DNA from: a bacterium
GTDB taxonomy: Bacteria; Patescibacteriota; Dojkabacteria; JAKAPS01; JAJZLI01
Length of the DNA stretch: 64,000 nucleotides
Direction of reading: 5' to 3'
NCBI GenBank assembly: GCA_021846685.1
Contig: JAJZWL010000004.1
Coordinates: forward strand, 7,899-71,898
Shown here: positions 1 through 64,000 of the stretch, piece by piece
How positions within the stretch are numbered: the first letter of the stretch is position 1
Layout: each line of letters opens with the position of its first letter
The notes under the pieces: model-generated
What the model saw: the letters and a program-made list of their open reading frames with translations, nothing else
Database searches by the model: none
Told to the model about the DNA's origin: nothing
Made by a program: the position numbers and the translations under genes

Positions 1-82
1 CTCCCAAAAATACCTTGTTATCTAAATCTCTTTTTAACATAATATAAAGATTTTAAATGAAAAATCTTTATATTGCAACCTT

Positions 83-1762
83 TCATTTATTTTCTAATAT
101 GAAAGATATTTCTCTTTCTTTTCTGCCAAGCGATCTTAAAAGAATTTCCACCATAGTTTTTGCAGCTTCATTTTCAGGTTCTATCACAAATTCTACTCCT
201 GAATCAATTAGAATTTCTTTATGCTTAGGAAGGTGTGATCTTGCTATTACTTTAATCTTATTATTTATTTTTTTTGAAATTGTAGTGATCTTATAATTAA
301 TTTCTATATCAGGAGTCGTAATAATAATGATTTCTGCTTCTTCTATTCCTGCTATTTTAAGTATTTCTAGAGATTCTCCATTTCCATATATGAACTCAAT
401 ATTTTTATTTTTTTGTGCCTCTATAATAGATTTATTAAAATCAATAATATTCAATTTTACTCCATTTGTAGATAGTATATTTGCAATTGTTCTTCCTAAT
501 CTCCCATATCCTACTAATATAATTTTATCTTTTTTCATTAATTCGTGAGATACAATTACTCTTCTTTCTAATTGTTTCTTTTTTGTTATTTTATAAAAGA
601 TATCTACTATATAATTATATATTTTTATATCATTTTTAATTATAAATGGAGAAATAAGCATTGTAATTATCGTTACAGATAAAAGTAGATGATAGTTATT
701 AAATGTTATAAGTTTATATGAAAAAGCAGTTGCTGCTATGATAAACGAGAATTCTCCTGCTTGAAACATATTTATTGAGATTATAAATGATTCTAAATAG
801 TGAAACTTTGACTGTTTAAGTATAATAAATGTAAATAAAGTTTTTATCACTATTAAAAATATAACAACTCCTATTATTGTGAAAAAATTCTCTAATATAA
901 ATGATAGTGGAGTTAAAGTCCCTATAAGTACAAAGAAAAATACAGAGAATATATCCTTCAAAGGCCGGATTTCTGAAGATATTTCATGATTCATCATTCC
1001 TTTTGAAATTATTAATCCTGCAATAAATGCTCCAATTGCAGGTGATATACCTATGACATATGATACAGTTATCATAATAAAAAGAATTGCTATAACTGCA
1101 ATAATTAAAAGTTCTCTCACCTCTGTTTTTGCAATCTCTTTTAATATATATGGAATTGTTATTGAGCCGAGGTAATAGATTATAATCAAGAGTAATATAC
1201 TTTTAAGGACTAATGATATTATGGATATTATAATTGTATTTCCAATTAATTTTTGAGAGAGATCCTCTATAAGGATTATAATAGGTATAGATATTAAATC
1301 TTGTAACATTAGCCATGCTATTGTTATTTCTCCTTCATTTGAATAATTTCGTTCTAAATCTTTAAGTATTTTACTTACTATGATAGTAGAGCTAAATGAT
1401 AGTGCTGATGCTATTATAAAGCTCTGTACTACACCTATTTTTAAAAATATTAATAAGAAAGATACAATTACTGTATTTAATATAAATTGTATAATTATTC
1501 CTCTAATAATTATACCTTTATATTTAATTATTTTTTCTAGTGAAAACTCAGTTCCTGTATAAAATATTAATAAGGCAACTCCTATATAGGATAAACTTTG
1601 AATATATACTGTTGAAGATTTATTGTAAGACAGTATAGTTCCTACAAGTACTCCTATTAGTATGTAACCAACTACAGTATATTGCTTTAATCTTACTGAT
1701 AAGTATCCTCCTATTAAAGCTAAAGTTAATATAACTGTTGTGTATATTATAAGTGCATTCAT
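83..1762 (-). CDS. Monovalent cation:proton antiporter (CPA2/Kef-like) with C-terminal TrkA-N/RCK domain
   Basis: 559-aa ORF; long multi-TM hydrophobic N-terminal region; C-terminal Rossmann motif 'ILVGYGRLGRTIANIL' (GxGxxG) typical of TrkA-N/RCK regulatory domains. Confidence 0.65.
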   Translation of the reverse strand: MNALIIYTTVILTLALIGGYLSVRLKQYTVVGYILIGVLVGTILSYNKSSTVYIQSLSYIGVALLIFYTGTEFSLEKIIKYKGIIIRGIIIQFILNTVIVSFLLIFLKIGVVQSFIIASALSFSSTIIVSKILKDLERNYSNEGEITIAWLMLQDLISIPIIILIEDLSQKLIGNTIIISIISLVLKSILLLIIIYYLGSITIPYILKEIAKTEVRELLIIAVIAILFIMITVSYVIGISPAIGAFIAGLIISKGMMNHEISSEIRPLKDIFSVFFFVLIGTLTPLSFILENFFTIIGVVIFLIVIKTLFTFIILKQSKFHYLESFIISINMFQAGEFSFIIAATAFSYKLITFNNYHLLLSVTIITMLISPFIIKNDIKIYNYIVDIFYKITKKKQLERRVIVSHELMKKDKIILVGYGRLGRTIANILSTNGVKLNIIDFNKSIIEAQKNKNIEFIYGNGESLEILKIAGIEEAEIIIITTPDIEINYKITTISKKINNKIKVIARSHLPKHKEILIDSGVEFVIEPENEAAKTMVEILLRSLGRKEREISFILENK

Positions 1763-2118
1763 TATATTATTCTCTTGACTTCTTCGACTATCTGAGAAGG
1801 GAGTAGTTCGGCTTTAATTAAATAAGCACTTACTCCTAAACTATATGCTTGATTAATGATTGCAGGAACTTCTAAATTTGAAATTATTATAACTTTTTTA
1901 TCCTTATTTCTTTCTTTGATTTTTCTTAATACTTCTAAACCTTGTATATCAGGAAGCATAATATCTAAAAGTATAACATCATACTCAAATGTAGAATCCT
2001 TATCAATCGCATCTTTTCCTGTTTCAGCAATATCATACTCAATCCCAGAAAACTTTAATTCTTCCTGGTATATATTTAATAAATCTTTGTCATCTTCTAC
2101 TAATAATATCTTTGTCAT
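1762..2118 (-). CDS. Single-domain response regulator (CheY-like receiver)
   Basis: 118 aa; 'KILLVEDD' acidic pocket and 'DVILLDIMLPD' phospho-acceptor Asp context; no output domain; stop/start overlap with upstream kinase gene. Confidence 0.75.
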   Translation of the reverse strand: MTKILLVEDDKDLLNIYQEELKFSGIEYDIAETGKDAIDKDSTFEYDVILLDIMLPDIQGLEVLRKIKERNKDKKVIIISNLEVPAIINQAYSLGVSAYLIKAELLPSQIVEEVKRII

Positions 2119-3359
2119 AATGGAATTTTGATTTTAAATGTAGTTCCTACACCTTCTATTGATATGATTTCAAAAATACCTCTATGAGATTCTATGATGA
2201 GGTGAGAAATATATAGATTTAAACCCTTATCTCCTAAATCTCTAATAGTATTAAATATATCTTCTTTGTTTGATAAGATTCTTTTAACTTCATTTTTATT
2301 TATACCTATACTATCATCTTTTACCTCAATAAACCAAAATTTATCATCAATATATGAATTTAAAGATACTTCAGATCTAGATTTTCCAAATGAATAAGAT
2401 AATATGTTAACTATTGCTATTTTCATTTTATCGCTATCAAATACACCTAATTTCTTTTCACCTATATTTATTTGATGAACGTATTTTATTTTTGTAATTT
2501 TTTCTTGAGCCTTAAATTCCGTAGTTATATTTTCTAAAAATGTATATATATAATTTTCAGAAGGAGTTATCATAATTTTATTATTTTGAAGTGTTAATAT
2601 ACTTAATAGATCTGCGAGAAGCATTTCTAACTTTCTTGTGTTAGAATCTATTTTTTCTAAATATTCTTTCTGCGGTTGATTTAATTTCCCTACTCTTTGA
2701 TTTAGAAGTAATTCTATATATCCTTCAATTACTGAAATAGGGGTCTTAACTTTATGAGCACTTATTCCTATAAATTCATTTTTCATCAAATTTAATTTCT
2801 CACTTTCCTTACTTTTTATAATTGTATTATTTAATAGTTTTTCACTTTTTTTTAATTTTTCACTTAACCAGCCTGTAATTACACCTATAAATATTATGAT
2901 AAAAGCAGTACTTAAAATTTCAGGATAATTTGTATTAAAAAATGATTCTATAAAGGCATATGATATTGCAGCAACCAAACTTTCAGCCAATGCTGCACTT
3001 AATCCATATTCTATTGTATCAAATGCTATTGAAAGAATGATAAACAGGAATAAATATGTTCCTAATAAGTTAGTATAAAATAAAAGAAGTATTATCATAG
3101 CACCATCTACTGCAGATACTACAGCTCCTATGGCTTCTGTAGGGAATTTTTTCGATACTGATAATATCGTACCAATATTTCTATATACTTCAGATATTAA
3201 AAATATAAATATTATGATAAACAATGATGCGTAGGAAAGCTTGAAATATACAGCAGACAAGAATAGCAATATTTTAATAAATATTCTTAGAAATATCACT
3301 GAAGCTACAGGAGTAGATAACCTAGAATCCTCTGCAAACTTAATTACTTTTTTATACAT
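2115..3359 (-). CDS. Membrane sensor histidine kinase
   Basis: 414 aa; N-terminal TM segments; H-box-like 'ISAHKVKTPISVIEGY'; C-terminal G-box-like 'DDSIGINKNEVKRI' and 'GLNLYISHLIIESHRG'. Confidence 0.7.
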   Translation of the reverse strand: MYKKVIKFAEDSRLSTPVASVIFLRIFIKILLFLSAVYFKLSYASLFIIIFIFLISEVYRNIGTILSVSKKFPTEAIGAVVSAVDGAMIILLLFYTNLLGTYLFLFIILSIAFDTIEYGLSAALAESLVAAISYAFIESFFNTNYPEILSTAFIIIFIGVITGWLSEKLKKSEKLLNNTIIKSKESEKLNLMKNEFIGISAHKVKTPISVIEGYIELLLNQRVGKLNQPQKEYLEKIDSNTRKLEMLLADLLSILTLQNNKIMITPSENYIYTFLENITTEFKAQEKITKIKYVHQINIGEKKLGVFDSDKMKIAIVNILSYSFGKSRSEVSLNSYIDDKFWFIEVKDDSIGINKNEVKRILSNKEDIFNTIRDLGDKGLNLYISHLIIESHRGIFEIISIEGVGTTFKIKIPL

Positions 3360-3371
3360 GTATATATATTA

Positions 3372-4574
3372 TTACAAAGGAAATACTAATTCAACTTTTG
3401 TACCTTTATCCTGTTCTGATTTTACGGATATAGTTCCTTTTTCAATTTCAACTAAACTTTTAACAATATAGAGACCTAATCCTAGTCCTTGAAAATTTGA
3501 ACTTAATACATTTGATGACTTATTATACTTACTAAAAATTTCTCCTATTTTGCTTTTATCTATTCCTATTCCATAATCCTGTATACTTATAGTGATAGAA
3601 TTCTCATCCATGACACTTATATTAATATCTATTTTTGAATTTAAATGAGAATATTTAATAGCATTATCAAGTATATTACTAAATATAATTTTGAGTCTAT
3701 TCTCATTGATTGTAGATTCTATTAATTGAGAGGTTGAATTTACTATTATCTCAATTCTTTTAGACTTAATATCATCATTGAATCTTTCTATGATTTCTCC
3801 TATTACGAGATTAACATTAACTTTTTGATCTTTATTAGAGCTTTTTTTGTCTAAATTAATAGATCCTAATACTTCTTCTATCAATTCATGTAGTTTATCT
3901 ACATTAGATTTTAAAAGATTAAAGTAATTTTTTTTTATCTCTTCGTCATTTGAGTACTCAATTAATTGCAAGTAACCTCTTAATGCAGCAAGGGGAGTTC
4001 TTAAGTTATGAGAAACTATTATTGTAAATTCATCTTTAACATCTACTATTTCATTACTGATATTCTCTGTGTCTGTAGTATCTTCGGTATTTGATTCTGT
4101 TTTAGTTTCTTTATTGTTTAAAAATAACATTATTAAACCAATAATAATAAGGCTGAATGCCAAAACTGGGAATATGAGCATTGAACTATATACTAATCCT
4201 ATAACTAGAAAAAATATTCCTGATATTAAAATTTCTAAAGTTACAGTCTCTATACCATATAGTAAAAAATTTATAACTAAAGATAGTAGTAATAATGCTA
4301 TTATAAGTATAATATTATTTGAAATTAAGATAATAAAGATTATAAATATAGAATCTAATGGTGGAATAAATAAATTGAAATTTTTAATTACTCTTTCTTT
4401 GAAATAATTTTCATAGAAGTAAACTATTTTAATTATTTCTAAAATTACTAGGACAGGAGCTAATATTGTAAATGCTTTTTTATTTAAAACAAAGATTATA
4501 CTAATTATCAATAATATAAATATAAATCTTAAGAATTGGTAAAAAATAATTTTTTTAGAAAGTTTTTTTCCCAT
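3372..4574 (-). CDS. Membrane sensor histidine kinase
   Basis: 400 aa; multi-TM N-terminus; H-box 'VSHNLRTPLAALRGY'; HATPase motifs 'DYGIGIDKSKIGEIF' and 'GLGLGLYIVKSLVE'. Confidence 0.75.
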   Translation of the reverse strand: MGKKLSKKIIFYQFLRFIFILLIISIIFVLNKKAFTILAPVLVILEIIKIVYFYENYFKERVIKNFNLFIPPLDSIFIIFIILISNNIILIIALLLLSLVINFLLYGIETVTLEILISGIFFLVIGLVYSSMLIFPVLAFSLIIIGLIMLFLNNKETKTESNTEDTTDTENISNEIVDVKDEFTIIVSHNLRTPLAALRGYLQLIEYSNDEEIKKNYFNLLKSNVDKLHELIEEVLGSINLDKKSSNKDQKVNVNLVIGEIIERFNDDIKSKRIEIIVNSTSQLIESTINENRLKIIFSNILDNAIKYSHLNSKIDINISVMDENSITISIQDYGIGIDKSKIGEIFSKYNKSSNVLSSNFQGLGLGLYIVKSLVEIEKGTISVKSEQDKGTKVELVFPL

Positions 4575-4576
4575 AA

Positions 4577-5659
4577 CTATTTAATGTATTTTAATACTCT
4601 TTTTGCAGTCTTTTTCCAACTATATTTTTGTATATTAAGCAGAGCTTCTTCTATTAAAGCTTTTCTTAAATTTTCATTTTTATATATCATATCCATTGAA
4701 TCAACAATTTCTTCGATATTTACATTATTTACAAATATTGCTCCATCATCACCAACTACTTCTCTTAATACGGGTATATCTGAACATATAATAGGTACTT
4801 TTGAATAAGCAGCCTCTATACATGGGAGTGAAAACCCTTCGTCGAAGGTCAAAGTTATAAATAGTAATGCTTTTTTTAGTATTTCAAATTTTTCTGTATT
4901 ATTAACATTTTCTAGTATAATAATATTTTTATTTGCGCTTTTAATATCTTCTTTATTTACCCCTAATAATACTAAATTTACTGGAGTTTTATATTTCTTT
5001 TTATATTCTAAAAATGATTTTACTAATGTATCAATATTTTTATGAGGACGACTATTTCCTATATATATAAAGAATTCCTTTGATATATTATATTTTCCCA
5101 GTATATCTTCTCCTTCATAATAGGTAGTAGGGATACTAACACCTTCTCCTGTAAATTTGATTTTTTTGGTATTTTTAATTTTAAGGTATTTTATAATATC
5201 ATCTTTTACTGCTTGTGTCGGCACAAATATTTTATTAGCACCTTTTAATGTCCATTTTAAATGTAATGCATTGTATATCCTGTATTTAAAACTTACAAAA
5301 TGGGGATTTCTAACTCCTATAATATCATGTAATGTTATTATATAAGGGGTTTTCATAAAATAAATACTTCCCCATATATGAGTCCAGAATATATCTAATT
5401 TAAATTTGTCTAATTCTTTTTGTAAAGTAAATTCAGAAAATATATTTTTAGTTTTAGATTTTATAGCAACTACTTTAATATTTTTATTTTTGCTATATAT
5501 AGTTTTGTATTTGTAATATATGGGATTTCTATTGAAAATAAAGTAATAGATATTACTTTTGTCTTGTTTTACTAATTCACTAGCTATACTTTTAGTATAG
5601 TTTCCTATCCCTGTTTCCTTCTCTTCTATTTCTCGAAAATCAATTCCTATATATTTCAT
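4577..5659 (-). CDS. Glycosyltransferase family 1 (GT4-like)
   Basis: 360 aa; C-terminal 'EGFSLPCIEAAYSKVPIICSD' matches the GT1 E-x7-E donor-binding motif. Confidence 0.75.
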   Translation of the reverse strand: MKYIGIDFREIEEKETGIGNYTKSIASELVKQDKSNIYYFIFNRNPIYYKYKTIYSKNKNIKVVAIKSKTKNIFSEFTLQKELDKFKLDIFWTHIWGSIYFMKTPYIITLHDIIGVRNPHFVSFKYRIYNALHLKWTLKGANKIFVPTQAVKDDIIKYLKIKNTKKIKFTGEGVSIPTTYYEGEDILGKYNISKEFFIYIGNSRPHKNIDTLVKSFLEYKKKYKTPVNLVLLGVNKEDIKSANKNIIILENVNNTEKFEILKKALLFITLTFDEGFSLPCIEAAYSKVPIICSDIPVLREVVGDDGAIFVNNVNIEEIVDSMDMIYKNENLRKALIEEALLNIQKYSWKKTAKRVLKYIK

Positions 5660-5832
5660 AAATAATTAAAACTCCAAAGGATTATTATTTCTCCAATCAG
5701 ACCTATATTGTATACATTCTAATAAATCTACTATATGGCACCTTATATCTCTTATCTCTTTAGAATCTAAAACATTCTTTTTTATCTGCATAATTCTTTT
5801 TAATAATGTATTTTTAATGATATAATCATATT

Positions 5833-6936
5833 ATGAAATATGCAATAGTACATGATGATTTTATGCAAAAATTTGGAGGAGCAGAGAAAGTTGTTTATTT
5901 GCTATCTAAAATTTTTAAAGAATCAGATGTAGTAACATCTATATCTACTCAGGATAATCTTGATAAATTTGAAAGGTTGAAAACCTCTCGATTTCAGAAA
6001 TATAAATTTATAAAAAAGCATTCAAAAAAGCTTTTTTTCTTATATCCTGTAATATTTGAGGGTTTGAATTTTGATGAATATGATATAGTGATATCCTCTT
6101 CCTCTCGGTTTGCACATGGTATTATTACTTCTCCTAGTACATTACATATTTGTTATATGCATTCTCCCTCTAGATATATTTGGGATTATGCAGATTATAT
6201 GAAAATGCAAAAATTATCTTTTTTACAAAAAGGTCTTTTACCTTTTATGGTATCTTATTTAAGAGTATGGGATTATATAGCTGCTCAAAGAGTAGACTAT
6301 TTTATAGCAAATTCTAATTATACAAAAGCAAGAATTAAAAAATTTTACGGACGAGATAGTATAGTAATTTATCCTCCTGTAGAAATTGAAAAATATTTGA
6401 AATTAAAAAATTTGCAATATAAATATTATTTATATGCGGGTAGAATTGTAGAATGGAAAAGATTAGATATACTTATAGCTTCATTTAATAAATCTGGAAA
6501 GGAATTGCATATTGTAGGTAACGGAGAAGCATCATATACAAATTCTCTTAAAAAAACTGCTTTAAAAAACATTAAATTTTTTGAGAATTTAAATGATGAG
6601 GAACTCTTGAATAAATATAGAGATTGTAAAGCTGTGATTTATCCTCAAAAAGAAGATTTTGGAATTATTCCTGTTGAAGCTCAAGCTTGTGGAAAACCAG
6701 TTATAGCATATTCCAAGGGAGGGGTTTTAGAGACTATAGAGGATTTAAAAACAGGGATTTTTTTTAATGATCAGACTGAAAAATCTTTAACAGATGCAAT
6801 TGTTAGATTCGAAAAAATAGATTTTAAAAAAGAAGATTGTAGGAAATCTGCAAGGAGATTTTCAGAAGAAGTATTTAGTAAGAGTATTGTAAAGATCACA
6901 CAAGAATTATGGATAAAAAATACAAAATTGCAATAG
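5833..6936 (+). CDS. Glycosyltransferase family 1
   Basis: 367 aa; 'EDFGIIPVEAQACGKPVIAYSKGG' GT1 motif; paralogous to the next gene. Confidence 0.8.
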   Translation: MKYAIVHDDFMQKFGGAEKVVYLLSKIFKESDVVTSISTQDNLDKFERLKTSRFQKYKFIKKHSKKLFFLYPVIFEGLNFDEYDIVISSSSRFAHGIITSPSTLHICYMHSPSRYIWDYADYMKMQKLSFLQKGLLPFMVSYLRVWDYIAAQRVDYFIANSNYTKARIKKFYGRDSIVIYPPVEIEKYLKLKNLQYKYYLYAGRIVEWKRLDILIASFNKSGKELHIVGNGEASYTNSLKKTALKNIKFFENLNDEELLNKYRDCKAVIYPQKEDFGIIPVEAQACGKPVIAYSKGGVLETIEDLKTGIFFNDQTEKSLTDAIVRFEKIDFKKEDCRKSARRFSEEVFSKSIVKITQELWIKNTKLQ

Positions 6937-7982
6937 TTACTGATTTTCTGAAAGTATATGGGGGTTTAGAAAGACAGTTGGAAGGGATTATGGATTTATT
7001 CCCAAATGCTGATATATATACTACTTTCTATGTGCCTGAAAATTTGCCAAGAAGATTTAAAGATTTTAATATTATAGAATCAAAATATAAAAATATATTT
7101 AAAATTTTATCATCTTTTGCAGTTCCTTTGTATCCAATAGCTTTTGAAGCTTTTGTATTTGAAAAATATGATGTAGTATTATCTATTAGTACCGGATTTG
7201 GAAAGGATGTTAATACAGGTGATATTAAGCATATCTCATATATACTAACTCCTCCTAGATTTCTTTGGAACCTTCCTAATTCTACTCAAGATAAATTGAA
7301 AGTAAAATTCCCAATAGAGATTTTGAATAATTATTTAAGATTGAAAGACTTTACTGCAGCTCAAGGACCTCAAAAATTAATAGCAAATTCAAAAACTGTT
7401 CAATCAAGAATAAAAAAATATTATAGAAGAGATAGTGATGTTGTATATCCATTTGTGGATACCAATAAATTTAATATCACAAAGGATTTTTCTTCTGGAC
7501 ATAGTTTTTTGATAATTTCAAGGTTAGAAAAATATAAGAATCTAGATCTTGCTATTCGGGTATTTAATAAATTAAAATTACGATTAAATATAGTTGGGAT
7601 TGGATCATATAGAAAGTACTTAGAGAGTATATCAGAAAGTAAATATATCAAATTTTATGGATATGTCTCTGATATAGAAATGGTTAGAATGCTAAATCAA
7701 ACAAAAGCATTAATATTCCCTGGTGCAGAAGATTTTGGATTAACTCCAATTGAAGCTCAAGCTTGCGGAAAACCAGTTATAGCTTTAAAAAAAGATGGGG
7801 TTTTAGAGACTGTTATAGAGGGAAAAACTGGATATTTTTTTAAAGATGAAATAGAATTAGAAGAAATTATAAAGAATTTTGATTCTACGAGTATAGATAA
7901 AATGGAATGTAGAGAAAATAGTTTACTTTTTTCTAAAGAAAGTTTTAGTATTAATTTAGAAAAAAGTTTATTTCATAAATAA
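6909..7982 (+). CDS. Glycosyltransferase family 1 (tandem paralog)
   Basis: 357 aa; 'EDFGLTPIEAQACGKPVIALKKDG'; similar length and motifs to 5833-6936; 28-nt overlap with it. Confidence 0.8.
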   Translation: MDKKYKIAIVTDFLKVYGGLERQLEGIMDLFPNADIYTTFYVPENLPRRFKDFNIIESKYKNIFKILSSFAVPLYPIAFEAFVFEKYDVVLSISTGFGKDVNTGDIKHISYILTPPRFLWNLPNSTQDKLKVKFPIEILNNYLRLKDFTAAQGPQKLIANSKTVQSRIKKYYRRDSDVVYPFVDTNKFNITKDFSSGHSFLIISRLEKYKNLDLAIRVFNKLKLRLNIVGIGSYRKYLESISESKYIKFYGYVSDIEMVRMLNQTKALIFPGAEDFGLTPIEAQACGKPVIALKKDGVLETVIEGKTGYFFKDEIELEEIIKNFDSTSIDKMECRENSLLFSKESFSINLEKSLFHK

Positions 7983-7989
7983 TTAATAT

Positions 7990-8628
7990 ATGTTGTATAA
8001 GATATTAACAAGATTCTTTGATATAGTGGGTTCTTTAGTAGCAATATTATTATTTTCTTGGTTAATGATTATTATCAGTATTTTAATTAAGTTAGATTCT
8101 GTAGGTCCTATTTTAGCAGATACCCCTGAAAGAGTAGGCAAAAATTATAAACCTTTCAAATTTTATAAATTTAGATCTATGATTCAAAATGCTCATGAAT
8201 TATTAAAAACTGATAAAAGATTTAAAAAAATATATATGGAGTACAAACAAAATAATTATAAGCTTAAAAATGACCCGAGAATTACAAAGGTAGGAAAGTT
8301 AATCCGTAAGTACAGTTTAGATGAATTACCTCAATTTTTTAATGTTCTTAAGGGAGATATGAGTCTTGTAGGTCCAAGAGCTTATTATTTTGATGAATTG
8401 GAGTATTATATTTCAAAAGATAAGAATTTTAAAAAAGATATAGAAATTATAACTTCTATAAAGCCTGGAATTACAGGTATATGGCAAGTATCTGGGAGAT
8501 CTGAAATCCCCTTTGACAAAAGAATCAAAATTGATTTAGAATATGCAAGTAGTCATTCTATCTGGAACTATTTTTTAATATTATTAAAAACCCCATTTGC
8601 GGTGTTTTCTAAGAGAGGTGCTTACTGA
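7990..8628 (+). CDS. Polyprenyl-phosphate sugar phosphotransferase (WbaP/CpsE-type bacterial sugar transferase catalytic domain)
   Basis: 212 aa; one N-terminal TM; hallmark 'DELPQFFNVLKGDMSLVGPRA' of phosphoglycosyl transferases; ends with TGA overlapping next start (ATGA). Confidence 0.8.
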   Translation: MLYKILTRFFDIVGSLVAILLFSWLMIIISILIKLDSVGPILADTPERVGKNYKPFKFYKFRSMIQNAHELLKTDKRFKKIYMEYKQNNYKLKNDPRITKVGKLIRKYSLDELPQFFNVLKGDMSLVGPRAYYFDELEYYISKDKNFKKDIEIITSIKPGITGIWQVSGRSEIPFDKRIKIDLEYASSHSIWNYFLILLKTPFAVFSKRGAY

Positions 8629-10496
8629 TGTCTGTAATAAGTCTTGATAATTATAAAAAAAATGAATCTAAAAAACCTTTTTTTAAAAAAACTTGGTTTA
8701 AAATAACTATTGTATCTGTCGTCTTTGTTCTTATTTTAGGATATTTTTTCTTATTATCCCCTTTATTGAGTTTGAAAAATAACTATGACAAGGCAAAATC
8801 TTCTATTACCTTACTAAATTATTATAAAAGTAAGAAGAATTTATCTGGAATGGAGGCTCAATTGCCTGTTTTATCCCAAAGTTTTTCTAATATGAGGGGA
8901 GAAATAGCATCATTAGGTTATTTTAATTATGTCCCATTTTTAAATAATTATTATTCTTTAGGATATAATGCTGTTTATGCAGGTTATTATTCTATTCAAG
9001 GATTTAGTAAAATCGAAAGTGGAATAAATGGAGTTGCACCTCTTTTTGGTTATAGTACTAGTAATGCTAAGACTGCTCATCCTATTACTGGAAAACAGAA
9101 AATCTATGATGTTGTGAAATCGTTACCTATATTAGCTCCTCTATTAAAAAAATCAGATCCTTATTTTATAAAAGCAAATCACTATATACAAAAAGTAAAT
9201 GTAAATTATATTCCTTCATCTTTGAATAAAAAATATAATATATCTTCTTTAAAGAAAACTTTTGCAGGTATAGTTACAGCTTTGCCTACGATTTATAATT
9301 CAACTTCGGTTTTAGAGGATGTATTAGGAGTACCTACTCCTAAAAAGTATTTATTAATGTTTGAAAATAGTGGTGAAATGAGACCTACTGGTGGGTTTAT
9401 GACAGCCTTTGGATTCGTCAATTTTAATAATGGTAATTTAGGTTCAATTACGGCTCAAAACATATATAACATATCCAATGTAATACATTATAAGCCAGTT
9501 GCTCCAAAACCTTTGTATGTATATAACGGGACTTATTATTGGCACTTAAGAGATGCTAATACATCTCCAGATGTTCCTGAGTCAGTAGCTAATATATATA
9601 AATTTTATAACTCTATATATAATGCTCCTCATATTAATGGTGTTATATTTATAGATACTTGGTTTGTAGATAATCTTATTAAAGCTGTTGGTGGAATCAC
9701 CATGCCATCTGTGTATGGAAATAATTTAGTTTTAACATCAAAAAATGCCAATTATTATATGGAATATATGGCTGAAAAATCAGGATTACCTCAGCAAGAA
9801 AGAAAAGATTTTATATCTATTATGATGCATAAACTTATATCTAAGGTATTTCATTCTACAGGTAATCAAGTATTTAAGGTATTGAATGTTGTAATTACAG
9901 ATCTTAATCAAAGACAAGTTCTCTTGTATTTTAATAATTCTAATGCAGAAAATTTAGTAAAACAATATGGTTGGGGTGGAGTAATTCCTAAAACTAATAA
10001 GTATGATTATTTACAAGTTGTAGAAGCTAATCTTGCAGGCGCAAAAGATAATTATTTTATGGGTGAAACTGTAAATGTTAATATACAAAAAACAAGTAAA
10101 GGTTATAAGCAATCAGTATCAGTTACTTGGGTAAATCCTGCAATTTATGATAATTGGTTGGTAGGACCATATTTATCATGGGTAAGAATGTATACTCCAA
10201 AAGGATCTAAATTATTAAATATGTCAGGTACGAATGGGTTTACTCAATCTTATCTTAATACTACTGTAAATAAGACTGTATTTGGAAATCATATTACGAT
10301 AAAACCTCGACTTTCTAAATCAAATCCTCCTGCAAAAGGAACATTAACATATACATATTTATTGCCTAAAAATATATCTTTGAAAAAACTTATATTTCAA
10401 AAAGAAGCGGGACTAAAAGGAGAATGGTTGAATGTACGATTTGGTAATTTTTATAAATCTCAATATATTACTTCAAATACGACTGTAAATCTATAA
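8628..10496 (+). CDS. Hypothetical membrane-anchored extracytoplasmic protein (polysaccharide-cluster associated)
   Basis: 622 aa; K-rich N-terminus then a single TM 'ITIVSVVFVLILGYFFLL'; large S/N/Y-rich soluble region; no catalytic motif recognised; resembles DUF4012-type proteins by context only. Confidence 0.4.
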   Translation: MSVISLDNYKKNESKKPFFKKTWFKITIVSVVFVLILGYFFLLSPLLSLKNNYDKAKSSITLLNYYKSKKNLSGMEAQLPVLSQSFSNMRGEIASLGYFNYVPFLNNYYSLGYNAVYAGYYSIQGFSKIESGINGVAPLFGYSTSNAKTAHPITGKQKIYDVVKSLPILAPLLKKSDPYFIKANHYIQKVNVNYIPSSLNKKYNISSLKKTFAGIVTALPTIYNSTSVLEDVLGVPTPKKYLLMFENSGEMRPTGGFMTAFGFVNFNNGNLGSITAQNIYNISNVIHYKPVAPKPLYVYNGTYYWHLRDANTSPDVPESVANIYKFYNSIYNAPHINGVIFIDTWFVDNLIKAVGGITMPSVYGNNLVLTSKNANYYMEYMAEKSGLPQQERKDFISIMMHKLISKVFHSTGNQVFKVLNVVITDLNQRQVLLYFNNSNAENLVKQYGWGGVIPKTNKYDYLQVVEANLAGAKDNYFMGETVNVNIQKTSKGYKQSVSVTWVNPAIYDNWLVGPYLSWVRMYTPKGSKLLNMSGTNGFTQSYLNTTVNKTVFGNHITIKPRLSKSNPPAKGTLTYTYLLPKNISLKKLIFQKEAGLKGEWLNVRFGNFYKSQYITSNTTVNL

Positions 10497-10500
10497 ATAA

Positions 10501-11208
10501 ATGCAAAATTTATATGAAGGTATAATTTTAAAATATGTAGATTATAAAGATAATGATAAAATTCTTACTATTTTTACTAAGAATGGATTACAGTCATTAA
10601 TAGCTAAAGGAGTAAAGACTGGGAAAAGAGCTAATCTTTTGGATACTGGGAATTTAATATCATATGATATTGTAAAAACTAAAGGGCTTCCTATTCTAAC
10701 TACTGTTATATTAAAAAATTCTTTTGCAGAAGATAAACCTCAATATTCATTTTATATACTTTTTCTATTGGAGGTAATTCTAAAAATACAAAGAGAAGGG
10801 GAAGATGAGAGTTTAATGTATTATATACTTTTATATTGTCTACAGAATCTATCTGGTAATTCAAATTTATATCTATCTTTATTTTTAGTTAAAGTACTTT
10901 ATTATGAAGGTGTTTTTATTGATCTGTATAGCTGTCTCGTGTGTGGAAAAGAATTTAATGAAAATAGTAATATTATTGTGTCTTCAGAAGGTGTTACCCA
11001 TTTATCATGTAGTAATTTAAAAGAGAAAAATATTAATAACGATACCATAAAACTTTTGAGGTATCTTTTAAATTTTGATATAAGGAAAAATAAATTCAAT
11101 TTTTCAATAGATGATCTAATAATAAAAGAGAGTCTTTTTTATTTAATTTCTTTTACAGAAAATTTTTTCTCATCAAGTATAAAATCAAAGGAATATATTA
11201 CTGTTTAA
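10501..11208 (+). CDS. recO: DNA repair protein RecO
   Basis: 235 aa; N-terminal OB-fold-like 'EGIILKYVDYKDNDKILTIFTKNGLQSLIAKGVKTGKR'; C-x2-C...C-x-C zinc-finger-like 'CLVCGKEF...HLSCSN'. Confidence 0.6.
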   Translation: MQNLYEGIILKYVDYKDNDKILTIFTKNGLQSLIAKGVKTGKRANLLDTGNLISYDIVKTKGLPILTTVILKNSFAEDKPQYSFYILFLLEVILKIQREGEDESLMYYILLYCLQNLSGNSNLYLSLFLVKVLYYEGVFIDLYSCLVCGKEFNENSNIIVSSEGVTHLSCSNLKEKNINNDTIKLLRYLLNFDIRKNKFNFSIDDLIIKESLFYLISFTENFFSSSIKSKEYITV

Positions 11209-14179
11209 CTCTTTTAAGTAAAGAGTAAATTACTGGTACTATAAACAATGTTAGAATGGTAGATGTAAATAGTCCTCCTATAACTGTTATAGCCAAAGAT
11301 TGTCCTATTAAAGTTGAAGAAGAAGCAAATATTGCCAATGGGAGTAATGCAAACATAGTAGTAATTGCTGTCATAAGAATTGGTCGTAGTCTTATTTTTC
11401 CTCCCTGTATAATAGCTTCTTTTACTTCATACCCTTCTTTTATATTTTGTTTGATTTTAGTTAAAAGAACTATTGCATTAGTGACAACTATTCCTATAAG
11501 CATTAATACCCCTATTAGTGCTGGAAGATTTAGTGTTGATTTTGTTATAAATAAAGCTACTAAAACTCCTATTATAGTCACTGGTAAAGATGCAAGGATA
11601 GCAATAGGCTCTATAATTGAGGAGAAGGTGGCAATCATAATTATTAATACTATTGCAATTGATATCCCCATAGCTTCATATAATGAATTAAATGAATTTG
11701 CTTGTTCAGAAGAAGCTCCTTGATTAATAACTGAAACTCCATATTTTGAAATAGCGTCACTTATATCTGTATGTATTGTATTATTAACTTTTTCAGTATT
11801 ATTAGCAGTAATTAGAGCATTGATGTCAGAAGCTCTTTGTCCATTTTCATATGTAATACTAGAGTTGTATGGCACTTGAGATATATTAGATATCTTTGAT
11901 AGTGGAATTTTGCTGCCTAGTGAATTTGTTATTAATATATTATTAAGATTAGGTAAATTTTTCACATAAATATAGACATTATAACTTCCTCCATTAAGAT
12001 TATAATTTGAAATTTCACTTGGAGTAAAATATTGAGATATTTGGGATAGAACATTATATGAAGACACACTATATTTCGAAAGTTTAGTGTTATTTAATAT
12101 TATCTCTTTTTGATAGGTATCTTTTGAAAGATTAGATGTAAGATTACTTATTCCTTTTAAATTTTTTAATTTATTATATAAATAGTTATTAGCATTATAC
12201 AGTTTATTTTGATTATTAGAATTTATTATAATATTTACTGAATTAAGATTACCTACTGAAGATAGAAGATTAACTTGAGCTTTCAGGCCATTTATTTTAT
12301 TTGAAAAATTTTGAATATTGTATATTTCATTATTTATATTCTTATTATTATTAAAATCAACTAATATTTGAAATTTATTTTTCACTTGAGATGAGGTGGT
12401 TTTAATACCATGGCTTTGAGCTGATCCCACAGATATTGAATAAAATTGCACATTCTTTATAGTTTTAATATAGTTAGAAATTTGAATAGCTTTGTTATAT
12501 GTTAGTGTTTTGGAAGACCCTGTAGGTGTAGATCCTGATATTAAAGCAGAAGGTTGTGTTGGGGATGGTATGAATCCAGTCTGGATATGCGGAATTAATA
12601 ACAGTGAAGAGAGTATTAGAATTAAAGTAACTAAAATAGTAGAAATTTTGTGATTTATTGTAAAACGAACAGCACGTTCATAATATTTAGCCAGGAAAAA
12701 CTCTTTTTCTTTTAATTTGACATTCTTTTTTAATAAAAATGTTTTACTAAATAAAGGTATAACTATAATTGCAGTAAAAAGTGATGCTATTAAAGCAGAG
12801 GAAGCCGTAAATGCAAATGGAATAAAGAATGAAGATGTAATTCCTCCTACAAATGCAATTGGTAAGAATACCCCAATTGTTGTAAGAGTAGAAGATGTAA
12901 TTGCTCCTCCCACTTCTTTTACTGAGTTTATTATTAACTTTTCGTCTTTTACTTTATCTTGAGATAAGTGTCTGAAAGTATTTTCTATAACCACAATACT
13001 GTCATCAACAATTCTTCCAAGTGCCACAGAAAGTCCAGATAAAGACATTATGTTAAAGGTAATATTTTGGGCATTCATCAATGTTAATGTGAAGAATATT
13101 GATATTGGAATGGATATTGAAGCTATTAGAGTTGTATTTCCACTTTTTAAGAATGCAAAAATTATAATAACTGCTAAAAGTATACCAAGTATAGTTTCTT
13201 TTAGAATGCTATTTATAGTTGAGTTAATAGTATTTGTATCATTTGAAAGTATTGTATAACTGATTCCTTTTGGTAAAACACTTTTAACATTAGATAAAAT
13301 ATTTTGAATAGTACTAATAGTATTAATATTAGTTTTTCCAAATATATCTACTACATCAGAATTCTTTCCATTTGTTTGTACTATTTCATTGTTAAAGACT
13401 TTAGATATATTAACAGTAGCTATATTTTGAAGTTTTATCGTGTGTCCCTTATAAATAGCTAACGGAATATTCTCTAATTGTTTAATATTAGATATATTAG
13501 AATGAATTGTTATTGGTATAGATAGATTATTATTTTTAATCTTTCCAATAGGGGAATTGATATTATATGATTTAATTATATTTATAATATTTGAGTATTG
13601 TATATTATACTCATTTAATTTTTGATAATTCAGGTTTATATTTATTTCTTCTGTTTTATTCCCATAGTAACTTACGCTGCTTACTCCTGAAACATTATTT
13701 ATATTATTAAGTAATTTATTTTTTATAAAACTATCTCTATTTTTCCCAGAAAAAGAAAGCTCCAATATAGGAATATTAGAAAAATTAAATTTAGACATAG
13801 TTGGTCTTGTCGCACCATTAGGAAGTTTTACAGATCCTAAATCCTGATTTATTTGTTGTTCAAGAGTATTGAGATTAACTCCATAATGAGAAGTTATTAT
13901 TAAAGTTGTATAACCATTATTTGCATTTTCTTGTATTGATTTTATTCCACTAATTGATTTTATTGAGTTATAAATTGGTTGAGTAAGAGTTGTATATACT
14001 TCATTCGCGTTTGCAGAAGGATAATTAGACTCAACTATTACTGTAGAAAGATTTACATTAGGAAAAACCTCTCTATCAGCTACTATATAAGAGTATGTTC
14101 CAAACAAAATTAGAAATATTAATACTATAAATATTAAAGATTTATTTTTAAAAGAGTAAGAAACTATTTTTTCTATCAT
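11198..14179 (-). CDS. RND superfamily transporter permease (12-TM, two large periplasmic loops)
   Basis: 993 aa; N-terminal 'FPNVNLSTVIVESNYPSANANEVYTTLTQPI'; hallmark 'ALGRIVDDSIVVIENTFRHL' in the TM4 region; second-half 'RLRPILMTAITTMFALLPLAIF'. Confidence 0.8.
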   Translation of the reverse strand: MIEKIVSYSFKNKSLIFIVLIFLILFGTYSYIVADREVFPNVNLSTVIVESNYPSANANEVYTTLTQPIYNSIKSISGIKSIQENANNGYTTLIITSHYGVNLNTLEQQINQDLGSVKLPNGATRPTMSKFNFSNIPILELSFSGKNRDSFIKNKLLNNINNVSGVSSVSYYGNKTEEININLNYQKLNEYNIQYSNIINIIKSYNINSPIGKIKNNNLSIPITIHSNISNIKQLENIPLAIYKGHTIKLQNIATVNISKVFNNEIVQTNGKNSDVVDIFGKTNINTISTIQNILSNVKSVLPKGISYTILSNDTNTINSTINSILKETILGILLAVIIIFAFLKSGNTTLIASISIPISIFFTLTLMNAQNITFNIMSLSGLSVALGRIVDDSIVVIENTFRHLSQDKVKDEKLIINSVKEVGGAITSSTLTTIGVFLPIAFVGGITSSFFIPFAFTASSALIASLFTAIIVIPLFSKTFLLKKNVKLKEKEFFLAKYYERAVRFTINHKISTILVTLILILSSLLLIPHIQTGFIPSPTQPSALISGSTPTGSSKTLTYNKAIQISNYIKTIKNVQFYSISVGSAQSHGIKTTSSQVKNKFQILVDFNNNKNINNEIYNIQNFSNKINGLKAQVNLLSSVGNLNSVNIIINSNNQNKLYNANNYLYNKLKNLKGISNLTSNLSKDTYQKEIILNNTKLSKYSVSSYNVLSQISQYFTPSEISNYNLNGGSYNVYIYVKNLPNLNNILITNSLGSKIPLSKISNISQVPYNSSITYENGQRASDINALITANNTEKVNNTIHTDISDAISKYGVSVINQGASSEQANSFNSLYEAMGISIAIVLIIMIATFSSIIEPIAILASLPVTIIGVLVALFITKSTLNLPALIGVLMLIGIVVTNAIVLLTKIKQNIKEGYEVKEAIIQGGKIRLRPILMTAITTMFALLPLAIFASSSTLIGQSLAITVIGGLFTSTILTLFIVPVIYSLLKRVKQ

Positions 14180-14211
14180 ATCAATTCAATTTAATATCAG
14201 AATTTTAATCA

Positions 14212-14242
14212 CAATGATTAGTTAACCTAATGATTAGGGTTA
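14212..14242. promoter_or_regulatory. Direct-repeat/hairpin motif in the divergent RND-glyQS intergenic region
   Basis: AATGATTAG-TTAACC-T-AATGATTAG-GGTTAA: 9-bp direct repeat twice, flanked by inverted TTAACC/GGTTAA. Confidence 0.25.
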
Positions 14243-14312
14243 ATATAGTAACATACATATATATTTTTTCCAATAGCTATTTAAATTTGTTTTTAAAAGA
14301 GTTTCTGTTAAA

Positions 14313-15677
14313 ATGAAATATATGGATAATATTGTTTCACTTGCAAAAAGAAGAGGTTTTGTATATCCGGCTTCTGATATATATGGAGGTTTAGCTAATT
14401 CATGGGATTATGGACCTATGGGGGCTTTAATGAAGGAAAATATTAAAAATGAATGGATCAAAGAGTTTGTTTCTTCTAGAGATGATATGATCTTAATTGA
14501 TAGTGCTATTATTCAGAATTCCAGTGTATGGGATGCTTCCGGACATTTAGAAAAATTTACAGATCCTATGTTAGAGTGTTCTAAATGTCATAAAAGATTT
14601 AGAGCGGATAACCTTATTGAAGATGTTCTGGGTATAGATGTAGATGGTAGGACTTCTTTAGAAATCGATACAATAATTCAAAATAATAATATTAAATGTC
14701 CTGTATGTGGGGGGAAATTGTCTGAAGTTAAAAATTTTAATTTAATGTTTAATACAAAATTAGGTCCAGTAGATGTATCTTCAGACACAGTATATCTTAG
14801 ACCTGAAACTTGTCAGGGAATTTTTACTAATTTTGACAATATACTCAAAAGTACAAGATTACACTTGCCTTTTGGTGTTGCTCAAATAGGAAAATCTTTC
14901 AGAAATGAAATAACTCCAGGAAATTTTATATTTAGAACGTTGGAGTTTGAACAAATGGAAATTGAATATTTTACAAAAGAAGAAAATGCTGATGAAAATT
15001 TTAATTATTGGTTAGATTTATTTAAGAAATGGTATATAAAAATAGGAATAAAGAAAGAAAATTTGAAAGAAGTTGAATTAACTAAGGAGCAAAGAGCTCA
15101 TTATTCAAAAAGAACAGTTGATTTATATTTTAATTTTCCTTTTGGATTCAAAGAATTACAGTCTTTTGCCAATAGAGCAGATTATGATTTAAAATCTCAT
15201 TCTGAAAAATCAAAGAAAAAACTTCATTATTTCGATACAGATACTAATAAAAATATAGTACCATTTGTGATTGAACCTTCTGTAGGATTAGGAAGATTAT
15301 TCTTAGCACTTCTTTCAAATGGATATAGGGAAGAAAAAGTCCTAAATGATACAAGAGTTGTACTTTCTCTCTCTTCCAGAATTGCTCCATATCAATTAGC
15401 AATTTTTCCCCTAGTATCTAAGGATAAAGATATGAAAGATATATCATATAATTTATATACAGATTTAAGAAAGGACTATAGATGTTCCTATGATGATATT
15501 GGCGCTATTGGAAAAAGATATAGAAGACAAGATGAAATTGGAACACCTCTTTGTATTACCGTTGATAATGATTCCCTGAAAGACAATGCTGTTACAGTAA
15601 GAGATAGGGATACTATGGAACAAAAGAGAGTGTCAATAGATAATATTAGAGATTATGTCGATAAATGTTTTTTGTAA
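14313..15677 (+). CDS. glyQS: Glycine--tRNA ligase (dimeric alpha2 type)
   Basis: 454 aa; N-terminus 'LAKRRGFVYPASDIYGGLANSWDYGPMGALMKENIKNEW' is the conserved GlyRS alpha2-type opening; class II synthetase length. Confidence 0.85.
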   Translation: MKYMDNIVSLAKRRGFVYPASDIYGGLANSWDYGPMGALMKENIKNEWIKEFVSSRDDMILIDSAIIQNSSVWDASGHLEKFTDPMLECSKCHKRFRADNLIEDVLGIDVDGRTSLEIDTIIQNNNIKCPVCGGKLSEVKNFNLMFNTKLGPVDVSSDTVYLRPETCQGIFTNFDNILKSTRLHLPFGVAQIGKSFRNEITPGNFIFRTLEFEQMEIEYFTKEENADENFNYWLDLFKKWYIKIGIKKENLKEVELTKEQRAHYSKRTVDLYFNFPFGFKELQSFANRADYDLKSHSEKSKKKLHYFDTDTNKNIVPFVIEPSVGLGRLFLALLSNGYREEKVLNDTRVVLSLSSRIAPYQLAIFPLVSKDKDMKDISYNLYTDLRKDYRCSYDDIGAIGKRYRRQDEIGTPLCITVDNDSLKDNAVTVRDRDTMEQKRVSIDNIRDYVDKCFL

Positions 15678-16330
15678 TTCCTACTCCAATTGGTAATTTA
15701 GAAGATATTACTCCTAGAGCAATCAATACAATAAAATCCTTAGATATACTTTTTTGTGAAAATACTCAAAATACTAATAATTTACTTTTAAAATTTAATA
15801 TAAAAGGGGTAACTTTAAAAAAGTATGTGGATTATAATGAACAGAAAATTATTCCGGAAATATTATCATTATTGTCCGAAAATAAAAAAATAGGACTTGT
15901 ATCAGATGCAGGATATCCTACAATTTCAGATCCCGGATATAAACTTTTAAGAGCTATAAAGAATAACGGAATAAACTATACTGTACTTCCTGGAGCTACT
16001 AGTATATTACCTACACTTATTTATTCTGCGCTACCTTCAAATAATTTTGTTTTTATAGGATTTTTATCTAAAAAACAGGGGAAAGTAAAACAAGAGTTAT
16101 TGAAATTTTCAGGAATGACTACTATATTCTTTGAATCTCCTCATAGAATTATTAAAACTTTAAAACTTTTAAATGATGAATTTCCAGATTCTCAAATTAC
16201 TATCTGTCGAGAAATTAGTAAATTACATGAAGAAGTAATTTCAGGGAATATATCTGATGTATACACTCAATTTGCTAAAAGGGAAAGTATAAAAGGAGAG
16301 ATGTCTATTGCAATTTTAATAAATAATTGA
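15665..16330 (+). CDS. rsmI: 16S rRNA (cytidine1402-2'-O)-methyltransferase RsmI (tetrapyrrole methylase fold)
   Basis: 221 aa; 'FVIPTPIGNLEDITPRAINTIKSLDILFCENT' matches the RsmI N-terminal motif. Confidence 0.75.
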   Translation: MFFVIPTPIGNLEDITPRAINTIKSLDILFCENTQNTNNLLLKFNIKGVTLKKYVDYNEQKIIPEILSLLSENKKIGLVSDAGYPTISDPGYKLLRAIKNNGINYTVLPGATSILPTLIYSALPSNNFVFIGFLSKKQGKVKQELLKFSGMTTIFFESPHRIIKTLKLLNDEFPDSQITICREISKLHEEVISGNISDVYTQFAKRESIKGEMSIAILINN

Positions 16331-16346
16331 TAGGATACCTAATTGT

Positions 16347-17102
16347 ATGTCAGTTATAGAAGTTAAAGATATAAAGAAGAAATATGGTGAAGTTGTTGCT
16401 GTTTCTGGTGTGAGTTTTTCTGTAGAGAAAGGAGAAGTATTTGGACTTTTAGGTCCCAATGGAGCAGGAAAAACTACAACGGTAGAGATGCTTGAAGGAA
16501 TTACGAAAATTGATGAAGGTGAAGCATTTATAGAGGGAATCAAAGTAAGTCAAAACAACCATACATTACAAAATATTATAGGTGTGTCACTGCAGAGTAA
16601 TAATTTTTTTGATGATTTAAGTCTTGCAGAAATATTATCTCTTTTTGCAAGTTTTTTTAATATTAAAATTAATCCAAAAGAATATTTAGAGGAAGTTACA
16701 CTAGTTGAAAAATCAAAAACAAAATTCAAAGAGATATCAGGGGGGCAGAAACAAAGATTTACTATAGCTTTAGCTTTAGTTAATAATCCAAAGGTTTTAT
16801 TTCTAGATGAACCAACAACTGGTTTAGATCCTCAATCAAGGAGACATTTATGGGATATAGTAGAAGGGTTAAAGGAGAAAGGTAAGACGATAATCCTTAC
16901 AACTCATTTCATGGATGAAGCAGAACGTCTTGCAGACAGAGTTGCTGTTATGGATTCGGGAAAGATATTAAAAATGGGTACACCTACAGAGTTAATACAA
17001 GATCTTATTAAGACAGGTTTTAAGAAAAAAATTGTTGCAGATGAAAGAGCAAATCTTGAAGATGTATTTATAGATTTAACTGGGAAAAATTTAAGAGATT
17101 AA
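16347..17102 (+). CDS. ABC transporter ATP-binding protein (ABC-2 exporter type)
   Basis: Walker A 'GPNGAGKTT', signature 'SGGQKQR', Walker B 'LFLDEPTTGLD'. Confidence 0.85.
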   Translation: MSVIEVKDIKKKYGEVVAVSGVSFSVEKGEVFGLLGPNGAGKTTTVEMLEGITKIDEGEAFIEGIKVSQNNHTLQNIIGVSLQSNNFFDDLSLAEILSLFASFFNIKINPKEYLEEVTLVEKSKTKFKEISGGQKQRFTIALALVNNPKVLFLDEPTTGLDPQSRRHLWDIVEGLKEKGKTIILTTHFMDEAERLADRVAVMDSGKILKMGTPTELIQDLIKTGFKKKIVADERANLEDVFIDLTGKNLRD

Positions 17103-17106
17103 GATT

Positions 17107-18273
17107 ATGATTAAAAGAATATATAGCTTTACAATTGCAAGTTTGAAAATGACATTTAGAAATAGATTCGCATTAATGATGTCATTCTTTTTCCCTATTG
17201 CACTTATACTTGCTTTTGGTTTTTTTAATAATTCTTCTGCACCAAAACTTAATATAGATATTTTAGGTAGTAAAAATACATCAACTATACAAAATAATAT
17301 TGTAACTGAATTAAAAAAGTCTGGCAATGTAAATATAAAGAAAATATCTACATTGTCGTATGGTAAAAATAAAATTAAAAATAATAGTATAGATCTATTA
17401 ATGTATATAACTCCATCAGCTTCTTCTTTTAGTCGTATATTTACTAAGTGTAATGTTGGAAAAGCATGTCCTCAGTTGGTTGGGATAAAATCAATTCCTA
17501 ATTATAAGATATCTTTTTATGTAAATAAATTTTCTACTAATCTTACTTATGCAGAATTATTTATATCTGGATTTAAGTATAATGCACTAAAATCAGTTGT
17601 GTCTGTAAATCATATCTCTTTACCATTCACATACTCTCAGACTTTTCTTACAAGTGGAAAGGAAGAAAATAGTTATATAGATTTTCTAATACCTGGTGTC
17701 CTAGCTCTAGCTTTAATGCAAGGAATTATCTTTGCTGTTATAAACATAATAGTTAACTACAAAGAATTGGGAGTATTGAGAAGATTGGCAGTCACACCTT
17801 TAACCAAATCTGATTTTATAGCCTCATTGACAATCACCAGATTAATTTTTGGTTTAATTCAAATAGCAATTTTAATTGTAATAGCTGCAGTATTTTTAAA
17901 TGTTATTCCAGTAGGAGGAGTTTTCGGGTTTGCTAATCTTACTGTGGTAATTATTCTTGGAGCTTTAATGTTTGTAACTCTGGCTCTTATAATTTCAACA
18001 ATTTCAAATAAAACAGCAACCGTCTTTCCAATCGCGAATCTTATAACTTTGCCTATGTTATTTTTATCAGGAATATTTTTCCCTGTAAAAAATCTTCCTT
18101 CTTGGTTAAGATCTATTGTTAATTTATTACCTTTAACTTATCTTGCTAATGCTCTTAGGGGTATTTATGATCATGGATACTCTCTTTTAACAATTCATAA
18201 TGACCTGATTGGAATGGCTGTCTGGATTATTATATTCTTTCTTCTAAATATTTTGTTTTTTAAATGGGAATAA
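17107..18273 (+). CDS. ABC-2 family transporter permease
   Basis: 388 aa; N-terminal TM, extracytoplasmic segment, then a 5-6 TM bundle; directly follows the ATPase. Confidence 0.6.
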   Translation: MIKRIYSFTIASLKMTFRNRFALMMSFFFPIALILAFGFFNNSSAPKLNIDILGSKNTSTIQNNIVTELKKSGNVNIKKISTLSYGKNKIKNNSIDLLMYITPSASSFSRIFTKCNVGKACPQLVGIKSIPNYKISFYVNKFSTNLTYAELFISGFKYNALKSVVSVNHISLPFTYSQTFLTSGKEENSYIDFLIPGVLALALMQGIIFAVINIIVNYKELGVLRRLAVTPLTKSDFIASLTITRLIFGLIQIAILIVIAAVFLNVIPVGGVFGFANLTVVIILGALMFVTLALIISTISNKTATVFPIANLITLPMLFLSGIFFPVKNLPSWLRSIVNLLPLTYLANALRGIYDHGYSLLTIHNDLIGMAVWIIIFFLLNILFFKWE

Positions 18274-18681
18274 CACAAGTATTATAAATAATATTACAAA
18301 TCCTATTGCTATAAATAAATCATTTAATTCTCCTGCAATTAATATGAAAGGAGTTATCAATATAAGTGTGAAATTATCAGATCCATCATAAGATATTGCC
18401 TCTGTTATAGATAATATTAAAGATAATAACATTGTAGTTACAAATTCTATTGAAGATGATAGAAATATAAAACTAGAAACTATAAAAAATGTAAATGTAC
18501 CCATATATGATTTATTGTCATTTAATATATTATATTCCTGAATTGGAACATTCATGCCTACTAAAGCTGCAAATGAATCTGAAATTCCGGTAATAAGTAA
18601 AGCTTCTCTTATTAAAAATAATTTATCATAAAAAATCAGAGCTATAATGATTAAAGCTATAGCATAAAATATACCTCCCAA
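18244..18681 (-). CDS. Small polytopic membrane protein, possible CTP-transferase-superfamily (dolichol/polyprenol kinase-like) fragment
   Basis: 145 aa, 4-5 TM; 'GISDSFAALVG' resembles the D-x-x-A-x-x-G motif of the CTP-transferase family; an upstream out-of-frame ORF piece (about 18790-18960, minus) suggests a possible frameshift. Confidence 0.3.
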   Translation of the reverse strand: MGGIFYAIALIIIALIFYDKLFLIREALLITGISDSFAALVGMNVPIQEYNILNDNKSYMGTFTFFIVSSFIFLSSSIEFVTTMLLSLILSITEAISYDGSDNFTLILITPFILIAGELNDLFIAIGFVILFIILVLFPFKKQNI

Positions 18682-19030
18682 ATTTGATTTCTTTGTTCTA
18701 CTATTATTAAGTGAGTGAAAAAGATGAAGATATTTAGATGCAATTACAGAAATTAGAGATTCTGCAACTAGTATAATGAAAAAAGTTTGGCTTAAAAGAA
18801 AGGTTGCAACGATAAATAATATAGATGTTTCAATGTGAACAAGTTTTCTTAAATATTCCTTACTTTTATTTTTGTCTAATTTTTTGAAAATATATTCGGA
18901 GGTTATTAGAACAACTATAAAAAGTAGATTTAATATTATAATATAAGCTATATTTTTATTTATGATATTATTATATATAAAATATTATAGCTTATAATAC
19001 ACTAACTTCAGAGAAAAAAAAAGTTTGTAA

Positions 19031-19504
19031 TTGCTAATATATTATTATACAATGCTCAATATGTCTTTAGAATTTTCTAAACAAAAATTTTTTGTAGTGT
19101 ATCTAGTTATTTCCTTGGCTTTATTTGGATTACAATTTATTTCTAATAATAAATTATTTTTAAGTATTATTGTTTTTTTAGATTTCTTTTTCTTTATAGG
19201 ATTTTTTATATATTCTGGGTTGAAAATGAAAGAACAATCCTTTAATTTTAAAAATATTGCAGCTTTTTCTGCATTTACATCTGGTGTAACAATGGTAGTC
19301 TCAGAGATCATATCTTTCTTTGTATTCAAGTTATATACAGAACATCAAGTACATAATGTTAAATTATTACCTCATAATGAATATTTAATAATATTATTAA
19401 TTTCAATTATTTTTGGAATAATTTTTAATATTCTAGTTGCTATTTTATTAGCATATTTAGGAACAAAGTTATATAAAGCTGATATTAATAAGACTGATAT
19501 ATGA
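19031..19504 (+). CDS. Hypothetical small membrane protein
   Basis: 157 aa, about 4 predicted TM helices; no recognisable motif. Confidence 0.35.
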   Translation: MLIYYYTMLNMSLEFSKQKFFVVYLVISLALFGLQFISNNKLFLSIIVFLDFFFFIGFFIYSGLKMKEQSFNFKNIAAFSAFTSGVTMVVSEIISFFVFKLYTEHQVHNVKLLPHNEYLIILLISIIFGIIFNILVAILLAYLGTKLYKADINKTDI

Positions 19505-21480
19505 TTAAAATAGAAAATCTTTCAAGAGATTATAAATTGGGAGATGGTACTGATTTTTTTGCACTTAAAGATATTAGTATAGAAATCCCAAAAGGTATAT
19601 TTATAGGAGTACTAGGTCCGTCAGGGTCTGGAAAAAGTACTTTTATGCATCTTATTGGAGGTATGGATAGGCCTTCAAGTGGAAAAATATTAATAGATTC
19701 AGTGGATATCTCTACTCTTAGTGCTAATGAATTATCCTATTTCAGAAGAAATAATATAGGTTTTGTTTTTCAATCATTCTATTTAATAGAATCTCTTAGT
19801 GTTATAGAGAATGTTATGACTCCAGCTATTTTTTCTGGAATGTCTACTAGGGATGCAAGGCAAAAGGCAAAGGAAATTCTTTCTGAGTTGAATATAACAG
19901 ATAAATTAGACTTAAAAGTATCTAATTTATCTGGCGGTCAAAAACAAAGAGTTGCAATAGCCAGAGCCTTAATGAATGATCCAGATATAATTCTTGCTGA
20001 TGAACCTACTGGAAACCTAGATTCTAAAAATGGAGAAGAGGTTATGTCTATCCTCAAAAATCTTGTTAAAAAAGGAAAAACTGTTATTATGGTTACTCAT
20101 AATAAAGATTTAATTTCTGAATCTCCATTTATAATATCTTTTATGGATGGAAAAATTGTAGATATTAATAAAAATAAAATTGATATACCACAGAATCCTA
20201 ATAATTCTAAGCATAAAAATAGAAGTATTAATTTTGTAGAACTTTTTAAACTTGCAAAAAATAATATTTTTCAGAATAAATTGAGAAATTTACTCACAGC
20301 AATAGGTATTTCCATTGGAGTCGCTATGTTGATTATTCTTCTGTCTTTTGGATTTGGACTTAAGGCAAATTTAGAAAAAGGGCTTTCCTCTATAATATCT
20401 ACTAATACTATTACTGTATCTCCTAGTAAAAATTCAGGATTCTCATTTTCCCCCGTTACTGCTGTATCAAAAGGAAAATTAAAAATTTTGGATTTATCAA
20501 CTATTAAAACTTTGTCTAAGATAAAAAATGTTAAAGAAGATTGGGGGCAAAATGCTTTTTTCGGAAATATGTCTTTTAAACATACTAAAGGGGCAATATA
20601 TATAGAATCATTATCCCCTCATCAATATATAAATAGTTCTATATATAGTTCAATAGCAGTAGGTAAAATTCCTCAAGGTGATAAAGGAGGAATATTATTA
20701 CAAAGAACAGTAGCTAAGGAGTTTAGTAAAAATATCAATAGTTTGGTGGGTAAAAATATAAAAATATCAATTGGATCAGGTGCTTCTGTTCTAAGTCCTA
20801 CTAGTTTGTATACAAAAGCTCAAACATTCTCAATTAAAATTGTAGGAATAACTTCTGGACACTTATCATATATATCATATAATCAATCTATTTTATGGAG
20901 TAAACTTTTAGAAAATACAAAAAATCCTAAATTTTCAAATATAGAGGTTTTATCAAATAGCACTTCTAATGTTAAAACTATTGCATCTATAATCTCTAGT
21001 AAAGGTTATGGAACTCAAACACTGGAGAGTGTTATTTCAGAACTGAATACTCCATTTTTAATAGTAGATAGTATTCTTGGTATTATTGGTGGGATATCAT
21101 TAGTTGTATCTGCAATCATGATATTAGTTATAATGTTGATGGAAATTTTAGAAAGAACAAGGGAGGTAGGTATACTTAAAGCAATTGGGGCAAAAAGGTC
21201 AGATATTCGTAATTTATTTATATTAGAAACTATTATTATAGGATCTATTGGGGGAATTTTTGGTCTCGTTATTGGTATTATAGTTATAGATATTCTTAAT
21301 TATTTTATTAATATATTTATTAAATCATCAGGGGGGGCTGCTACTACTCTTTTTTCTTCACCTTTATACTTTTACTTGCTTGTTTTCTTATTTGGAATTT
21401 TTATTGCTGTTATAGCTGGACTATATCCTTCTTCAAAGGCTTCGAAAATGAATCCTATTGATGCATTACGATATGAGTAA
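19501..21480 (+). CDS. MacB-like ABC transporter, fused ATPase + FtsX-type permease
   Basis: 659 aa; N-terminal Walker A 'GPSGSGKST', signature 'LSGGQKQRVAIARAL', Walker B 'ILADEPTGNLD'; then TM, large extracytoplasmic domain and a C-terminal 3-TM FtsX-like bundle. Confidence 0.8.
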   Translation: MIKIENLSRDYKLGDGTDFFALKDISIEIPKGIFIGVLGPSGSGKSTFMHLIGGMDRPSSGKILIDSVDISTLSANELSYFRRNNIGFVFQSFYLIESLSVIENVMTPAIFSGMSTRDARQKAKEILSELNITDKLDLKVSNLSGGQKQRVAIARALMNDPDIILADEPTGNLDSKNGEEVMSILKNLVKKGKTVIMVTHNKDLISESPFIISFMDGKIVDINKNKIDIPQNPNNSKHKNRSINFVELFKLAKNNIFQNKLRNLLTAIGISIGVAMLIILLSFGFGLKANLEKGLSSIISTNTITVSPSKNSGFSFSPVTAVSKGKLKILDLSTIKTLSKIKNVKEDWGQNAFFGNMSFKHTKGAIYIESLSPHQYINSSIYSSIAVGKIPQGDKGGILLQRTVAKEFSKNINSLVGKNIKISIGSGASVLSPTSLYTKAQTFSIKIVGITSGHLSYISYNQSILWSKLLENTKNPKFSNIEVLSNSTSNVKTIASIISSKGYGTQTLESVISELNTPFLIVDSILGIIGGISLVVSAIMILVIMLMEILERTREVGILKAIGAKRSDIRNLFILETIIIGSIGGIFGLVIGIIVIDILNYFINIFIKSSGGAATTLFSSPLYFYLLVFLFGIFIAVIAGLYPSSKASKMNPIDALRYE

Positions 21481-22059
21481 ATTCTCTGGAACTGGATATC
21501 CTCTATAATCTTCTAATATATTTTTACCATATATTAATCTGTAAAATGCCTCAGTTTCCATTAATGCTCCTGTTAGAGCATTATGAGGGTTCGGTTCACT
21601 TGGCATTCCTAGTATTTCATATATTCTATTAGTATTTAATCTCGATATTTTAAAATCTAGATTATTTTTTATAACGTAATTGACACAAAGTGTATTTAAA
21701 TCTACAGTTCTGAATGTCATAGGAAATGTCATCTGGTTTCTTTCAAACGCCTTGATGAGGAAATCCCTATCAAATGAAGGATTTTGCCCTGCTATGATTT
21801 TTTCTGTATTTTGATTATTTAACCATTTTAAAAAATTTACAATAATCTCTCTTTCGGAATGTTTATCTTTATTATCTATAATTTCTTTTTTAGAAAAGCC
21901 ATTTATTTTTAAAGATTCTAAATTGATTTCTGCATTATCAAAAACATTACATTCATCATAAAAAGTTTGTTTTGTATTTATAAAGTTTACAGCTCCTATA
22001 CTGACAATGGAATTTGTGGAAGGATCAATACCAGTAGTTTCTACATCTACAACAATCAT
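21466..22059 (-). CDS. DEDD-family 3'-5' exonuclease (DnaQ/PolIII epsilon-like)
   Basis: 197 aa; Exo I motif 'MIVVDVETTGID' at the N-terminus; overall DnaQ-like size. Confidence 0.7.
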   Translation of the reverse strand: MIVVDVETTGIDPSTNSIVSIGAVNFINTKQTFYDECNVFDNAEINLESLKINGFSKKEIIDNKDKHSEREIIVNFLKWLNNQNTEKIIAGQNPSFDRDFLIKAFERNQMTFPMTFRTVDLNTLCVNYVIKNNLDFKISRLNTNRIYEILGMPSEPNPHNALTGALMETEAFYRLIYGKNILEDYRGYPVPENLLIS

Positions 22060-22061
22060 TA

Positions 22062-22424
22062 TTATATTTTTTCAACTACTACTGCAGTACCATAACATAA
22101 TACTTCTGAGATACCTGGAGCAACCTCATTTGTATCATATCTAACTGCAATTATTGCATTAGATCCAAATGCTTGAGCATGCTGACACATTAGATTGTAT
22201 GCCTCATCTCTGGCTCTTTCACACATTTGGGTATATATAGTAATATTTCCTCCAAAAATAGTTTGTATACTTGCTCCAATATTCCCGACTATACTTCTAG
22301 ATCTTACTATTATTCCCTTTACTAATCCTTTATTCTGTATTATCTTATAGCCATCAAGTATGAATGCTGTAGTTACCATAGATTTATCAAAGTTATTAAC
22401 TGCATTTTCTTGATTATTATTCAT
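22062..22424 (-). CDS. YbjQ/UPF0145 family protein (DUF74)
   Basis: 120 aa; 'GLVKGIIVRSRSIVGNIGASIQTIFGG...CYGTAVVVEKI' matches the UPF0145 fold signature. Confidence 0.65.
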   Translation of the reverse strand: MNNNQENAVNNFDKSMVTTAFILDGYKIIQNKGLVKGIIVRSRSIVGNIGASIQTIFGGNITIYTQMCERARDEAYNLMCQHAQAFGSNAIIAVRYDTNEVAPGISEVLCYGTAVVVEKI

Positions 22425-22487
22425 ACTATGTTAAAATGTCTGAAGTTATACCTGATTATATAGTGTATTTTATCAAAAATCTAGCTT

Positions 22488-23396
22488 ATGAAAATCTGTA
22501 TTTTTTCTAGATCAAATACTATCGAGGATGAAGCAATTAAGAGAGAATCTGAAAAAAGAGGTCATGAGTGTAGTATTATAAATCCAAAATCATTAATATT
22601 TAATTTTAGTGGTGATTTAAAAATTACTACCAATGAGGGTATAGATCTTACATATTTTGATGTTTTTGTACCTAGAGTATTTTCTATAACAGAAACAATA
22701 GAAGGAAAAAAATATAAAAGAAATTCCAAGAACCTTATTATTAAATATTTATTGGATCACGACAAGATATTTTTAGATAAAAATTATGACCACAAAAGGG
22801 AAACTCAGGGAAAAATATATCAGTTATCTAGATTTAACAACTTTCATATTCCTATATTTCCTACTGTTTTTTTATATAGAACAGATAAAAAATATATAGA
22901 AAGTTCATTATTACAAGCTAAAATAAATCCTCCATATATTATCAAAGATGTAGCTGGTTCAAAGGGAGAGAATATATTTAAATGTGATAGTGTAGATGAA
23001 ATTAAAGACAAGATTGAACAATATAATAATGTTTATTTTATGATTCAAGCATTTCATAAAATAGATCATGATTTGAGAATTTTAGTATTAGGCAATAGGG
23101 TATTAGGTGCAATAGAAAAAATTCATAAAAGTGGAGATTTTAAAGGTAATATTTCTCAAGGAGCAGATTCAAAAATTTTCAAGTTATCAAATGAATTAGA
23201 AACTCTAGCTTTAATGACAAATAATATTTTGCAATATGATTTTACTGGTGTAGATATTGCAATTGTGGGGAATAAAAATTATATTTTAGAAGTTAATGAG
23301 GTTCCTCAATTTAGAGGTTTTGTTGAAACTACTGGATTGAATGTAGCTTTAGAAATAGTTAAATATTTAGAATATTTATATAACACATCTTTATGA
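22488..23396 (+). CDS. RimK-like ATP-grasp ligase (alpha-L-glutamate ligase family), paralog 1
   Basis: 302 aa; 'GDFKGNISQGADSKIF' matches RimK 'DFRANLHRGG'; ATP-grasp 'ILEVNEVPQFRG' (E-x-N). Confidence 0.65.
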   Translation: MKICIFSRSNTIEDEAIKRESEKRGHECSIINPKSLIFNFSGDLKITTNEGIDLTYFDVFVPRVFSITETIEGKKYKRNSKNLIIKYLLDHDKIFLDKNYDHKRETQGKIYQLSRFNNFHIPIFPTVFLYRTDKKYIESSLLQAKINPPYIIKDVAGSKGENIFKCDSVDEIKDKIEQYNNVYFMIQAFHKIDHDLRILVLGNRVLGAIEKIHKSGDFKGNISQGADSKIFKLSNELETLALMTNNILQYDFTGVDIAIVGNKNYILEVNEVPQFRGFVETTGLNVALEIVKYLEYLYNTSL

Positions 23397-24313
23397 AAAT
23401 ATGTATAATTAATCACAATAATAAAAAGAATGATATTTCAAAAGGTCATAGAACAAAGTCTATATCAGCAGAGGCCTTTAAAAAAGGATATTCTGTAGAC
23501 ATTATTGATAGTTATGATTTAGTTTTTAGTTTTGATGAGAATTCTTCATTATCAATATCTACAATACAAGGAAATTCTCTATTAGATTATGATGCATATA
23601 TAATATATTCAGTAGGTATCATAGAAGATAAAAAGGCTAATATTGAAAAAGTCGTTATTGCAGATTATTTAATATTTCATAATAAATTAGTATTTAACTA
23701 TTCAGCTGTTATCTCTTCTGTATATAAGAGTAAGCTTTTAGATTTTTATAAAATGCAAAAGCTTGGAGTTCCTATTATAAAGACCTTTTACGTAGAAGAT
23801 CACAAAGATATTGAAAGTATTAAAAAAATCATAAAAGATAATGATTATATGTTCCCATTAATCCTTAAACCAGTTAATGGTACTCAAGGGCGGGATATAT
23901 ATAAAGTTCAAAATATAGATGAAATTGAAAATCTTATAATATCTCAAAAAAATAAGAGTTTTATGATTCAGGAATATATCCCAATAATCCATGATTTAAG
24001 AACTATTGTATTTTCTGGGGAAATATTAGGATCTATAGATAAAATTCCAATGAATGGCGATTTTAGGGGTAATATTTCACAAGGAGCTAAGGCAGTGGAA
24101 TATAAGCTTTCAGATGAACTAAAAGCTATATCATTAATGGTTGCAAATTCTTCAGGATCAGTTATATCGGGTGTGGATATATGTATTTCTAATAATAGTT
24201 ATTTTATTCTTGAAGTGAATGATAATCCAGAATTCAAAGGGTTTGCTAATTGCCTAAATATAAATGTTCCTCAAATTATTCTAAATTATCTAGAAAAATT
24301 TCAAATTAATTAA
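23393..24313 (+). CDS. RimK-like ATP-grasp ligase, paralog 2 (tandem duplicate)
   Basis: 306 aa; 'GDFRGNISQGAKAVEYKL', 'ILEVNDNPEFKG'; both paralogs start MKICI; 4-nt overlap. Confidence 0.65.
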   Translation: MKICIINHNNKKNDISKGHRTKSISAEAFKKGYSVDIIDSYDLVFSFDENSSLSISTIQGNSLLDYDAYIIYSVGIIEDKKANIEKVVIADYLIFHNKLVFNYSAVISSVYKSKLLDFYKMQKLGVPIIKTFYVEDHKDIESIKKIIKDNDYMFPLILKPVNGTQGRDIYKVQNIDEIENLIISQKNKSFMIQEYIPIIHDLRTIVFSGEILGSIDKIPMNGDFRGNISQGAKAVEYKLSDELKAISLMVANSSGSVISGVDICISNNSYFILEVNDNPEFKGFANCLNINVPQIILNYLEKFQIN

Positions 24314-24362
24314 TTTAATACTCTAAATTAAACTTTATTTAAAGCTTATAATCTATGTTCCT

Positions 24363-24391
24363 TGACAGAATAAATATGAAGTATTATATTA
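24363..24391 (+). promoter_or_regulatory. Sigma70-like promoter of the mraZ/dcw operon
   Basis: TTGACA (24363-24368), 17-nt spacer, TATATT (24386-24391). Confidence 0.5.
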
Positions 24392-24400
24392 AATTCAGTT

Positions 24401-24430
24401 GTGGTGATAAGTGGTGATAAGTGGTGATAG
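24401..24430 (+). promoter_or_regulatory. Candidate MraZ operator: three tandem 10-bp direct repeats GTGGTGATAA/GTGGTGATAA/GTGGTGATAG
   Basis: Perfect 10-bp periodicity of GTGGT + 5-nt spacer just downstream of the -10 box and upstream of mraZ; matches the known MraZ architecture of GTGGG-like direct repeats with 5-nt spacers. Confidence 0.6.
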
Positions 24431-24446
24431 TTTATACAATAAGTTT

Positions 24447-24881
24447 ATGTTAATAGGAGAATATACATCTAAATTACAAGATAAAAATAGGATAGCAATG
24501 CCTAAGAAATTTAGATCTGAGATTGGGGATAAGATAATCATCACTAAAGGGTATGAGAATTGTTTAATAGTAGTGCCTGAAAATAAATGGGATTTGATGG
24601 TTAAAGATATAGTATCAAGACCTTTTACAATAACAAATGCACGGGATACTTCGAGGTTTATATTAGGATCTGCAGCTGAAGCATATTTAGATGATCAAGG
24701 ACGATTTGTAATTCCTCAAACATTAATATCGCATGCAGAATTGGATGGAGAAGTTTCATTTTTAGGATTAGTCTCTTGGATTGAAATTTGGAGCAGCATA
24801 AAGTGGAAAGAGAGAGAAAGTTATTTAAGAGATAATGGTGCAAATATAGCAGATGAGTTGTCAAAATTAGATGTATCATGA
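24447..24881 (+). CDS. mraZ: Transcriptional regulator MraZ
   Basis: 'MLIGEYTSKLQDKNRIAMPKKFR' and second repeat 'YLDDQGRFVIPQTL' (two DXXXR-type SpoVT/AbrB-like halves); the track ORF starts at 24411 inside the operator repeats, so the start is moved to the MLIGEY Met. Confidence 0.8.
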   Translation: MLIGEYTSKLQDKNRIAMPKKFRSEIGDKIIITKGYENCLIVVPENKWDLMVKDIVSRPFTITNARDTSRFILGSAAEAYLDDQGRFVIPQTLISHAELDGEVSFLGLVSWIEIWSSIKWKERESYLRDNGANIADELSKLDVS

Positions 24882-25782
24882 CACAGTTCTTTTACAAAAT
24901 ATAATAAATGAGCTTGAAATCAAAGAAAAGGGGGTATATGTAGATACTACTTTAGGAGGAGGAAGTGTAAGTTTTGAAATACTTAATAGGCTTAAAGGTG
25001 GAAATCTCATTAGTCTTGATATAGATACAGATGCTATTAATAATTTTAAATTAGAATTTGAAAAGAAATATAGCAAAAAATTTATATCAAATAGTATGAC
25101 TTTAGAAAGCAATACTATAACTCTAGTAAATGAGAATTTTTCAAAGCTAAAAGAGATTATACTCAATTTAGGTAAGGAAAAGTTAAAGATAAATGGAATA
25201 ATTTATGATTTAGGGGTTTCATCCTTTCAAATAGATAATCCTAAAAAAGGATTTAGCTATATGTCAGATTCTGATTTAGATATGAGAATGGACAAAAGAT
25301 TGAAAGTTACTGCCCGAGACCTCTTAAATGGAATGTATGAAAAAGAATTGAGTAGTATGTTTGAGAGATATTCTGAAGAACCCTTTTCAAAAGACATAGC
25401 AAGAAATATTGTAAAGTTCAGAAAAACAAAAAGTATAGAGAGGTCTAGTGATTTGGTATCAATAGTAAAGAGAAGTATTAGAGGTCAAGCTTATCTCTAT
25501 CACCATGTATCAAGAATATTTCAGGCATTAAGAATCAAAGTTAACAATGAGTTGGGCGTTTTGAGTGATTCTCTGCTTCTTTTGCCTGATATTCTTGAGA
25601 GTGGTGGTAGAGTAGTATTTTTAACTTATCATTCTGGAGAGGATAGAATTATAAAACACTATTTTCTCCACAATGATAACTTTATATCTTTGTATAAAAA
25701 ACCTGTGACTCCTAGTGATGAAGAAATTTCAAAAAATAGGAGAGCTAGGTCAGCTAAAATGAGAGTATATGAAAAAAAATAA
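24871..25782 (+). CDS. rsmH: 16S rRNA m4C1402 methyltransferase RsmH (MraW)
   Basis: 'YHDTVLLQNIINEL', 'VYVDTTLGGGSVSFEIL', 'FLTYHSGEDRIIK' (RsmH FHSLEDR motif). Confidence 0.85.
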   Translation: MYHDTVLLQNIINELEIKEKGVYVDTTLGGGSVSFEILNRLKGGNLISLDIDTDAINNFKLEFEKKYSKKFISNSMTLESNTITLVNENFSKLKEIILNLGKEKLKINGIIYDLGVSSFQIDNPKKGFSYMSDSDLDMRMDKRLKVTARDLLNGMYEKELSSMFERYSEEPFSKDIARNIVKFRKTKSIERSSDLVSIVKRSIRGQAYLYHHVSRIFQALRIKVNNELGVLSDSLLLLPDILESGGRVVFLTYHSGEDRIIKHYFLHNDNFISLYKKPVTPSDEEISKNRRARSAKMRVYEKK

Positions 25783-26071
25783 AAAATCTAACAAAATATT
25801 ATTAACACTTATATTTACGCTATTTTTAATAGTTGTAGGTCAATTGTATCTAATGAATAATATAGATTCATATAATTATACTGTAGAAAGATTAATATCT
25901 CAGTATAATACATATAATGTAAAGAATCAGAATCTTCAAGGAGAAATCTCTTCAAATCAATCATTAATTAGTATTAAAAATAATCTTTTGAAAAAGGGAT
26001 ATAAAAATGTAAATAACGTTAACTATACTCCTTCTAATGCATATAGTTTTAATGTATCATCATCCAAATGA
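25769..26071 (+). CDS. FtsL-like small bitopic cell-division protein
   Basis: 100 aa, one TM 'ILLTLIFTLFLIVVGQLYL'; positioned between rsmH and ftsI. Confidence 0.4.
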   Translation: MKKNKKSNKILLTLIFTLFLIVVGQLYLMNNIDSYNYTVERLISQYNTYNVKNQNLQGEISSNQSLISIKNNLLKKGYKNVNNVNYTPSNAYSFNVSSSK

Positions 26072-27789
26072 ATAGTGATTTATTTAAGAAAAAGGCATTT
26101 TTCTTAATTTTAATAGTGTTTATTGCATTTTTGATTTTAATAGTAAAATTATTTGATCTTCAAGTATTAAATAATGCACAGTACTCTATTGAAGCATCTG
26201 CGGAAAATTCTTTTTTAACTAGTATGCCTGCATTACGAGGTATTATCGAGAGTTCAACTGGAAGTATACTTGCAGATAATACTCCAGTATATAAAGTATA
26301 TGTTTCTTTAAATAATGTAGTAAACAAAAAAAGTTTTGAAAATGAAGTATATTCTGTTTTAGGAATAAAAAAAAGCTATATGCAATCACTATTTAATAGT
26401 AAATTAGTTTGGGTAAAATTATCTTCAGATATAAGTATTTCTCAAAAAAATAAATTATCGAATCTTCCATCTTTAACATTTGTGCAATATGAAAGTCGTT
26501 ATTATCCAAATAAACAATTATTTGCACATGTATTAGGATTTTTGGGTAGAGATTATAAAGGTCAAGTGAGTGGTTTTTATGGAGTAGAAGGTTATTTTAA
26601 TGGAGCTCTTGTTGGAAAAGCAGGATATACAAAAGGTATTCAATCTGCTTCTGGTATTCCTTTACTTTCTCAAAATTATCAATTTGTTCCTGCTCAAAAT
26701 GGAGATACTATTAAATTAACTGTAAATCCAGCAATTCAAAATATTGTGTCTTCTAGTGTAAATTATTGGTCTAAAAAAGAGAATGCAACTTCAGGTGCTG
26801 CTATTGTAATGAATCCTAAAACAGGTGCAATTTTGGCAATGGCCAGTTACCCTAGTTTTAATCCAAATACATATTGGAAATATAAATATTCTAATTTTCA
26901 AAATAATGCAATTTCTTTTATTTATGAACCAGGTTCTGTTGGTAAATTAATTACTGTGTCTGCTGCTTTACAAACAGGAGCAATGACTCCAAGTACAACA
27001 GTAAATGATAAAACTGGAGTATTTTCAGTTGGAGGGCAAAATATATATAACTGGAATAAAGCCCCTGATGGAGTAATGAATTTAGGAAGGATACTTCTTT
27101 TATCTTCTAATGTGGGAGCTAGTATGGTGGCAACTCAATATCTTTCTTCAAAGTTGATGTATGAATTTTCAAAAAAATATGGATTTGGAAATTTAACAGG
27201 AATAACTTTACAGGGAGAAGAAACTGCTAACATCCCACCATATAAGACTTGGAACAAATCTAATCTTGCTACTGATTCATTTGGACAATTTGTATCAGTA
27301 TCTCCATTACAGATATTAGATGCTTATGATGCTCCTGCAAATGGAGGTAAAATTATGCAACCTTATATAGTACAAAGTATTACTAATTCAAAAGGATCTA
27401 CTGTAAATTTTAAACCTAAAGTTCTATATAATCCTATCTCTCCTACTGTTGCTTCAGAAATTAATACTATGCTTGTAGGTACTACCCAAGGAGAACCAAA
27501 TTGGGCTTTACATAAAGAAGGTGTTGGGCAATATATGCCTATTATTGCAGGTAAAACGGGTTCTGCCCAAATGCCATCTAAAAAACATCCAGGACAGTAT
27601 AGTACTACTAATTATGTTATGACATATGTGGCCTATGCTCCAGCCAATAATCCTAAATTTATACTTTTAACAATGATGAATTCTCCCCATAAACCATTAT
27701 TGAATCAATACTATGCAGCAACTACTGCTTGTGTAGAGTGGGGACAGATAGCTTCAAAATTATTCCCATATTTTGGGATTGCTCCTTAA
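26068..27789 (+). CDS. ftsI: Class B penicillin-binding protein (FtsI/PBP2-type transpeptidase)
   Basis: 573 aa; N-terminal TM; SxxK 'GSVGKLITVS', SxN 'LLLSSNVGA', KTG 'AGKTGSAQ'. Confidence 0.85.
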   Translation: MNSDLFKKKAFFLILIVFIAFLILIVKLFDLQVLNNAQYSIEASAENSFLTSMPALRGIIESSTGSILADNTPVYKVYVSLNNVVNKKSFENEVYSVLGIKKSYMQSLFNSKLVWVKLSSDISISQKNKLSNLPSLTFVQYESRYYPNKQLFAHVLGFLGRDYKGQVSGFYGVEGYFNGALVGKAGYTKGIQSASGIPLLSQNYQFVPAQNGDTIKLTVNPAIQNIVSSSVNYWSKKENATSGAAIVMNPKTGAILAMASYPSFNPNTYWKYKYSNFQNNAISFIYEPGSVGKLITVSAALQTGAMTPSTTVNDKTGVFSVGGQNIYNWNKAPDGVMNLGRILLLSSNVGASMVATQYLSSKLMYEFSKKYGFGNLTGITLQGEETANIPPYKTWNKSNLATDSFGQFVSVSPLQILDAYDAPANGGKIMQPYIVQSITNSKGSTVNFKPKVLYNPISPTVASEINTMLVGTTQGEPNWALHKEGVGQYMPIIAGKTGSAQMPSKKHPGQYSTTNYVMTYVAYAPANNPKFILLTMMNSPHKPLLNQYYAATTACVEWGQIASKLFPYFGIAP

Positions 27790-27830
27790 AACTTGATAAA
27801 TAGTTCTTTTTTTGCAATAATTTTCTCTAT

Positions 27831-29123
27831 ATGTATAAATTTGAAATAGAAGGACAACATCCTTTGTCTGGGGAAGTAAGTTTATTAGGTGGAAAAAATA
27901 ACGTCATTCCTATAATTTGTGCTACATTATTAACAGATCAACCTTGTATTATTAAAAATATTCCCAAAATATCTGATGTTAGAGTTTTAATAAAAATATT
28001 AAGAATTCTCGGATCAGACATAAAGTATATTACTCCTTCAGAACTTAAGATTGTTAATAAAAATTTATCTATAGATAAAGATAAAGAAAAATTAATATTT
28101 GAAAATATTCAAAAAATGAGAGGTTCTATATTATTAATAGCACCATTACTTTATAGATTTAAAAATATCTCATTTATACATCCAGGAGGGGATAAAATAG
28201 GAGGAAGAGATCTCTCTGCTCATTTTTCTGGATTCAAAAAACTTGGTGTAAATATTGAATTTACAAATACTAATTTTTCTCTTTCTGGTAATCTAAAACC
28301 TAATTATATCTTCTTATATGAACCATCAGTTACTGCAACAGAAAATCTTCTAATGCTAAGCGCTATTATAAAAGGAGAATCAATTATTGAAAATGCAGCC
28401 TGTGAACCTCATGTAAAAGATTTATGTATAATGCTAACCAAAATGGGTGTGCAGATTGAAGGAATCGGTACAAATATTTTAAAAATTAAAGGAGATCAAA
28501 ATCTATCTGGAGTAGACTTTACAGTATCTTCAGATGAAATTGAGGCTGCAACCTATATTATATTTGCGTTAATGTCTAAAGGTGAGATAAAAATACAAAA
28601 TATAGATACATTTGTTATGAAATCAATTTTTTATGTATTTGATATGTTTAATATAAAATATACAATTGGAGATAATTATATTTATATTAAAAATAAACAA
28701 GATTTATATTATAAAGGTAGTTTAGGATTTGGTAATTTAGGTATATATACCCATCCATATCCTGGGTTCCCTACAGATCTTCTGTCATTAGTGATATCAT
28801 TAGCTACGCAAGTTAAAGGTGAAGTAATATTTTTTGAAAAAATGTATGAGAATAGAATAGATTTTGCACTAGAACTGAAAAAAATGGGTGCAACATTTAA
28901 TATACTAGATACTCATAGAATTTTAGTAAAAGGCCCAGTAAAACTTCACTCAGCTAATATTTTTTCTAGAGATATAAGATCAGGAGTTGCTTATCTTTCT
29001 GCTATGTTATCTGCATCTGGTATAAGCACTTTAACTGGTATAGAAAATATAGATAGAGGATATCCTAATATTGAAAAAACATTAGATAGTCTAAATGCTA
29101 AAGTTAAAAGAATAAAGATATGA
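27831..29123 (+). CDS. murA: UDP-N-acetylglucosamine 1-carboxyvinyltransferase MurA
   Basis: 430 aa; 'FEIEGQHPLSGEVSLLGGKNNVIPIICATLL' matches the MurA N-terminal signature; EPSP-synthase fold length. Confidence 0.85.
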   Translation: MYKFEIEGQHPLSGEVSLLGGKNNVIPIICATLLTDQPCIIKNIPKISDVRVLIKILRILGSDIKYITPSELKIVNKNLSIDKDKEKLIFENIQKMRGSILLIAPLLYRFKNISFIHPGGDKIGGRDLSAHFSGFKKLGVNIEFTNTNFSLSGNLKPNYIFLYEPSVTATENLLMLSAIIKGESIIENAACEPHVKDLCIMLTKMGVQIEGIGTNILKIKGDQNLSGVDFTVSSDEIEAATYIIFALMSKGEIKIQNIDTFVMKSIFYVFDMFNIKYTIGDNYIYIKNKQDLYYKGSLGFGNLGIYTHPYPGFPTDLLSLVISLATQVKGEVIFFEKMYENRIDFALELKKMGATFNILDTHRILVKGPVKLHSANIFSRDIRSGVAYLSAMLSASGISTLTGIENIDRGYPNIEKTLDSLNAKVKRIKI

Positions 29124-29896
29124 AAAAAAGTTTAAGAAAAGTTATAAAAACTATTTTATCTAAATATTCAAAATTATTAATCCTAAAACATAGAATAAAA
29201 TTTATTACTATTTTTGGAAATTATAATCAAGATGTTGCAGTGGAGGGTATCTACTCAATACTTAAAGATAATGGAGTTAAGACGAGCCGTAATTATGTAG
29301 ATTTTGAAAAAGATATTGATGTTTCTTATTTTATTATAACTGATAAAGAAAATTTTACTTTTTTCGGATTCTTATATCTTTTAATAAAATATCCCATTAC
29401 TCTCTTTTCTAAGAAATATGATGATAAAGTAATAATATTAAATTTATCTACTTTTAATCCAGGAGTTGTTAAATATTATTCTGAATTTATACATTCTGAT
29501 ATCTTTTTACTCTTAGATGTTACTAAAAAATCTGTAATTTATGAAGATCAAATAATGAAAGATTCTCAAAAAGAAGCAATTGTTATAATCGATGGAGATA
29601 CTTCTTCTAGAAAAATGATAACCTTTGATTTTAATAAAAAAATATTAAGTTTTGGTACAAATCCTAGTAATGACATAATGTATAAAACATCTGCTTCAAA
29701 AATAGATATTACGTATAATGAGAACCATATAGAAATTCAGAATAATTTTAAAAATATAGATCCTAGAATACTTATAGCTTGTTTACTTACTAGTATTTCA
29801 TATGGAATTAGTTTTCATAATGCTGTTTCAAGTCTAGAAAAATTTTATATGCCAAATAGAGACTTTCAAAAAGTTTTTGAAAAATTCATGAAATAA
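29120..29896 (+). CDS. Hypothetical protein, possibly a degenerate Mur-ligase-like domain with a lost P-loop
   Basis: 258 aa; 'ITIFGNYNQD' sits where Mur ligases have GTNGKTT; a C-terminal A/S/G-rich helix resembles the Mur ligase middle-domain end; no intact ATP-binding motif. Confidence 0.25.
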   Translation: MKKSLRKVIKTILSKYSKLLILKHRIKFITIFGNYNQDVAVEGIYSILKDNGVKTSRNYVDFEKDIDVSYFIITDKENFTFFGFLYLLIKYPITLFSKKYDDKVIILNLSTFNPGVVKYYSEFIHSDIFLLLDVTKKSVIYEDQIMKDSQKEAIVIIDGDTSSRKMITFDFNKKILSFGTNPSNDIMYKTSASKIDITYNENHIEIQNNFKNIDPRILIACLLTSISYGISFHNAVSSLEKFYMPNRDFQKVFEKFMK

Positions 29897-29921
29897 GTAT
29901 ATTGTAGTATAGTATTAATAT

Positions 29922-31154
29922 ATGAAAAAGATATATCATTATTTGAAATCTAATGTATTGAGAGTGCCATTTATATTTGATAGATATAAATGTAAATTTA
30001 TAGCAGTTACAGGTACTGATGGGAAGACGACTGTATCAACATTATTGTATGATATGATGAAGAATGAAGGATTAAAAGTGGCATGTTTTACTACAATAGG
30101 TATAACTTATCCTGAAGGATTTATAGATACTGGGCTTCATACCACAACATTAGATACTCTTGAATTAAGAAAAAATCTTAAAAAATTTAAAAATTATGAT
30201 TTTGTAATCTTAGAAACAACTTCTCATGCTATTGATCAAAATAGAATTGCTGGATTAAAATTTAGTGCTATTTTATATACTAATATAACAGAAGATCATC
30301 TAGATTATCATAAAACTTGGGATAGATATGCATATGCCAAATCTAAATTAAAAAATTATTTAACTCATTCTGGTTTTGCTGTCATTAATATGGATGATGA
30401 AAAATCATTTAAATACCTAACAAATAGATTTACAAATATAAATTGCTATACATATTCTGTATATAAAAAAAATGCAACAATTAAAGCATTTAATGTGACA
30501 GAAAACAGTTTTGATGTTAAATTGGAAAATAAGACTTACTCTTTTAAAACTAAACTTTTTGGTGAATATAACATACAAAATTCATTACTATGTATATTTA
30601 CTGCATTAAAATTTGATATAAATGAATCTAGTATTCAAAAAAGTTTGCTATATCCTCCTTCAATAGAAGGTAGATTTGATGTTGTATCAAAAAAACCACT
30701 TATTATAGTAGATTTTGCACATACTGCTAATGCAATATATAATATCTTAGAAAATTTATCTGTTCTTAAAAAAAATGGTAAAAATAGATTAATTACAATT
30801 TTTGGTGCACCAGGAGATAGAGATAAATTTAAAAGACCTGATATGGGTAAAAATGCCTCTCTTTTTTCAGATATCATAATTATAACTGAAGATGATCCTC
30901 GTTTTGATAACCCAAAAGATATCTATACAGATATTGTACAGAATATAGATACTAAACTCTTTAAAAAAAATATTAATTTATATCAAATCGACAAGAGGGC
31001 AGATGCAATTAATTTTGCTTTAAAAATAGCACGAAAAAATGATATTATTGCAGTTTTAGGAAAGGGTCATGAAAAATCATTAGCAATCAAGGGAAAAGAA
31101 ATTCCTTGGTCAGATAAAGAATTTATTTTAAAAAAAATAAAAAATGGAAAATAA
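29922..31154 (+). CDS. murE: Mur ligase, MurE-like central + C-terminal domains (no recognisable N-terminal domain)
   Basis: 410 aa; P-loop 'AVTGTDGKTT' at residue ~30; 'GLHTTTLDT', 'ETTSHAIDQNR', 'TNITEDHLDYHKTWDRYAYAKSKL', 'DFAHTANA'. Confidence 0.6.
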   Translation: MKKIYHYLKSNVLRVPFIFDRYKCKFIAVTGTDGKTTVSTLLYDMMKNEGLKVACFTTIGITYPEGFIDTGLHTTTLDTLELRKNLKKFKNYDFVILETTSHAIDQNRIAGLKFSAILYTNITEDHLDYHKTWDRYAYAKSKLKNYLTHSGFAVINMDDEKSFKYLTNRFTNINCYTYSVYKKNATIKAFNVTENSFDVKLENKTYSFKTKLFGEYNIQNSLLCIFTALKFDINESSIQKSLLYPPSIEGRFDVVSKKPLIIVDFAHTANAIYNILENLSVLKKNGKNRLITIFGAPGDRDKFKRPDMGKNASLFSDIIIITEDDPRFDNPKDIYTDIVQNIDTKLFKKNINLYQIDKRADAINFALKIARKNDIIAVLGKGHEKSLAIKGKEIPWSDKEFILKKIKNGK

Positions 31155-32541
31155 AAGAATACATTTTATAGGTATATGCGGAAGTGCTATGGCTCCTATT
31201 GCCGTAGAAATGAAAAATAAAGGATTTAATGTTTCAGGTTCAGATAAAGGATTTTTCCCTCCTATATCTTTATATCTTGAAAAACACAATATGGGGATCC
31301 AACTCGGATATAAAAAAGAGCATATCACAGATGATATTAGTTTTGTTATTTTAGGAAATACTGTAGGAGAAAAGAATCCAGAATTTCTTGAAGCTAAGGA
31401 GAAAAATATACCAATATTGTCATATCCAGAACTTTTAGAACAATATCTTGTAAAAGAAAATTCAATTGTAATTACAGGTGAATATGGAAAGACAACTATA
31501 ACGTCATTTTTAGCTTTTGTATTTTCTAAGTTGAATATAAATCCTTCATATATGTATGGTGGAATATCTTTGAATCTTGATGATAGCGTAAAAATAAATG
31601 ATTCTAATTATTCAATTATTGAAGGAGATGAATATAATGCATCTCCAATAGATAAAAATTCCAAATTTCTATATTATCATCCCAAATATTTAATATTAAC
31701 ATCACTTTTGTGGGATCATGTAGATTTATTCCCAAAAGAATCTGATTATATTGATTCATTTAAAAAACTTATCTTAAAATTGCCAGAAGATGGTATTCTT
31801 TTTATTAATAAAGATGATATCAGTACTAATAAAATCTATCCTATATCTAATAAAAATATAAAAATCATAAATTATTCTGTTAAAGATAAAAGTACAGAAT
31901 ATTATGGTGAAATTGTAGAATATAAAGATGGTGTAATCAAATTTTTGGTTAATAATACCTATAAATTTGAAACACCTCTCTTGGGAGAACATAATATATC
32001 TAATCTTGTTGCAGGAATATCTCTGTGTCTTACACTTGGTATTGAATACAATAATTTATATTCAGTAGTCAAAGAATTTTTAGGAGCAAAAAGAAGATTG
32101 GAAATAAGATATAGATCAGATAAACTAATTGTTATTGATGATTTTGCTCATTCTCCTTATAAAATCAAAGCTTCAATCCAAGCTGTAAAAAAAAGTTTTC
32201 CAAATTCTAATATTATCTCAATTTTCGAACCACATTCTATGAGTTCAAGAGATAAAAAAACAATACAGTGGTATGAAAATATTTTTAATAATTCAGATAA
32301 AGTTATAATTACTGATATATATAAAAAAGAAGCTTTATCAGAAATCACAAGATTAAATAGTGAAGATATAGTTAAAGTAGTAAGAAATAATGTTCAAAAC
32401 ACTATATATACAAAGAATATAGATCTTATTGATTCAATAGAATCATCATTAACAGGGAATGATATAGTTTTATTTATGTCTTCTGGAAGTTTTCAAGGTA
32501 TGTTAGAGAAATATGTAAATAAACTAATTAGTTCTAAATAA
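31144..32541 (+). CDS. murC: UDP-N-acetylmuramate--L-alanine ligase MurC (or Mpl-type murein peptide ligase)
   Basis: 465 aa; 'IHFIGICGSAMAPIAVEMKNKGFNVSGSD' MurC N-terminal Rossmann; 'ITGEYGKTTITS' P-loop. Confidence 0.75.
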   Translation: MENKRIHFIGICGSAMAPIAVEMKNKGFNVSGSDKGFFPPISLYLEKHNMGIQLGYKKEHITDDISFVILGNTVGEKNPEFLEAKEKNIPILSYPELLEQYLVKENSIVITGEYGKTTITSFLAFVFSKLNINPSYMYGGISLNLDDSVKINDSNYSIIEGDEYNASPIDKNSKFLYYHPKYLILTSLLWDHVDLFPKESDYIDSFKKLILKLPEDGILFINKDDISTNKIYPISNKNIKIINYSVKDKSTEYYGEIVEYKDGVIKFLVNNTYKFETPLLGEHNISNLVAGISLCLTLGIEYNNLYSVVKEFLGAKRRLEIRYRSDKLIVIDDFAHSPYKIKASIQAVKKSFPNSNIISIFEPHSMSSRDKKTIQWYENIFNNSDKVIITDIYKKEALSEITRLNSEDIVKVVRNNVQNTIYTKNIDLIDSIESSLTGNDIVLFMSSGSFQGMLEKYVNKLISSK

Positions 32542-32557
32542 GTATTGTATATTAACA

Positions 32558-33454
32558 TTAAAGACTAGATTTAAAATAGGTCATTGTTTTATCAATTCCT
32601 TTTGATATAGAAATTTCAGGAGACCAAGACAATACATTTTTTATATTAGTAATATCATTTACATGTATTTCATATACTGTGTTATTTTTAACTGCATATG
32701 AAATATTTAATTTGAATGCTATATATCTTGCTATATTGATATTTTCGAATCCTTGCCCAGATCCTATATTGATTATCCCTGTATAAAGTGTATCAAATGA
32801 AAGTATTATTGCTCTTATAAAATCAGTAATATATAAATAATCATAAATATTGTTATTTAATATCTCTATATACTTATTTGTATATGCAGATTTTATATAT
32901 GATGAAATTATATCAGAATTTTTCCTATCATATGGTCCATATATACTGGATGCTCTAAAAATAATTATAGGGAACCCAAATTGATTAATATATTTAGTAC
33001 ATACTTTTTCTGCTTCATATTTAGTTTTTAAATAATTATTATTAGTTTGGATATCTGAATGTTCTGTAAAGGGTAGGGGATCTGTATATAATTTATAATC
33101 AGATACATATATAAATTTTTTTAAATTTTCATAATCAATTAATTCTTGTAAAATATACTCTAATCCGGTCACATTAATTTTATAAGCCAAGTCAAAATTA
33201 TCAGATTCAGTTTCATTTAAAGATGCTAGATATATTATATAATCTGGGGCAAATTTTCTAATCTCTGATAATATAGGAAATTTCAAATCTATATATATAG
33301 TTTTTATTCCTAATCCAGAAATCTCTTTATCCATATTGATCAGTTTTCCTATATGATATTCAGTGAATTTAATAATAGAATTTCTCCCTATAAATCCAGA
33401 ACCTCCTATTATTAATATTTTTTTTTCATTTCTATTTTTTGAATTAGTTGACAT
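32558..33454 (-). CDS. NAD-dependent epimerase/dehydratase (extended SDR)
   Basis: 298 aa; N-terminal '[13 protein letters not shown]' Rossmann; '[10 protein letters not shown]' (YxxxK). Confidence 0.65.
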
Positions 33455-33503
33455 TTTTTATTTGCATAGAGATATCTTTTTTGATAATATTACTATTATT
33501 ATT

Positions 33504-34346
33504 ATGGCTAAAAACAAGAAAGAAATAAATAGGGGGAATTTAATCTTTGTTATCATTGTAGTGGTAGTGATTTTGGTAATGGGGGGAATAATATATTTTG
33601 CAAATAACTCTGTTACAACAGTTTCCAATCATACAAAAAAGATAATAAGTTCAGATAATAAGACTGTATCTCAAAGTGTGATAAATAAGTTGGAGAATGT
33701 TTCATTAATTAGTATAAAGAAGTCTTTATCTAGTAAATCTGCTATAAAACCAATTACTCCAGTAACAGGAGAAGCAACTCTTACTAAAAATGGACTACCA
33801 AGGGTATTATATATAGGAGCTGATTTTTGTCCTTTCTGTGCAGCAGAAAGATGGGCATTAGTAGTTGCTTTGTCAAAATTTGGTACATTTACAACTCTTC
33901 ATTATATGACATCTTCCGCAAGTGATGTATATCCTTCTACTCCAACATTTACGTTTTATAAATCTGCATATACATCAAAATATATTTCATTTACACCAGT
34001 AGAGACAGCTACTAATATTCCTTCAGCAGGAGGGTATAAACCGTTAGAGTCTCCCACAAAGAATGAAAATAGTATTTTCAATAAACTAGATGCCCCTCCA
34101 TATGTAACACAGTCATCTGCAGGATCTATACCATTTGTAGATATAGGTAATACAGGATTAATAGTAGGAGCACAATATTCACCTGCAGTGTTAAAAGGTA
34201 TGAATTGGACAAATATAGTTAGTTCAATTTATAGTACAAATGATAATATAGTATCTATAAAGATTCTTTCTTCAGCAGCAAGAGTAATTCAAGATATTTG
34301 TAAACTAACCAATGAAAAACCTCAAAACGTATGTTCTGAAATATAG
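33504..34346 (+). CDS. Membrane-anchored thioredoxin-fold protein with CxxC (DsbA-like/DUF929-like)
   Basis: Start moved to '[11 protein letters not shown]' (the track ORF begins at 33363 and overlaps the convergent epimerase); TM '[20 protein letters not shown]'; '[14 protein letters not shown]' CxxC. Confidence 0.5.
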
Positions 34347-34740
34347 CATTCCTATATTTTCAACAATAGCTATAATTATTTGTATATATCTTTTATATGT
34401 ACATTATACTGCTATCATTGTAGCTTGCCCAGATGTTGGTATTATAAATTGTGGTAGAGTATTAACTAGTAATTATTCTGAAATTTTTAATATACCATTA
34501 CCAGTTTTTGGTATAATCTATTTTGTATTCCTTCTTGTATTATCATTTCTAAAAAAAACTGAAAATATTATTTTCATCCTATCTATAATATCCCTTTTTG
34601 TAGTTGCTTTATTAGTATATATAGAATTCGGAATATTACATTCTGTATGTCTTTATTGCAGTACAATACATTTAATAGCTATAATAATCTTTTTTATAAG
34701 TCTGTATAAATATCTCTTTAGAAAAGAATTAAAGCTTTAA
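34312..34740 (+). CDS. VKOR-family (vitamin K epoxide reductase-like) disulfide oxidoreductase
   Basis: 142 aa, 4-TM; loop Cys pair 'CPDVGIINC', '[19 protein letters not shown]', TM CxxC 'CLYC'. Confidence 0.65.
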
Positions 34741-34745
34741 TATAG

Positions 34746-35447
34746 TTGATTTATATGAATAAGTTATTCGATATCTCTATTGTCAATTCTATTGTCGATA
34801 AATTTTACAATATTGATGGCAATGCACTGGATTCGAATAAAAATATATATACTCTAGATGAATTATTCGCAAAATTAAATGAAAATGAATGTAATCTTAT
34901 ATATTCTTTTTTATCTATTAATCCTTATGATTATGGATTTAAAGGTAAATTCTTGGGGATATTTCCAGTTCCAAAAAAGCTTGTCATCATAAAAGATCAA
35001 AAATATATAATAGATGGGGAAGAAATGCAAATTGTACCCCAATATTGTCCAAAAGAGGTTTATATTCATTTCGTTAAAATGATTGATGAAATGGATAAAG
35101 ATATAGGAAAAACATTACTGGTAGATTCTTGTTATAGGTCCCCTGCTAGTCAGATATTAACATTCTTATTTTTTTTGAAGTATCATGATTTCGATTTTAC
35201 TCATACTATTTCGTTAGTAGCATTTCCTGGATATAGTGAACATGGAGATCCTGTGCATCAGGCAATAGATGTAATAACTACTGAAGGTTTACCTAAGAGA
35301 GAAAATCCACAAGATTTTGAAAATACAATTGAATATAAGTGGTTAATGAATCATGCTAACAAATTTAATTTTTATTTATCTTATCCTAAAAATAATAAAG
35401 AGGGTATAGCTTTTGAACCTTGGCATTGGAAATATGTTATAAAGTAA
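34746..35447 (+). CDS. VanY-like D-alanyl-D-alanine carboxypeptidase (peptidase M15)
   Basis: 233 aa; 'SEHGDPVHQAIDV' and C-terminal 'FEPWHWKYV' (M15 zinc-binding EPWHW). Confidence 0.7.
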   Translation: MIYMNKLFDISIVNSIVDKFYNIDGNALDSNKNIYTLDELFAKLNENECNLIYSFLSINPYDYGFKGKFLGIFPVPKKLVIIKDQKYIIDGEEMQIVPQYCPKEVYIHFVKMIDEMDKDIGKTLLVDSCYRSPASQILTFLFFLKYHDFDFTHTISLVAFPGYSEHGDPVHQAIDVITTEGLPKRENPQDFENTIEYKWLMNHANKFNFYLSYPKNNKEGIAFEPWHWKYVIK

Positions 35448-35453
35448 AATTTT

Positions 35454-36776
35454 TTATTTATACATTCCTTGAGATCTTAATTTTCTATGAAATGTGATAG
35501 CAAATCGATGAGATTCATCCCTAATTCTTCTTATCAAAAGATGTGATTTTTCTCTATATCCTATTAATATAGGTTCTTTTTCTCCATATTTAAATATAGC
35601 TTCCTTTTTTTTGGCAAGTCCAACAATAGGAATATCAGAGTGAAGAGTTTTTAATACTTTTTCTGCTGCATTAAGCTGGGTTTTCCCTCCATCTACAATT
35701 ATTAAATCTGGTATTTCAGAAAAACTTTTATCATTATCTGAATGAGTAAGCCTTCGTTGTAATGTTTCTGCTATCATCAATGGATCATTTGGTGTCTCTT
35801 GGCTTCTTATTTTAAATTTTCTGTAATAAGATGTATCCATATCTCCTTGTCTAAAAACAACCATAGAGGAAACAGGATATTTCCCTTGGATATTAGATAT
35901 ATCATAGCATTCAACTCTCCCTGTGTTATATTTAATTCCTAAGATATTAAATAATTCTTTTAATGATTTAGTGTTATCTATCTTCTTGTTTTTTTTAAAA
36001 ATATTTTCATCATCTCCAAAATCAACTTTAATATTTTGGGTCACATAATTTATTTGATCAATTTTCTTTTTTAACTCTCCTGCTTTTTCAAAATTTTCTT
36101 TTTTACTTTCCAAATACATTTCTTTTTCTATTTTTTTTATCATGGAATGTTTATTCCCAGATAAGAAAATCTTTATATTATTAATATTTTTCATATATTG
36201 TTTTTTATCGATAAGGCTATCACATGGGCCTGTGCATAAATTTATATCATAAAAAATACATAATCTTGATTTAGTAATATTCTGATTTTCATAAATTTTA
36301 AGGTTACAAGTTCTATATGGGAAAATCTTTCTTAAATTAGATAATAGAGCTAGTATGGTTTTTCCAGAAGGATATGGCCCATAATAAATTCCTCCATCAT
36401 TAATCTTTTCTCTGACCCTTTCTATTTTTGGGAATATATCATTTGTGATCTTTATCCAAGCATATCGTTTATCATCCTTGAGTAAAATATTGTATTTTGG
36501 TTTGTATTTTTTTATTAAATTACTTTCTAAGATTAATGCTTCTACTTCATTTGAAGTCTCTATATATGATAAATATATGGCATTAGATATTAATTTATAT
36601 GTTTTTAAATTTAAATCTTTTTTATTTAAAAAATATTGTGAAACTCTTTTTCTTATTATTTTCGCCTTTCCTATATATATTATTTTTTTATTAATATCTT
36701 TATACAGGTAACATCCAGGAGAAAATGGTAAACTTTTTAAAAAATCATTATCTAGGATTTTAATATCATCACTCAT
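35454..36776 (-). CDS. uvrC: UvrC-like excinuclease (GIY-YIG + UvrC RNase-H-like endonuclease, short form without C-terminal HhH)
   Basis: 440 aa; N-terminal GIY-YIG 'GCYLYKDINKKIIYIGKAKIIRKRVSQYF'; C-terminal 'IVDGGKTQLNAAEKVL...IPIVGLAKK'. Confidence 0.7.
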   Translation of the reverse strand: MSDDIKILDNDFLKSLPFSPGCYLYKDINKKIIYIGKAKIIRKRVSQYFLNKKDLNLKTYKLISNAIYLSYIETSNEVEALILESNLIKKYKPKYNILLKDDKRYAWIKITNDIFPKIERVREKINDGGIYYGPYPSGKTILALLSNLRKIFPYRTCNLKIYENQNITKSRLCIFYDINLCTGPCDSLIDKKQYMKNINNIKIFLSGNKHSMIKKIEKEMYLESKKENFEKAGELKKKIDQINYVTQNIKVDFGDDENIFKKNKKIDNTKSLKELFNILGIKYNTGRVECYDISNIQGKYPVSSMVVFRQGDMDTSYYRKFKIRSQETPNDPLMIAETLQRRLTHSDNDKSFSEIPDLIIVDGGKTQLNAAEKVLKTLHSDIPIVGLAKKKEAIFKYGEKEPILIGYREKSHLLIRRIRDESHRFAITFHRKLRSQGMYK

Positions 36777-38247
36777 GATTCTTGAAATTTAGAACGGTAG
36801 TTTTTATTCTAGTTAAAGAATCTATTAAATATTTTGCTCCCTGTATATTCCCGATTCCTGAACTTTTAGTTCCATTAAAAGGAAAATTATCTGGACCTCG
36901 AGAGTCCTTTCCATTAATTTGAACATTTCCAACATCTAATTGAGATGCTATATAAAATGCATCATCTATATTTTTCGTAAAAATACTTGATTGAAGCCCA
37001 TATTCAGATTTATTTGCAATTGTGATTGCCTCATTGATATTATTTACCCTTATTATAGGTAGTATCGGAGAAAAAGGCTCTTCCCATGCTAGTCTCATAT
37101 CTTCTGTAATATGATCTAATACAATAGGGTAAATATATCTCCCGTTATCTTCTCCAGATACAACTAATTGAGCTCCCTTTTTTAAAGCATCTTCCTTTAA
37201 TGTGTGGAGATAATTAACAGTAATATCATTGATAACAGGACCAATTGTATTTTCTTTATTTCTAGGATCTCCTAGTATGAATTTCTTTTTAATTACTTCT
37301 TTCAATTTATCTATGAACTCATCTGCAATCGTATTGTCTATCAAGACTCTTTTAATAGCAGTACATCTTTGTCCTGAAAAAGAAAATGCCCCAATAGCTA
37401 TTTGTTCTGCCGCAAGATTTAAGTCTGCATCGGGTAAAACAATAGATGCATCTTTACCTCCTAGCCCTAGTAGTATTGTAGGTAGTACAGTATTTCTTTG
37501 AGATAAAACCTTTTGTATATGGACTGCAGTTTTTGTACTTCCTGTGAAATTTAAAGCATTAATCTTTTTTGATTGTAGTAGATAGTCTCCAGCTATATCA
37601 TTATCTCCTGATACTATATTTAAGACTCCATTATCAAGACCTGCCTTTCTAAAGATTTCTCCTATTACCATACATGTTATTCCTCCTTGATTAGGAGCTT
37701 TTAGTATTGTTGTATTCCCAGTTACAATAGCGCCAATAATTTTAGGAATTGTTTCATTTAAAGGATAATTAAAAGGTGGGATAGAAACAACTATTCCTAA
37801 TGGAACTTTTTGTGTAATAGCCATTTTTTCTTTTCCAAAACCTGGAAATGATTCTGAGTAGAGGACTTCTCCTAATATTCTTTGTGCTTCTGTTGCGTAA
37901 AAAGTAATTATATCTGCAGTTCTAACAACTTCATCAGAAGCTTCTTTATAAGATTTCCCGACTTCTTCTGTAATGAGTAATGTAAGATCCTCTTTTTCTT
38001 CTTTTATAATATCAGAAACCTTATATAATATATTTACCCTATAATTTTTTGAAGTGTCTCTCCACTTCAAAAAAGCATTATATGAAGATTCTATACACTC
38101 ATCAATTTGTTTAGTATTCATTAGAGGAAGTTTTCCTACTAAAGAATCATCTATAGGAGAAAAAACTTCTTTGTAATTCTCTGTGTATACCCAAGTATTA
38201 TCTACTAGATATCCATATTTTTTGTTTTTAATAAATTCTTTAATCAT
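36769..38247 (-). CDS. NAD(P)+-dependent aldehyde dehydrogenase
   Basis: 492 aa; 'NFTGSTKTA', catalytic Cys 'GQRCTAIKR', 'EEPFSPILPI'. Confidence 0.85.
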   Translation of the reverse strand: MIKEFIKNKKYGYLVDNTWVYTENYKEVFSPIDDSLVGKLPLMNTKQIDECIESSYNAFLKWRDTSKNYRVNILYKVSDIIKEEKEDLTLLITEEVGKSYKEASDEVVRTADIITFYATEAQRILGEVLYSESFPGFGKEKMAITQKVPLGIVVSIPPFNYPLNETIPKIIGAIVTGNTTILKAPNQGGITCMVIGEIFRKAGLDNGVLNIVSGDNDIAGDYLLQSKKINALNFTGSTKTAVHIQKVLSQRNTVLPTILLGLGGKDASIVLPDADLNLAAEQIAIGAFSFSGQRCTAIKRVLIDNTIADEFIDKLKEVIKKKFILGDPRNKENTIGPVINDITVNYLHTLKEDALKKGAQLVVSGEDNGRYIYPIVLDHITEDMRLAWEEPFSPILPIIRVNNINEAITIANKSEYGLQSSIFTKNIDDAFYIASQLDVGNVQINGKDSRGPDNFPFNGTKSSGIGNIQGAKYLIDSLTRIKTTVLNFKNHE

Positions 38248-38499
38248 GTCTCTGTAGTCATTTTGTAAATTTAATTTTTATATTTTAATATATTATACCT
38301 TTTTTTAATTTTTATGTATTGTATCTAATAAATCACTTAATGTCATATATAATACAAGATTTTTATTTAAATACATTTAATATTTTAATATAACTATATG
38401 CCTATATGAAGTAGATTATTATTAGGTTAAATTAATCAACTTGCTTTTTCTATAGGATTGTGTTAGGATGTCGTTAATTAGTTTTATAAGTAAATCAAA

Positions 38500-40791
38500 A
38501 TGTTTAAAAATTTCAAATTAAAATATGGTCATTTAATAATAACTGTATTCGTAACGTTAAATATAATTTTTTTAGCTATTGTAGCTTCAAGTCCCTTTTT
38601 TGCAAACAAGTCAAATGTGCAATTGCATGCAGCTCCTGTATGTAATTTAAGTGGGAATCATGCATATTTTGCATCAGTTGCTGTTGTAGTAAAGTCATCT
38701 AATCCATCAGTAGCTTTACCTGCGAATATGGGTTTATCTCTTAAGACAGGTCAATGTACTAATGGTTGGGATAATGGTCTTCCTTGGGCATCAGGTTATA
38801 ATAATAATTATCAAGATCCTTTTCTATATGCTCCTCAAATAGCTTCAGGTCCAGTTTCTCCTGAACAGATTAGTGCATATCATTCTAGAACTGGAAATGC
38901 TCCTATAACTTATCAACAGATTAATTCAATAAATGTTGGTGGTAGTGGTCCAAATGGAACTACTACTCCTTATAACTGTTCATCTATTACAGCTTGTTCT
39001 CATGTGGGTGGAAATATAACTAGAATTGAAACTGGCTCCAGTCAGGTAACTTTGAAATATTATCAAATTATTGATTGTGCATTTTCTCCAGTAACATATA
39101 GTCTTGCAGGACTTCCTCAAGGATGGTCTGCTAATCCTAGTACTAATACTGTAAATGTAGTCAATGGTACATCTTTACCAACTTATACAATAACTGTTAC
39201 TCCACCAACACCTACAATTAGTGTTGCTCTGAACTGTAATGGTGCTCAATGGTCTACTTCAAATACAAATTCTAATGCAGCTATTACAGGGACTATAGTA
39301 AATACACAAAATAATCAAGTAGTAGCAAATATCAATACTCAAACAAACCCTGATTCTGGTTTTGTATCAAGTCTTTTGACCAGTAATCAAAATTATATAG
39401 CATCAATGCAAGTGACTGATAACGGGGCATCGGATACTGCTAAGTCGACTCCTTTCAATTTTTATAGTTGTGCTAATCATACTCCGGTATTGACAGTAGC
39501 TTTGTCTTGTCAAGGTGTTTCATGGAATACGTCCAATGTATCTTCTCCTACTGTTTCTGGAAATATATTAAATTCTCAAAATCAGGTAGTTGCAAGTATT
39601 AATACTCAAAATCAAGCAAATGGTTCAAGTAATTCTTTTGTAAATGGATTAGAGTATGGTCAAACAGGTGCTAGTTATACTGCACAAATGACTGTGGCAA
39701 GTGAAGGTCAATCAACAAAGGCTACATCTAATAGTGTTATATATTCAAATTGTCTAAGTTTTAAACCTACTTTATCTGTATCTTTGAGTTGTAATGGAGC
39801 TACTTGGGAAGGAACAAATCTTAACGGAGGAAGTACTTTAACTGGGAATGTAACAGATACAACAACTAATCAAAGTGTATATACTATTCCTCAGGAAAGT
39901 ATAGGTTCTTATAAATCTCAATTTAATGGTTCTGAAAATTCATTTGTATCAGGTTTGGTAAATAGTCAAAATAGTTATACAGCATTAATAACACTTACTA
40001 ATAATGGAAGCGTTGTTTCTCAAAAATCTTCAGCTGTAAGTTTTTATAACTGTGTAACTCATATGAAAACTCCAGTACTTAATACTGTTACTCTAAGTTG
40101 TATTACAAATTCTAGTAATTTAGGAATTAATTGGACTTATGATAATACAACTACAAATAGTACTGATTTATTCTATGGATCAATAGAAGATGCTTCAACT
40201 AATAATAATGTTGTTGCTACATTCTCTTCTCCTTTAACAACAGGTTATACCTGGAATGGAGCTAATACAAAGGATTCTTATATAATTGTAGGTTATATAA
40301 AAGGTGTAAATGGACAAAGTAATAATATAACTTCTTCTTCCTCTAGTGTTTCAGATTGTCTTACACCTCAAGTTCCAGTAATGTCATCGATCTCACTTGC
40401 TTGTGAAAATAATACTACAAACAATTTAACTATCGCATGGCAGGCTAATAATGTAACTAGTTCAGATAGTTTTAATGGGGTTATAACTGATACAACTACT
40501 GGTCAACAAGTATATGATATCCCTAATACTCCAGCACAATTAGGTGAATATATTTGGCAAGGTGCTAATGGTAAAGATAGTTATACAATTACAGGTTGGT
40601 TAGTTAACTCTTCTGGACAAAAATTCAATGTAACTACAAGTGTTGCAGTTTCAAGCAATTGTATTCCCCAGAAAGCAGTAGCTCCTATAGTACAAACTTT
40701 ACCTCAAACTTCAGGAGGTGCTCCTATAAATGTATTTGTAGTAGCTGGATTGATAATACTATCAATTGGTGTATCTGTAATGATATTCTAA
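38500..40791 (+). CDS. Large S/T/N-rich surface protein with five tandem ~95-aa Cys-pair modules and a C-terminal LPQTS + hydrophobic anchor
   Basis: 763 aa; N-terminal signal/TM; modules start 'L(S/N/A)C(N/Q)G..W' and end 'FY(S/N)C'/'SNC'; C-terminus 'LPQTSGGAPINVFVVAGLIILSIGVSVMIF'. Confidence 0.6.
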   Translation: MFKNFKLKYGHLIITVFVTLNIIFLAIVASSPFFANKSNVQLHAAPVCNLSGNHAYFASVAVVVKSSNPSVALPANMGLSLKTGQCTNGWDNGLPWASGYNNNYQDPFLYAPQIASGPVSPEQISAYHSRTGNAPITYQQINSINVGGSGPNGTTTPYNCSSITACSHVGGNITRIETGSSQVTLKYYQIIDCAFSPVTYSLAGLPQGWSANPSTNTVNVVNGTSLPTYTITVTPPTPTISVALNCNGAQWSTSNTNSNAAITGTIVNTQNNQVVANINTQTNPDSGFVSSLLTSNQNYIASMQVTDNGASDTAKSTPFNFYSCANHTPVLTVALSCQGVSWNTSNVSSPTVSGNILNSQNQVVASINTQNQANGSSNSFVNGLEYGQTGASYTAQMTVASEGQSTKATSNSVIYSNCLSFKPTLSVSLSCNGATWEGTNLNGGSTLTGNVTDTTTNQSVYTIPQESIGSYKSQFNGSENSFVSGLVNSQNSYTALITLTNNGSVVSQKSSAVSFYNCVTHMKTPVLNTVTLSCITNSSNLGINWTYDNTTTNSTDLFYGSIEDASTNNNVVATFSSPLTTGYTWNGANTKDSYIIVGYIKGVNGQSNNITSSSSSVSDCLTPQVPVMSSISLACENNTTNNLTIAWQANNVTSSDSFNGVITDTTTGQQVYDIPNTPAQLGEYIWQGANGKDSYTITGWLVNSSGQKFNVTTSVAVSSNCIPQKAVAPIVQTLPQTSGGAPINVFVVAGLIILSIGVSVMIF

Positions 40792-40814
40792 TAAGCATTA
40801 TTATTAAATAATTA

Positions 40815-40845
40815 AAAGGGAAGGTTATTATGCCTTCCCTTTTCT
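40815..40845 (+). terminator. Rho-independent terminator after the surface-protein gene
   Basis: AAGGGAAGG-ttattatg-CCTTCCCTT stem-loop followed by a TTTTCT run. Confidence 0.6.
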
Positions 40846-40884
40846 GTACTTGATCAAATATATAAAAAGATATATTATATTTAT

Positions 40885-41412
40885 ATGAAGTCAAAGGTTT
40901 TATTCATAATTTTATTCTCTTTAATAATAATTGGTGTATTGTATGTTACTACAATATATGCCCAAGAATTACAGACTGTAGGTAATAAAAATGCTAATAC
41001 ATATGTTAAAAATATTGTTCCTCAAGACAATAGTGTAATCATTCCATATTCAAAATTTAATGGTACATTTGGGCCTAGTCAATCTTTTAGTTTTGATTAT
41101 CCATCTGGATGGAAGTCTATTAACGTAAATGAAATGACTAATTCTGAAATTGCTTCATTTGGACTAAATAATTCTAGTATAACTGTTAATGTATATTTAT
41201 CTTGTAATAATAATACGAAAATTAAAGGCAAAAATATTACTATGAATGGATATCAAGGAATAGAAACTATTACTAATAAATCTATTGGTTTATATGGAAA
41301 AAATTTTAATGTAGTTTTGAATTCTAGTAATTCAGATAGAGTTCAAATCTTTGATCATATAGTAAAATCTCTTAATCTTTATAATAAATTTTCTGTTTCT
41401 TCTTGTGGCTGA
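40885..41412 (+). CDS. Hypothetical secreted/anchored small protein
   Basis: 175 aa; N-terminal signal/TM 'VLFIILFSLIIIGVLYV'; N/S-rich, two Cys. Confidence 0.4.
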   Translation: MKSKVLFIILFSLIIIGVLYVTTIYAQELQTVGNKNANTYVKNIVPQDNSVIIPYSKFNGTFGPSQSFSFDYPSGWKSINVNEMTNSEIASFGLNNSSITVNVYLSCNNNTKIKGKNITMNGYQGIETITNKSIGLYGKNFNVVLNSSNSDRVQIFDHIVKSLNLYNKFSVSSCG

Positions 41413-41452
41413 TTTTTTATAATTAAAAAAATTTGATATAATATATATTATC

Positions 41453-41525
41453 GCAGAAGTAACTCAGTTGGCAGAGTACTAGTTTTCCAAACTAGGTGTC
41501 GCGGGTTCGATCCCCGTCTTCTGCT
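41453..41525 (+). tRNA. tRNA-Gly (anticodon UCC)
   Basis: Cloverleaf: acceptor GCAGAAG/CTTCTGC, D-arm ACTC-AGTTGGCA-GAGT, anticodon stem CTAGT/ACTAG with loop TTTCCAA (UCC), T-arm GCGGG-TTCGATC-CCCGT, discriminator U. Confidence 0.8.
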
Positions 41526-41541
41526 AATCTTATAATTAAAT

Positions 41542-43002
41542 ATGTATTTTAATAAAGTTCAATATAGAAAATATGCACAATTATTTTTGCAGTCTATCAA
41601 GGCTCAAAAAGTAGATTTTTGTGAGATACGATTTCAGGAAAATTTAATAGAAGATATTTCTTTTAAAAATTTAAATATAGAGAATATATATAATATAGAT
41701 AGGAGAGGAGTCTCAATAAGGGTTTTGTATAATGGAAATTGGGGATTTTCAGCATCTAGTGATATAAGTCAAAAAACTATAGAAGATATTTTTAATGAAG
41801 CTTTTGGTATGGTCGAGCACCTTAGTGAAGGTACTGTTAAAATTACATCTGAAGAAGTTTATCAGGATGAAGATATACAGGAGGTTTTAATTAATCCTTT
41901 TGAAGTCCCTATTTCAGAAAAAATAGAATATATCTCTTCTATTCAAAATGATATTCTTAAAGAGAAAAATATAGATTTTGCAGATGCTTCATTAATACAG
42001 GTATATGAAAAAAAACTTTATCTTAACTCTTCAGGTTCAGATATATATCAAGAAAGATGTAGGTTATTTCCATCTTTTATGATGTATAGAGTAAATCCTG
42101 AATTAACCACATTAAAATTTTATACTAGACCAGTTAGTGAAGGTTATGAATATTTTAAGAATTTTCCATTTAAAGAAGAAATATTAAGAGCCAATGAAAA
42201 TATATATCAAAAATCTAAGGCTAAGGAAGTAATATCAGGAAAATATAATTTATTAATAGATCCTTCAAACTTATGGTTAACTATTCATGAATCTATAGGA
42301 CATTCAACTGAAATGGATAGAGTGCTTCTGTATGAAGCTAATTATGCAGGTTCTTCATTTGCTTCTGTAGATGGGATAGGGGAGTTAGTATATGGGTCTG
42401 AAAAGGTTAATATTGTAGGAGACAGAACTCAAAAAAATGGACTTGCTAGTGTTAAATATGATGATGAAGGAGTAAAAACTTCTAAATTTGATATCATAAA
42501 AAATGGACTATTAGAAGATTTACAAACAAACAGAGAAATAGCAGCTTTCTCTGGAAGAGAAAATTCTAATGGATGTTCTTTTGCAAATTCATATTCCTCA
42601 TTTCCTTTGCAAAGAATGCCTAATGTATCTCTATTACCTAATCAAACTAAAGATCTTGGTTTTAAAGATATGTTGAATATTATGGGAGATGGGATATATA
42701 TAAAAGGTGATGGAAGTTGGAGTATTGATATGCAGAGATATAATTTTCAATTTACAGGAGATCTTTTTTATGAAGTTAAAGCTGGTAAAATAGTAGGTAT
42801 GGTTAAAGATCTTTCTTATCAGTCTAATACACAAGATTTTTGGAAAAGTTGTGTAGAAGTAGGAGGACAGAGCACTTATTCGTTAGAAGGTGCATTTAAC
42901 TGCGGAAAAGGGCAACCTTCTCAAGTGGCACCAGTATCTCATGGAGCTCCAGTATCTCTATTTAAAGATATTAAGGTTTTAAATACAAAAAATGAAAATT
43001 AA
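41542..43002 (+). CDS. tldD: TldD-family metalloprotease (peptidase U62)
   Basis: 486 aa; 'IHESIGHSTEMDRVL' HExxxH-type motif. Confidence 0.75.
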   Translation: MYFNKVQYRKYAQLFLQSIKAQKVDFCEIRFQENLIEDISFKNLNIENIYNIDRRGVSIRVLYNGNWGFSASSDISQKTIEDIFNEAFGMVEHLSEGTVKITSEEVYQDEDIQEVLINPFEVPISEKIEYISSIQNDILKEKNIDFADASLIQVYEKKLYLNSSGSDIYQERCRLFPSFMMYRVNPELTTLKFYTRPVSEGYEYFKNFPFKEEILRANENIYQKSKAKEVISGKYNLLIDPSNLWLTIHESIGHSTEMDRVLLYEANYAGSSFASVDGIGELVYGSEKVNIVGDRTQKNGLASVKYDDEGVKTSKFDIIKNGLLEDLQTNREIAAFSGRENSNGCSFANSYSSFPLQRMPNVSLLPNQTKDLGFKDMLNIMGDGIYIKGDGSWSIDMQRYNFQFTGDLFYEVKAGKIVGMVKDLSYQSNTQDFWKSCVEVGGQSTYSLEGAFNCGKGQPSQVAPVSHGAPVSLFKDIKVLNTKNEN

Positions 43003-44332
43003 TAAACTAAAACAAATAATAAATGATAATATAGATTCTAAAGAATATTATGTAGTAATGCATGAAACTAGTGAGTATAATATTAGATTTTCTAACAATA
43101 GAGTAATCTCAAATAGAATATTAAAAGCTTCTAGTATAGAAATTATAACTATTATTGATAAAAAAACAGGTATAGCAACTACAGATGATTTGTCTGAACA
43201 ATCAATCATTAATTGTATTAAGAAATCACATAATATTGCTCTTCAATCTGAAGTTAATTCAGAATATATGCCTTTAATAGAAAATGAGCAGTATGATGAT
43301 AGTGATAATACGAAAATAGATTTTAAAAAAGATGTTTCAGATATAGAAACCTTCCTTTATTCCGTATTTAATAAAGATCCAGAATTAAGAATATTTGGAT
43401 TTATAACAGGAGAAATTTCAAATATATCTGTATTTAATTCTAGTAAATTATTTAAAAGAACTACTTTGCCTAGATTCTCTTACTCTATGAATATTAAAAA
43501 TGAGAAACTCACTCGATCTGTTTGGAGAGGAGCTGTTTCTTCTGTAAATAATATTCAAATTTTAAAAGATTTATATGAGGAACTTTTAAAAGATTATTCA
43601 TATACTTCAATAAGGAAAAAAGTAGATGCAGGAAGATATAATGTTGTACTTTCTCCATCTGCGTTGGGAGATCTACTTTTATATATGTTATTTTTTCTTT
43701 CTGCAGTAGATGCTGATGATAAAAAATCACCATTTACAGGATTACTTGGAACTAAGGTTTTTCCTGATAATATTAATCTTTATACAGACCCTAATACTGA
43801 ATATATAAAATCATTACCTTTTCTAGTCGCTAATTTCTCAGATGTAAACCCTATATTTGATATAGGTGCATCTCTAAGTAAAAAAAGTATTATAGAGAAA
43901 GGTATCTTAAAAGGATTAATATCTACTAGATACTATGATAATAAAATGAATTATAAAAATAATATTTTCCCTGTATCAAACTTAATATTGGAAGGTTCTG
44001 ATATTGAGTATAATGATTTTATTAAAAATATAGATAATGCCATATATATTAATAATTTATGGTATATAAGAGGAGTAGATCCTATTACAGGTCTTTTGAC
44101 AGGGGTTACTAGAGATGGGGTATATAAGATAGAGCATGGTAAAATTGTGTATAGTATGAATAATTTTAGGTTTAATCAGTCTCCTTTAAAAGTTTTGGCA
44201 AATATAGAAGCAATGTCAATGTCGTATCTTTCTTGTCCTCGAGAATTTGGAGACAGTATAGTATCTAACGTTATTTGTCCATATACCCTTGTCAAAGATT
44301 TCAATTTGTCCTCTGTATCAAAAGCTATTTGA
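42992..44332 (+). CDS. PmbA/TldE-family protein (TldD partner)
   Basis: 446 aa; same fold family and length; adjacent, with an 11-nt overlap with tldD. Confidence 0.6.
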   Translation: MKINKLKQIINDNIDSKEYYVVMHETSEYNIRFSNNRVISNRILKASSIEIITIIDKKTGIATTDDLSEQSIINCIKKSHNIALQSEVNSEYMPLIENEQYDDSDNTKIDFKKDVSDIETFLYSVFNKDPELRIFGFITGEISNISVFNSSKLFKRTTLPRFSYSMNIKNEKLTRSVWRGAVSSVNNIQILKDLYEELLKDYSYTSIRKKVDAGRYNVVLSPSALGDLLLYMLFFLSAVDADDKKSPFTGLLGTKVFPDNINLYTDPNTEYIKSLPFLVANFSDVNPIFDIGASLSKKSIIEKGILKGLISTRYYDNKMNYKNNIFPVSNLILEGSDIEYNDFIKNIDNAIYINNLWYIRGVDPITGLLTGVTRDGVYKIEHGKIVYSMNNFRFNQSPLKVLANIEAMSMSYLSCPREFGDSIVSNVICPYTLVKDFNLSSVSKAI

Positions 44333-44367
44333 TTTTTGTTGTAAAACTATATAATATATATACATAT

Positions 44368-45132
44368 ATGAACTTTTTGAATAATTCTGATAAACTTTCG
44401 TCTTATACTTCAAACCTAAAGAAAGATAACGCAACAAATTCTAAAGGTTTTAATAGAAACTTTGTTTATTTTTTTATATCCTTATTTACTATTGTTATAG
44501 TATTTTCTTTCTTTATATTTAAAAAACCTCTCACTATAATTTCAGATGCAGCTAGTAATACATTCTCTCAAAAGTTAGTTATGGCTGAAAATGTAACAAC
44601 TATTAAAAATAATAGTCAAGCTAATCTTGATAGAATTGCAGGTGTGAAATTAATGAATCCTAAAATTGATCATGCTAGGATTTTGGCAGCTGTTATACCT
44701 TCAAAAAATGCTGAAATCACTGGGAATATTAGCTCTACTTCAAATGCTAATGTATTAGTTTTGACTAATTTTCTGGTCTCTCATGGATCTCCTATGGCAC
44801 CATATGCTGCTGATTTCATTAAATATGGAGATCTATATGGTGTAAATTGGAGAACTTTAGTGGGGATATCTGGTGTAGAGTCAGGATTTGGTAGAGTAAT
44901 TCCTGAAAGTAATTCTGGTGCATTATCATATAATGCTTGGGGATGGACTGGAGGGGGAAGTGAATTTAGTGGATTTTCAGGGTTTTCTTCATGGCCTAAT
45001 GCAATACAATCAATTGCTCGCGGAATATCATCTGCTTATGGAAATGAATCTCCTTATATTATGCAACCAGCATATGATCCCCCTAATCCATCATGGGCCC
45101 CAAATGTTCAAAGTTATATTAATCAACTATAA
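44368..45132 (+). CDS. Secreted protein with glucosaminidase/FlgJ-like peptidoglycan hydrolase motif (putative)
   Basis: Start moved to 'MNFLNN' (the track ORF starts at 44275, overlapping pmbA); TM anchor; 'GVESGFGRVIPESNSGALSYNAWGW' resembles the E-S-G-W-G...N-x-F-G glucosaminidase motif. Confidence 0.4.
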   Translation: MNFLNNSDKLSSYTSNLKKDNATNSKGFNRNFVYFFISLFTIVIVFSFFIFKKPLTIISDAASNTFSQKLVMAENVTTIKNNSQANLDRIAGVKLMNPKIDHARILAAVIPSKNAEITGNISSTSNANVLVLTNFLVSHGSPMAPYAADFIKYGDLYGVNWRTLVGISGVESGFGRVIPESNSGALSYNAWGWTGGGSEFSGFSGFSSWPNAIQSIARGISSAYGNESPYIMQPAYDPPNPSWAPNVQSYINQL

Positions 45133-45167
45133 ATTTTTATTAACGTAATATATATAATTTCCCCCAA

Positions 45168-45205
45168 ATAGCATTGTCAGTATTGACAATGCTATAGGTT
45201 TTTTG
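45168..45205 (+). terminator. Rho-independent terminator
   Basis: Perfect 12-bp stem ATAGCATTGTCA-gtat-TGACAATGCTAT followed by AGGTTTTTTG. Confidence 0.65.
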
Positions 45206-45254
45206 CTATTATATCTTTTTTAGCAAGTTTAGGTCAAATTGGATTTATGTTATT

Positions 45255-45701
45255 ATGACAGAAACTGATATAGGTGAAAAAGAATCTTTTACTGATATTT
45301 CGTCAGAGTTATTTGATTTTTCAAAGAAAGTAATAAGTAAACATTCTGCAACTGTAGTAAGTGAATTTGGCATTGAATCTTTAGATTTACATTATAATAC
45401 TGATCCTGAAAATTCAGAAGGGATACTCCTCTCATTAATAAATGATAATAATCTATCTATTTCCCTATATAGTAGGGAAGACTTGGATGGTGCTATTAGA
45501 GACAGAAATCATCAATATAATTTAACTAGAGATACTAAAAGTTTAAAAATAAAAATAGAAAGTGAAGTATTAGGATATAATATTAGTACTTGTGGTAATT
45601 GTGAAAGAGTTAGGGAATTTATTGAGCTTAATACAGATGACGTTTTTAAAATACTTCAATTAATAAAGATATATTCTTGTTTTTCCGATTTAAATGCTTA
45701 A
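45255..45701 (+). CDS. Hypothetical acidic protein
   Basis: 148 aa; no recognisable motif; 8-nt overlap with the next ORF. Confidence 0.35.
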   Translation: MTETDIGEKESFTDISSELFDFSKKVISKHSATVVSEFGIESLDLHYNTDPENSEGILLSLINDNNLSISLYSREDLDGAIRDRNHQYNLTRDTKSLKIKIESEVLGYNISTCGNCERVREFIELNTDDVFKILQLIKIYSCFSDLNA

Positions 45702-46128
45702 AATTATGGAAGAATATCAAGGACTTAAAAATGGAAATTTTCCTGATATTCTAAAAAAATTATCTTTATTAAGATTAATAGTAATGAATCATGAACCAAG
45801 AGATTTAGATTCATATTTTAAAAAACCCGGTTTGGATAGTTATTTAAAGCTTGATTATAATGGACTTGATGAAGATGATACAGTTAGTATTTCTTTATTA
45901 TTTTCTAAAGAGGGTAATATTGTTATAAGTGAAAAAAAGAAACCAAATAATCCTCATTTCTCTGAAATATCTAATAATTATTATATTAGTAGTAATAATG
46001 ATATAACCACTATATATCATGAAGTTTCTGAAGATGGTATTGATTATAACCCAACTTATGTAGAATTCAGAGAATTATTAATTCTTTTGGAAAAAATAGA
46101 ATCTCATCAAGATATTATTAATTTATAG
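45694..46128 (+). CDS. Hypothetical acidic protein
   Basis: 144 aa; no recognisable motif. Confidence 0.35.
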   Translation: MLKIMEEYQGLKNGNFPDILKKLSLLRLIVMNHEPRDLDSYFKKPGLDSYLKLDYNGLDEDDTVSISLLFSKEGNIVISEKKKPNNPHFSEISNNYYISSNNDITTIYHEVSEDGIDYNPTYVEFRELLILLEKIESHQDIINL

Positions 46129-46203
46129 ATTTGAATTCATAATATTATATTAAGTGAGTATTGTTGATAAGGTGTAAATTAGTTATAATAAGTAAGTTTT
46201 AAT

Positions 46204-46287
46204 GCCTGGGTGGTGAAATGGTAGACACGCTAGCCTTAGGAGCTAGTGCTAATTCTTAGCATGAAGGTTCAAGTCCTTTCCCAGGCA
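46204..46287 (+). tRNA. tRNA-Leu (anticodon UAG), class II with long variable arm
   Basis: Acceptor GCCTGGG/CCCAGGC, D-arm GTG-AAATGGTAGA-CAC, anticodon stem CTAGC/GCTAG with loop CTTAGGA (UAG), variable-arm stem GCTAA/TTAGC, T-arm GAAGG-TTCAAGT-CCTTT, discriminator A. Confidence 0.85.
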
Positions 46288-46288
46288 A

Positions 46289-47122
46289 TTATGCAAATTG
46301 TTCCCAATTTATGGAATCAGGATCATTTATCCAAGAATAATTCTTGGGATTATTAATGAAATTTAAATAGCTAGATCCTTTTTTATTATCCATTATATTA
46401 TTATATGACCACTTCTTTTGTTTTTTTATTTTAGGAACATTCTTATAATTGGGATTTTGCACAAATACCTGCTTGGCATTCTTTTTAATTATGTAATATG
46501 AAGCTCCTTTATAGTCATAAATTCCTTTATATATAGTTTTTGCTTTTGCTGATATTAAAGTAGAAAATACTAATGCTGTAGATTTTTGATTTATTATTGT
46601 ATGACCATAATAAGGAGGTACTATAAAAAGATCTCCAGGTTTAAGTTTAAATAAAGATACTTCTGTAATGTTTCCGAAGTCTAATACATCTGCAATTGTT
46701 TTAACCCCCGGCTTATCTGATACTAATCTTTCAGGTTTTTGCAATAAAATTATAGCGTTTCCATGTAGTATCTCTATTACTTCAGGAGCTGCATGATTAG
46801 TTCCTTCTAATATCTCATGATAATGACCATAAGTTTTCATAAACTCTATTCCTGCTAAATTCCCAGACATTATAGTTATATCATGTCTAATATTTTCATT
46901 TTTAAAAATAGATGCATGTTCATTTTTACATAAGTGAAAATATTCTGTGTAAAAAAGTTTTGGATAAACAAGCTGGTCATTTAGAATAACACTTCTCATC
47001 TGATTTAATTCTCTATCTATAATTTTTGATATAGATATATCTTCATTTATCGAGAGTAGTTTATTCTCATTTTCACTACATTGTATTTTTACTCCATTAA
47101 TTGTTTTTAAGTGTATTATCAT
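46289..47122 (-). CDS. Cupin-fold protein, possibly cupin-type sugar-phosphate isomerase
   Basis: 277 aa; 'TYGHYHEILEGTNHAAPEVIEILHGN' His/Glu metal-ligand pattern typical of cupins (resembles cupin-type PGI T-x-GHxH...E). Confidence 0.4.
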   Translation of the reverse strand: MIIHLKTINGVKIQCSENENKLLSINEDISISKIIDRELNQMRSVILNDQLVYPKLFYTEYFHLCKNEHASIFKNENIRHDITIMSGNLAGIEFMKTYGHYHEILEGTNHAAPEVIEILHGNAIILLQKPERLVSDKPGVKTIADVLDFGNITEVSLFKLKPGDLFIVPPYYGHTIINQKSTALVFSTLISAKAKTIYKGIYDYKGASYYIIKKNAKQVFVQNPNYKNVPKIKKQKKWSYNNIMDNKKGSSYLNFINNPKNYSWINDPDSINWEQFA

Positions 47123-48164
47123 GATGATTATTTTCTAAAAGATCATACTGAAGTATGTCATATATAACTAATTGTATTACAGTAACTATTGGTATAGCTA
47201 TTAAAGCCCCTAATAATCCATATAATGTTGCTCCTATAAATATTGCTATAATAAGTATTAAAGGATTGATCCCTATAACTTTTTTCATAATTTGAGGGGC
47301 TATAATGTTTGCTTCTAGTTGTTGAATTAATGCTGTTAAAATTACTGCTAAAATAAATAAATTAGGAGATACAAATAACACTATTACACAAGCTACAATC
47401 CCTGATATTATTGGGCCTACAAAAGGAATTATTTCTGCAAATGCTGCGAATATAGCTATTGGAAATGCATAAGGTATTCCTAATATTGTCAAGAAAAGCC
47501 AAAATAAAAATCCAATTGCTAAACTAATAATAACTTGTCCTATCAACCATGCTCCCAATTGATTTTCAACTTCATAAATAATTCTCAATATTTTTTTTCT
47601 ATACTCTTTAGGGATAATTTGTAATGTAGTATTATAAAAATGATCTTTATAAATAAGCATATATGCTGCCATAACAAAAACTAAAATCAGGTACCCTATT
47701 GTGATAAATATAGATATTGTAGTTGAGGTGATATTGTTTACACTAGATATAAAGATATTATTAATATTTTGGGAAAAATAATTTGAAATATGTAATCTTA
47801 AAGTATTCGCATTTAGATGAAATTGAGATTTTAAGAAAGGAAATAAACTTATTATTCTTACTGGTAGATTTTCTATTGATATAGCAATTTTATTAAGTTG
47901 AGAAGTTATTGGTGTTATTGTAATAAAAAATATTAATATTAATATTAGTATTAGGATTAGTATTGCTATAAATACTGAGAACCCCTTTGGAATTGCCTTC
48001 TTTTCTAACCACACTACTATTGGATTTATAGCAGACATTAATATGAAAGATATAAATATTAGTACGAAAATAGTTGCAATCTTTAAAAGTAAGAATAAGA
48101 GAATAAATATACCAATAACTGTAAGTATTGTTTTTATTGAAATTTCTATTGTTTGATTTTTCAT
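47097..48164 (-). CDS. AI-2E family transporter (PerM/UPF0118)
   Basis: 355 aa; 7-8 TM; C-terminal 'GLLGALIAIPIVTV' resembles the AI-2E G-x-x-G-x-x-x-x-P motif. Confidence 0.55.
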   Translation of the reverse strand: MKNQTIEISIKTILTVIGIFILLFLLLKIATIFVLIFISFILMSAINPIVVWLEKKAIPKGFSVFIAILILILILILIFFITITPITSQLNKIAISIENLPVRIISLFPFLKSQFHLNANTLRLHISNYFSQNINNIFISSVNNITSTTISIFITIGYLILVFVMAAYMLIYKDHFYNTTLQIIPKEYRKKILRIIYEVENQLGAWLIGQVIISLAIGFLFWLFLTILGIPYAFPIAIFAAFAEIIPFVGPIISGIVACVIVLFVSPNLFILAVILTALIQQLEANIIAPQIMKKVIGINPLILIIAIFIGATLYGLLGALIAIPIVTVIQLVIYDILQYDLLENNHHDNTLKNN

Positions 48165-48346
48165 TTCTATTTAATCTTTTTATGAAGAACTTTAGCTTAT
48201 TGTATACTAATTTACCTCGAAACTCAATTCATATCTTTTGCTTTAATATCAAAGTATATGGGTAATTAGTCCTATACTTAAAAACTATTTACATATTTTA
48301 TTGATTGCAATAATATATTTTATTTGTTATATTCTTTTATTATATT

Positions 48347-48420
48347 GGCCCTGTCGTCTAGTGGCCTAGGACATCAGGTTTTCATCCTGGAAATCGCGGG
48401 TTCGAATCCCGCCAGGGTCA
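48347..48420 (+). tRNA. tRNA-Glu (anticodon UUC)
   Basis: Acceptor GGCCCTG/CAGGGTC (one G-U), D-arm GTC-TAGTGGCCTAG-GAC, anticodon stem TCAGG/CCTGG with loop TTTTCAT (UUC), T-arm GCGGG-TTCGAAT-CCCGC; near-identical in architecture to canonical bacterial tRNA-Glu. Confidence 0.85.
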
Positions 48421-48499
48421 ATTAACGCGACACCCCCACTTGAAACATCCCGAATGTATTGATAGAACCTGCCTACAAGTGCGGTTCATTATCGAAAGT
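48421..48499 (+). repeat. Island repeat copy A: the tRNA-Glu downstream flank supplies the 3' module of the repeat unit
   Basis: 'attaacgcgacaccccc-acttgaaacatcccgaatgtattgatagaacctgcctacaagtgcggttcattatcgaaag'; about 85% identical to the 3' part of copy D (58985-59058). Confidence 0.7.
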
Positions 48500-48550
48500 T
48501 TTACTATTTTAAATCAGTTATTTTATAATTAATAATTAAGTTTATTTATA

Positions 48551-49120
48551 TTAATTCAAATTAGTAAATAGTTTTAAAAATCTTTTTTTATCCCAATCGA
48601 ATATAGCATAATCAGGCATTTTAATTTTTGATTGTATTTCTTTTGTAGGCATATCTAAATAAGAAGAGGTAAATGTTGCTAGCATATTACCATGTGATAC
48701 AATTCCAATGTTTTGAAATTTATTCTCATTCTTTACAATTTCTTCAAGTGCTGTATTAAATCTTCCTAAGGCTTCTTCAAAACTTTCACCTCCATCCATT
48801 CTTTGAACCTTCCCACTATACATTGCTTCTTGTTTTTTTTCATATTCAGTCTTTCCTGAAGTAAATTTTAATGTAAATGAGGTAATTTCTGTTAATCTAT
48901 TATCTGTTTTTACAGGAATAATATTTTTAGAAGCTAAAATCAATGTAGTTTCTAAAGCTTTTGTTTGTAGACTTGTATAAATTATATCTATATCTTTTAT
49001 ATCCTTATTATTCGATAAATCATATGCTCTTTCTATACCTTCTTCAGTAAGATTCCAAAGTACAATAGGAATATTCGGTTCTTGTTGAGTTTTTGAATGC
49101 CTAATAAATGTTATTTTCAT
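48551..49120 (-). CDS. Histidine phosphatase family protein (PGM/SixA branch)
   Basis: 189 aa; 'ITFIRHSKT' (RH-x-x-T catalytic His) and 'VSHGNML' second His. Confidence 0.6.
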   Translation of the reverse strand: MKITFIRHSKTQQEPNIPIVLWNLTEEGIERAYDLSNNKDIKDIDIIYTSLQTKALETTLILASKNIIPVKTDNRLTEITSFTLKFTSGKTEYEKKQEAMYSGKVQRMDGGESFEEALGRFNTALEEIVKNENKFQNIGIVSHGNMLATFTSSYLDMPTKEIQSKIKMPDYAIFDWDKKRFLKLFTNLN

Positions 49121-49137
49121 ATGATATAGACTTACTA

Positions 49138-50557
49138 AGTCTTTTCTAATTGAATAATAACCCTGAAATTAAATTGAGAAATATGAGTTTAGTCTTGTAA
49201 AAAGTATATCATTTTCTTTATTAATTTTCTAATTTATCAAATACTTTTTTTAGTGAGTATATATCTTTTAATATTTCATGTTTTTGAATTTGAACTAGCT
49301 TCATGTATTGATTGTGAGAATATCTAAGTTCTATGTTATCCATTTCTTTAAAAGAAAATTCTTTTTTTAAACTTTTACCTTTAGGATCTATGAATTTTAA
49401 TCTTTGGTATGGGGTCATGTAATCAGACTGTTTATATTTTTTCCTTATTCTTCCTTTATCATCTATTTTAATTTCAGGAAACCCACATGGATGATGATAA
49501 TTTAGATATTCATCATAATAATCTTTAAAAAATGTATCTAGTTGAGGTATATATTTAGAATCTATTGGTGTATATCCCATTTCTTTCCTTATTATTGTGT
49601 TTTTTGTTTCTACCTGGCCATTATCTTCTGATCTAAAGGATCGTGATTTTAACTGTTTTACATGCATTCTATTTAATATATTTGATATTACCTTGTTGAT
49701 GAATTCAGATCCGTTATCTGAATGGAATTCTGTTATTTTAAATGGGAAATATTTTAATATATCTTTTAATACTGGAGCAAGGTATCTTTGAGAGATAGCA
49801 GTTACTATATATATTCTCTGCCACTGTGTATGGTAATCTACTACGTTTATGTAATAGAGCTCTTTATCTTCGTTATTTTCTTTTTGATGTACGCTATCTA
49901 TACTGATGTGTCCAGGTAATCCATCTTTACTGAGAGCTTGTCTTATTCCTATAGCTGCGTTTATCGATGCAGTACCTCTAAGATTGTGAGAATTCTTACC
50001 AAGTAATACATATATGTAGCTAACAGATATATCTTTAATGTTTATATAGCTGGTATCTCTATATATTATATACTCATCAACCAAGATCTTTTTTATTGCA
50101 TTTCCATTTGTCTGATGCAGATCTCTTGTTTCATACACTAAGGCTATATCCTCTCTTGTATATTTATTATGGGAATGTGTTCTTTTATACTTTTGCCTTT
50201 CTATTCTACCTGTATTATGCCAAATAGAGCATAGTTTTTTCACTCTATCTTGGGATAGACACAAAACTATGGATGCATAATCTATGATAGTTCCTTTCTC
50301 TTTCTTTGAAAGCTTAAAGTAATTGTGAAATCTTAAAAGTTTTTCCAGCCACTTGCGTCCTTCAGACTTATCTCTAATCTGAAACTCTAACCCTACTTTT
50401 AAAAGATCATCTATTTGAGCTATACTTAACTTGTGTGAGTTTTTCATAATTATGTTCATTCTAAGCTTATTATGACTACTCACACATCTGTTTGCAATTT
50501 TCAGGGTTACTTTCTAATTATTTATCATCCTCTTTCAGGGTTGTTTTACTGTGGACA
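49138..50557 (-). mobile_element. IS481-like insertion sequence with a 10-bp target-site duplication
   Basis: Exact direct repeat AGACTTACTA at 49128-49137 and 50558-50567 brackets a ~1.4-kb unit; imperfect terminal inverted repeats contain AACCCTGAAA (left) / TTTCAGGGTT (right); single rve-type transposase inside. Confidence 0.6.
49221..50483 (-). CDS. DDE transposase, rve (integrase core) family, IS481-like
   Basis: 420 aa; N-terminal HTH region; core 'EFHSDNGSEF' (the H-x-D-N-G-x-E-F signature of IS3/IS481/retroviral integrase cores). Confidence 0.8.
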   Translation of the reverse strand: MSSHNKLRMNIIMKNSHKLSIAQIDDLLKVGLEFQIRDKSEGRKWLEKLLRFHNYFKLSKKEKGTIIDYASIVLCLSQDRVKKLCSIWHNTGRIERQKYKRTHSHNKYTREDIALVYETRDLHQTNGNAIKKILVDEYIIYRDTSYINIKDISVSYIYVLLGKNSHNLRGTASINAAIGIRQALSKDGLPGHISIDSVHQKENNEDKELYYINVVDYHTQWQRIYIVTAISQRYLAPVLKDILKYFPFKITEFHSDNGSEFINKVISNILNRMHVKQLKSRSFRSEDNGQVETKNTIIRKEMGYTPIDSKYIPQLDTFFKDYYDEYLNYHHPCGFPEIKIDDKGRIRKKYKQSDYMTPYQRLKFIDPKGKSLKKEFSFKEMDNIELRYSHNQYMKLVQIQKHEILKDIYSLKKVFDKLEN

Positions 50558-50631
50558 AGACTTACTATATACAAAATTAACAAAAAATGCTATGATTAAT
50601 TTAATTAAATTAATATTATATATAATAAATT

Positions 50632-51423
50632 ATGGGAGGAATTAATCATCAACCAACTAGTAATATTAGTCTTGCTTTAACTGTAGATGCGGCGCAATCT
50701 CTTACTGAAGGTATGTCTAATCTAATGAGGTCAAATGTTGAAATAGAAAATGTAGTGAAATTAACTGGTTCTAATAGAATTGGAAATGGAAGGTTACACC
50801 TTAAACAGTCCTTACTCTTTATGAGAGCAAGTTTAAATGATTTAGAGTTGGTTCATGATGGAGTTAACCTTATTATTGAAACTCTTTCTAGGGGTGATTA
50901 CAGTCCATTTTCTCCATCTATTATTAATGTGGACGAATTTGTATCAAGGGCTCAAAAAGAAAGTATGTTACCAAAGAGTGATGTGGTTATATGTGCTAGA
51001 GAAGACTGTATAAAAGGTGGTTATGAAGCTATGTTTTCGCATATCATAGAAATGATTGATAGTGCAATATTATCTACCAATTCTTTGATAAATTTGACTA
51101 ATACTATGATTGATGGACCTGAAGGAAAACAAGGTTATTTTTGGTTTACAGTTGAAACTAATAAAAAGCCTTGGAGACAAATTTTTTCTCATACTGTTAC
51201 TATGTGGCAAGATCTCCTTTCATATTGGATGACAAGTGCTCTTATATGCACTGAAGTTCATAATAAAGGGGCTAATATTCCTAGTTTATTTGAAAACATT
51301 TCTAATTTTCTAGATTTCCCAAAATATGATTTTAATAGATTATCTAGGAAAAAAGATATTCAAAAATTAAAATCTAGTTTTAATAGAGATATTACTTACT
51401 CAATAAGTAGAGATATAAAATAA
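50632..51423 (+). CDS. Hypothetical protein (compositionally GC-shifted)
   Basis: 263 aa; no recognisable motif; visibly less AT-rich codon usage than neighbouring core genes. Confidence 0.4.
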   Translation: MGGINHQPTSNISLALTVDAAQSLTEGMSNLMRSNVEIENVVKLTGSNRIGNGRLHLKQSLLFMRASLNDLELVHDGVNLIIETLSRGDYSPFSPSIINVDEFVSRAQKESMLPKSDVVICAREDCIKGGYEAMFSHIIEMIDSAILSTNSLINLTNTMIDGPEGKQGYFWFTVETNKKPWRQIFSHTVTMWQDLLSYWMTSALICTEVHNKGANIPSLFENISNFLDFPKYDFNRLSRKKDIQKLKSSFNRDITYSISRDIK

Positions 51424-51447
51424 GTAATAATATATAAAATATGATCT

Positions 51448-53082
51448 CTATTTGATACTTATTGTTTGTTCTATACTTAGATTTTGAATAAATTCTCTAT
51501 CATGAGAAACAACAAGTAAGGCTCCCCTGTACGATGAAATTGCAGTTTCTAGAGCATCAGTAGTTGTTATATCTAAATTATTTGTAGGCTCATCCAGTAT
51601 TATAATATTAGATTGATTTGCTACTATTCCTGCCAGTATAATTTTTGCTCTTTCTCCTCCACTCAATTTATATGCAGGAGTATATGTAATAGATTGTCTC
51701 TCAATATTGAATTTTACTAATAAATGCATTATTTCATTTTGTGGTATATTGGGGCATAAAGTTCTTAGATTGTCTAGTGCATTGGAGTTCATTAGCGGTA
51801 ATGATTGATTTTGATCAATATATCCTATACGTATGGAAGGGCTTAACCTTATTTGTCCTTCTTTAATAAATTTATTACTTCCAAGAACAGCATTAATAAT
51901 TGAAGTTTTGCCACTGCCATTATTACCAATTAATGCAATTCTTTCTTTTCCATATATATTAAAACTTATTGGCCCAATAGTTGATATAGAATTATTATGA
52001 GTATATTCAATAACTAAATTTTCAACACTAATTAATCTATTGCTAGAATCTAATTTTTCAGGCTCTGTAAATGTGAAATTAAGACTAATTGGTTCTTCAG
52101 GAGGATCTACTCTTTTCACTTGTTCAGATTTAGTTTTTAAAGAAGTTAACCTACTCGATATACTATTGCTAGCCTTTTCCTTACGAAAATTTGTATTTAA
52201 TTTATCATTGTCAGTTCTTGATCTGTTAGAACTTACTGATACAACATTACTATTCATCTTCTTTATTTGCTTTTCAATTTGTTTGCATTTTTTTACATAT
52301 TGATCGTGATGATGGGTGTCAGATTCGTACCTATTTTTTTTAGCCTCGACATATTCATCATATCCAAGAGTATATTCTTGAACACCATTATTTCCTCCAA
52401 GCAACTCAATTATTTTTTTTGATGCATTTCTCAAAAAACGTCTATCATGTGATACTAATACAAAACTTGCACTAGAGTGTTCTATATATGTTTCTAGTAC
52501 TATAATTCCTTCCTGGTCTAAATTATTAGTAGGTTCATCTAATAATAATAAATCATGTTTATCTGCAAAAATAGCAGCGAGCGCAATTTTAGTACGTTGT
52601 CCGCCTGAAATTTCTCCAAGACGAAGATTAGTATCAATTTCTCCCACACCAGCCTTTTTTAATGATTTTTTTAATCTCTGATGAAAATTATATACTTCTA
52701 GTTGAGTATATTTATCTTGAGCTTCTTGATAAATAAGTAGTACATTATCGTCCTCTTTTTCTGTAGATAGTTTATTACAAGCTTCCTCAAATTTATTTCT
52801 AGCTTCTTGTACCCCAGTGGTTTCTTCTATAAAATCATATACGGTATGGTCTAGCCAAGTACTAAAATCTTGTGGCATTAATCCAATTCGTAATCTCTCT
52901 GGATTAATAATTTCTCCACTTGTTGGTTGTATGTCTCCAACTAAAATTTTTAGTAATAAACTTTTTCCTACTCCGTTATCTCCAATCAATCCTATACGAT
53001 CTTTTGGATTAATATTAAAGTCTATATTAGAGAATATTTCTTTTCCATCAGTTTCATAACCGACCTCATGTACATTTAACAT
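51448..53082 (-). CDS. ABC-F family ATPase (tandem ABC domains, no TMD)
   Basis: 544 aa; domain 1 Walker A 'GDNGVGKS', signature 'ISGGQRTKIALA', Walker B 'LLLLDEPTNNLD'; domain 2 Walker A 'GNNGSGKTS', signature 'LSGGERAKIILA', Walker B 'IIILDEPTNNLD'; about 70-aa K/S/R-rich interdomain linker. Confidence 0.8.
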   Translation of the reverse strand: MLNVHEVGYETDGKEIFSNIDFNINPKDRIGLIGDNGVGKSLLLKILVGDIQPTSGEIINPERLRIGLMPQDFSTWLDHTVYDFIEETTGVQEARNKFEEACNKLSTEKEDDNVLLIYQEAQDKYTQLEVYNFHQRLKKSLKKAGVGEIDTNLRLGEISGGQRTKIALAAIFADKHDLLLLDEPTNNLDQEGIIVLETYIEHSSASFVLVSHDRRFLRNASKKIIELLGGNNGVQEYTLGYDEYVEAKKNRYESDTHHHDQYVKKCKQIEKQIKKMNSNVVSVSSNRSRTDNDKLNTNFRKEKASNSISSRLTSLKTKSEQVKRVDPPEEPISLNFTFTEPEKLDSSNRLISVENLVIEYTHNNSISTIGPISFNIYGKERIALIGNNGSGKTSIINAVLGSNKFIKEGQIRLSPSIRIGYIDQNQSLPLMNSNALDNLRTLCPNIPQNEIMHLLVKFNIERQSITYTPAYKLSGGERAKIILAGIVANQSNIIILDEPTNNLDITTTDALETAISSYRGALLVVSHDREFIQNLSIEQTISIK

Positions 53083-53199
53083 AATGTCATAATTATATCA
53101 TATAATACGGTTAAATATCAGCGATTGTACGAGGTAAATAGTTTTAAAGCTTAGAAAGGAAGGTGTTTATATGGGATACTCATATTTTTTGATATTTAT

Positions 53200-53313
53200 A
53201 ATCCAGACTAAAAGCGGTTCGATCTGAGGCATCTTAAGGTCAATTAACAAGGTATCCCCTATGAAAACATCTCAAATGTATTGATATACTAGGAAACATG
53301 CGCGGTTCGAAAT
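53200..53313 (+). repeat. Island repeat copy B (full unit)
   Basis: 'aatccagactaaaagcggttcgatctgaggcatcttaaggtcaattaacaaggtatcccctatgaaaacatctcaaatgtattgatatactaggaaacatgcgcggttcgaaat'. Confidence 0.75.
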
Positions 53314-53372
53314 AGCAACATGACCAATACTTGCAATTAGTCGTATTATGTAGTATAGTCGAGTATAGTTAA

Positions 53373-54452
53373 TTGTACTACATTATGGATAATCACGGAA
53401 GATTTAATAAGAGACTAGAAAGCATTACATCAGATATATATCTAAAGATATCTAAAACCGATGAGCTCAAAGGTATGTGGATTGGAGGCATGAAATTAAG
53501 TCCTCAAACACTTGGTAGACTTAAACAGTCGGCCCTAATAACCTCAACAGGAGCTTCAACCAGAATTGAAGGATCAGGACTATCTGATGAAGAGATTGAG
53601 AAAGTTATTAAAGGCATAAAAATTCAAAATTTTAGAAATAGAGATGAGCAAGAAGTGAAAGGATACTTCGAGCTTCTAGAAAATGTATTTAATAATTTTA
53701 ATACTTTAACTTTCAATGAAAACTGTATTAAATCTTTTCACAATGAACTTCTAAAATATGTAGAAAAGGATCAATCACATAAAGGAGAATATAAAAATCT
53801 ACCTAACCATGTTGAGCTAATAGATGAACCTAATAATATTGTAGAGGTGATTTTTGAAACTACACCTCCATATTTAGTTTCTCACCAAATGCATTCTCTT
53901 GTAGAATGGACTCAAAATGCTTTACTCGCGAAGAAATATCACCCATTATTAGTGATTGGAAATTTTATTGTTGAATTTTTGAAGATTCATCCGTTTCAGG
54001 ATGGAAATGGTAGGTTATCAAGAATATTAACTAGTTTTTTATTATTAAAGGAGGGATATAAATATGCAGAATATAGCTCTCACGAAAAGTTGATAGAAGA
54101 AAATAAACAAGAATATTACCTCTCTTTGATGAAAAGTCAAAAAACTTTCAACAAAAAAATGGAAAATATTCTACCTTGGATGAATTTTTTTATAGATATT
54201 ATGATTAAGCAAGCTCAATATGCTGTTGATTTTGGATCAAATGATAACATAGAATCTTTACTTACTAAGATACAGTTGAAAGTTTGGGAATATATATCTA
54301 AAGTAGGGGAAGCAAGTCCTAAAGATATATCTCAAAACACTGATATAGGAAGGGATACGCTAAGGCAGGTATTAAATAAATTAATTAAGTTAAAGAAAGT
54401 TGAAAAATTGGGACAAGGAGTGGGAACTTACTATAGAATAATAAAAGATTGA
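53373..54452 (+). CDS. Fic-family AMPylase (class II, N-terminal inhibitory helix) with C-terminal winged-HTH
   Basis: 359 aa; canonical Fic motif 'HPFQDGNGRLSR'; upstream 'STRIEG' fits the S/T-x-x-x-E-G inhibitory-helix motif; C-terminal HTH-like 'DISQNTDIGRDTLRQVLNKLIKLKKV'; ends with TGA. Confidence 0.85.
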   Translation: MYYIMDNHGRFNKRLESITSDIYLKISKTDELKGMWIGGMKLSPQTLGRLKQSALITSTGASTRIEGSGLSDEEIEKVIKGIKIQNFRNRDEQEVKGYFELLENVFNNFNTLTFNENCIKSFHNELLKYVEKDQSHKGEYKNLPNHVELIDEPNNIVEVIFETTPPYLVSHQMHSLVEWTQNALLAKKYHPLLVIGNFIVEFLKIHPFQDGNGRLSRILTSFLLLKEGYKYAEYSSHEKLIEENKQEYYLSLMKSQKTFNKKMENILPWMNFFIDIMIKQAQYAVDFGSNDNIESLLTKIQLKVWEYISKVGEASPKDISQNTDIGRDTLRQVLNKLIKLKKVEKLGQGVGTYYRIIKD

Positions 54453-54491
54453 AAAAATTCATCATTTTAAATATACTTTTATCAATTTAAT

Positions 54492-54546
54492 AATCCAAAC
54501 TAAAAGCGGTTCGATCTGAGGCACCTTAAGGTCAATTAACGCGACA
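54492..54546 (+). repeat. Island repeat copy C (5' module plus start of 3' module)
   Basis: 'aatccaaactaaaagcggttcgatctgaggcaccttaaggtcaattaacgcgaca'; contains the 10-bp palindrome ACCTTAAGGT (54523-54532). Confidence 0.75.
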
Positions 54547-54817
54547 AATTCACTAAAATCATATATGACAATAAAAACAAATCGTATTTAATTCACATAG
54601 AGTATTTATAATTTCATGATTGTTTTACAATTATTTTTTAATACCATATATTGGTCAGACAAGACTTTTTGTATAAGTCCACATATATTTATTGTTGTCA
54701 AACCATCAAGATTGAGAATGAAAATTAACAAAAACAGGAGAGTTTTCTATAGTCTTTATTGGTATTCTCATATATGTAAGTTTCTCTGGTTTTATGGTAT
54801 AATTCAGATTAATAATT

Positions 54818-55873
54818 ATGGAAACACAAGAGTCATTAGTATATCATCAAAATGAATTAAAAATTTATGAACCCTCTGTTCTTCAAGATTTACAGATGAG
54901 GGTGTTAGATAGCCCGAGTGAGGATACTTCTGTTTGGTTTCCAATTCCTAGAGAAGGGGAGGTTTCTTATGAATCTAGAATTGATATAGATAGTATAGAT
55001 ATTACCACAGAATATGTCGATGCACTAAATAATTATTTAGATAGGGCATTAGATGATTTTACTGGATTTAGCAAACCTAAATGTGATGGTTTTGTTGTCG
55101 CACTGTCTGGTGGTTTAGATTCAGCAGTTTCAACAGAATTACTTAACAAATATTGTAAAGCCAAGGGGTGTAATTTAAAAATATTGGTAATGGGGGAAGG
55201 AGACCATAATGAATATATCGATAGATATTTAGGAACTCCTGCAGAATGGATAGATATCCAGTATGCAAAATTAATGTGTCAAGAAAATAATTTAGATTTT
55301 GAATATTTAGATATAACTAGAGACATTAAAGCATTAAGAGATAGATATACAAAAAAATGGGCTATAAGTGGACAATTACCAAGATTGAGAGCAAATCATT
55401 TATACGCAATGGCTGAGGAACATGATTTAATATCTGTTGGAACTACTAATGGATCAGAATACATTTTGGCTGCATTTTCTACAGGTGGTCCAGCCGGAAA
55501 TATTGCACCATTATTAGATTTATATAAAACTGAAGTATATGCCATAGCTCGTGATATTGGAATTCCTAAATATATTCAGGAGAGAATGCCTTTAATAAAT
55601 GAATTAAATCTACCAGACAATAGTTTTTATGGCAGAACAGTAGATTCAACTATTTTAGATCCAATAATTAGAAGACTATGGTTTCATAAACAAAACCCAA
55701 TTAAGGTAGCAAAAGAATTAGGTCATTCCGAAAGATGGGTTCGAGATATTGATGAAAAGAGAATAAAGGGAGAATCCTGCAGAAGAAATTACAAAGGTCT
55801 TTTAATTAATAGAGGTTTTCATTTTGAAGATTTATCCCCAGATTTGTTTGTTGATAGGTCATATTTTATATAG
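54818..55873 (+). CDS. NAD+ synthetase (NadE)-like PP-loop ATP pyrophosphatase
   Basis: 351 aa; PP-loop 'VVALSGGLDSAVS'; NadE-like 'ISGQLPRLRANHLYAMAEEHDLISVGTTNGSEYILAAFSTGGPAGNIAPLLDLYKTEVYAIARDIG'; ~60-aa N-terminal extension. Confidence 0.65.
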   Translation: METQESLVYHQNELKIYEPSVLQDLQMRVLDSPSEDTSVWFPIPREGEVSYESRIDIDSIDITTEYVDALNNYLDRALDDFTGFSKPKCDGFVVALSGGLDSAVSTELLNKYCKAKGCNLKILVMGEGDHNEYIDRYLGTPAEWIDIQYAKLMCQENNLDFEYLDITRDIKALRDRYTKKWAISGQLPRLRANHLYAMAEEHDLISVGTTNGSEYILAAFSTGGPAGNIAPLLDLYKTEVYAIARDIGIPKYIQERMPLINELNLPDNSFYGRTVDSTILDPIIRRLWFHKQNPIKVAKELGHSERWVRDIDEKRIKGESCRRNYKGLLINRGFHFEDLSPDLFVDRSYFI

Positions 55874-55879
55874 ATTATA

Positions 55880-56728
55880 ATGAAAATATCATTCTTCCAA
55901 TACTTACCAGAATTTAATAATTTACAAGAGAATATAGCAAATATAGTATCTTTAATTCAAAAGAATAAAGAAAATATACTTAAAACTGATATATTAGTTT
56001 TTCCAGAATATTCTTTTTCTGGACCATTAAATTTAGATAATTTTGAGAATTATAAAAAACAAATAACTGATATGTCAGTTATTTCTATTTTAGAGAAAAT
56101 ATCCAAAGAATTAAAAGGTGTTACCATAATATTTGGTTCAATGATTTTGCCCATGAAAAATAAAACATTCGCAAATACATCTATGGTATTTAAAAATGGT
56201 AAGATTGTTGGAACATATGACAAAAAAGCATTGATATACAATGAAAATTATATTTGTACTGCATCTAAAAAATACTTAAAGTTCAATGTGGGTAAATATA
56301 AAATTGGGTTAGCTATATGTTGGGATCTAATTCTTCCAGAAGTGTTTAGAAATTATGTAAATGAAATTGATCTTATTATAATTCCAAGTTTTTGGGGGAT
56401 AGGAGGTAATTTATTGCAATCAAAGTATAAGTTTTCATTAGAAAAAAAATATTATAGACAATTGTGTGTATCTAGAGCATATGAGAATGCATTTGCTTTA
56501 TTATTTGTAAATTCAGTAGGAGAATATAAATCTTCTTTTTATACAGATAGAATGATGGGCGGAAGTTTAGCTATTATGCCTCCGTTGGGTGAGGTATATT
56601 TTTCGAATGACAAGAATCCCAATAATATTCATATTATTGAAATGGATTTTAAATTTTTAAAAGAATATAGAGAATATTATGCAACTGATAAAGACTTTAA
56701 ATATTATAAATCTAAAAATATTTTCTAA
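55880..56728 (+). CDS. Carbon-nitrogen hydrolase (nitrilase superfamily; glutaminase-type)
   Basis: 282 aa; catalytic triad context 'VFPEYSF' (Glu), 'TYDKKALIY' (Lys), 'GLAICWDLILPE' (Cys). Confidence 0.7.
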   Translation: MKISFFQYLPEFNNLQENIANIVSLIQKNKENILKTDILVFPEYSFSGPLNLDNFENYKKQITDMSVISILEKISKELKGVTIIFGSMILPMKNKTFANTSMVFKNGKIVGTYDKKALIYNENYICTASKKYLKFNVGKYKIGLAICWDLILPEVFRNYVNEIDLIIIPSFWGIGGNLLQSKYKFSLEKKYYRQLCVSRAYENAFALLFVNSVGEYKSSFYTDRMMGGSLAIMPPLGEVYFSNDKNPNNIHIIEMDFKFLKEYREYYATDKDFKYYKSKNIF

Positions 56729-57790
56729 ATGGCTAAATATATTTTTTATAAACAAAAATTAATTGATAATATAAATATGCTAAAAGATGCTTATAAATCT
56801 AAAGGTATAAATTTTAAGATTTATTATTCAGTAAAAACCAATCCTTCTGATTGTGTTTTAGAAATTATTAACAATGAAAATTGTAATTTTGAAGTTGTAT
56901 CTTATGATGAATGGCTTTCAGTAAAAAAATATAATCCTACAACTTTAGTACTTAATGGACCTTCTAAAGATATAAAAATACTTAAAAATATATTTGACTG
57001 TAATGTGAAAGAGCTATATTTTAATATAGATAATGATACAGATTTTGACATTATAGATAGTATTGATAATATATATACCGATAAATTAAAACTTGGTGTA
57101 AGAGTATATCTTGATAAAACTGGCATATGGAATAGATTTGGATTTGATATTGATTCTCCTAGATTAGTTCAAATTATAAAAAAATATCGAGATAAGATTA
57201 ATGGTTTCCATTTTCATTTTTCAACAAACAATTTTAATTTTGAAAATTATCTTCAGATTATGACTAAAATAAATAATTTAATAGATAAATACCAATTAAA
57301 CTTAGAATATATAGATATTGGAGGAGGGTTTCCTGGTGCAAGTGAAGAGATGTATTCTAATATTATATACAATAAATTACCTGATTTAATAAAAACAATG
57401 ATGCCTGATAATATTACAATTATATCTGAGGTAGGTAGAAATCTAATTGAAGATACTTTTAATATGAAAACGAGTGTTATTTCTAAGAAGAAAATATCTG
57501 AAGACAAATTTGATATAGTTATTGATACAAATATACTACATTTTCCATGTTATTGGGAGAAAAAATTTGGTATTGACTATATAGTTAAAAATGCTAATAA
57601 AGATCAAAAGCCTATAAATATAAATATTTTTGGAAACTCTTGTATGCAAATTGATAAAATAGCAGATAATTTTTTGATAGCTTGTGAACCAAATATAAAT
57701 GATAATGTTATAATATCTAAAATAGGAGCATATTCTGTCTCGCAGGCTTCTAATTTTATTACAAAAATACCAAATATAGTAATTTCATAA
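56729..57790 (+). CDS. PLP-dependent decarboxylase, fold III (Orn/DAP/Arg decarboxylase family)
   Basis: 353 aa; 'YYSVKTNP' PLP-Lys motif, 'GFHFHFSTN', 'IDIGGGFPGA' Gly-rich motif, 'EVGRNLIED', conserved C-terminal Cys 'GNSCMQID'. Confidence 0.7.
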   Translation: MAKYIFYKQKLIDNINMLKDAYKSKGINFKIYYSVKTNPSDCVLEIINNENCNFEVVSYDEWLSVKKYNPTTLVLNGPSKDIKILKNIFDCNVKELYFNIDNDTDFDIIDSIDNIYTDKLKLGVRVYLDKTGIWNRFGFDIDSPRLVQIIKKYRDKINGFHFHFSTNNFNFENYLQIMTKINNLIDKYQLNLEYIDIGGGFPGASEEMYSNIIYNKLPDLIKTMMPDNITIISEVGRNLIEDTFNMKTSVISKKKISEDKFDIVIDTNILHFPCYWEKKFGIDYIVKNANKDQKPININIFGNSCMQIDKIADNFLIACEPNINDNVIISKIGAYSVSQASNFITKIPNIVIS

Positions 57791-57799
57791 ATTAATAAA

Positions 57800-58879
57800 A
57801 TGTCAAATTTTTTAGTAACAGATATAAAAGTCATAGATAGTCCTCAGGCTGGAATAGGCGTAGCTAGGTGTTTAAAAACTTTGGGTCATAAAGTATATGG
57901 GATTGACGATACTCCATTTGTAACAAACTCAGATTTATTTGAAGCTGTTTTTGTTATAGAAGAGATTAGAACTCTTAATTTAGATAATTTAGTAAAAAAA
58001 TTAATTAATATAAAAAATTTATATCATATTGATTACATTATTCCTTGTTATGATGAAACATCAATCCTTCTTTCTTATATAAAAGATAAATTGAATTATA
58101 TTGGAATACAACTTATTGCTCCAGATATTGAAGTGATAAAGAGATTAAAAAAAGAAAATTTGGTAAATACATTTTCTGGTATTAATAATAAGCAATTATT
58201 GATACCAGAAACAAAAGTAATATCTTCTATTAAAGAAGCTGAAAATTATGCTATGCAAATTAATTATCCCCTTGTTGTTAAAGGAATGACTAAAGGTGTA
58301 AAAATTGTAGAAAATAGCACAGAATTGCCTAGTGCAATAAAATATATATGTAATATTTGGAATAATGGTGAAATTCATTGTATTATTCAAAAGTTTATAC
58401 AAGGGAAATCAATAAATGCATTATTATCCTATAAAGATGAAAGAATAGTTTCTTATTTAGAAATGGAAAAGATAGCATTAGATTCTAATGGTGCAACTTG
58501 GTTTGGGAAGCTCACTTCAGATAAAAATATATTTAATGTTATAGCTGATTTTTGCAAGTATATAAAATTAAATAATTCTATAATTGAAATAGAAACGATT
58601 TTAACAGAACAAGGAAAGTATTATGTTTATGAAATTAATTATAGACCACCGGCTTGGATCTATTCCCCAGCATTAAATGGACAAAATTTCTTAGATATAT
58701 TCTTAAATCCACAAAAAACAGTAATATTTAATAATATAAATGCCTTTTTTGGTAGAGAATCTAATGACTTTGTGAAACCTTTAGAAGATATCTCTCAATA
58801 TGAAGATTTACAATTTTATGCTAAAGGAGCTGCATATAAAAATGATAATCAAAAGTATCCTTCTGAAATTATGATTTGA
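57800..58879 (+). CDS. ATP-grasp family ligase
   Basis: 359 aa; 'YPLVVKGMTKGVKIV', 'IIQKFIQGKSINAL', 'YYVYEINYRPP' (E-x-N Mg-binding motif). Confidence 0.55.
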   Translation: MSNFLVTDIKVIDSPQAGIGVARCLKTLGHKVYGIDDTPFVTNSDLFEAVFVIEEIRTLNLDNLVKKLINIKNLYHIDYIIPCYDETSILLSYIKDKLNYIGIQLIAPDIEVIKRLKKENLVNTFSGINNKQLLIPETKVISSIKEAENYAMQINYPLVVKGMTKGVKIVENSTELPSAIKYICNIWNNGEIHCIIQKFIQGKSINALLSYKDERIVSYLEMEKIALDSNGATWFGKLTSDKNIFNVIADFCKYIKLNNSIIEIETILTEQGKYYVYEINYRPPAWIYSPALNGQNFLDIFLNPQKTVIFNNINAFFGRESNDFVKPLEDISQYEDLQFYAKGAAYKNDNQKYPSEIMI

Positions 58880-58942
58880 ATAAGAATATTAAATTAGTGT
58901 AATAATTGGTGGTTGATTGTCAAATATTTTTACTAATTTCAC

Positions 58943-59058
58943 AATCCAAACCAAAAGCGGTTCGATCTGAGGCACCTTAAGGTCAATTAACGCGACACCC
59001 TCTGTAGAAACATCTCGAATGTATTGATGGAACTTGCTTACAAGTGAGATTTGAAATG
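58943..59058 (+). repeat. Island repeat copy D (full unit)
   Basis: 'aatccaaaccaaaagcggttcgatctgaggcaccttaaggtcaattaacgcgacaccctctgtagaaacatctcgaatgtattgatggaacttgcttacaagtgagatttgaaatg'. Confidence 0.8.
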
Positions 59059-59072
59059 CTAATGGAAAATTA

Positions 59073-59366
59073 TTAATTATAAACTTTTTTGTTTCCTGAG
59101 TGTCCACCTATGGTCAAAGCTATGATAGTAGTTCTGTTATCAAAAAAATCCCAAATAATCCGTAGATCTCCAGTTACTCTTGAACTATATCTTATACCAT
59201 AATTTCTTGTATTTACTTTATGTGTTTTTAGGTTACTAGAGAAAGGGTTTTCTGTAAGTATTATGATTTTTTGATCAATTATTTTTTTTAAATTTGTATT
59301 TCCTTTTACATATTTTCTATAAGATCTTTCAAATTCTTTTGTTATAGTAAAATCATATATTTTCAT
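59073..59366 (-). CDS. RelE/ParE-superfamily type II toxin (mRNA interferase-like)
   Basis: 97 aa; 'TGDLRIIWDFFDNRTTIIALTIGGHS' matches the RelE/YafQ C-terminal pattern; 6 nt downstream of the putative antitoxin gene on the same strand. Confidence 0.55.
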   Translation of the reverse strand: MKIYDFTITKEFERSYRKYVKGNTNLKKIIDQKIIILTENPFSSNLKTHKVNTRNYGIRYSSRVTGDLRIIWDFFDNRTTIIALTIGGHSGNKKVYN

Positions 59367-59372
59367 ATAGTC

Positions 59373-59663
59373 TTATTTACTTATTTTGTTAAGATGATCT
59401 TTGATCTGGCTTGTAGATTTCAATCTTGTTACTCTTCCTGTTTCAATATCATCTAATGCTCTTCCAATACTTTCTTCGGTTTCTAAGTCAACCATAGGAA
59501 TATCTTTATATAATGGTTTAATATCTTCAATTACTAGGTGCCTTACATATTCAGGAGTAGAGATGCCTAACTGTTCAAGTCTGATCTTTATTAATTCAAA
59601 TAAAGGTTGTGGAAATCCCACTTGTCTTACAACTGTATTTTGTGTTTGATTATTTTTACTCAT
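59373..59663 (-). CDS. Putative antitoxin of the RelE-like toxin
   Basis: About 97 aa from 'MSKNNQT' (the track ORF is extended to 59702); small, upstream of and co-oriented with the toxin. Confidence 0.4.
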   Translation of the reverse strand: MSKNNQTQNTVVRQVGFPQPLFELIKIRLEQLGISTPEYVRHLVIEDIKPLYKDIPMVDLETEESIGRALDDIETGRVTRLKSTSQIKDHLNKISK

Positions 59664-59746
59664 AATTATATAAATGTATTGTAGCACATGTGTAACAAGC
59701 ATTCAACATACATCTATAACTATTTGTATATTTCTATTACTTTAGT

Positions 59747-59839
59747 GATCCAAACTAAAAGCGGTTCGATCTGAGGCAACTTAAGGTCAATTAACTCGAT
59801 ATCACATGTTTGAAACGTTCCAAATATATTGATGAAATC
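59747..59839 (+). repeat. Island repeat copy E
   Basis: 'gatccaaactaaaagcggttcgatctgaggcaacttaaggtcaattaactcgatatcacatgtttgaaacgttccaaatatattgatgaaatc'. Confidence 0.75.
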
Positions 59840-59989
59840 TTATTTTCATAGGTATATTCTGATATTTTTCTTTATTTTTACTAATTATCCTTATCAATTA
59901 TTGATGAAGAATTTAGAGTGTCATATCACTATCGTCAACCTGAATTCTCCGATATTGACAATTATTGGATAATATATCATAATTAGTAC

Positions 59990-61243
59990 ATGGAAGAAAC
60001 ATTATATATGCAAAATCCTTGGTGGATGAATAGAGAATTTAATATAGGGATAATAAGAAAACAATCTCTTGATAAATTAAAAAGTATGGCTTTAAATAAT
60101 AAAGTTACAATGTTACTTGGAGGGAGACGTGTAGGAAAAACTTTTTTGATATATCAATATATAGATTATCTTTTAAAATCAAGAATAAAAGAAAAAAATA
60201 TACTATATTTACTTTTAGATACAAGGGCATTTGAAGATATAACAATTGTTAATTTACTAAGAGAATATAGAAAAATTCATAATCTTAGTATAGATGAGAA
60301 AATATATATTTTCTTAGATGAGATTCAATATAAAGATTCATGGGAGCAAGAAGTAAAGAATCTTTATGATACTGAGCCAAATATACAAATAGTTTTATCT
60401 GGATCTGCAAGTTTTAAAATTCATACAAAAACATCTTTTCTAACAGGTAGATATGAAATTATGAATTTATATCCTTTAAATTTTTTAGAATGGATAGGCA
60501 TTAGAGGTATTAAAATTCTTCCATCTGAGAGTTATAAATATCAAAATGAATTAAATGAATATTTATTTAAAGGAGGATATCCAGAATATGTTATTAAAGA
60601 GGATCCACAATATTTTCCTAATCTTGTAGACAGTATTGTATATAAAGATTTTGTAGAATATTTTAATATTAAAAATTTAGATATTGTTAAAGACTTATTT
60701 AAATTACTTTCAGATAGGACAGGGTCTCATTCAAGTCTTTCAAAAATAGGAAATATTCTGTCTATAAGCAAAGAAACAGTGAGGGAATATATATATGCTT
60801 TAAAGGGAAGTTTTTCTGTATATGAATTACAACGTTATTCTTCAAGCAGGAATGAGAGAATATATTTTGCTAAAAAATACTATTTAAATGATAATGGATT
60901 ACAATTTAATCAATCTGGTAAATTTAATAAAGGTCAATCTGCAGAGAGAACTTTATTTGATTATTTATATAAAAAATATTCAGATTCAATTTATTTCTAT
61001 TATGATAATAAAGTAGAAGTAGATTTTATATTGAAATATCATGATAGATTAGAACTGATAGAGTCTAAATACATAAATGATATTTCTGATTTTAATCCAA
61101 AATCTCTTCTAAAGGCAATGAAATCATTAGATGTAACTAATGCTACTGTTATCACAGAATCTATTGAAGAAGAATTAGTATTTGATGAAAAAAAGATAAT
61201 ATTTATTCCTTTATGGAAAGTTTTGGTAAAGCAAATTATATAA
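59990..61243 (+). CDS. AAA+ ATPase of the AAA_14/DUF4143 type
   Basis: 417 aa; Walker A 'LLGGRRVGKTFL', Walker B 'IFLDEIQY'; C-terminal domain of DUF4143-like length. Confidence 0.7.
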   Translation: MEETLYMQNPWWMNREFNIGIIRKQSLDKLKSMALNNKVTMLLGGRRVGKTFLIYQYIDYLLKSRIKEKNILYLLLDTRAFEDITIVNLLREYRKIHNLSIDEKIYIFLDEIQYKDSWEQEVKNLYDTEPNIQIVLSGSASFKIHTKTSFLTGRYEIMNLYPLNFLEWIGIRGIKILPSESYKYQNELNEYLFKGGYPEYVIKEDPQYFPNLVDSIVYKDFVEYFNIKNLDIVKDLFKLLSDRTGSHSSLSKIGNILSISKETVREYIYALKGSFSVYELQRYSSSRNERIYFAKKYYLNDNGLQFNQSGKFNKGQSAERTLFDYLYKKYSDSIYFYYDNKVEVDFILKYHDRLELIESKYINDISDFNPKSLLKAMKSLDVTNATVITESIEEELVFDEKKIIFIPLWKVLVKQII

Positions 61244-61303
61244 ATTATTCATAATTTTTTAATTAGATATAGTAAAAATCTAGATTACTTTTATCATTTT
61301 AAT

Positions 61304-61350
61304 AATCCAAACTAAAGGGGTTAGATCTATGGCACACCAAGGTCAAGTGA
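61304..61350 (+). repeat. Island repeat copy F (degenerate)
   Basis: 'aatccaaactaaaggggttagatctatggcacaccaaggtcaagtga'; shares the extended left context 'cttttatca-ttt-aataatcc' with copy C. Confidence 0.55.
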
Positions 61351-61475
61351 TGCTACAATTCTGGATCAAATAGTATGTTATTAAATGGTGCTCAAAGACA
61401 AACTATTGGAGCTTTTGAAAAAAGGTATTTGAAAAATAGGGATTGATCAATAATTCTATCTTTGGAATAGGAGTT

Positions 61476-62171
61476 TTATCTTCTAGCTAATTTGGATGCC
61501 ACATCCAACATTCTTCTTCCATATCTTTTATTTTTATTATCTCTACAAACAATATCAACTGCGCTCTTATAAGGAATTACGACTCTTCTTCGAAGTGACG
61601 CTATATAAGTTCTGTTGTTAGGATAAAATATACTATGTTTTCCTAATATACTAAAAACTTTTTCACCTGTATCTAATAGTTTATAACTTCTTTCAGATTT
61701 TATATCATCCTCACATGATGATATATAATGTTCTATTTTAGAGCGTGAATACTCATCCATTGCTTCAAATTTTTCAGTATCTCGGTACTCGCCCAATATT
61801 TCTCTGGGCTTATCTACTCTCACATCTCCAGACATATCTTTACCTTCACTTTTGAAAAAAGATAACAATTTTTTAACCCTCTCTTTATTGTGGAAAGCCA
61901 CTATTTGTATTCTACTATCTTCTCCATTTTTAAACCTAGATAGATATAATCTTCTTAACAGTCTTAACTCGATATTGGTGTCAAATGCCCAGTCTCTAAA
62001 AATGAAATATTGTGGGTTTATGCCTAGATCTAAAAGAACAGAAGCTAAAACTTCCGAATATTCTTGACACTTAGGATTATCGCTATCTTCTATATTTGCT
62101 GCAGTTGATAGTATGTATGGTTTTCTTGAATCTGGTGCTAAATGCCATAAGAGTGCAACAGATCCTGCCAT
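61476..62171 (-). CDS. Hypothetical protein (GC-shifted, Arg-rich C-terminus)
   Basis: 231 aa; start at ATG 62171 with an in-frame stop 30 nt upstream; uses CGA/AGG/GCC-type codons rare elsewhere in the window. Confidence 0.4.
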   Translation of the reverse strand: MAGSVALLWHLAPDSRKPYILSTAANIEDSDNPKCQEYSEVLASVLLDLGINPQYFIFRDWAFDTNIELRLLRRLYLSRFKNGEDSRIQIVAFHNKERVKKLLSFFKSEGKDMSGDVRVDKPREILGEYRDTEKFEAMDEYSRSKIEHYISSCEDDIKSERSYKLLDTGEKVFSILGKHSIFYPNNRTYIASLRRRVVIPYKSAVDIVCRDNKNKRYGRRMLDVASKLARR

Positions 62172-62562
62172 TGATCTTAAAATGCATCCATACCAGCTTC
62201 ATCCTTCCAAGGATCTCCTTTCCCAAGAACCATTATTGCATCAGGTAATGATTCTTGCAAAGGTTCGTTGTTGTAGACTTGTTCTATTTCCATGGGGGAA
62301 ATTATATCATGTCATATAGTTCTTAACAAAATAATTACTAAAAATTTTGTTATTCATTAGAGCTTAATATTCTATAGCTACAATATTATTAGTTTATATA
62401 AATAAAAAATGCACGAATTTCGCTATAATAAAGATTAAAGATTCAAGATCCTTTCAAAATACTTAAAGGTGTTGGATTAAAGGGTAGTGATACTTTTATA
62501 GATAAGGTTAATTTAATTACCTATTTGATTTTAATATTAAAAATATCTAGAATATTGTATAT

Positions 62563-63510
62563 ATGGGAGTTAAATATATAGATCATAGGAATCCTGATAT
62601 ATTGAATCTTAAAGAAATTGAAGCATATTTTAACTATCTTGATTTTACTGTTATATCATCTTCTCAATCATGGAGATATGTAACTGGGTTTTTAGAAAAT
62701 GATAATAAAGAGTATTTTTTTAAAGTTTCAACTAATTCAGCCTTAAGTGAACGTTTAAAAACTGAAATTGAATGGGAAGAGATAAGAGATAGAGAAGATA
62801 TAAAACTATCTTGTGATTTTCCACAAATATATAAAACTGGATTTTATAAAGATATACTACTTTATATTGTTTTTGAGAAGGTAAATGGAGTTCCTCTTGC
62901 AAACTCTACTAAAAATGATGACAAAAGTATGCAGATATTTATAAGTCATATAAAAGATGTTGTCAAAATAATACATTCTATTATGAGTATTAATTCAGAT
63001 TCATTACTTCCTAAGGATAGGAAGATGAATATGAGTATAGCCGATTTTATAGTTGGATCCTATAAAAAATATCTTAATGAGATGCATAATAGAATTGATG
63101 TGAAATCTTTAGAAAAAATCATAGAAGCTGGGATTCAATATACTACAGTTGCTCCAGCTCATTGTGATTTTGTTCCAGAGCATCTCTTAATTGAAAATAA
63201 TACTAAACTGTATGTTGTTGATAATGAAGCATTTTCATTACACCATGTAAAATTTTATGATTTAGCATATATGTATCATAGATTATATACAAAATACTGT
63301 AGACCTGATATTGCAAATAAATTACTAAATCTATATGAATCAGAATATCCTCTTTCTAAGCAAGAGATTCTTGCATTTAGGGCTATCTTGGGTGTTAGAC
63401 TTATAGGTGGATTTTTAGATGCAGAAAATGATAAGGGTTTTTCTGGAGGTACAAAAATTGAAATGCAATTATCTATGCGAGAAAATTTGGAGAAAGGAAA
63501 AATTATATAG
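62563..63510 (+). CDS. Protein-kinase-like phosphotransferase (APH/choline-kinase fold)
   Basis: 315 aa; 'VAPAHCDFVPEHLLIE' (H-x-D catalytic loop) followed by 'YVVDNEAFS' (DFG-equivalent Asp). Confidence 0.5.
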   Translation: MGVKYIDHRNPDILNLKEIEAYFNYLDFTVISSSQSWRYVTGFLENDNKEYFFKVSTNSALSERLKTEIEWEEIRDREDIKLSCDFPQIYKTGFYKDILLYIVFEKVNGVPLANSTKNDDKSMQIFISHIKDVVKIIHSIMSINSDSLLPKDRKMNMSIADFIVGSYKKYLNEMHNRIDVKSLEKIIEAGIQYTTVAPAHCDFVPEHLLIENNTKLYVVDNEAFSLHHVKFYDLAYMYHRLYTKYCRPDIANKLLNLYESEYPLSKQEILAFRAILGVRLIGGFLDAENDKGFSGGTKIEMQLSMRENLEKGKII

Positions 63511-63547
63511 TTTGTAATATTTTTTTATCAACTTCTGCTTAATTAAA

Positions 63548-63772
63548 CTATTTTGAATGATTAGGATCTAATTGATTTTTTAATCTCCTAATATGTTCTA
63601 TTATTTCACGCCTAATCCTTTCTTCTTGTAATTTTTCAAGTGCATCTATTTCTTCCGGTTTTTGATATCCAAGATCTCCAGCAACTTTTGGAGATACACC
63701 ATCCACGACTCCTCCGAATTGATTCGCCATTACATTATCCCAATATACTCTTTTTAAATCTTCATTTCCCAT
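63548..63772 (-). CDS. Hypothetical small protein
   Basis: 74 aa; 'LEKLQEERIRREIIEHIRRLKNQ' charged helix; no motif. Confidence 0.3.
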   Translation of the reverse strand: MGNEDLKRVYWDNVMANQFGGVVDGVSPKVAGDLGYQKPEEIDALEKLQEERIRREIIEHIRRLKNQLDPNHSK

Positions 63773-64000
63773 AGTATTTTATGATTATATTATACTATAT
63801 TTAAAGAAAAATAACTATACTATAAGATGCCTTCTGTTATGAGTAAACTTTAAAAAAGATGACAGTATTCAAAATATAACTTGAAAGAAAAATTAGAAAA
63901 TTTAGAGAAAAACAATGATATACCTTAATTGTCGAATCTCAGATAAACTATTGGCTTCATCACCTTTTCAGTAATCTGATGATAAGAAAAAATCTGATAA

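Follow-up and report, generated by a model that had tools for sequence, protein, structure and literature searches.

A conserved array of phased GTGG boxes at the mraZ promoter of a Dojkabacteria dcw cluster: a candidate MraZ operator

The 64-kb window (the whole stretch of DNA analysed in this work) contains a dcw cluster of co-oriented, mostly overlapping genes in the order mraZ, rsmH, ftsL-like gene, ftsI, murA-like gene, a 258-aa open reading frame (ORF) and two Mur ligase genes (24447-32541, plus strand). The first gene, mraZ (24447-24881), encodes 144 amino acids from its true start ATG 24447, and its end is overlapped by rsmH (mraW; 24871-25782; PF01795, E = 2e-81). A 100-aa ORF at the position that ftsL occupies in dcw clusters and a gene for an ftsI-type penicillin-binding protein (PF00905 and PF03717) follow at 25769-27789; no Pfam match was obtained for the 100-aa ORF. 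The remainder of the cluster (27831-32541) consists of the murA-like gene, the 258-aa ORF and the two Mur ligase genes. The 258-aa ORF (29120-29896), flanked by murA and the gene for a 410-aa Mur ligase, had no Pfam match either, and the 410-aa ligase (29922-31154) matched with its middle and C-terminal domains while a match to the N-terminal catalytic domain was missing; these two ORFs may represent a Mur ligase that is either split or divergent. The dcw promoter is directly preceded by two tandem, overlapping genes for RimK-like ATP-grasp proteins (302 and 306 aa; 22488-24313).

The preliminary description of this DNA, made from the sequence alone, had called the first gene mraZ, and this assignment is confirmed by Pfam, by matches to solved structures and by the predicted fold. 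The 144-aa product matched PF02381, with its tandem SpoVT/AbrB-like halves, in two stretches (E = 2.2e-23). A sequence search of the PDB returned MraZ chains of Mycoplasma genitalium and M. pneumoniae with E values from 2.5e-18 (9qlr) to 9e-17, to which residues 1-102 align gap-free. An AlphaFold2 model of the protein (pLDDT 86, pTM 0.80) retrieved M. genitalium MraZ in a Foldseek search (9qlg_A; E = 1e-14, TM 0.81, rmsd 1.7 Å), and superposition on 9qlg, 1n0e and the DNA-bound structures 9r4j and 9sz7 gave TM values of 0.71-0.81. Residues Lys13, Arg15, Asp82 and Arg86 are invariant in an alignment of 26 sequences, and their positions align gap-free to the DNA-contacting residues of the M. genitalium protein. 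In the first DXXXR motif the acidic residue is shifted (Q11-D12 here, D11 in M. genitalium). The nearest named relatives of the protein come from Candidatus Dojkabacteria / candidate division WS6, which assigns the window to an uncultured patescibacterium within or near this group.

Related mraZ loci were collected from one genome per species. This yielded 80 loci from Dojkabacteria/WS6 and Patescibacteria with MraZ proteins of 48-85% identity, 79 of which had enough upstream sequence for promoter analysis. The array described below lies directly 5' of mraZ, and the six-frame ORF of this gene begins at GTG 24411, inside the second repeat. The repeats might thus be coding sequence that specifies the N-terminus of a 156-aa MraZ (predicted peptide MVISGDSLYNKF). 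The frame is indeed open from 24411, and in two NCBI assemblies, GCA_027425275.1 (DAIBVZ010000005.1) and GCA_021843725.1 (JAKBWE010000055.1), mraZ is annotated as a 156-aa product from that GTG. Against this, 25/25 aligned orthologues have the sequence M[LI]IGE where the ATG is located, 12 codons 3' of the annotated GTG, while N-terminal extensions are rare among them and unrelated to one another. No in-frame start occurs upstream of the ATG before a stop is reached in 59 of the 80 loci, and 55 of the 80 carry an in-frame stop two to five codons 5' of the ATG; the closest species (locus L001, MraZ 85% identical) has a TAA two codons upstream. With ATG 24447 as the start, residue 1 is also where the alignments to the Pfam model and to the M. 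genitalium protein begin. The GTG 24411 start in public MAG annotations is wrong, as the preliminary description had assumed, and it is highly unlikely that the repeats encode the N-terminus of MraZ.

The array consists of three 10-bp units on the plus strand, with GTGG cores beginning at 24401, 24411 and 24421, i.e. with start-to-start distances of 10 and 10 and 6-nt spacers after each 4-nt core. Candidate boxes 1 (24401-24410) and 2 (24411-24420, which contains the miscalled GTG start) both read GTGGTGATAA, a GTGG core followed by the spacer TGATAA, and candidate box 3 (24421-24430) reads GTGGTGATAG, in which the core is followed by TGATAG. Tandem Repeats Finder reported a period of 10 with 2.9 copies and 100% matches, and a second program (find_repeats) found three copies with identities of 100, 100 and 90%. 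Because the third unit ends with G instead of A, the units are identical at 29 of 30 positions and are not three perfect copies; three perfect units are found in L081 and L082, two near-identical public assemblies. Ten nucleotides (AAATTCAGTT) separate the array from the -10 hexamer of the upstream promoter P1, and 16 nt (TTTATACAATAAGTTT) separate box 3 from ATG 24447. Of the layout given initially, the three units, their 10-bp phasing, the promoter upstream and the distance of about 16 nt to the mraZ ATG were recovered, but the repeats had been called perfect, and the TTGACA hexamer begins one base before the start that had been given for the region.

A single 10-mer resembling GTGGTGATAA with at most one mismatch is unremarkable in this DNA (five found, 3.4 expected). 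The phased triple, in contrast to the single 10-mer, is unusual when compared with chance: GTGG-N6-GTGG-N6-GTGG occurs once in the 64-kb window when both strands are considered, and in 0/100 dinucleotide-preserving shuffles. A search of the window for a further MraZ target revealed no second site even when two mismatches were allowed (0.15 expected).

The best promoter match in the region, at 11 of 12 positions, is P1 with the -35 hexamer TTGACA (24362-24367), a 17-nt spacer and the -10 hexamer TATATT (24385-24390), both on the plus strand. Promoter-like hexamers are no more common than expected by chance in this DNA of 27% G+C (eight sites found, 8.5 expected from shuffles), so support for P1 has to come from its conservation in relatives. 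Upstream of box 1, at a distance of 20-55 nt, TTGAC is present in 76/79 relatives and TTGA in 79/79. The complete arrangement TTGACN, 17 or 18 nt, TANNNT was found in 76 of the 79, including 49 with the TG of an extended -10 element. The promoter hexamers proposed at the outset are present, 10 nt before the array, and they are conserved. A promoter-like site on the minus strand (24410-24383) has no gene to drive and was treated as a chance occurrence.

In 59 of these 76 relatives, box 1 begins 1 nt after the -10 hexamer. In three loci with long leaders (L008, L062 and L063), the boxes remain beside the promoter and not beside the ATG, i.e. the boxes track the promoter rather than the start codon. 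In one of these, L008 (2027-2050; 45% G+C, labelled Saccharibacteria), about 185 nt of G+C-rich leader separate the promoter and boxes from the mraZ ATG, perhaps owing to an insertion or to a join made in assembly. The array of the window and that of L001 follow the -10 hexamer at a distance of 10 nt, 9 nt (about one helical turn) more than in most relatives. If transcription starts at A 24397, a position predicted from geometry only (7 nt after the -10 hexamer, plus strand), the boxes fall at about +5, +15 and +25. With this 9-nt shift, the operator in the window and in L001 would be downstream of the predicted start and not over it.

Upstream of P1, a copy of a further element of the type CyTrTArT (CTTATAAT) is located at 24345-24352 on the plus strand, 17 to 10 nt upstream of the -35 hexamer. 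A profile of 74 distinct relatives anchored on TTGAC gave the consensus CcTgTAgt (CCTGTAGT) with up to 1.5 bits per position. Possible identities are a third -10-like hexamer, a binding site of another regulator and an UP-like element, and the sequence is possibly part of the regulatory region.

The preliminary description had suggested comparing the mraZ upstream regions of related genomes. Arrays counted as strict if GTGG-N6-GTGG-N6-GTGG occurred at most 150 nt from the ATG, and as relaxed if A or T was also accepted at the first position of a box. Three boxes at 10-bp spacing are present by the mraZ promoter in 79/79 species (65 strict, 13 relaxed and one strict at -208), although these loci are linked by phylogeny and do not amount to 79 independent events. 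The array at -208 belongs to L008 and directly follows a TTGACA promoter of its own. Outside mraZ promoters, no triple was detected on either strand of about 900 kb of flanking sequence; six doubles were present in this sequence, four of which correspond to one coding position inside mraZ. The consensus of the box unit in relatives is GTGG(T/C)(G/A)A(A/G)AA, with which GTGGTGATAA of the window agrees at nine of ten positions. In 77 relatives the core of box 1 showed G in 68 at the first position and T, G and G in all 77 at the following ones, the TGG positions being fixed by the anchoring pattern. The spacer positions between the -35 and -10 hexamers carry 0.0-0.2 bits. Since this spacer is saturated and neutral sites are therefore randomized, the boxes are held by selection and not by recent common descent.

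These comparisons also bear on the question of whether the array is a neutral, microsatellite-like tandem duplication that arose by replication slippage and came to lie upstream of mraZ by accident. In the window the whole 10-bp units, spacer included, are virtually copies of each other, as expected from slippage, and a concerted change of the three spacers separates the window (24401-24430, three units of the type GTGGTGATAA) from L001 (2963-2992, three units of the type GTGGTGAAAA), with GATAA in the former and GAAAA in the latter. This concerted difference suggests that the array is homogenized by slippage or conversion. Slippage may homogenize the units, yet it leaves their retention unexplained: GTGG cores are kept at 10-bp spacing in all 79 species even where the spacers are fully diverged, and such arrays are absent from the remainder of the flanking sequence. 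Functional constraint acts on GTGG(T)(G/A)A as the core, and the sameness of entire units arose recently in this lineage. A purely neutral origin is accordingly given hardly any credence here.

A different class of explanation places the function of the G-rich repeat in nucleic acid structure, i.e. in a G-quadruplex, in an RNA element or in a Shine-Dalgarno-like GGUGAU within the 5' leader. By its sequence, GGUGAU can pair with part of the 3' tail of 16S rRNA. Its last copy, though, stops 18 nt short of the AUG, and the TGAT is not conserved in relatives; a role as ribosome-binding site was rejected on account of this distance and this lack of conservation. Moreover, Shine-Dalgarno motifs are almost absent from the genome; in the window and the related loci, similar motifs precede 2/147 operon-first and 18/165 internal genes. 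The predicted leader RNA has a minimum free energy of -3.1 kcal/mol and is less structured than 200/200 shuffled sequences (z = +2.7), and an Rfam search over the window gave no match at the leader, the only hits being three tRNAs elsewhere. As the leader belongs to no Rfam family and folds worse than all shuffles, the RNA element was discarded, too. A G-quadruplex has been reported in a G-rich stretch after PmraZ of Staphylococcus aureus (PMC11796246). Here, however, there are three GG tracts with 8-nt loops, and the next GG is 32 nt downstream, so that the required four or more tracts are absent; this possibility was rejected for having too few G-tracts. Taken as a whole, an action through nucleic acid structure is extremely improbable.

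The reading as a binding site for MraZ agrees with what is known from other bacteria. Published MraZ operators consist of GTG(G/T) boxes with 6-nt spacers (PMC12957436) or of GTGG[A/T]G boxes with 4-nt spacers (bioRxiv 10.1101/2022.02.09.479790). Among the closest counterparts are the MraZ-binding repeats (MBRs) in Pmra of Bacillus subtilis (White et al.), whose 10-bp unit GTGG[A/T]G-N4 corresponds to GTGGTG plus ATAA in the array. The threefold repeat is unique in the B. subtilis genome, as it is in the 64-kb window. Three GTGG[A/T]G-N4 repeats are required for repression in B. subtilis, where the MraZ variants R15A and R86A are inactive (bioRxiv 10.1101/2022.02.09.479790). The two cases differ in that B. 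subtilis belongs to a different phylum and that the whole units are nearly identical here.

The operator of Mollicutes, AAAGTG[T/G], has the same 10-bp period; an A-rich spacer precedes each box and the transcription start is in or near box 1 (PMC12957436; Fisunov 2016 as cited in PMC8475190), which resembles the arrangement predicted here. In M. genitalium the β-sheet cradle of each subunit enters one major groove, where TG(T/G) is recognized by Lys13, Arg15 and Arg86; binding is lost when these are replaced by alanine, and the boxes are cooperative in both binding and repression (PMC12957436). The contacts of Lys13, Arg15 and Arg86 are seen in the cryo-EM complexes 9r4j and 9sz7, and the same residues are conserved in the protein described here, whose predicted fold agrees with TM values of 0.76-0.81. 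The Mycoplasma operator comprises four boxes, mostly with a GTGT core, as opposed to three boxes, all with GTGG, in the window; unlike Mycoplasma, the present organism produces peptidoglycan, and its dcw cluster is longer.

In Escherichia coli, MraZ is a dodecamer with GTGGG as core of its sites. The MraZ boxes in E. coli Pmra were reportedly described by Eraso et al. in 2014 (J Bacteriol 196:2053). According to PMC12957436 and PMC7761207, they are direct repeats downstream of the -10 hexamer of the dcw promoter that serve autorepression, which matches the placement found here; the E. coli leader, in contrast to the present one, includes a Shine-Dalgarno sequence. The repeats of E. coli and Burkholderia cenocepacia are located after the -10 hexamer and over the transcription start (PMC7761207). 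In PmraBc of B. cenocepacia, where binding was demonstrated by EMSA, repeats that follow the -10 hexamer overlap the start (PMC7761207), but they are four 7-nt repeats with 3-nt spacers and the leader is about 100 nt long, which differs from the array in the window.

Direct repeats with a period of 10-11 bp are also used by further families of regulators, and the boxes might accordingly be the operator of an OmpR/PhoB-type response regulator or of another AbrB-like protein. Yet the GTGG core, the 6-nt spacers, the presence of three copies, the position after the -10 hexamer and the linkage to mraZ together form the published signature of MraZ, and the contact residues of MraZ are invariant. 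A regulator other than MraZ is thus considered very improbable. From the sequence comparisons and by analogy with the characterized systems, the phased GTGG array is, with high probability, an operator through which MraZ represses its own synthesis at the dcw promoter. The autoregulatory operator initially put forward as a candidate is hence supported by conservation of the array, by the identity of mraZ and by agreement in core and spacing with published operators.

On the basis of these similarities, the MraZ operator is envisaged to work as follows. P1, with its consensus match and its conservation, would start transcription near 24397, and MraZ, as the first product of the operon, would assemble into a ring-shaped oligomer as seen in the M. 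genitalium cryo-EM structures. The β-sheet cradles (Lys13, Arg15 and Arg86) of three adjacent subunits would enter three successive major grooves, each reading the TGG of one GTGG box, with the boxes presented on one face of the DNA. Counted from the predicted start, the stretch occupied would span positions of about +5 to +34; in most relatives it would begin 1 nt after the -10 hexamer and would thus cover the start site. Occupancy by MraZ would block open-complex formation or early elongation by RNA polymerase at P1, and the outcome would be negative feedback of MraZ on mraZ-rsmH-ftsL-ftsI-murA-mur, by analogy with E. coli, B. subtilis and M. genitalium. Least certain among these steps is the sign of regulation, since MraZ has been reported to act as an activator in Mycoplasma gallisepticum (PMC12957436).

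A second promoter element, P2, might be located between the boxes and the start codon. A TANNNT hexamer at exactly -12 to -7 from the mraZ ATG is present in 51/78 distinct relatives, 49 of which also have TG at -15/-14, and most of the remaining relatives have a TGATATA-type element that is shifted by one base. In loci with box 1 at -36, the TG of P2 is the TG of box 3, and in those with box 1 at -46 the P2 element follows one unit after box 3. The geometry TGnTAnnnT could be that of an extended -10 promoter that starts on the A of the AUG and hence would give a leaderless mRNA. At the P2 position the window has TACAAT without TG (24435-24440, plus strand; -12 to -7 from the ATG), a candidate -10 hexamer that is speculative in the window itself, and L081 and L082 have TATAAT. 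The members of the closest clade (L001-L007) mostly lack a good P2 hexamer, and the element is missing from the loci with long leaders and from L019, the one locus with GGAGG. Before other operon-first ORFs of the window and the related loci, TANNNT at -12 was found in 11/147 cases, which is near background and without a peak. The P2 element therefore appears to be specific for mraZ, but the test is crude and the argument weak because it relies on guessed starts of these ORFs and includes many orthologous genes. Separately, several operon-first genes have TGnTATAAT a few nucleotides before their ATG, e.g. those at 5833 and at 51448-53082 on the minus strand.

As a tentative proposal, which we consider rather unlikely to be correct, the MraZ boxes of Dojkabacteria might be bracketed by P1 (TTGAC, 17 or 18 nt, TGnTAnnnT) and a leaderless P2 (TGnTAnnnT at -15 to -7), with one array shutting both promoters. 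The window would then retain a weakened copy of P2 (TACAAT). If true, this bracket would be a previously undescribed arrangement of operator and promoters for MraZ, and P2 would be an actual example of how a CPR lineage without Shine-Dalgarno sites expresses a gene from a leaderless mRNA.

The site at the mraZ promoter is strongly conserved, yet by its sequence it appears to be an ordinary example of a known element, a textbook MraZ operator, and the result leaves the knowledge of how MraZ works unchanged. What is gained is a corrected start codon where public MAG annotations place it inside the operator, and a comparative set from 79 species, GTGG(T/C)(G/A)A(A/G)AA in three copies, which could guide binding studies. 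A literature search revealed no link of MraZ to Patescibacteria or Dojkabacteria among the best-ranked 10 of 459 matching papers. With core, spacing and placement unchanged, the MraZ operator is extended here to a CPR lineage that has very few regulators, which supports the view that autoregulation of the dcw cluster by MraZ is ancient and near-universal.

Follow-up and report, generated by a model that had tools for sequence, protein, structure and literature searches.

What does a 258-codon open reading frame (ORF258) without a recognizable family do between murA and a murE gene that lacks the part for the N-terminal domain? The question is raised by a dcw cluster in the window, that is, the whole 64-kb stretch of DNA analyzed here, which comes from a CPR (Patescibacteria) bacterium with a small genome. 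Eight ORFs lie on the + strand, at the coordinates given by an earlier, sequence-only reading, in the order mraZ-rsmH-(ftsL-like)-ftsI-murA-ORF258-murE-murC, and this order is borne out by the ORF coordinates together with Pfam and NCBIfam identities. The conserved block opens with mraZ (24411..24881, +; PF02381, E 3e-23); its GTG start is the call of the ORF finder, and the real start may be an ATG a few codons further in. It is followed by rsmH (mraW; 24871..25782, +), which matches PF01795 over its full length (E 2e-81). The next ORF of 100 aa (25769..26071, +) has no family match in Pfam or NCBIfam, and its position and size suggest an FtsL-like small membrane protein. It has an N-terminal hydrophobic segment, and all related loci contain an ORF of 100-120 aa at this place, after rsmH and before ftsI. 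An ftsI-type gene for a class B penicillin-binding protein (26068..27789, +), with PBP_dimer and Transpeptidase domains and resembling SpoVD and PBP2, precedes murA (27831..29123, +; TIGR01072, 402.6 bits against a cutoff of 392.7). ORF258 (29120..29896, +), the short murE (29922..31154, +), and murC (31144..32541, +) complete the block, and MurC is of the full three-domain form (PF01225, PF08245, and PF02875; TIGR01082, 306.8 bits, positions 1-445 of 449). The TGA stop codon of murA overlaps the ATG of ORF258 as ATGA, and thus TGA is read as a stop codon here. ORF258 and murE are separated by 25 nt, and no recoding that would join the two ORFs was found, as they are in different frames with a TAA between them.

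As the sequence-only reading had noted, mraY, murD, murG, and ftsW are missing from the block. Neither these genes nor murF turned up in the 64-kb window when ORFs of 120 aa or more were screened with Pfam and when tblastn was run with MraY, FtsW, MurG, and MurF, and 20 kb more of the contig gave none of them either. On the other hand, the idea that murA makes the cluster non-canonical did not hold, since murA belongs to the 17-gene form of the dcw cluster inferred as ancestral (PMC8871954). The presence of murA is not exotic, and in this CPR lineage the entire arrangement is standard. In about 25 loci from Dojkabacteria/WS6, the order is ftsI-murA-pseudoMurF-ECF sigma-murE, where pseudo-MurF stands for ORF258 and its relatives, and in the clade of the window it is murA-pseudoMurF-murE-murC. 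Pseudo-MurF keeps its place in 27 loci, with (murA) on one side and (sigma) murE on the other; in L009 and L033 murA does not adjoin it.

The murE product of 410 aa is limited to domains 2 and 3. Its score against TIGR01085 is 346 bits (cutoff 257) at model positions 82-469, and in sequence matches to PDB entries the protein aligns with residues 96-479 of Thermotoga maritima MurE and residues 108-486 of Escherichia coli MurE. Because the alignment begins at canonical residue ~96-108, about 95-105 N-terminal residues are missing, namely domain 1, which binds the UDP moiety in solved MurEs; the sequence-only reading was correct on this point. The AF2 model (pLDDT 88) matches E. coli MurE 1e8c in Foldseek (E 2e-35, TMq 0.85, TMt 0.71), and its two domains superpose on those of E. 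coli and Staphylococcus aureus MurE at TM 0.85-0.86. The P-loop GTDGKTT (residues 31-37; 30012..30032, +) is intact as read from the sequence, with a 17-residue helix as the sole element ahead of it, and the clade alignment shows no variation in the P-loop or at the catalytic residues. The protein also has the DDPR motif of the LD-lysine MurE of T. maritima, not DNPR. Domain 1 is naturally missing, as in the short MurE, from MurT (of MurT/GatD), FolC, CapB, and the M-domain of cyanophycin synthetase; they have two domains (middle and C-terminal) or a related architecture in which no domain binds UDP, and they are catalytically active on substrates without UDP. A FolC/CapB-type identity, which the sequence-only reading had named as the outcome that would speak against it, and a MurT-type identity were both rejected: the score is 52 bits for FolC (cutoff 163) and 121 bits for CphA, far below that for MurE, and true MurEs make up all of the top matches, by sequence as well as by structure. 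Of the 120 best MurE homologues, about 100 have a length of 380-460 aa and contain the middle and C-terminal domains only; these short forms belong to Woyke-, Blackburn-, Curtiss-, and Dojkabacteria. Sequence and predicted structure together identify the 410-aa protein as a true MurE, to all appearances catalytically intact, of a type without domain 1 that is found widely among CPR bacteria.

No Pfam model matches ORF258, and TIGR01143 gives 15.6 bits against a cutoff of 288.6. Its AF2 model (pLDDT 76, pTM 0.80) has an N-terminal helix and a degenerate Mur-ligase central domain, without domain 1 and without domain 3. The top Foldseek matches of the model are MurF central domains, with MurF 4qf5_B as the best (E 2e-9, TM 0.69). 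By hhalign, residues 1-257 align with residues 1-270 of CPR short MurF (probability 99.95, E 1.6e-37), so that the alignment runs from residue 1 to the hinge between domains 2 and 3; the match to short MurE is weaker (E 2.8e-10). The suspicion of the sequence-only reading that ORF258 is Mur-ligase-like was well founded, and both comparisons point to the central domain of MurF. ORF258 has the N-terminal helix, the central-domain fold, and the sequence register of the N-domain-less CPR short MurFs in common with them, together with a hydrophobic helical insertion, ENFTFFGFLYLLIKYPITLFS (residues 78-98; 29351..29413, +; helix at 81-94 in the model), that is not present in a canonical MurF. This shared insertion marks ORF258 as a descendant of the CPR short-MurF lineage. 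By sequence and by model, it is a MurF paralog of which the N-terminal linker helix and the central domain remain.

What was lost in this reduction is the catalytic apparatus. The segment IFGNYNQD (residues 31-38; 29210..29233, +), which had already been noticed in place of a P-loop, is set by hhalign on ITGSxGKT of the catalytic short MurFs, and the P-loop lysine is missing in all 30 aligned members of the pseudo-MurF family. At the positions where 12 catalytic short MurFs agree without exception (K37, N62, E107, D111, T131, H137, N167, and all those of domain 3), ORF258 has a different residue or none. The ATP-binding lysine, the Mg-binding glutamate, and the histidine/asparagine motifs (TN..H and N.DD) are gone, the EK motif was lost through a 12-residue deletion, and the whole C-terminal domain is lacking, hence also its DDSYNANP motif. 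Because of these losses, ORF258 should be incapable of ATP-dependent amino-acid ligation. MurT is also among its structural matches; unlike MurT, FolC, and CapB, however, ORF258 lacks both activity and a C-terminal domain. Of the MurF substrate loop (NxE-G-P motif), D65 and P69 are retained, and these residues could be purely structural.

The sequence-only reading had offered "decayed Mur ligase paralog" as one description of ORF258. A Mur paralog without catalytic residues it is, and the loss of the catalytic motifs and of domain 3, as well as the lack of any fitting family model, would suit a functionless remnant. Such a remnant is hardly credible, however, because the reading frame is intact in every relative, the length is constant at about 250-270 aa over about 100 clusters, and dN/dS is 0.02-0.04, the same as for MurA, FtsI, and the sigma factor. 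Moreover, 52 columns are invariant among 10 close homologues of 42-76% identity, and the position of the gene is fixed over lineages sharing only ~20-25% identity; the family profile finds 224 matches. Judged from these alignments, ORF258 is a pseudo-enzyme encoded by a real, selected gene, and it is very probably a dead MurF-derived domain under selection. A second suggestion of that reading was an N-terminal partner of MurE, so that ORF258 would supply in trans the UDP-binding module that the short MurE lacks. The two genes are indeed adjacent and co-oriented, and in L001 and L006 they abut or overlap by one base. Yet in fold and sequence register ORF258 corresponds to the central ATPase domain (domain 2) of MurF rather than to domain 1 of any Mur ligase; in Dojkabacteria the sigma gene lies between pseudo-MurF and murE, and L033 has no murE next to pseudo-MurF. 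In addition, short MurEs are widespread in CPR groups with no detected ORF258 homologue, as in a Woykebacteria locus where ftsI is directly followed by a short murE. Thus, the short MurE appears to be independent of ORF258 and probably works on its own, and supply in trans is highly improbable.

It is also improbable that ORF258 is part of an active MurF that binds its nucleotide at a site other than a P-loop and takes its C-terminal domain from another protein; ORF258 would then be the only D-Ala-D-Ala-adding enzyme of these genomes. No catalytic MurF was found in the window, in the extra 20 kb of the contig, or in the 10-kb flanks of 30 related loci, and "UDP-N-acetylmuramyl pentapeptide synthase" is the label that JGI pipelines give to family members. 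MurF function is needed, given the presence of Ddl, a VanY-like peptidase, and a transpeptidase. However, none of the invariant residues with which catalytic MurF binds ATP/Mg and carries out acyl-phosphate chemistry is left, the EK segment is deleted, the search for murF covered a small part of each genome, and catalytic short MurFs are common in CPR. Another possibility concerns the ECF-type sigma gene, which is found immediately downstream of pseudo-MurF in 23 of the 23 Dojkabacteria/WS6 loci that extend far enough, often 0-100 nt away or overlapping. The sigma factor reaches 109 bits against TIGR02937, and its nearest families are BldN and SigM. Pseudo-MurF may be an anti-sigma-like sensor in Dojkabacteria, and perhaps in the clade of the window via an unlinked sigma gene, that holds the ECF sigma factor and releases it once a peptidoglycan precursor, the MurF substrate UDP-MurNAc-tripeptide, accumulates. 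As a rule, an ECF sigma factor shares its transcript with the cognate anti-sigma, and the operon holds no other candidate for one. A precedent for a Mur-ligase fold on an RNA polymerase of bacterial type is PAP11 (PMC11561172). On the other hand, no known anti-sigma domain is present in pseudo-MurF, some ECF sigma factors have no anti-sigma, the sigma gene is absent at pseudo-MurF in all three loci of the window's clade (the window, L001, and L006), and no homologue was detected within 84 kb at tblastn E < 1e-6. We therefore consider the sensor fairly unlikely. Because the partner differs between the clades, the gene neighborhood implies no single partner.

At a probability of roughly 0.6, we favor a role for ORF258 in the synthesis of peptidoglycan precursors as a partner protein derived from MurF, a scaffold or sensor without catalysis of its own. 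ORF258 would be co-produced with MurA and MurE from one operon, in which start and stop codons overlap or abut, and would contribute binding, not catalysis, as a subunit of the cytoplasmic precursor pathway. By holding a Mur enzyme and/or the UDP-MurNAc-peptide, it may organize or tune the flux. Precursor binding or regulation is a tentative assignment at somewhat under even odds, and a pure scaffold is rather doubtful. The clade-specific C-terminal tail PNRDFQKVFEKFMK (29852..29893, +), near-invariant in the 10 close homologues, is located where MurF has the hinge to domain 3 and is a candidate docking motif; pLDDT is below 50 at residues 247-258. Physical coupling of MurE and MurF bodies is known from the fused MurE-MurF of Bordetella (PDB 8f5d), which is matched by both ORF258 and the short MurE. 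That fusion, however, contains two full active enzymes, whereas the window has the order pseudoMurF-MurE in separate proteins, one of them dead; coupling here is conjectural. Reuse of the Mur-ligase fold as a non-enzymatic subunit is exemplified by plant PAP11 on the plastid RNA polymerase, where the fold is kept for a structural, non-peptidoglycan role on a bacterial-type transcription machine (PMC11561172). PAP11 is among the Foldseek matches of both ORF258 and the short MurE; it is eukaryotic and MurE-derived and keeps all Mur domains with extra folds added, whereas ORF258 is bacterial, MurF-derived, and single-domain.

Pseudo-MurF thus seems, from sequence comparison, to be an undescribed family of conserved, catalytically dead, one-domain proteins. 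If these genomes have no catalytic MurF, a purely accessory role for ORF258 would be too modest. In the Dojkabacteria sister family, always directly upstream of the ECF sigma gene, the output of the partner may be transcriptional, and if pseudo-MurF does act as the sensor, transcription of envelope genes would be tied to precursor supply.

Eight open reading frames in one orientation fill positions 24411-32541 (+) of the window, in the order mraZ-rsmH-ftsL-ftsI-murA-ORF258-murE-murC, and the block is built like a dcw cluster: the mur genes come after an mraZ-rsmH-ftsL-ftsI head and share its strand. Pfam and NCBIfam recognize MraZ, RsmH and an FtsI-type class B PBP, and give MurC the full three-domain form; MurA scores 402.6 bits against TIGR01072, over the cutoff. 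The 100-aa ORF between rsmH and ftsI has no family match and is called ftsL-like by position only. The gene order and content proposed in the sequence-only reading were accurate, and so was the statement that mraY, murD, ftsW and murG are missing from the block: neither these genes nor murF were found in the 64-kb window or within 10 kb past either end. The head and the order of the block recur in about 25 related loci, and murA is a member of the 17-gene form of the dcw cluster inferred for the bacterial ancestor (PMC8871954). The G+C content of the window is about 27%, and the nearest named relatives of its proteins belong to Patescibacteria/CPR. Directly upstream of mraZ, two tandem RimK-family ATP-grasp paralogs are encoded at 22488-23396 and 23393-24313 (+) with a 4-nt overlap, scoring 124 and 134 bits against TIGR00768, slightly below the cutoff of 143. 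In the Dojkabacteria and Woykebacteria loci, no such pair was found ahead of mraZ. Since ATP-grasp enzymes elsewhere attach amino acids as branches or at C-termini, a link of the pair to the cell wall is conceivable by analogy. Elsewhere, the window carries an rve-type integrase at 49221-50483 (-), a Fic-domain protein at 53373-54452 (+) and a 763-aa ORF at 38500-40791 (+) with no Pfam match at E <= 1e-5.

The 410-aa protein encoded at 29922-31154 (+) is a genuine MurE that lacks domain 1, the N-terminal UDP-binding domain of the three-domain MurE architecture. It scores 346.4 bits against TIGR01085 (cutoff 257.3), aligning to model positions 82-469 only, and its alignments with the T. maritima and E. 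coli enzymes begin at their residues 96 and 108, respectively. The best PDB matches by sequence and by fold are all MurE; the ten best by sequence are bacterial MurEs, one of them a MurE-MurF fusion, or a plant MurE-like protein. In the AlphaFold model (pLDDT 88), one helix (residues 2-17) lies ahead of the P-loop strand, and the model matches E. coli MurE (1e8c) with E 2e-35 and a TM score of 0.85 for the query and 0.71 for the longer target. An alignment of 15 sequences shows no variation in GTDGKTT, E98, TN..H126LDYH, K140 and D325-P326-R327. The missing N-terminal domain had been recognized in the sequence-only reading, which named full-length alignment to FolC or CapB-type ligases as part of the result that would overturn it. 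This possibility was examined, and MurE scores far higher: FolC (TIGR01499) gives 52.4 bits against a cutoff of 162.65, the cyanophycin synthetase model 121 bits against 850, and there is no match to DUF1727 (MurT) or CapB in the protein. Among its 120 best homologues, about 100, some of them named from Woyke-, Blackburn-, Curtiss- and Dojkabacteria, are 380-460 aa long and have the middle and C-terminal Pfam domains only; thus, this MurE architecture extends well beyond the window. Residues 324-327 (window 30891-30902) read DDPR and not DNPR, the motif of meso-DAP-adding MurEs. Since DDPR is also present in T. maritima MurE (4bub, deposited as LD-lysine ligase), the third residue of the stem peptide may be lysine. 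In some CPR, a nucleotidyl-transferase (NTP_transferase/IspD-like) domain is fused to the short MurE or comes immediately after it, as in the homologues P0043 (686 aa) and P0069 (672 aa) and at 6001-8027 of locus L003.

ORF258, encoded at 29120-29896 (+), lies between murA and this short murE. The stop codon of murA overlaps its start codon as ATGA, and its TAA is separated by 25 nt from the ATG of murE, which is in another frame. A fusion of ORF258 and MurE by readthrough or frameshifting was rejected on account of the different frames, the TAA between them and the conserved C-terminus that reaches the stop codon. An alternative genetic code was rejected as well, since the alignment of MurA stops at its TGA, which is a stop codon here. 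Close homologues of ORF258 (n = 10; 42-100% identity, 257-283 aa) share 52 invariant positions. No Pfam family, including Mur_ligase_M (PF08245) and Mur_ligase_C (PF02875), matches ORF258 at E <= 0.1, none matches the 30 members of the family at E <= 0.01, and the close-family profile finds nothing among PDB sequences even at E 10. The MurF model TIGR01143 gives 15.6 bits against a cutoff of 288.6 (E 0.006), in the central domain only. The kinship with Mur ligases was revealed only by comparison of folds, and not by comparison of the profile with PDB sequences. The AlphaFold model (pLDDT 76, pTM 0.80) resembles Mur-ligase central domains, and Foldseek returned 121 PDB matches at E <= 1e-3, of which the best 50 are all Mur-family. 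MurF, MurE, MurC, MurD, MurT, Mpl, cyanophycin synthetase and plant PAP11 are among the matches listed; the top seven are all MurF, the best being 4qf5_B (E 2e-9, TM 0.69). Structurally, then, ORF258 has the mononucleotide-binding sheet of the central domain of the Mur superfamily.

An exhaustive profile search with the ORF258 family collected 224 relatives in two groups. One is a family of proteins of about 250-270 aa. The other consists of proteins of 400-445 aa whose alignment begins at their first residue and which are catalytic CPR MurFs without domain 1; they carry a P-loop at residues 31-37 together with GVPLT, LEMGADKPGD, TN..HLE and DDSYNANP, and they are called MurF where the source names them, for example in Falkowbacteria. 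When 30 ORF258-family members were aligned with 12 of these short MurFs by hhalign, the probability was 99.95 and the E-value 1.6e-37, against 2.8e-10 only for the short MurEs; by this comparison and by the top Foldseek matches, ORF258 is closer to MurF than to other Mur ligases. Residues 1-257 of ORF258 correspond to residues 1-270 of the short MurF, ending exactly at the hinge before domain 3. Alignment with canonical MurF shows that the domain 1 of about 95 residues is missing from both, and that both have a hydrophobic helical insertion of about 25 residues after GVPLT which is absent in canonical MurF. This insertion lies at window 29351-29413 and at about residues 75-100 in the relatives P0161, P0165, P0203 and P0206, and its W83 is invariant in the catalytic short MurFs. 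A basic amphipathic N-terminal helix is also common to the two groups. The helix and the insertion may replace domain 1 or tether these proteins to the membrane.

ORF258 is a truncated, catalytically dead MurF. In place of the P-loop GxxGK(T/S), its residues 31-38 read IFGNYNQD, and the P-loop lysine is absent in all 30 family members. Proteins of this type also lack the LE(M) glutamate and the PGD, TN..H and N.DD motifs, together with a 12-residue stretch holding the EK motif and the whole of domain 3 with DDSYNANP. Every item of the MurF catalytic set (the Mg-binding Glu, TN..H, N.DD and the C-terminal domain with DDSYNANP) is thus replaced or absent. Since all residues invariant in the catalytic set are affected, ORF258, judged by its residues, cannot be a conventional ATP-dependent ligase. 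Some positions are kept across both pseudo-MurF subfamilies, namely G33, the E42/Y45 helix, and D65 and P69 of the MurF NxE-G-P loop. In the clade of the window, there is a near-invariant C-terminal tail, PNRDFQKVFEKF(V/M)K, for which pLDDT is below 50 in the model. A motif that becomes ordered on binding a partner typically has such low pLDDT.

Family members with only about 20-25% identity still agree in length and register, and dN/dS of the pseudo-MurF gene in three closely related Dojkabacteria genomes is 0.02-0.04, indistinguishable from that of MurA, FtsI and the adjoining sigma factor. The pseudo-MurF gene is under purifying selection. The sequence-only reading had seen in ORF258 either a decayed Mur paralog or an N-terminal partner in trans; the descent from a Mur ligase is borne out in the form of a dead MurF, but the gene is a selected one and its product is not domain 1. 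The family is called hypothetical in the sources, or "UDP-N-acetylmuramyl pentapeptide synthase" in JGI. When a single genome of each GTDB species was scanned with a motif from the Dojkabacteria-type sub-alignment, 21 loci were obtained, most of them titled Candidatus Dojkabacteria or candidate division WS6. Counting these and metagenome contigs, the order (mraZ-rsmH-ftsL-ftsI)-murA-pseudoMurF-ECF sigma-murE was found in all 23 loci that reach far enough. Among variants, locus L009 is without murA, and L033 has ftsI-pseudoMurF-sigma-mraY. The sigma gene is of the ECF type (109 bits against TIGR02937; nearest to the BldN and SigM families), lies for example at L004:10896-11450 and L033:6748-7302 and at the same position in 23 Dojkabacteria/WS6 loci, and often overlaps both neighbours, pseudo-MurF and murE. 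The clade of the window (with loci L001/L002 and L006) has murA-pseudoMurF-murE-murC and no sigma gene at this position, and in a Woykebacteria locus ftsI is followed directly by the short murE, with pseudo-MurF absent. In the 55%-identical relative at L006:1-8669, an ORF of more than 3,600 aa precedes murA-pseudoMurF-murE-murC in place of mraZ-ftsI, which indicates that the mur sub-block moves as a unit.

A 2.9-kb contig with murA-pseudoMurF-sigma (L024; LNGD01000166.1) is placed in a MAG that bears the name of an archaeon, Candidatus Methanofastidiosum; it probably belongs to CPR and was mis-binned. The title "uncultured Candidatus Saccharibacteria" is attached to several loci of the Dojkabacteria type (L016, L017, L018, L025, L030 and L032). 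In WS6 bacterium OLB20, ftsI and murE are in two or three pieces (L026:6915-8578 and 11361-12660), probably because of assembly frameshifts and not gene decay. What is new is a conserved family of pseudo-MurFs, unannotated as such, which is encoded in dcw clusters of Dojkabacteria-like CPR beside a short MurE typical of CPR; in the literature searched, no description was found of MurE or MurF without domain 1 in CPR, nor of a dead MurF paralog.

Does the organism have a working MurF? By tblastn with short and canonical MurFs, only murE, murC and pseudo-MurF were matched in the window and 33 loci, and the contig 10 kb beyond each window end yielded Ddl and no murF. An ordinary MurF (P0294) occurs in a canonical dcw cluster without pseudo-MurF. 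Ddl (Dala_Dala_lig_C) is encoded on the same contig at L010:14715-15701, about 13 kb to the left of the window; a VanY/VanXY-like D,D-peptidase lies at window 34746-35447, and a transpeptidase is also present. These three show that D-Ala-D-Ala chemistry is in use and that the organism makes and trims D-Ala-D-Ala termini, so MurF activity is expected. A catalytic short MurF is likely to be encoded elsewhere in the genome, with a probability of about 0.85. That these lineages are without any catalytic MurF, the dead single-domain protein being their only gene of the MurF family, is improbable. In that case, either another enzyme would add D-Ala-D-Ala, one candidate being an ATP-grasp ligase like those of the RimK-type pair adjoining the dcw cluster, or the pathway would be wired otherwise, with pseudo-MurF as a substrate-presenting subunit.

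As to the role of pseudo-MurF, we infer that it works by binding. The retained residues and the conserved tail favour a non-catalytic partner in the cytoplasmic peptidoglycan-precursor pathway. It might act as a scaffold for Mur enzymes, for which the MurE-MurF fusion 8f5d provides a precedent of Mur-enzyme coupling, or alternatively as a sensor of UDP-MurNAc-peptide. The idea that ORF258 supplies the missing domain of MurE in trans is not supported, because its fold is that of domain 2 and not domain 1, and because short MurEs are widespread without ORF258. In Dojkabacteria, the invariant adjacency of pseudo-MurF and the ECF sigma gene suggests a transcriptional output, and pseudo-MurF is possibly an anti-sigma-like factor there. 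This adjacency is the one point that speaks for an anti-sigma function, whereas Pfam finds no known anti-sigma domain in ORF258 or in 30 family members. Plant PAP11 is an example of a Mur-ligase fold that a bacterial-type RNA polymerase has recruited as a structural subunit (PMC11561172).

Because of the JGI label, a dead protein may be counted as MurF when metabolism is reconstructed from Dojkabacteria-like CPR genomes. In large parts of the CPR, MurE and MurF seem commonly to lack domain 1, and how such enzymes recognize UDP-MurNAc-peptide bears on the design of inhibitors directed against domain-1 contacts. Ultra-small bacteria have few regulators. A strongly conserved pseudo-enzyme between MurA, the first committed step, an ECF sigma factor and MurE is a concrete, testable regulatory candidate for how these bacteria couple the supply of cell-wall precursors to enzyme organisation or transcription.

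Follow-up and report, generated by a model that had tools for sequence, protein, structure and literature searches.

A likely tRNA-Glu-anchored array of integrase-less gene cassettes in a Patescibacteria genome

Genes and repeat units of the island

The window is the whole stretch of 64,000 nucleotides that was analysed, from an uncultured, ultra-small member of the Patescibacteria; all data, including the genomes compared with it, derive from metagenome assemblies. It carries a tRNA-Glu(UUC) gene on the plus strand (48347-48420, ARAGORN and Rfam), which represents the primary attachment site. The last bases of this gene, GGGTCA (48415-48420), are the core common to every cassette junction. 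From left to right a cassette consists of an optional right arm of ~70 nt (GYGACACCCC... AATGTATTGAT ... GGTTYGAAATRC), the cargo and a strongly conserved left arm of ~50-60 nt (TTTTATCAATTTAATAATCCAAACTAAAAGCGGTTCGATCTGAGGCAnCTTAAGGTCA). As read from the sequence, cargo lies in either orientation and has its own promoters. Adjoining cassettes join at AAGGTCA plus a variable hexamer, A[T/G]T[A/G]A[C/T] or CCAAA[C/T]. Cassette sizes range from 0.8 to 4.8 kb, and the cargo comprises toxin-antitoxin, defence-candidate and ABC-F genes.

Unit 1 (48421-53242, 4.8 kb, no strand assigned) is composite. It starts with the hexamer ATTAAC and a ~70-nt right arm (48421-48495), followed by His_Phos_1 (48551-49120, minus strand), an IS481-like insertion sequence (49138-50557, minus strand, with an rve transposase at 49221-50483), a 263-aa hypothetical gene (50632-51423, plus strand), a ribosomal-protection-type ABC-F gene (51448-53082, minus strand) and the left arm with core (53181-53242). 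The IS481-like element matches Pfam rve and NCBIfam IS481 below the cut-off, is bordered by a ~10-bp duplication (AGACTTACTA) and is precisely missing from the related genome L011. We place it outside the cassette mechanism.

Cassette 2 (53243-54534, 1292 bp, plus strand) contains a right arm, a Fic/SoFic-like gene (53373-54452) and the left arm with core (54473-54534). In cassette 3 (54535-58985, 4451 bp, plus strand) the right arm is truncated to ATTAACGCGACAA. Its cargo (54616-58879) is a 79-aa ORF plus an operon of NAD-synthase-like, CN-hydrolase, PLP decarboxylase and ATP-grasp genes, and the left arm with core lies at 58924-58985. Cassette 4 (58986-59789, 804 bp, minus strand) is composed of a right arm (58986-59055), a YafQ/RelE-type toxin gene (59073-59366), its antitoxin gene (59373-59702) and the left arm with core (59728-59789). 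Cassette 5 (59790-61345, 1556 bp, plus strand) has a right arm (59790-59840), an AAA_14+DUF4143 ATPase gene (59990-61243, PADLOC candidate PDC-S01) and its own variant of left arm and core (61286-61345).

The distal island DNA (61346-64000, no strand assigned) is without further recognisable site (nhmmer --max). It carries genes for proteins of 231 aa (61476-62171, minus strand), 315 aa (62563-63510, plus strand) and 74 aa (63548-63772, minus strand). According to the extension by L002, inserted DNA runs past the window end and gives way near position 68200 to the ancestral right flank, dnaJ-MFS-marR. Gene identities were checked with Pfam, NCBIfam and PADLOC. The calls of a preliminary description made from the sequence alone were confirmed except for the 315-aa gene, termed 'APH-like kinase' there, for which none of the three gave a profile match.

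The repeats are real and island-specific. Five short, non-coding and always intergenic units, all in the same orientation, have GGTCA cores at 53238-42, 54530-34, 58981-85, 59785-89 and 61341-45. A sixth core is formed by the final five bases of tRNA-Glu (48416-20), and GGTCA is followed by the hexamer in all five units and at the tRNA-Glu junction. The six same-strand copies of the preliminary description thereby hold as five internal units plus the tRNA-Glu junction core. Start-to-start spacings are 1292, 4451, 804 and 1557 bp. A 32-nt left-arm pattern is observed four times (0 expected from shuffles) and GGTCAATTAAC five times (0.05 expected). Left arms of unrelated cassettes are 85-100% identical across ~50 nt; the copy at 61286-61357 has diverged. 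A repeat-unit profile (nhmmer --max for the distal part) gave no match in window positions 1-48300 or within 12 kb past the last unit. Outside the island no unit was found in the ~95-110 kb of the window genome inspected, and likewise none in relatives. Neither strand of any unit folds above shuffled sequence (z -0.6 to +1.4), no Rfam family is matched, and neither terminal inverted repeats nor target duplications were evident on reading the units.

A generic REP- or MITE-like intergenic repeat, dense here by chance and unrelated to mobility, would also be short, non-coding and always intergenic. This explanation can practically be ruled out: not a single copy occurs in ~95 kb of DNA beyond the island, every copy has the same orientation, neither hairpins nor terminal inverted repeats or target duplications are seen, and cassette boundaries in other genomes fall on the core. 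Genome-wide occurrence of the repeats, which would have refuted the preliminary description, was tested and is not met.

The sequence directly 3' of tRNA-Glu (48416-48486) is an 86% match to 58981-59051. The claimed correspondence between the 3' module and the sequence downstream of the tRNA therefore held, but among the five internal units only those at 53243-, 58986- and 59790- have the long module, while those at 54535- and 61346- retain only ~10-15 nt of it. The proposed imitation of the tRNA 3' end by the 5' module is weak. Outside (A/G)GGTCA the left arm and the tRNA end have only the heptamer GGTTCGA in common, with a spacing that differs by 5 nt, and their local alignment does not exceed shuffles (p about 0.1). 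Beyond the core the imitation has no statistical support, and the left arm has not been shown to be a pseudo-tRNA end.

Variation of the island among strains and species

An empty site is found in the distant relative L031. Here GPI, AI-2E and tRNA-Glu are followed after 15 nt by dnaJ-MFS-marR, which lies ~20 kb downstream of tRNA-Glu in the window genome. The island is thus an insertion relative to the empty tRNA-Glu site. As the 3' module is missing at the empty site, it is part of the cassettes and not the native tRNA trailer.

Whole cassettes vary among strains exactly at the junctions. L021, with a flank 98.4% identical to that of the window, has two additional cassettes (357-aa and 346-aa genes), each closed by a left arm, placed precisely at the point where, in the window, ...GGGTCA meets the right arm adjoining the tRNA. 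In L018 cassettes 3 and 4 are separated by one additional cassette, VapBC; at the same place, preceding cassette 4, L019 has tRNA-Lys|HicAB. In L035 a RelB/YafQ(+) cassette substitutes for cassette 4. Internal junctions also receive insertions, which are thus not confined to the tRNA as in the preliminary description. Neither was the other refuting case met, the same genes being contiguous without repeats in relatives; relatives differ by whole cassettes.

Units 1 and 6 also vary inside, where no site is present, so other processes shape the island too. Unit 1 of L021 has the right arm and His_Phos (96%) in common with the window and differs in content thereafter, and that of L011 is without the IS and carries an inversion. 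The partition into six cassettes held in part: 'cassette 1', with its polymorphic IS, inversion variant and other content in L021, and 'cassette 6' are composite or lack defined limits.

Cassettes are far more similar across species than their flanks. In species 2 (L001, L023-27 and L036; five independent assemblies) the flanks are 73.9% identical to the window and the AI-2E protein 70%, whereas the AAA cassette is 98.8% and the Fic cassette 94.4% (L001) identical. The order is tRNA|AAA|Fic, compared to tRNA|1|Fic|3|4|AAA in the window, and the AAA cassette is joined straight to tRNA-Glu. A third species shows tRNA-Glu(CUC)|mini-unit|AAA with AAA at 85% identity. Across species, right arms are mosaics; that of the Fic cassette in L001 is similar to the tRNA-proximal arm of the window.

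The units might be fossils, i.e. decayed CIME-like remnants of formerly autonomous elements, each of which lost its integrase, in a now static array. Tandem accretion followed by decay is the common history of tRNA-linked islands (PMC5704250), tycheposon remnants offer a parallel, and distal units are visibly decayed (61286 in the window, arms of L032). We consider this very unlikely nonetheless. No integrase fragment occurs in about 13 different units, the smallest of 0.8 kb. Left arms are conserved among unrelated cassettes yet are not copies of a displaced tRNA end, which indicates selection on the site. Moreover, cassettes 98.8% identical across species with 74% flanks, together with arrays differing among strains that are 98% identical, point to recent movement.

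Breakpoints and proposed mechanism

The right arm of the AAA cassette (TYGATATCACA...) has three unrelated left partners, namely the tRNA, the cassette-4 arm and the RelB/YafQ arm. In all three contexts the junction reads GGT[C/T]A plus hexamer and the left boundary is identical; the variant left arm moves along with the cassette. One cassette is joined to the tRNA with just 7 nt of common sequence, as only AAGGTCA at the tRNA|AAA junction is common with an arm. This is too short for homologous recombination. Considering tRNA|AAA (species 2) and tRNA|X1 (L021) together, 5-7 nt are common with any arm. Breakpoints fall within the 6-8 bp or so that follow GGTCA. Not all units have the right-hand half-site GYGACA: the AAA, Fic and distal ones deviate from it, which leaves a dyad GGTCA-N7-YGACA tentative.

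No recombinase is encoded in any of about 13 distinct cassettes, in window positions 1-48000 or in the ~20 kb that follow the last unit, of which 10 kb lie past the window end. Within the ~110 kb of the window genome searched it was not identified anywhere. Looking past position 64000, as the preliminary description had suggested, gave no integrase to ~10 kb past the window end and no further unit in the 12 kb beyond the last one. As no integrase is encoded over these ~20 kb, the recombinase has to act in trans. Neither an excised circle nor an empty-junction read was found. One small contig checked for a circle has an ordinary chromosomal arrangement.

Serial site-specific integration at the tRNA 3' end is supported by the comparative data. 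The region is likely a tRNA-Glu-anchored array of integrase-less cassettes, each behaving as an independent site-specific integration unit. A recombinase encoded elsewhere would exchange strands in roughly 6-8 bp after GGTCA. Given a two-armed site of ~110-130 bp, we infer that a tyrosine integrase with arm-type binding is most likely. Recombination of two adjacent junctions would release a circle, an inferred intermediate, whose joined left arm, core and right arm would form an attP-like site. The circle could then re-insert at the end of the tRNA gene or into any junction already present. Spread between cells, likewise inferred, would rely on DNA uptake or an unknown vector.

Alternatively, homologous recombination alone could account for the array, the arms being portable homology for natural transformation and RecA between repeats without dedicated recombinase. 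In favour are the 85-100% identity of left arms from unrelated cassettes (over ~50 nt), the mosaic right arms and competence and pilus genes, which are reportedly prevalent in Patescibacteria (PMC12455944). Conspecific donors with the same flanks could also explain strain-level gains and losses. Against it, the first insertion cannot be homologous because the empty site of L031 is without any arm. The tRNA|AAA and tRNA|X1 junctions share too little with the arms, breakpoints of the AAA cassette are identical in three contexts, and 50-nt arms at 85-90% identity are poor RecA substrates. We therefore regard this explanation as unlikely and retain site-specific integration. Homologous exchange between repeats also takes place, however, as the mosaic right arms indicate.

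Comparison with known systems

CIMEs (cis-mobilizable elements) are defined as att-flanked and without own integrase, depending on one in trans (PMC5704250). As in CIMEs and in integrative elements accreted in tandem at tRNA/tmRNA genes, insertion takes place at a tRNA gene 3' end, successive units push older ones distally, and the units are att-flanked and without own integrase. However, CIMEs are decayed ICEs or IMEs of several kb or more, usually one or two per locus, with repeats that are the displaced target-gene end. Here arrays have at least 5-6 units, of about 13 kinds overall, the smallest 0.8 kb long; the conserved arm is no copy of the tRNA end, and no ICE or IME remnants were found.

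In staphylococcal SCC composite islands, such as a 40-kb island of three elements (10.1101/336396), tandem cassettes separated by short direct repeats likewise occupy the 3' end of a single conserved gene. Some elements of these islands, pseudo-SCC, are without recombinase genes like the units here; they need recombinases provided in trans. An SCC element measures roughly 10 kb or more. SCC elements target rlmH, and Ccr serine recombinases are encoded on at least one island element. In contrast, none of the units here has a recombinase, and each site has two arms and spans ~110 nt.

Prochlorococcus tycheposons are cargo elements stacked at few tRNA genes with partial tRNA copies between them (10.1101/2020.12.28.424599). 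Integration of cargo at a tRNA gene, a streamlined genome and stacking that builds a flexible island are common to both. Every tycheposon encodes a tyrosine or large serine recombinase of its own, usually along with replication genes, and the separators are true partial tRNAs; neither applies here.

An integron or CALIN-type array, with the repeats as attC sites recombined by IntI as folded single strands, is suggested by short, mostly single-function and TA-rich cassettes, one site of ~60-120 nt each and an integrase missing from the array, as in CALINs (PMC4889954). A preferred primary site at the array head and an order shuffled between genomes are further similarities (PMC4889954). Yet this identity is already contradicted and as good as excluded. 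The sites do not fold and are therefore not attC. In addition the R''/R' GTTRRRY symmetry of the attC consensus and any Rfam match are missing, no IntI was found, cargo has its own promoters in mixed orientation, and the array head is the tRNA gene end and not attI beside intI.

In the literature searched we found no description of such a gene-capture site for Patescibacteria. Taken together, and with the recombinase unidentified, we read the island as tandem accretion with CIME, pseudo-SCC or integron-like logic: packets added, swapped and exchanged among strains and species without an integration enzyme of their own, which amounts to an integron-like gene-capture site.

Repeat units and the genes between them

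Five same-strand repeat units follow the tRNA-Glu(UUC) gene, which was found intact at 48347-48420 by ARAGORN and Rfam. Their GGTCA cores start at 53238, 54530, 58981, 59785 and 61341, while a sixth GGTCA is formed by the final five bases of the tRNA gene itself. The 32-nt pattern of the left arm was observed in four copies and in none of 100 shuffles. GGTCAATTAAC is present in five copies versus 0.05 expected, and the stretch directly past the tRNA (48416-48486) is 86% identical to 58981-59051. Using a unit profile (nhmmer, including --max), no further copy was detected in 1-48300 or in the 12 kb past the last unit, and none outside the island in the window, in L002 (a locus extending past the window end), in L014 and L015 or in L031, the empty site of a distant relative. 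Since the pattern counts exceed those of shuffles and the profile finds no copy elsewhere, the repeat is real, non-random and local within the about 110 kb inspected. No whole-genome scan underlies this statement. The preliminary description had named a genome-wide, REP-like distribution as a finding that would refute it; in the sequence scanned this is not borne out, the copies being confined to the island.

The strict left-arm pattern retrieved one other genome among the GTDB species representatives. JGI metagenomes gave no match with the strict or the degenerate pattern and IMG/VR none with the degenerate one. These zeros carry little weight, as the JGI contig of strain variant L021 holds diverged copies and the patterns were thus too strict. 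All sequences are metagenome assemblies in which the repeats often coincide with contig breaks.

The window DNA has a G+C content of about 26%. Upstream of the island it carries housekeeping genes (seryl- and glycyl-tRNA synthetases, an mraZ-murE/F cell-wall cluster, uvrC, recO, PmbA/TldD), with an AI-2E transporter and a cupin GPI just before tRNA-Glu. Both for the glycyl-tRNA synthetase (60-62% identity) and for the cassette ATPase, the nearest named relatives bear a Patescibacteria annotation. From these annotation names, rather than from a phylogeny, we infer that the host belongs to a deep lineage of Patescibacteria (CPR).

The gene calls of the preliminary description were upheld by Pfam, NCBIfam and PADLOC; the distal 231-aa and 315-aa proteins have no match. 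Unit 1 (48421-53242) encodes His_Phos_1, an IS481-like rve transposase, a 263-aa protein of unknown function and an ABC-F protein (51448-53082) which passes the NCBIfam cut-off for the ribosomal-protection type (394.5 versus 380 bits) and thus gives this CPR genome a gene resembling those for antibiotic resistance. Unit 2 (53243-54534) consists of a Fic protein (PADLOC SoFic, 1e-36). Unit 4 (58986-59789) holds a YafQ/RelE-type toxin with its antitoxin, and unit 5 (59790-61345) an AAA_14+DUF4143 ATPase (PADLOC candidate PDC-S01, 1e-67). The four-gene operon of unit 3 (54616-58879 within 54535-58985) encodes a PP-loop NAD-synthase-like enzyme, a CN-hydrolase, a PLP decarboxylase with FslC/LysA as best weak match and an ATP-grasp ligase. 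It might make or modify a small amide-linked metabolite, all scores being far under the family cut-offs. Gene orientation is mixed among cassettes. In the distal DNA (61346 onwards, unit 6) the 231-aa hypothetical gene (61476-62171) and a 38-aa ORF upstream of it correspond to a single 271-aa ORF in strain variants L017, L018 and L020. The window copy has probably been broken by a frameshift or stop.

Anatomy of the junctions

We aligned 20 distinct junctions from all loci. All share a four-part layout, opening with a left arm, (T)TTTATCAATTTAATAATCCAAACTAAAAGCGGTTCGATCTGAGGCAnCTTAAGGTCA, that is strongly conserved and spans about 50-60 nt. Next come the core AAGGTCA and a hexamer, and then usually GYGACA with an optional right arm. 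The hexamer varies, one class reading A[T/G]T[A/G]A[C/T] and the other CCAAA[C/T]. The right arm comprises about 70 nt with a conserved AATGTATTGAT at about +40 and terminates in GGTTYGAAATRC; its long form is missing from the window units beginning at 54535 and 61346. The aligned sites all point the same way and measure about 110 nt. Most junctions, though not all, contain an imperfect dyad, GGTCA-N7-YGACA.

An imitation of the tRNA 3' end by the left arm, as claimed from the sequence alone, found no support beyond the core. The left arm and the tRNA 3' half have only GGTTCGA in common, with the spacing 5 nt off, and the alignment score lies inside the shuffle distribution (p about 0.1). Identity to the tRNA is confined to 5-7 nt, (A)AGGTCA, and for the rest of the left arm no tRNA 3' half shows significant similarity. 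Mimicry was rejected as not significant.

When five units were folded as DNA (one strand or both), the z-scores against shuffles ranged from -0.6 to +1.4, i.e. no significant fold. Rfam in gathering and E-value modes matched the tRNA alone, and no consistent covariation was visible by eye among about 11 right arms. Hence a known RNA family as well as an attC-like or RNA structure were rejected. As no strand folds better than shuffles and Rfam offers no match, we infer that the sites are linear double-stranded DNA, neither attC-like hairpins nor RNA genes.

Cassette differences between genomes

L031 represents an empty site with the order GPI, AI-2E, tRNA-Glu, 15 nt and dnaJ-MFS-marR, without an arm of any kind. 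Its AI-2E orthologue is 53% identical to that of the window, in whose genome the trio dnaJ-MFS-marR is located about 20 kb farther downstream. As tRNA-Glu and the trio adjoin in L031, the DNA from 48421 to about 68200 has been inserted. The lack of an arm in the empty site further implies that the right arm beside the tRNA is part of the first cassette and not a native tRNA trailer. In the empty site as well as in the occupied sites of three species the junction lies immediately past the last base of the tRNA, which stays intact.

Comparing related genomes, as had been suggested beforehand, revealed differences of whole cassettes between repeats. Strain variant L021 (flank 98.4% identical to the window) has two additional cassettes with a 357-aa and a 346-aa gene of unknown function. 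Each terminates in a left arm, and both lie exactly between ...GGGTCA and the tRNA-adjoining right arm with His_Phos known from the window. Three further strain variants, with flanking cassettes 98% identical to the window, differ near cassette 4: L018 carries an extra VapBC cassette, placed after cassette 3 and before cassette 4, L019 has HicAB at this position, and in L035 a RelB/YafQ cassette on the opposite strand replaces cassette 4.

A second species (L001, L023-L027 and L036; several samples and assemblers) has tRNA, AAA and Fic in this order and, after them, another AAA that is pseudogenised. Its flank is only 73.9% identical to the window and its AI-2E protein 70%, versus 98.8% for the AAA cassette and 94.4% for the Fic cassette. 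In a third species (L032) tRNA-Glu(CUC) is followed by a mini-unit of about 260 nt, a decayed arm and an AAA cassette with 85% identity.

The AAA right arm was found with three unrelated left partners (the tRNA, the cassette-4 arm and the RelB/YafQ arm), always preceded by GGT[C/T]A and a hexamer. The variant left arm of the AAA cassette (GGGGTTAGATCTATGGCACACCAAGGTCA) moves with it, and in the second species similarity of this cassette to the window ends within about 10 nt past the core. These breakpoints in three contexts, together with the moving left arm, place the exchange point in roughly 6-8 bp after GGTCA.

Several observations concern individual loci. The array of the third species (L032 6453-7030, SRR14320033) is located at tRNA-Glu(CUC) instead of UUC; its mini-unit is non-coding and its left-arm core reads TTTTA in place of GGTCA. 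In L019 (174-320, sample ERZ27237466) tRNA-Lys(CUU) is directly followed by a right arm, AGTAAC GTGACACCCC...AATGTATTGAT..., and the HicAB cassette, after which cassettes 4-5-6 follow with 98.8% identity to the window. This may represent a second tRNA anchor, a rearrangement between two arrays or a different genome; the arms of L019 are alleles absent from the other loci, evidence against a mere assembly chimera. The third unit in the array of the second species (L001 2101-3248, equal to L023 5717-6864) contains an AAA_14/DUF4143 gene broken into ORFs of 101 and 250 aa, a pseudogenised paralogue adjoining the intact mobile copy. In the right-arm and promoter region of the window's AAA cassette (59838-59910) about 73 nt are inserted relative to L001, bounded by a duplicated ATTGATGAA.

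The more distant AAA homologues P0016/L034 were considered as well and do not lie in such arrays. In L034 a 65%-identical AAA_14/DUF4143 gene is situated within an ATP-synthase operon between direct repeats of about 45 nt (9940-9990 and 11270-11320). These contain the palindrome TCTCCGATTTTGACAATTATCGGAGA, and a similar palindrome is located just upstream of the window's AAA gene (59947-59969). Its role may be that of an operator or of another kind of mobility signal for this gene family.

Mode of insertion and comparison with known systems

The tRNA-AAA junction and the junction of the tRNA with the extra cassette of L021 have just 5-7 nt in common with any arm, and the empty site is armless. 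Homologous recombination therefore cannot explain the primary insertions, for which site-specific recombination is the best and a likely explanation. Homologous exchange between repeats also occurs, as indicated by mosaic right arms: the Fic right arm of L001 resembles the tRNA-proximal arm of the window. Units 1 and 6 moreover vary without a site (the IS, an inversion in strain variant L011, what follows His_Phos in L021, and the gene of 231 aa or 271 aa), so that other processes contribute, too. The distal part of the island, which lacks sites, is likewise variable: a PQQ-repeat beta-propeller gene between a 74-aa gene and yfhO (L002 11523-12860, past the window end) is mostly deleted in L035 (5547-5588).

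Among about 13 distinct cassettes, Pfam and PHROGs revealed no Phage_integrase, Resolvase or Recombinase match, and with PADLOC included none of the cassette ORFs and hypotheticals, among them the 357-aa and 346-aa proteins of L021, was recognised as a recombinase. We found no integrase family in the 48 kb that precede the array, nor in the approximately 20 kb that follow the last unit, which include 10 kb past the window end. We therefore conclude that the recombinase acts in trans. The only such match is the rve transposase of a polymorphic IS481-like element (49138-50557, rve 49221-50483), which is present or absent with a target duplication of about 10 bp (AGACTTACTA). The rve protein was rejected as mobiliser since it belongs to this IS, precisely missing in L011. 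There, the segment matching ~48790-50766 of the window is also inverted. A phage or plasmid carrier was rejected as no Fic or AAA relatives were found in IMG/VR.

The two-armed site of about 110-130 nt resembles the attP of heterobivalent tyrosine integrases. An enzyme of this class remains an inference from site architecture, the dyad not being universal. Adjoining junctions would recombine to yield a circle with left arm, core and right arm, which could re-enter any junction or the end of the tRNA gene. Insertions beside the tRNA (L021, L001) and internal ones (L018) are both consistent with this circle model. No cassette circle was found; the only candidate contig, L036 (1755 bp), was rejected as a circular form, being tRNA-Glu joined to the AAA cassette of the second species.

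A bolder reading, towards which we remain slightly sceptical, is that Patescibacteria possess an undescribed gene-capture platform, integron-like but differently built. The 3' end of a tRNA (Glu-UUC, Glu-CUC, possibly Lys-CUU) would be the primary site, and each cassette would carry a two-armed, double-stranded site some 110 nt in length. Integrase-less cassettes with toxin-antitoxin, defence-candidate and resistance-like genes would be inserted, excised, shuffled and spread between species by a dedicated recombinase whose gene lies at another place in the genome or on a transient element. If true, streamlined cells could exchange genes for defence, toxin-antitoxin and resistance-type functions with only a minimal burden on the genome, about 110 nt of site per packet, and Patescibacteria (CPR) genomes are tiny. 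It would also be a second answer, structurally different, to the task that integrons solve, to capture single genes and shuffle them at one site on the chromosome. The conserved arm with GGTCA and hexamer provides a concrete handle for locating the recombinase and could offer a compact site-specific insertion system aimed at the end of a tRNA gene. A survey of horizontal transfer in Patescibacteria (PMC12455944) covers islands, prophages and single-gene transfers without mention of integrases, recombinases or tRNA attachment sites.

We regard the array as a variation on known tRNA-linked accretion; no description of such arrays was found in the literature searched, the search not being exhaustive. 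In scale the island is like an integron or CALIN with many tiny cassettes rich in toxin-antitoxin genes (PMC4889954), but defining features are unmet. attC sites are imperfect palindromes with R''/L''-L'/R' boxes, whereas the island shows no hairpin folding and its aligned units no GTTRRRY/RYYYAAC pair. A complete integron has IntI and attI at the first cassette, whereas this array is headed by tRNA-Glu with no integrase family nearby, and gene orientation is mixed. REP and MITE elements occur in many dispersed copies with palindromic units or terminal inverted repeats; the island repeats have no outside copy in the sequence scanned and no significant fold. pdif modules lie between 28-bp XerC-spacer-XerD sites, usually alternating in orientation, which host XerCD recombines, and the directly oriented sites of about 110 nt do not look pdif-like; a host Xer-like enzyme acting in trans is conceivable. 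Insertion at the 3' end of an intact tRNA is common to Islander-type islands, tycheposons and our island. In contrast to those elements, it bears no tyrosine or serine integrase, and its direct repeats are not displaced tRNA fragments. Remnants of an integrase, relaxase or coupling protein were found in none of the units, which does not exclude an old ICE/IME origin. The island shares logic with pseudo-SCC elements in staphylococcal composite islands (10.1101/336396); the details of this parallel are general background. Each cassette meets the description of a CIME, flanked by att sites and without genes for integration or transfer, although site function is inferred from comparative mobility only. 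The island thereby shares the CIME logic of tandem accretion at a tRNA gene by cis-mobilizable, integrase-less units (PMC5704250).

Follow-up and report, generated by a model that had tools for sequence, protein, structure and literature searches.

Among the described arrays of small mobile cassettes are the integrons, which include sedentary chromosomal integrons, and the CALINs, which are clusters of attC sites without an integrase. Derivatives of IS200/IS605 elements are mobilised in trans, and a cargo as large as 4.4 kb is unusual for IS200-IS605-like elements. Xer/dif modules (IMEX, pdif) contain a 28-bp XerC/XerD site composed of two ~11-bp arms and a 6-bp spacer, and pdif sites alternate in orientation. 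Tandem genomic islands and integrative elements occupy tRNA and tmRNA genes, as exemplified by the ssrA islands of Dehalococcoides (PMC3146451), and tandem accretion with cis-mobilizable elements (CIMEs) has been reviewed (PMC5704250, PMC5812530). The locus described here lies in a window of 64,000 nucleotides (the whole stretch of DNA that was analyzed), in which a family of repeats probably represents att-type recombination sites that delimit small mobile gene cassettes, arranged head-to-tail behind a tRNA-Glu gene, at its 3' end (Table 1). As in the tandem tRNA/tmRNA islands, a small-RNA gene receives the insertion at its 3' end and is left intact, each unit has at its far border a repeat related to this 3' end, several units lie in tandem with co-oriented sites, and the empty site is found in relatives. 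The tRNA 3' direct repeat that marks the distal border of such islands was also found, every unit ending in ...AAGGTCA, with the rest of the repeat being only tRNA-like. Similarly to CIMEs, the units lack recombination genes and may depend on an enzyme acting in trans. In contrast to the tandem islands, the units are very small (0.8-4.8 kb, with 1-4 genes each), the site, instead of exactly copying the tRNA end, is a conserved sequence of ~61 nt with most of its length different from the tRNA, and the host is Patescibacteria-like. Moreover, the att-flanked units carry no integrase in any of five arrays, and a cognate integrase-bearing element was seen at none of the loci examined.

Table 1. 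Features of the tRNA-Glu-anchored cassette array (positions within the window)
Feature	Position	Strand	Basis and remarks
tRNA-Glu(TTC)	48346..48421	+	ARAGORN, Rfam; array anchor
R module after tRNA, ATTAACG-CGACACCCCCACTTGAAACATCCCGAATGTATTGAT...GTGCGGTTC	48422..48498	+	alignment; nhmmer E=2.6e-10; left end of cassette 1
Cassette 1	48422..53242	.	Pfam, NCBIfam; ends in site L(A)
His_Phos_1 gene, cassette 1	48551-49120	-	
rve gene of IS481-like insertion, cassette 1	49221-50483	-	
Unknown 263-aa gene, cassette 1	50632-51423	+	
ABC-F gene, cassette 1	51448-53082	-	
L(A), 61 nt	53182..53242	+	ends AAGGTCA
R(A)	53243..53313	+	ends in second GCGGTTCGAAAT motif
Fic cassette, SoFic-like	53243..54534	.	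Pfam; PADLOC SoFic 1e-36
Fic gene	53373-54452	+	
L(B)	54474-54534		end of Fic cassette
Four-gene cassette	54535..58985	.	Pfam; ends in L(C) 58925-58985
NAD-synthase-like, CN-hydrolase, Orn/DAP decarboxylase-like and ATP-grasp genes	54818-58879	+	Pfam
Toxin-antitoxin cassette	58986..59789	.	Pfam; ends in L(D) 59729-59789
R(C), toxin-antitoxin cassette	58986-59058		
YafQ/RelE-type toxin gene	59073-59366	-	Pfam
Antitoxin gene of YafQ/RelE-type toxin	59373-59702	-	
AAA_14-DUF4143 ATPase cassette	59790..61345	.	Pfam; PADLOC 1.4e-67 to defence candidate PDC-S01
R(D)	59790-59842		start of AAA_14-DUF4143 cassette
AAA_14-DUF4143 gene	59990-61243	+	
L(E), degenerate	61286-61345		end of AAA_14-DUF4143 cassette
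Distal variable flank	61346..64000	.	no recognisable sites
Frameshifted DUF218-like gene, distal flank	61476-62294	-	
Kinase-like gene, distal flank	62563-63510	+	
74-aa ORF, distal flank			

The repeat family is real and directional, consisting of five copies on the same strand together with the tRNA-Glu 3' end. The 38-nt core, AAAGCGGTTCGATCTGAGGCACCTTAAGGTCAATTAAC, has four matches with at most one mismatch (at 53211, 54503, 58954 and 59758), all on the + strand as the preliminary description had reported, against a chance expectation of 0 in 100 shuffles. The gene context was likewise as described, namely upstream of the ABC-F(-) and Fic(+) genes, between the convergent ATP-grasp(+) and relE(-) genes and between the divergent antitoxin(-) and AAA(+) genes, except that a copy between Fic(+) and the NAD-synthase operon(+) had been omitted. 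By repeat search and an nhmmer profile, each copy grows to ~130 nt, and a fifth, degenerate copy was found at 61285-61424, outside the range covered by the preliminary description. The tRNA-Glu 3' end, taken together with ~75 nt downstream of it (48414-48498), belongs to the family as its sixth member.

Each site is composed of two modules. The left module L, TACTTTTATcAATTTaAtAATCCAAACTAAAAGCGGTTCGATCTGAGGCAnnnnAAGGTCA, sits at the tRNA-distal end of the cassette, ends in AAGGTCA and is kept over ~61 nt in 14 copies from five genomes; its conservation is limited by cassette-specific DNA on the left and stops right after GGTCA on the right. The tRNA-proximal end of the cassette usually consists of a variable 7-mer followed by the right module R, which is ~75 nt long, present in many copies, variable in sequence and mosaic between copies. 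The 7-mer to the right of GGTCA differs between the two ends of one cassette, so that, if a tyrosine recombinase is responsible, the overlap region would lie in or to the left of GGTCA. On its right, L(E) is flanked by AGTGATG, a 7-mer of a type found at several sites in relatives. Degenerate site copies include E in the window and the third copy of L033. Xer/dif-type modules appear not to account for the sites, judged from their sequence, because the sites are co-oriented and the conserved part is a 61-nt asymmetric sequence. One assembly (L037) has an inverted site within an inverted segment as an exception to the common orientation.

L combines a likeness to the tRNA T-arm with the terminal (CGCC)AAGGTCA of tRNA-Glu, and some L modules terminate in CGCCAAGGTCA, the last 11 nt of the tRNA. 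The resemblance of L to the tRNA-Glu 3' half is modest (z 2.3-3.9) and, beyond the last 11 nt, not Glu-specific. In an alignment, the copies are far closer to one another than to the tRNA, as had been noticed earlier, and they hold across two lineages derived features that the tRNA lacks (a segment longer by 5 nt and an extension of 20 nt on the upstream side). Two other features to which the preliminary description drew attention were borne out only in part. Two copies, those at 54.5 kb and 58.9 kb, do have a perfect 10-bp palindrome, ACCTTAAGGT, and those at 53.2 kb and 59.7 kb have an imperfect version of it, but relatives have CGCCAAGGTCA, CACCAAGGTCA or TGCCAAGGTCA at this position, and the palindrome is considered incidental because it is not conserved. 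The internal echo of the start of the repeat, which had been assigned to copies A and B, is exact (a second GCGGTTCGA 88 nt downstream) in the 53.2 kb copy only; the echo is not conserved, being degenerate in several copies of relatives as well as in the tRNA and 58.9 kb copies.

The primary attachment site is the 3' end of tRNA-Glu(TTC), ...CGCCAGGGTCA. The tRNA-cassette junctions in five genomes all lie directly after GGTCA, and in all genomes the array begins with an intact tRNA-Glu, insertion in its 3' part leaving a complete tRNA gene. An AI-2E transporter gene and cassette cargo lie beside the tRNA-Glu gene, and a Phage_integrase-type protein is absent among the genes around it. A search of relatives, which had been recommended, recovered the same sites. 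A strain of the same species (L026), the core DNA of which is 98.6% identical to the window, has 2,733 extra bp between tRNA-Glu and His_Phos_1. These correspond to two cassettes, each ending in L, with breakpoints at window positions 48416-48420, the GGTCA of the tRNA, and a full L site, instead of the tRNA, stands before the same His_Phos_1 end. In another species (L023), core DNA and genes are 70-75% identical to those of the window, whereas the AAA_14 cassette is 98.8% identical in nucleotides and 99.3% in amino acids and the body of the Fic cassette is 97.7% identical (98% for the Fic protein). The AAA_14 cassette is the first after the tRNA in L023 and the last in the window, and the order of the AAA_14-DUF4143 and Fic cassettes differs between them. 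At three of the four mapped boundaries, the identity between L023 and the window starts or ends exactly at AAGGTCA: that of the AAA_14 cassette begins exactly there, and the DNA shared in the Fic cassette stops exactly after it. The fourth boundary, the left one of the Fic cassette, lies away from GGTCA, at the right-hand end of R, and R(A) is replaced in L023 by a different R variant. Together with the mosaic structure of R, this boundary points to an extra homologous exchange, gene conversion or a second crossover site.

A more distant relative (L028) has the empty site, in which tRNA-Glu is followed 15 nt later by DnaJ-MFS-MarR with zero L or R homology. The orthologs of these genes in the genome of the window, for which flanking-gene orthology was checked, are located 19.8 kb downstream of the tRNA, the variable region passing the window end to reach DnaJ. 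A second lineage, represented by L033/L008 and L036, has these L and R modules behind tRNA-Glu(CTC), including in L033 the R module that follows the tRNA in the window, and its cassettes carry PIN, RelE and VapBC toxin-antitoxin genes and AAA_14. The cassettes thus act as units that are shared and reordered between arrays, L026 having extra ones. The insertion, the sharing, the empty site and the second lineage indicate that the copies are recombination sites bounding integron-like cassettes, in support of the directional, attP-type boundary sites that had been suggested. The near-identity of cassettes (97-99%) between cores of 70-75% identity, their differing positions and the strain-level insertion or deletion show that exchange at the sites is recent.

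These comparisons also bear on the possibility that the copies are inert scars without present function, that is, displaced 3' ends of the tRNA from past integrase-bearing islands whose integrases have since been lost. The site behind a tRNA gene, the partial likeness to the 3' half of the tRNA, the degeneracy of copies such as E and the third one of L033, and the known tandem island arrays at t(m)RNA genes (PMC3146451) would suit such an origin, which nevertheless has very little probability given that the derived features are kept across two lineages with different tRNA-Glu genes and that exchange is recent. The comparative evidence equally agrees with the earlier view that the copies are not independently decaying duplicates of the host tRNA. 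It is somewhat less improbable, though still unlikely, that a dedicated recombinase is absent and that the repeats of ~60-130 nt are mere homology anchors, the cassettes being exchanged through DNA uptake and RecA-dependent homologous recombination or through L/R gene conversion between resident arrays, and deleted by recombination between direct repeats. No array has a recombinase nearby, R modules are mosaic, the Fic cassette had its R arm replaced with the body remaining 97.7% identical, and L modules that are near-identical over 40-60 nt are sufficient for low-frequency homologous exchange. However, the five independent tRNA-cassette junctions fall exactly after GGTCA, where the identity between tRNA and L extends over only 5-11 nt, too short for RecA-type exchange, and since the empty site of L028 lacks L and R homology, the first insertion cannot have been homologous.

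The preliminary description had also considered a structured non-coding RNA or terminator family and attC-like cassette sites. The occurrence of the repeats between genes at every cassette border and the short palindrome in two copies would be in line with a structured small RNA, transcription terminators or insulators, or integron attC-type folded sites. However, the fold free energies of eight copies match those of shuffled sequence (z -0.7 to +0.7), with no excess stability, and the RNAalifold consensus reaches -2.8 kcal/mol with a covariation term of -0.1 and a double change in 1 of 11 predicted pairs, so that the proposed check for compensatory changes revealed none of note. The copies gave no Rfam match even at E<=5, no copy has a terminator-like site, and a GTTRRRY/RYYYAAC pair was not seen on inspecting the site sequences. 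Because the fold z-scores are near 0 and covariation is absent, the copies are regarded as neither structured RNAs nor terminators nor attC hairpins, and these readings retain hardly any probability. The comparison with attC sites holds for behavior and fails for structure. As in integrons, small cassettes form an array with one recombination site at each distal end and a fixed primary site at the head, newcomers are found beside the primary site in L026 and L023, different genomes share and shuffle their cassettes, and toxin-antitoxin genes belong to the cargo. In contrast to integrons, an IntI gene is absent beside the primary site, which is a tRNA 3' end in place of attI, the sites lack the form of an imperfect hairpin with R''/L''-L'/R' boxes, and the cassette genes lie in both orientations with their own promoters.

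No tyrosine or serine recombinase was found with Pfam and NCBIfam in the window, in the 10 kb beyond it or in the arrays of L023, L026, L033 and L036, and a recombinase motif scan was negative, in agreement with the earlier remark that no cognate recombinase is visible. The sole DDE gene is the rve gene inside the first cassette, an ordinary IS481-like transposase gene whose close homologs are located elsewhere without L sites nearby; it was rejected as the cassette mover. L sites were absent from viral contigs in pattern scans, and one repeat copy gave no BLAST match in phage and plasmid collections. Scans of genome-species and JGI metagenome data demanded AAGGTCAA, which was too strict and missed even the L copies of the related contig L026. 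Because a recombinase was not found in five arrays, the catalyst is hypothetical.

The catalyst could also be a transposase encoded elsewhere, for which the cassettes would be non-autonomous passengers of single-strand transposition (HUH/IS200-IS605-like or rolling-circle), inserting in one orientation immediately 3' of the short target GGTCA without target duplication. As in IS200/IS605 elements and their non-autonomous derivatives, which insert in an orientation-specific manner 3' of a 4-5 nt target, orientation is strict and insertion occurs directly 3' of a pentanucleotide that each element repeats at its own right end. The tRNA of the species of the window (AGGGTCA) and the sites (AAGGTCA) have only 5 nt in common, and a weak imperfect inverted repeat, GATCTGAGG-N3-CTTAAGGTC, adjoins the right end. 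However, this inverted repeat is broken in CGCC/CACC-type copies, and the defining subterminal hairpins are unsupported by the fold and covariation results and not conserved. Furthermore, a Y1/HUH transposase gene is absent from ~150 kb of context, TnpA is encoded in no context, and multi-gene cargo of up to 4.4 kb is unusual for such elements. Single-strand transposition is accordingly quite improbable.

The cassettes are most likely moved by site-specific recombination at GGTCA, catalyzed by an unlinked putative recombinase, and among the alternatives listed in the preliminary description, att sites of an integrase outside the window fit best. After excision, a cassette would form a circle bearing a single L-GGTCA-R site, and strand exchange by a recombinase encoded elsewhere may occur within or right beside GGTCA. 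The cassette site would be paired with the 3' end of the tRNA or with an L already resident in the array. The enzyme is most probably a tRNA-targeting tyrosine integrase, and the GCGGTTCGA motifs that flank the crossover on each side may act as arm sites. Upon insertion, the tRNA would stay intact and the L of the cassette would be placed downstream, an arrangement by which all sites would point one way regardless of how the cargo genes are oriented. One or several cassettes could be deleted or moved when any two sites recombine. The cargo is mostly related to defence and addiction, including SoFic-like Fic, AAA_14-DUF4143 (PDC-S01), and RelE/YafQ and VapBC toxin-antitoxin pairs, and, as the sequence comparison shows, cassettes of this kind are swapped between species in tiny Patescibacteria-like bacteria.

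The site family is built around a 38-nt core, AAAGCGGTTCGATCTGAGGCACCTTAAGGTCAATTAAC, of which four copies with at most one mismatch, all on the + strand, lie in the window (G+C ~27%), whereas none is expected in shuffled window sequence, and repeat finding and profile search extend each copy to ~130 nt. Together with a fifth, degenerate copy beyond the range surveyed in the preliminary description, and with the 3' end of tRNA-Glu(TTC) plus ~75 nt downstream, these cores confirm the repeat family reported there, as well as its uniform orientation: all sites of the window are on the + strand, and the cargo genes are on either strand. Alignment of 14 non-tRNA copies from five genomes resolves a left module (L) with a consensus of ~61 nt, TACTTTTATcAATTTaAtAATCCAAACTAAAAGCGGTTCGATCTGAGGCAnnnnAAGGTCA, ending in AAGGTCA, leftward of which similarity gives way to cassette-specific DNA, and a variable right module (R) on the other side. 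GGTCA is followed by a variable 7-mer (ATTAACG/A/T, AGTGATG, AGTAATG, AGTAACG, CCAAACG, CCAAATG or CCATAGG), after which an R of ~75 nt, (C/T)GACACCCC..TTGAAACATCCCGAATGTATTGAT...GyGGTTyGAAAT, is present in about half of the copies. L is reminiscent of a T-arm (GCGGTTCGA) and the tRNA-Glu end, and the last 11 nt of some L copies, CGCCAAGGTCA, are the last 11 nt of the tRNA; taken as a whole, L bears a modest likeness (z 2.3-3.9) to the 3' half of the tRNA, and outside the end this likeness is not Glu-specific. An internal echo described earlier holds insofar as copy A contains an exact second GCGGTTCGA, but it is confined to that copy, and the palindrome ACCTTAAGGT, which had been stressed, is not conserved among the aligned copies and was rejected as a functional core.

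A structured ncRNA or terminator family had also been considered, and neither stable nor covarying structure was found. Folds of individual copies did not exceed shuffled sequence in stability (z between -0.7 and +0.7), the consensus structure computed over 12 copies reached -2.8 kcal/mol, with covariation contributing -0.1, Rfam at E<=5 returned no match besides the tRNA itself, and no terminator-like site coincided with any copy. The structured-RNA, terminator and attC-hairpin readings were therefore rejected.

Sites of the array behind tRNA-Glu and the gene units (cassettes) between them.
Feature	Position	Strand	Content
tRNA-Glu(TTC) gene	48346-48421		
tRNA-Glu to A (cassette 1)			R, His_Phos_1, IS481-like element (rve), 263-aa gene without family match, ABC-F
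IS481-like element	49140-50525		
rve gene	49221-50483	-	
Candidate terminal inverted repeats	49147-49168 and 50499-50520		TAATTGAATAATAACCCTGAAA / TTTCAGGGTTACTTTCTAATTA
Copy A	53.2 kb (core 53211)	+	
A to B			Fic; PADLOC SoFic, 1e-36
Copy B	54.5 kb (core 54503)	+	
B to C			NAD-synthase-like, CN-hydrolase, Orn/DAP decarboxylase-like, ATP-grasp
Four-gene operon of B to C	54818-58879		NAD-synthase/PP-loop-like, carbon-nitrogen hydrolase, PLP-dependent decarboxylase-like, ATP-grasp ligase
Copy C	58.9 kb (core 58954)	+	
C to D			YafQ/RelE-type toxin and antitoxin
Copy D	59.7 kb (core 59758)	+	
D to E			AAA_14-DUF4143 ATPase; PADLOC candidate PDC-S01, 1.4e-67
72-nt segment	59843-59914		bordered by direct repeat TATTGATGAA
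Copy E	61.3 kb (61285-61424)	+	degenerate
After E			frameshifted DUF218-like gene, kinase-like gene, further genes
DUF218-like pseudogene	61476-62294	-	first gene past E; 38-aa and 231-aa pieces

The four-gene operon, which is carried by the largest cassette, has the appearance of a pathway that modifies a small molecule or a peptide rather than of a defence system. Exact-protein matches to the toxin were found in the same species context only. An intact 271-aa ortholog of the DUF218-like pseudogene (73% aa identical) lies just past the array of a second lineage, at L036 10178-10993, behind a different tRNA-Glu gene.

Relatives found via homologs of the AI-2E transporter gene upstream of the tRNA allow the arrays to be compared. 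In L026, a conspecific contig whose core DNA is 98.6% identical to the window, 2,733 extra bp lie between tRNA-Glu and His_Phos_1; this insert consists of two cassettes, each with a terminal L, bearing genes for 357-aa (X1) and 346-aa (X2) proteins without family match, and its breakpoints on the window, 48416-48420, are GGTCA. The contig L023 (GCA_027424915.1) comes from another species, with core DNA 70-75% and AI-2E protein 70% identical, and in its array tRNA-Glu is followed by AAA_14-DUF4143, L, Fic, L and a disrupted AAA_14. Its AAA_14 cassette is nevertheless 98.8% identical in nucleotides and 99.3% in amino acids to the D-E cassette of the window, in which it stands last instead of first, and its Fic protein is 98% identical within a cassette body of 97.7% identity. 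For the AAA_14 cassette, the high identity starts exactly at AAGGTCA, leftward of which lies the tRNA in L023 and L in the window, and stops 8 nt past the distal AAGGTCA. For the Fic cassette, it ends on the right exactly after AAGGTCA; on the left it sets in only where R ends, since L023 and the window bear different R variants.

Two further differences were noted beside these arrays. Past His_Phos_1, L026 (1-983) carries a 5'-3' exonuclease gene missing from the window, which from 49123 onward has the IS, the 263-aa gene and ABC-F in its place; this difference at the IS is a second strain-level rearrangement. The 72-nt segment is missing from the AAA_14 cassette of L023, and the direct repeat that borders it points to a duplication or a deletion confined to the R arm.

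The tRNA-cassette junctions require a site-specific process because they are precise and repeated and the partners share only 5-11 nt there. Homologous recombination alone would fit the R modules: these are mosaic between copies, an indication that the copies also undergo homologous exchange or gene conversion. The precision of junctions with such short shared stretches makes pure homologous recombination the less likely explanation of the array as a whole. An empty site is found in L028, a contig of a more distant relative (AI-2E 53% aa identical), where DnaJ-MFS-MarR begins 15 nt after tRNA-Glu; the orthologs of these genes (51-73% aa identical) lie 19.8 kb past the tRNA in the genome to which the window belongs. 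This empty site likewise points to a site-specific process, as do the strict co-orientation and the unit-wise movement of cassettes, and both single-strand transposition and a reading of the copies as inert scars are less likely. The conclusion that the cassettes are mobile is well supported. In other assemblies, contigs break off at sites D and E; these breaks were given no weight as a sign of structural variation, since repeats by themselves can interrupt short-k assemblies.

The first site pattern used in the genome and metagenome scans demanded AAGGTCAA, so that sites of the ...AAGGTCACC type escaped it; within that restriction, the genome-collection scan yielded one true relative only, L008, and the JGI metagenome scan chance matches only. 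No real site match was found in viral contigs by pattern scans or in phages and plasmids by BLAST. L008 was the first contig of a second lineage, which was then extended to L033 (GCA_027339005.1) and L036/L037 (GCA_021809565.1) and in which the same L and R modules occur behind tRNA-Glu(CTC) in another neighbourhood (FtsX ... TsaE/B/D). A protein of L036/L037 bears an NCBI name that assigns it to a Patescibacteria group bacterium. The sites of this lineage divide toxin-antitoxin cassettes (PIN, RelE/YafQ and VapBC) and AAA_14 genes that are truncated. The tRNA-Glu(TTC) region of the window (48312-48462) and the tRNA-Glu(CTC) region of L033 (8731-8880) are 86% identical over 153 nt, a match that takes in ~30 nt upstream and the downstream R although the genomic neighbourhoods differ.

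Several toxin-antitoxin cassettes share a promoter-like region directly after R (TTGACA, 17 nt, TAATAT; L033 9830-9860, L033 11460-11490 and L036 9325-9355), and the palindrome GACATCATGTC within it is a likely operator for antitoxin autoregulation. A 343-nt segment, 100% identical inside, is inverted between L037 (8385-8727) and L036 (9049-9391), two assemblies of the same species; it comprises the entire intergenic region, site included, that separates two divergent antitoxin genes, and is bounded by their similar 5' coding ends. This inversion may be real, in which case two toxin-antitoxin operons would have exchanged promoters, or it may have arisen during assembly.

That no cognate recombinase is visible, as stated in the preliminary description, was borne out. 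Pfam and NCBIfam revealed no tyrosine or serine recombinase in the window, in ~10 kb past its end (on contig DAHWLQ010000005.1 of MAG GCA_027331785.1, to which the window corresponds by exact protein matches), in L016, a close strain contig reaching past its start, or in the arrays of L023, L026, L033 and L036; scanning the window, L001 and L008 for recombinase motifs likewise gave nothing. The rve protein gave weak matches to IS481 and IS3 transposase models. It was rejected as the cognate integrase since its family has >5,000 members, mostly on ~1.4 kb contigs of Patescibacteria and some archaea, its closest homologs adjoin operons for ribosomal proteins and have no L sites in their vicinity, and candidate terminal inverted repeats lie at the ends of the element, which is an ordinary IS within cassette 1. 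A 37-nt stretch at one of the two IS ends (49138-49174) has a perfect match in the distant genome L033 (4603-4639). The unassigned cassette proteins find no support as hidden recombinases: X1, X2, the 263-aa protein and a 256-aa protein of L023 have no significant Pfam, PHROGs or PADLOC match, the 263-aa protein none in NCBIfam either, and a 397-aa protein of L036 none in Pfam, and no recombinase motifs were seen by eye in any of the five.

In the best reading, circular cassettes would integrate and excise via an unlinked recombinase, with strand exchange in or beside GGTCA. From what is known of tRNA-targeting elements, this enzyme would most likely be a tRNA-targeting tyrosine integrase, and the GCGGTTCGA-like motifs ~30 nt to the left and ~60 nt to the right of the crossover may serve as candidate arm sites. 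Tandem accretion at t(m)RNA genes (PMC3146451, PMC5704250 and PMC5812530), in which integrative elements and also integrase-less cis-mobilizable units accumulate, and integron cassette arrays behave similarly, and the present arrays are a combination of these two known behaviours. The defining features of integrons, IntI and the attC hairpin, are missing here, as is the element-borne integrase of classical tRNA islands. A more daring proposal, put forward tentatively and with some doubt, is an integron-like acquisition platform of an undescribed kind, in which the tRNA-Glu 3' end would be the primary site, a linear, non-hairpin, tRNA-like sequence of ~61 nt the cassette-borne site, and an unlinked enzyme, perhaps a host enzyme or a family beyond current profiles, the recombinase, circulating defence and toxin-antitoxin genes between species. 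No account of such arrays in Patescibacteria was found in the literature searched, in a search that was not exhaustive.

Patescibacteria (CPR bacteria) have tiny genomes and are mostly uncultured, and to our knowledge little is known about gene exchange among them. Here, a recognisable site marks a hotspot at which one- to four-gene units, mainly anti-phage candidates and addiction modules, are gained, lost and passed between species with ~70% identical cores. L...AAGGTCA behind tRNA-Glu provides a simple sequence tag for cataloguing cassettes in metagenomes, and permits the unlinked moving enzyme to be hunted by co-occurrence. If that enzyme is host-encoded or a new recombinase, the system would have solved the "integron" problem independently, for a second time.
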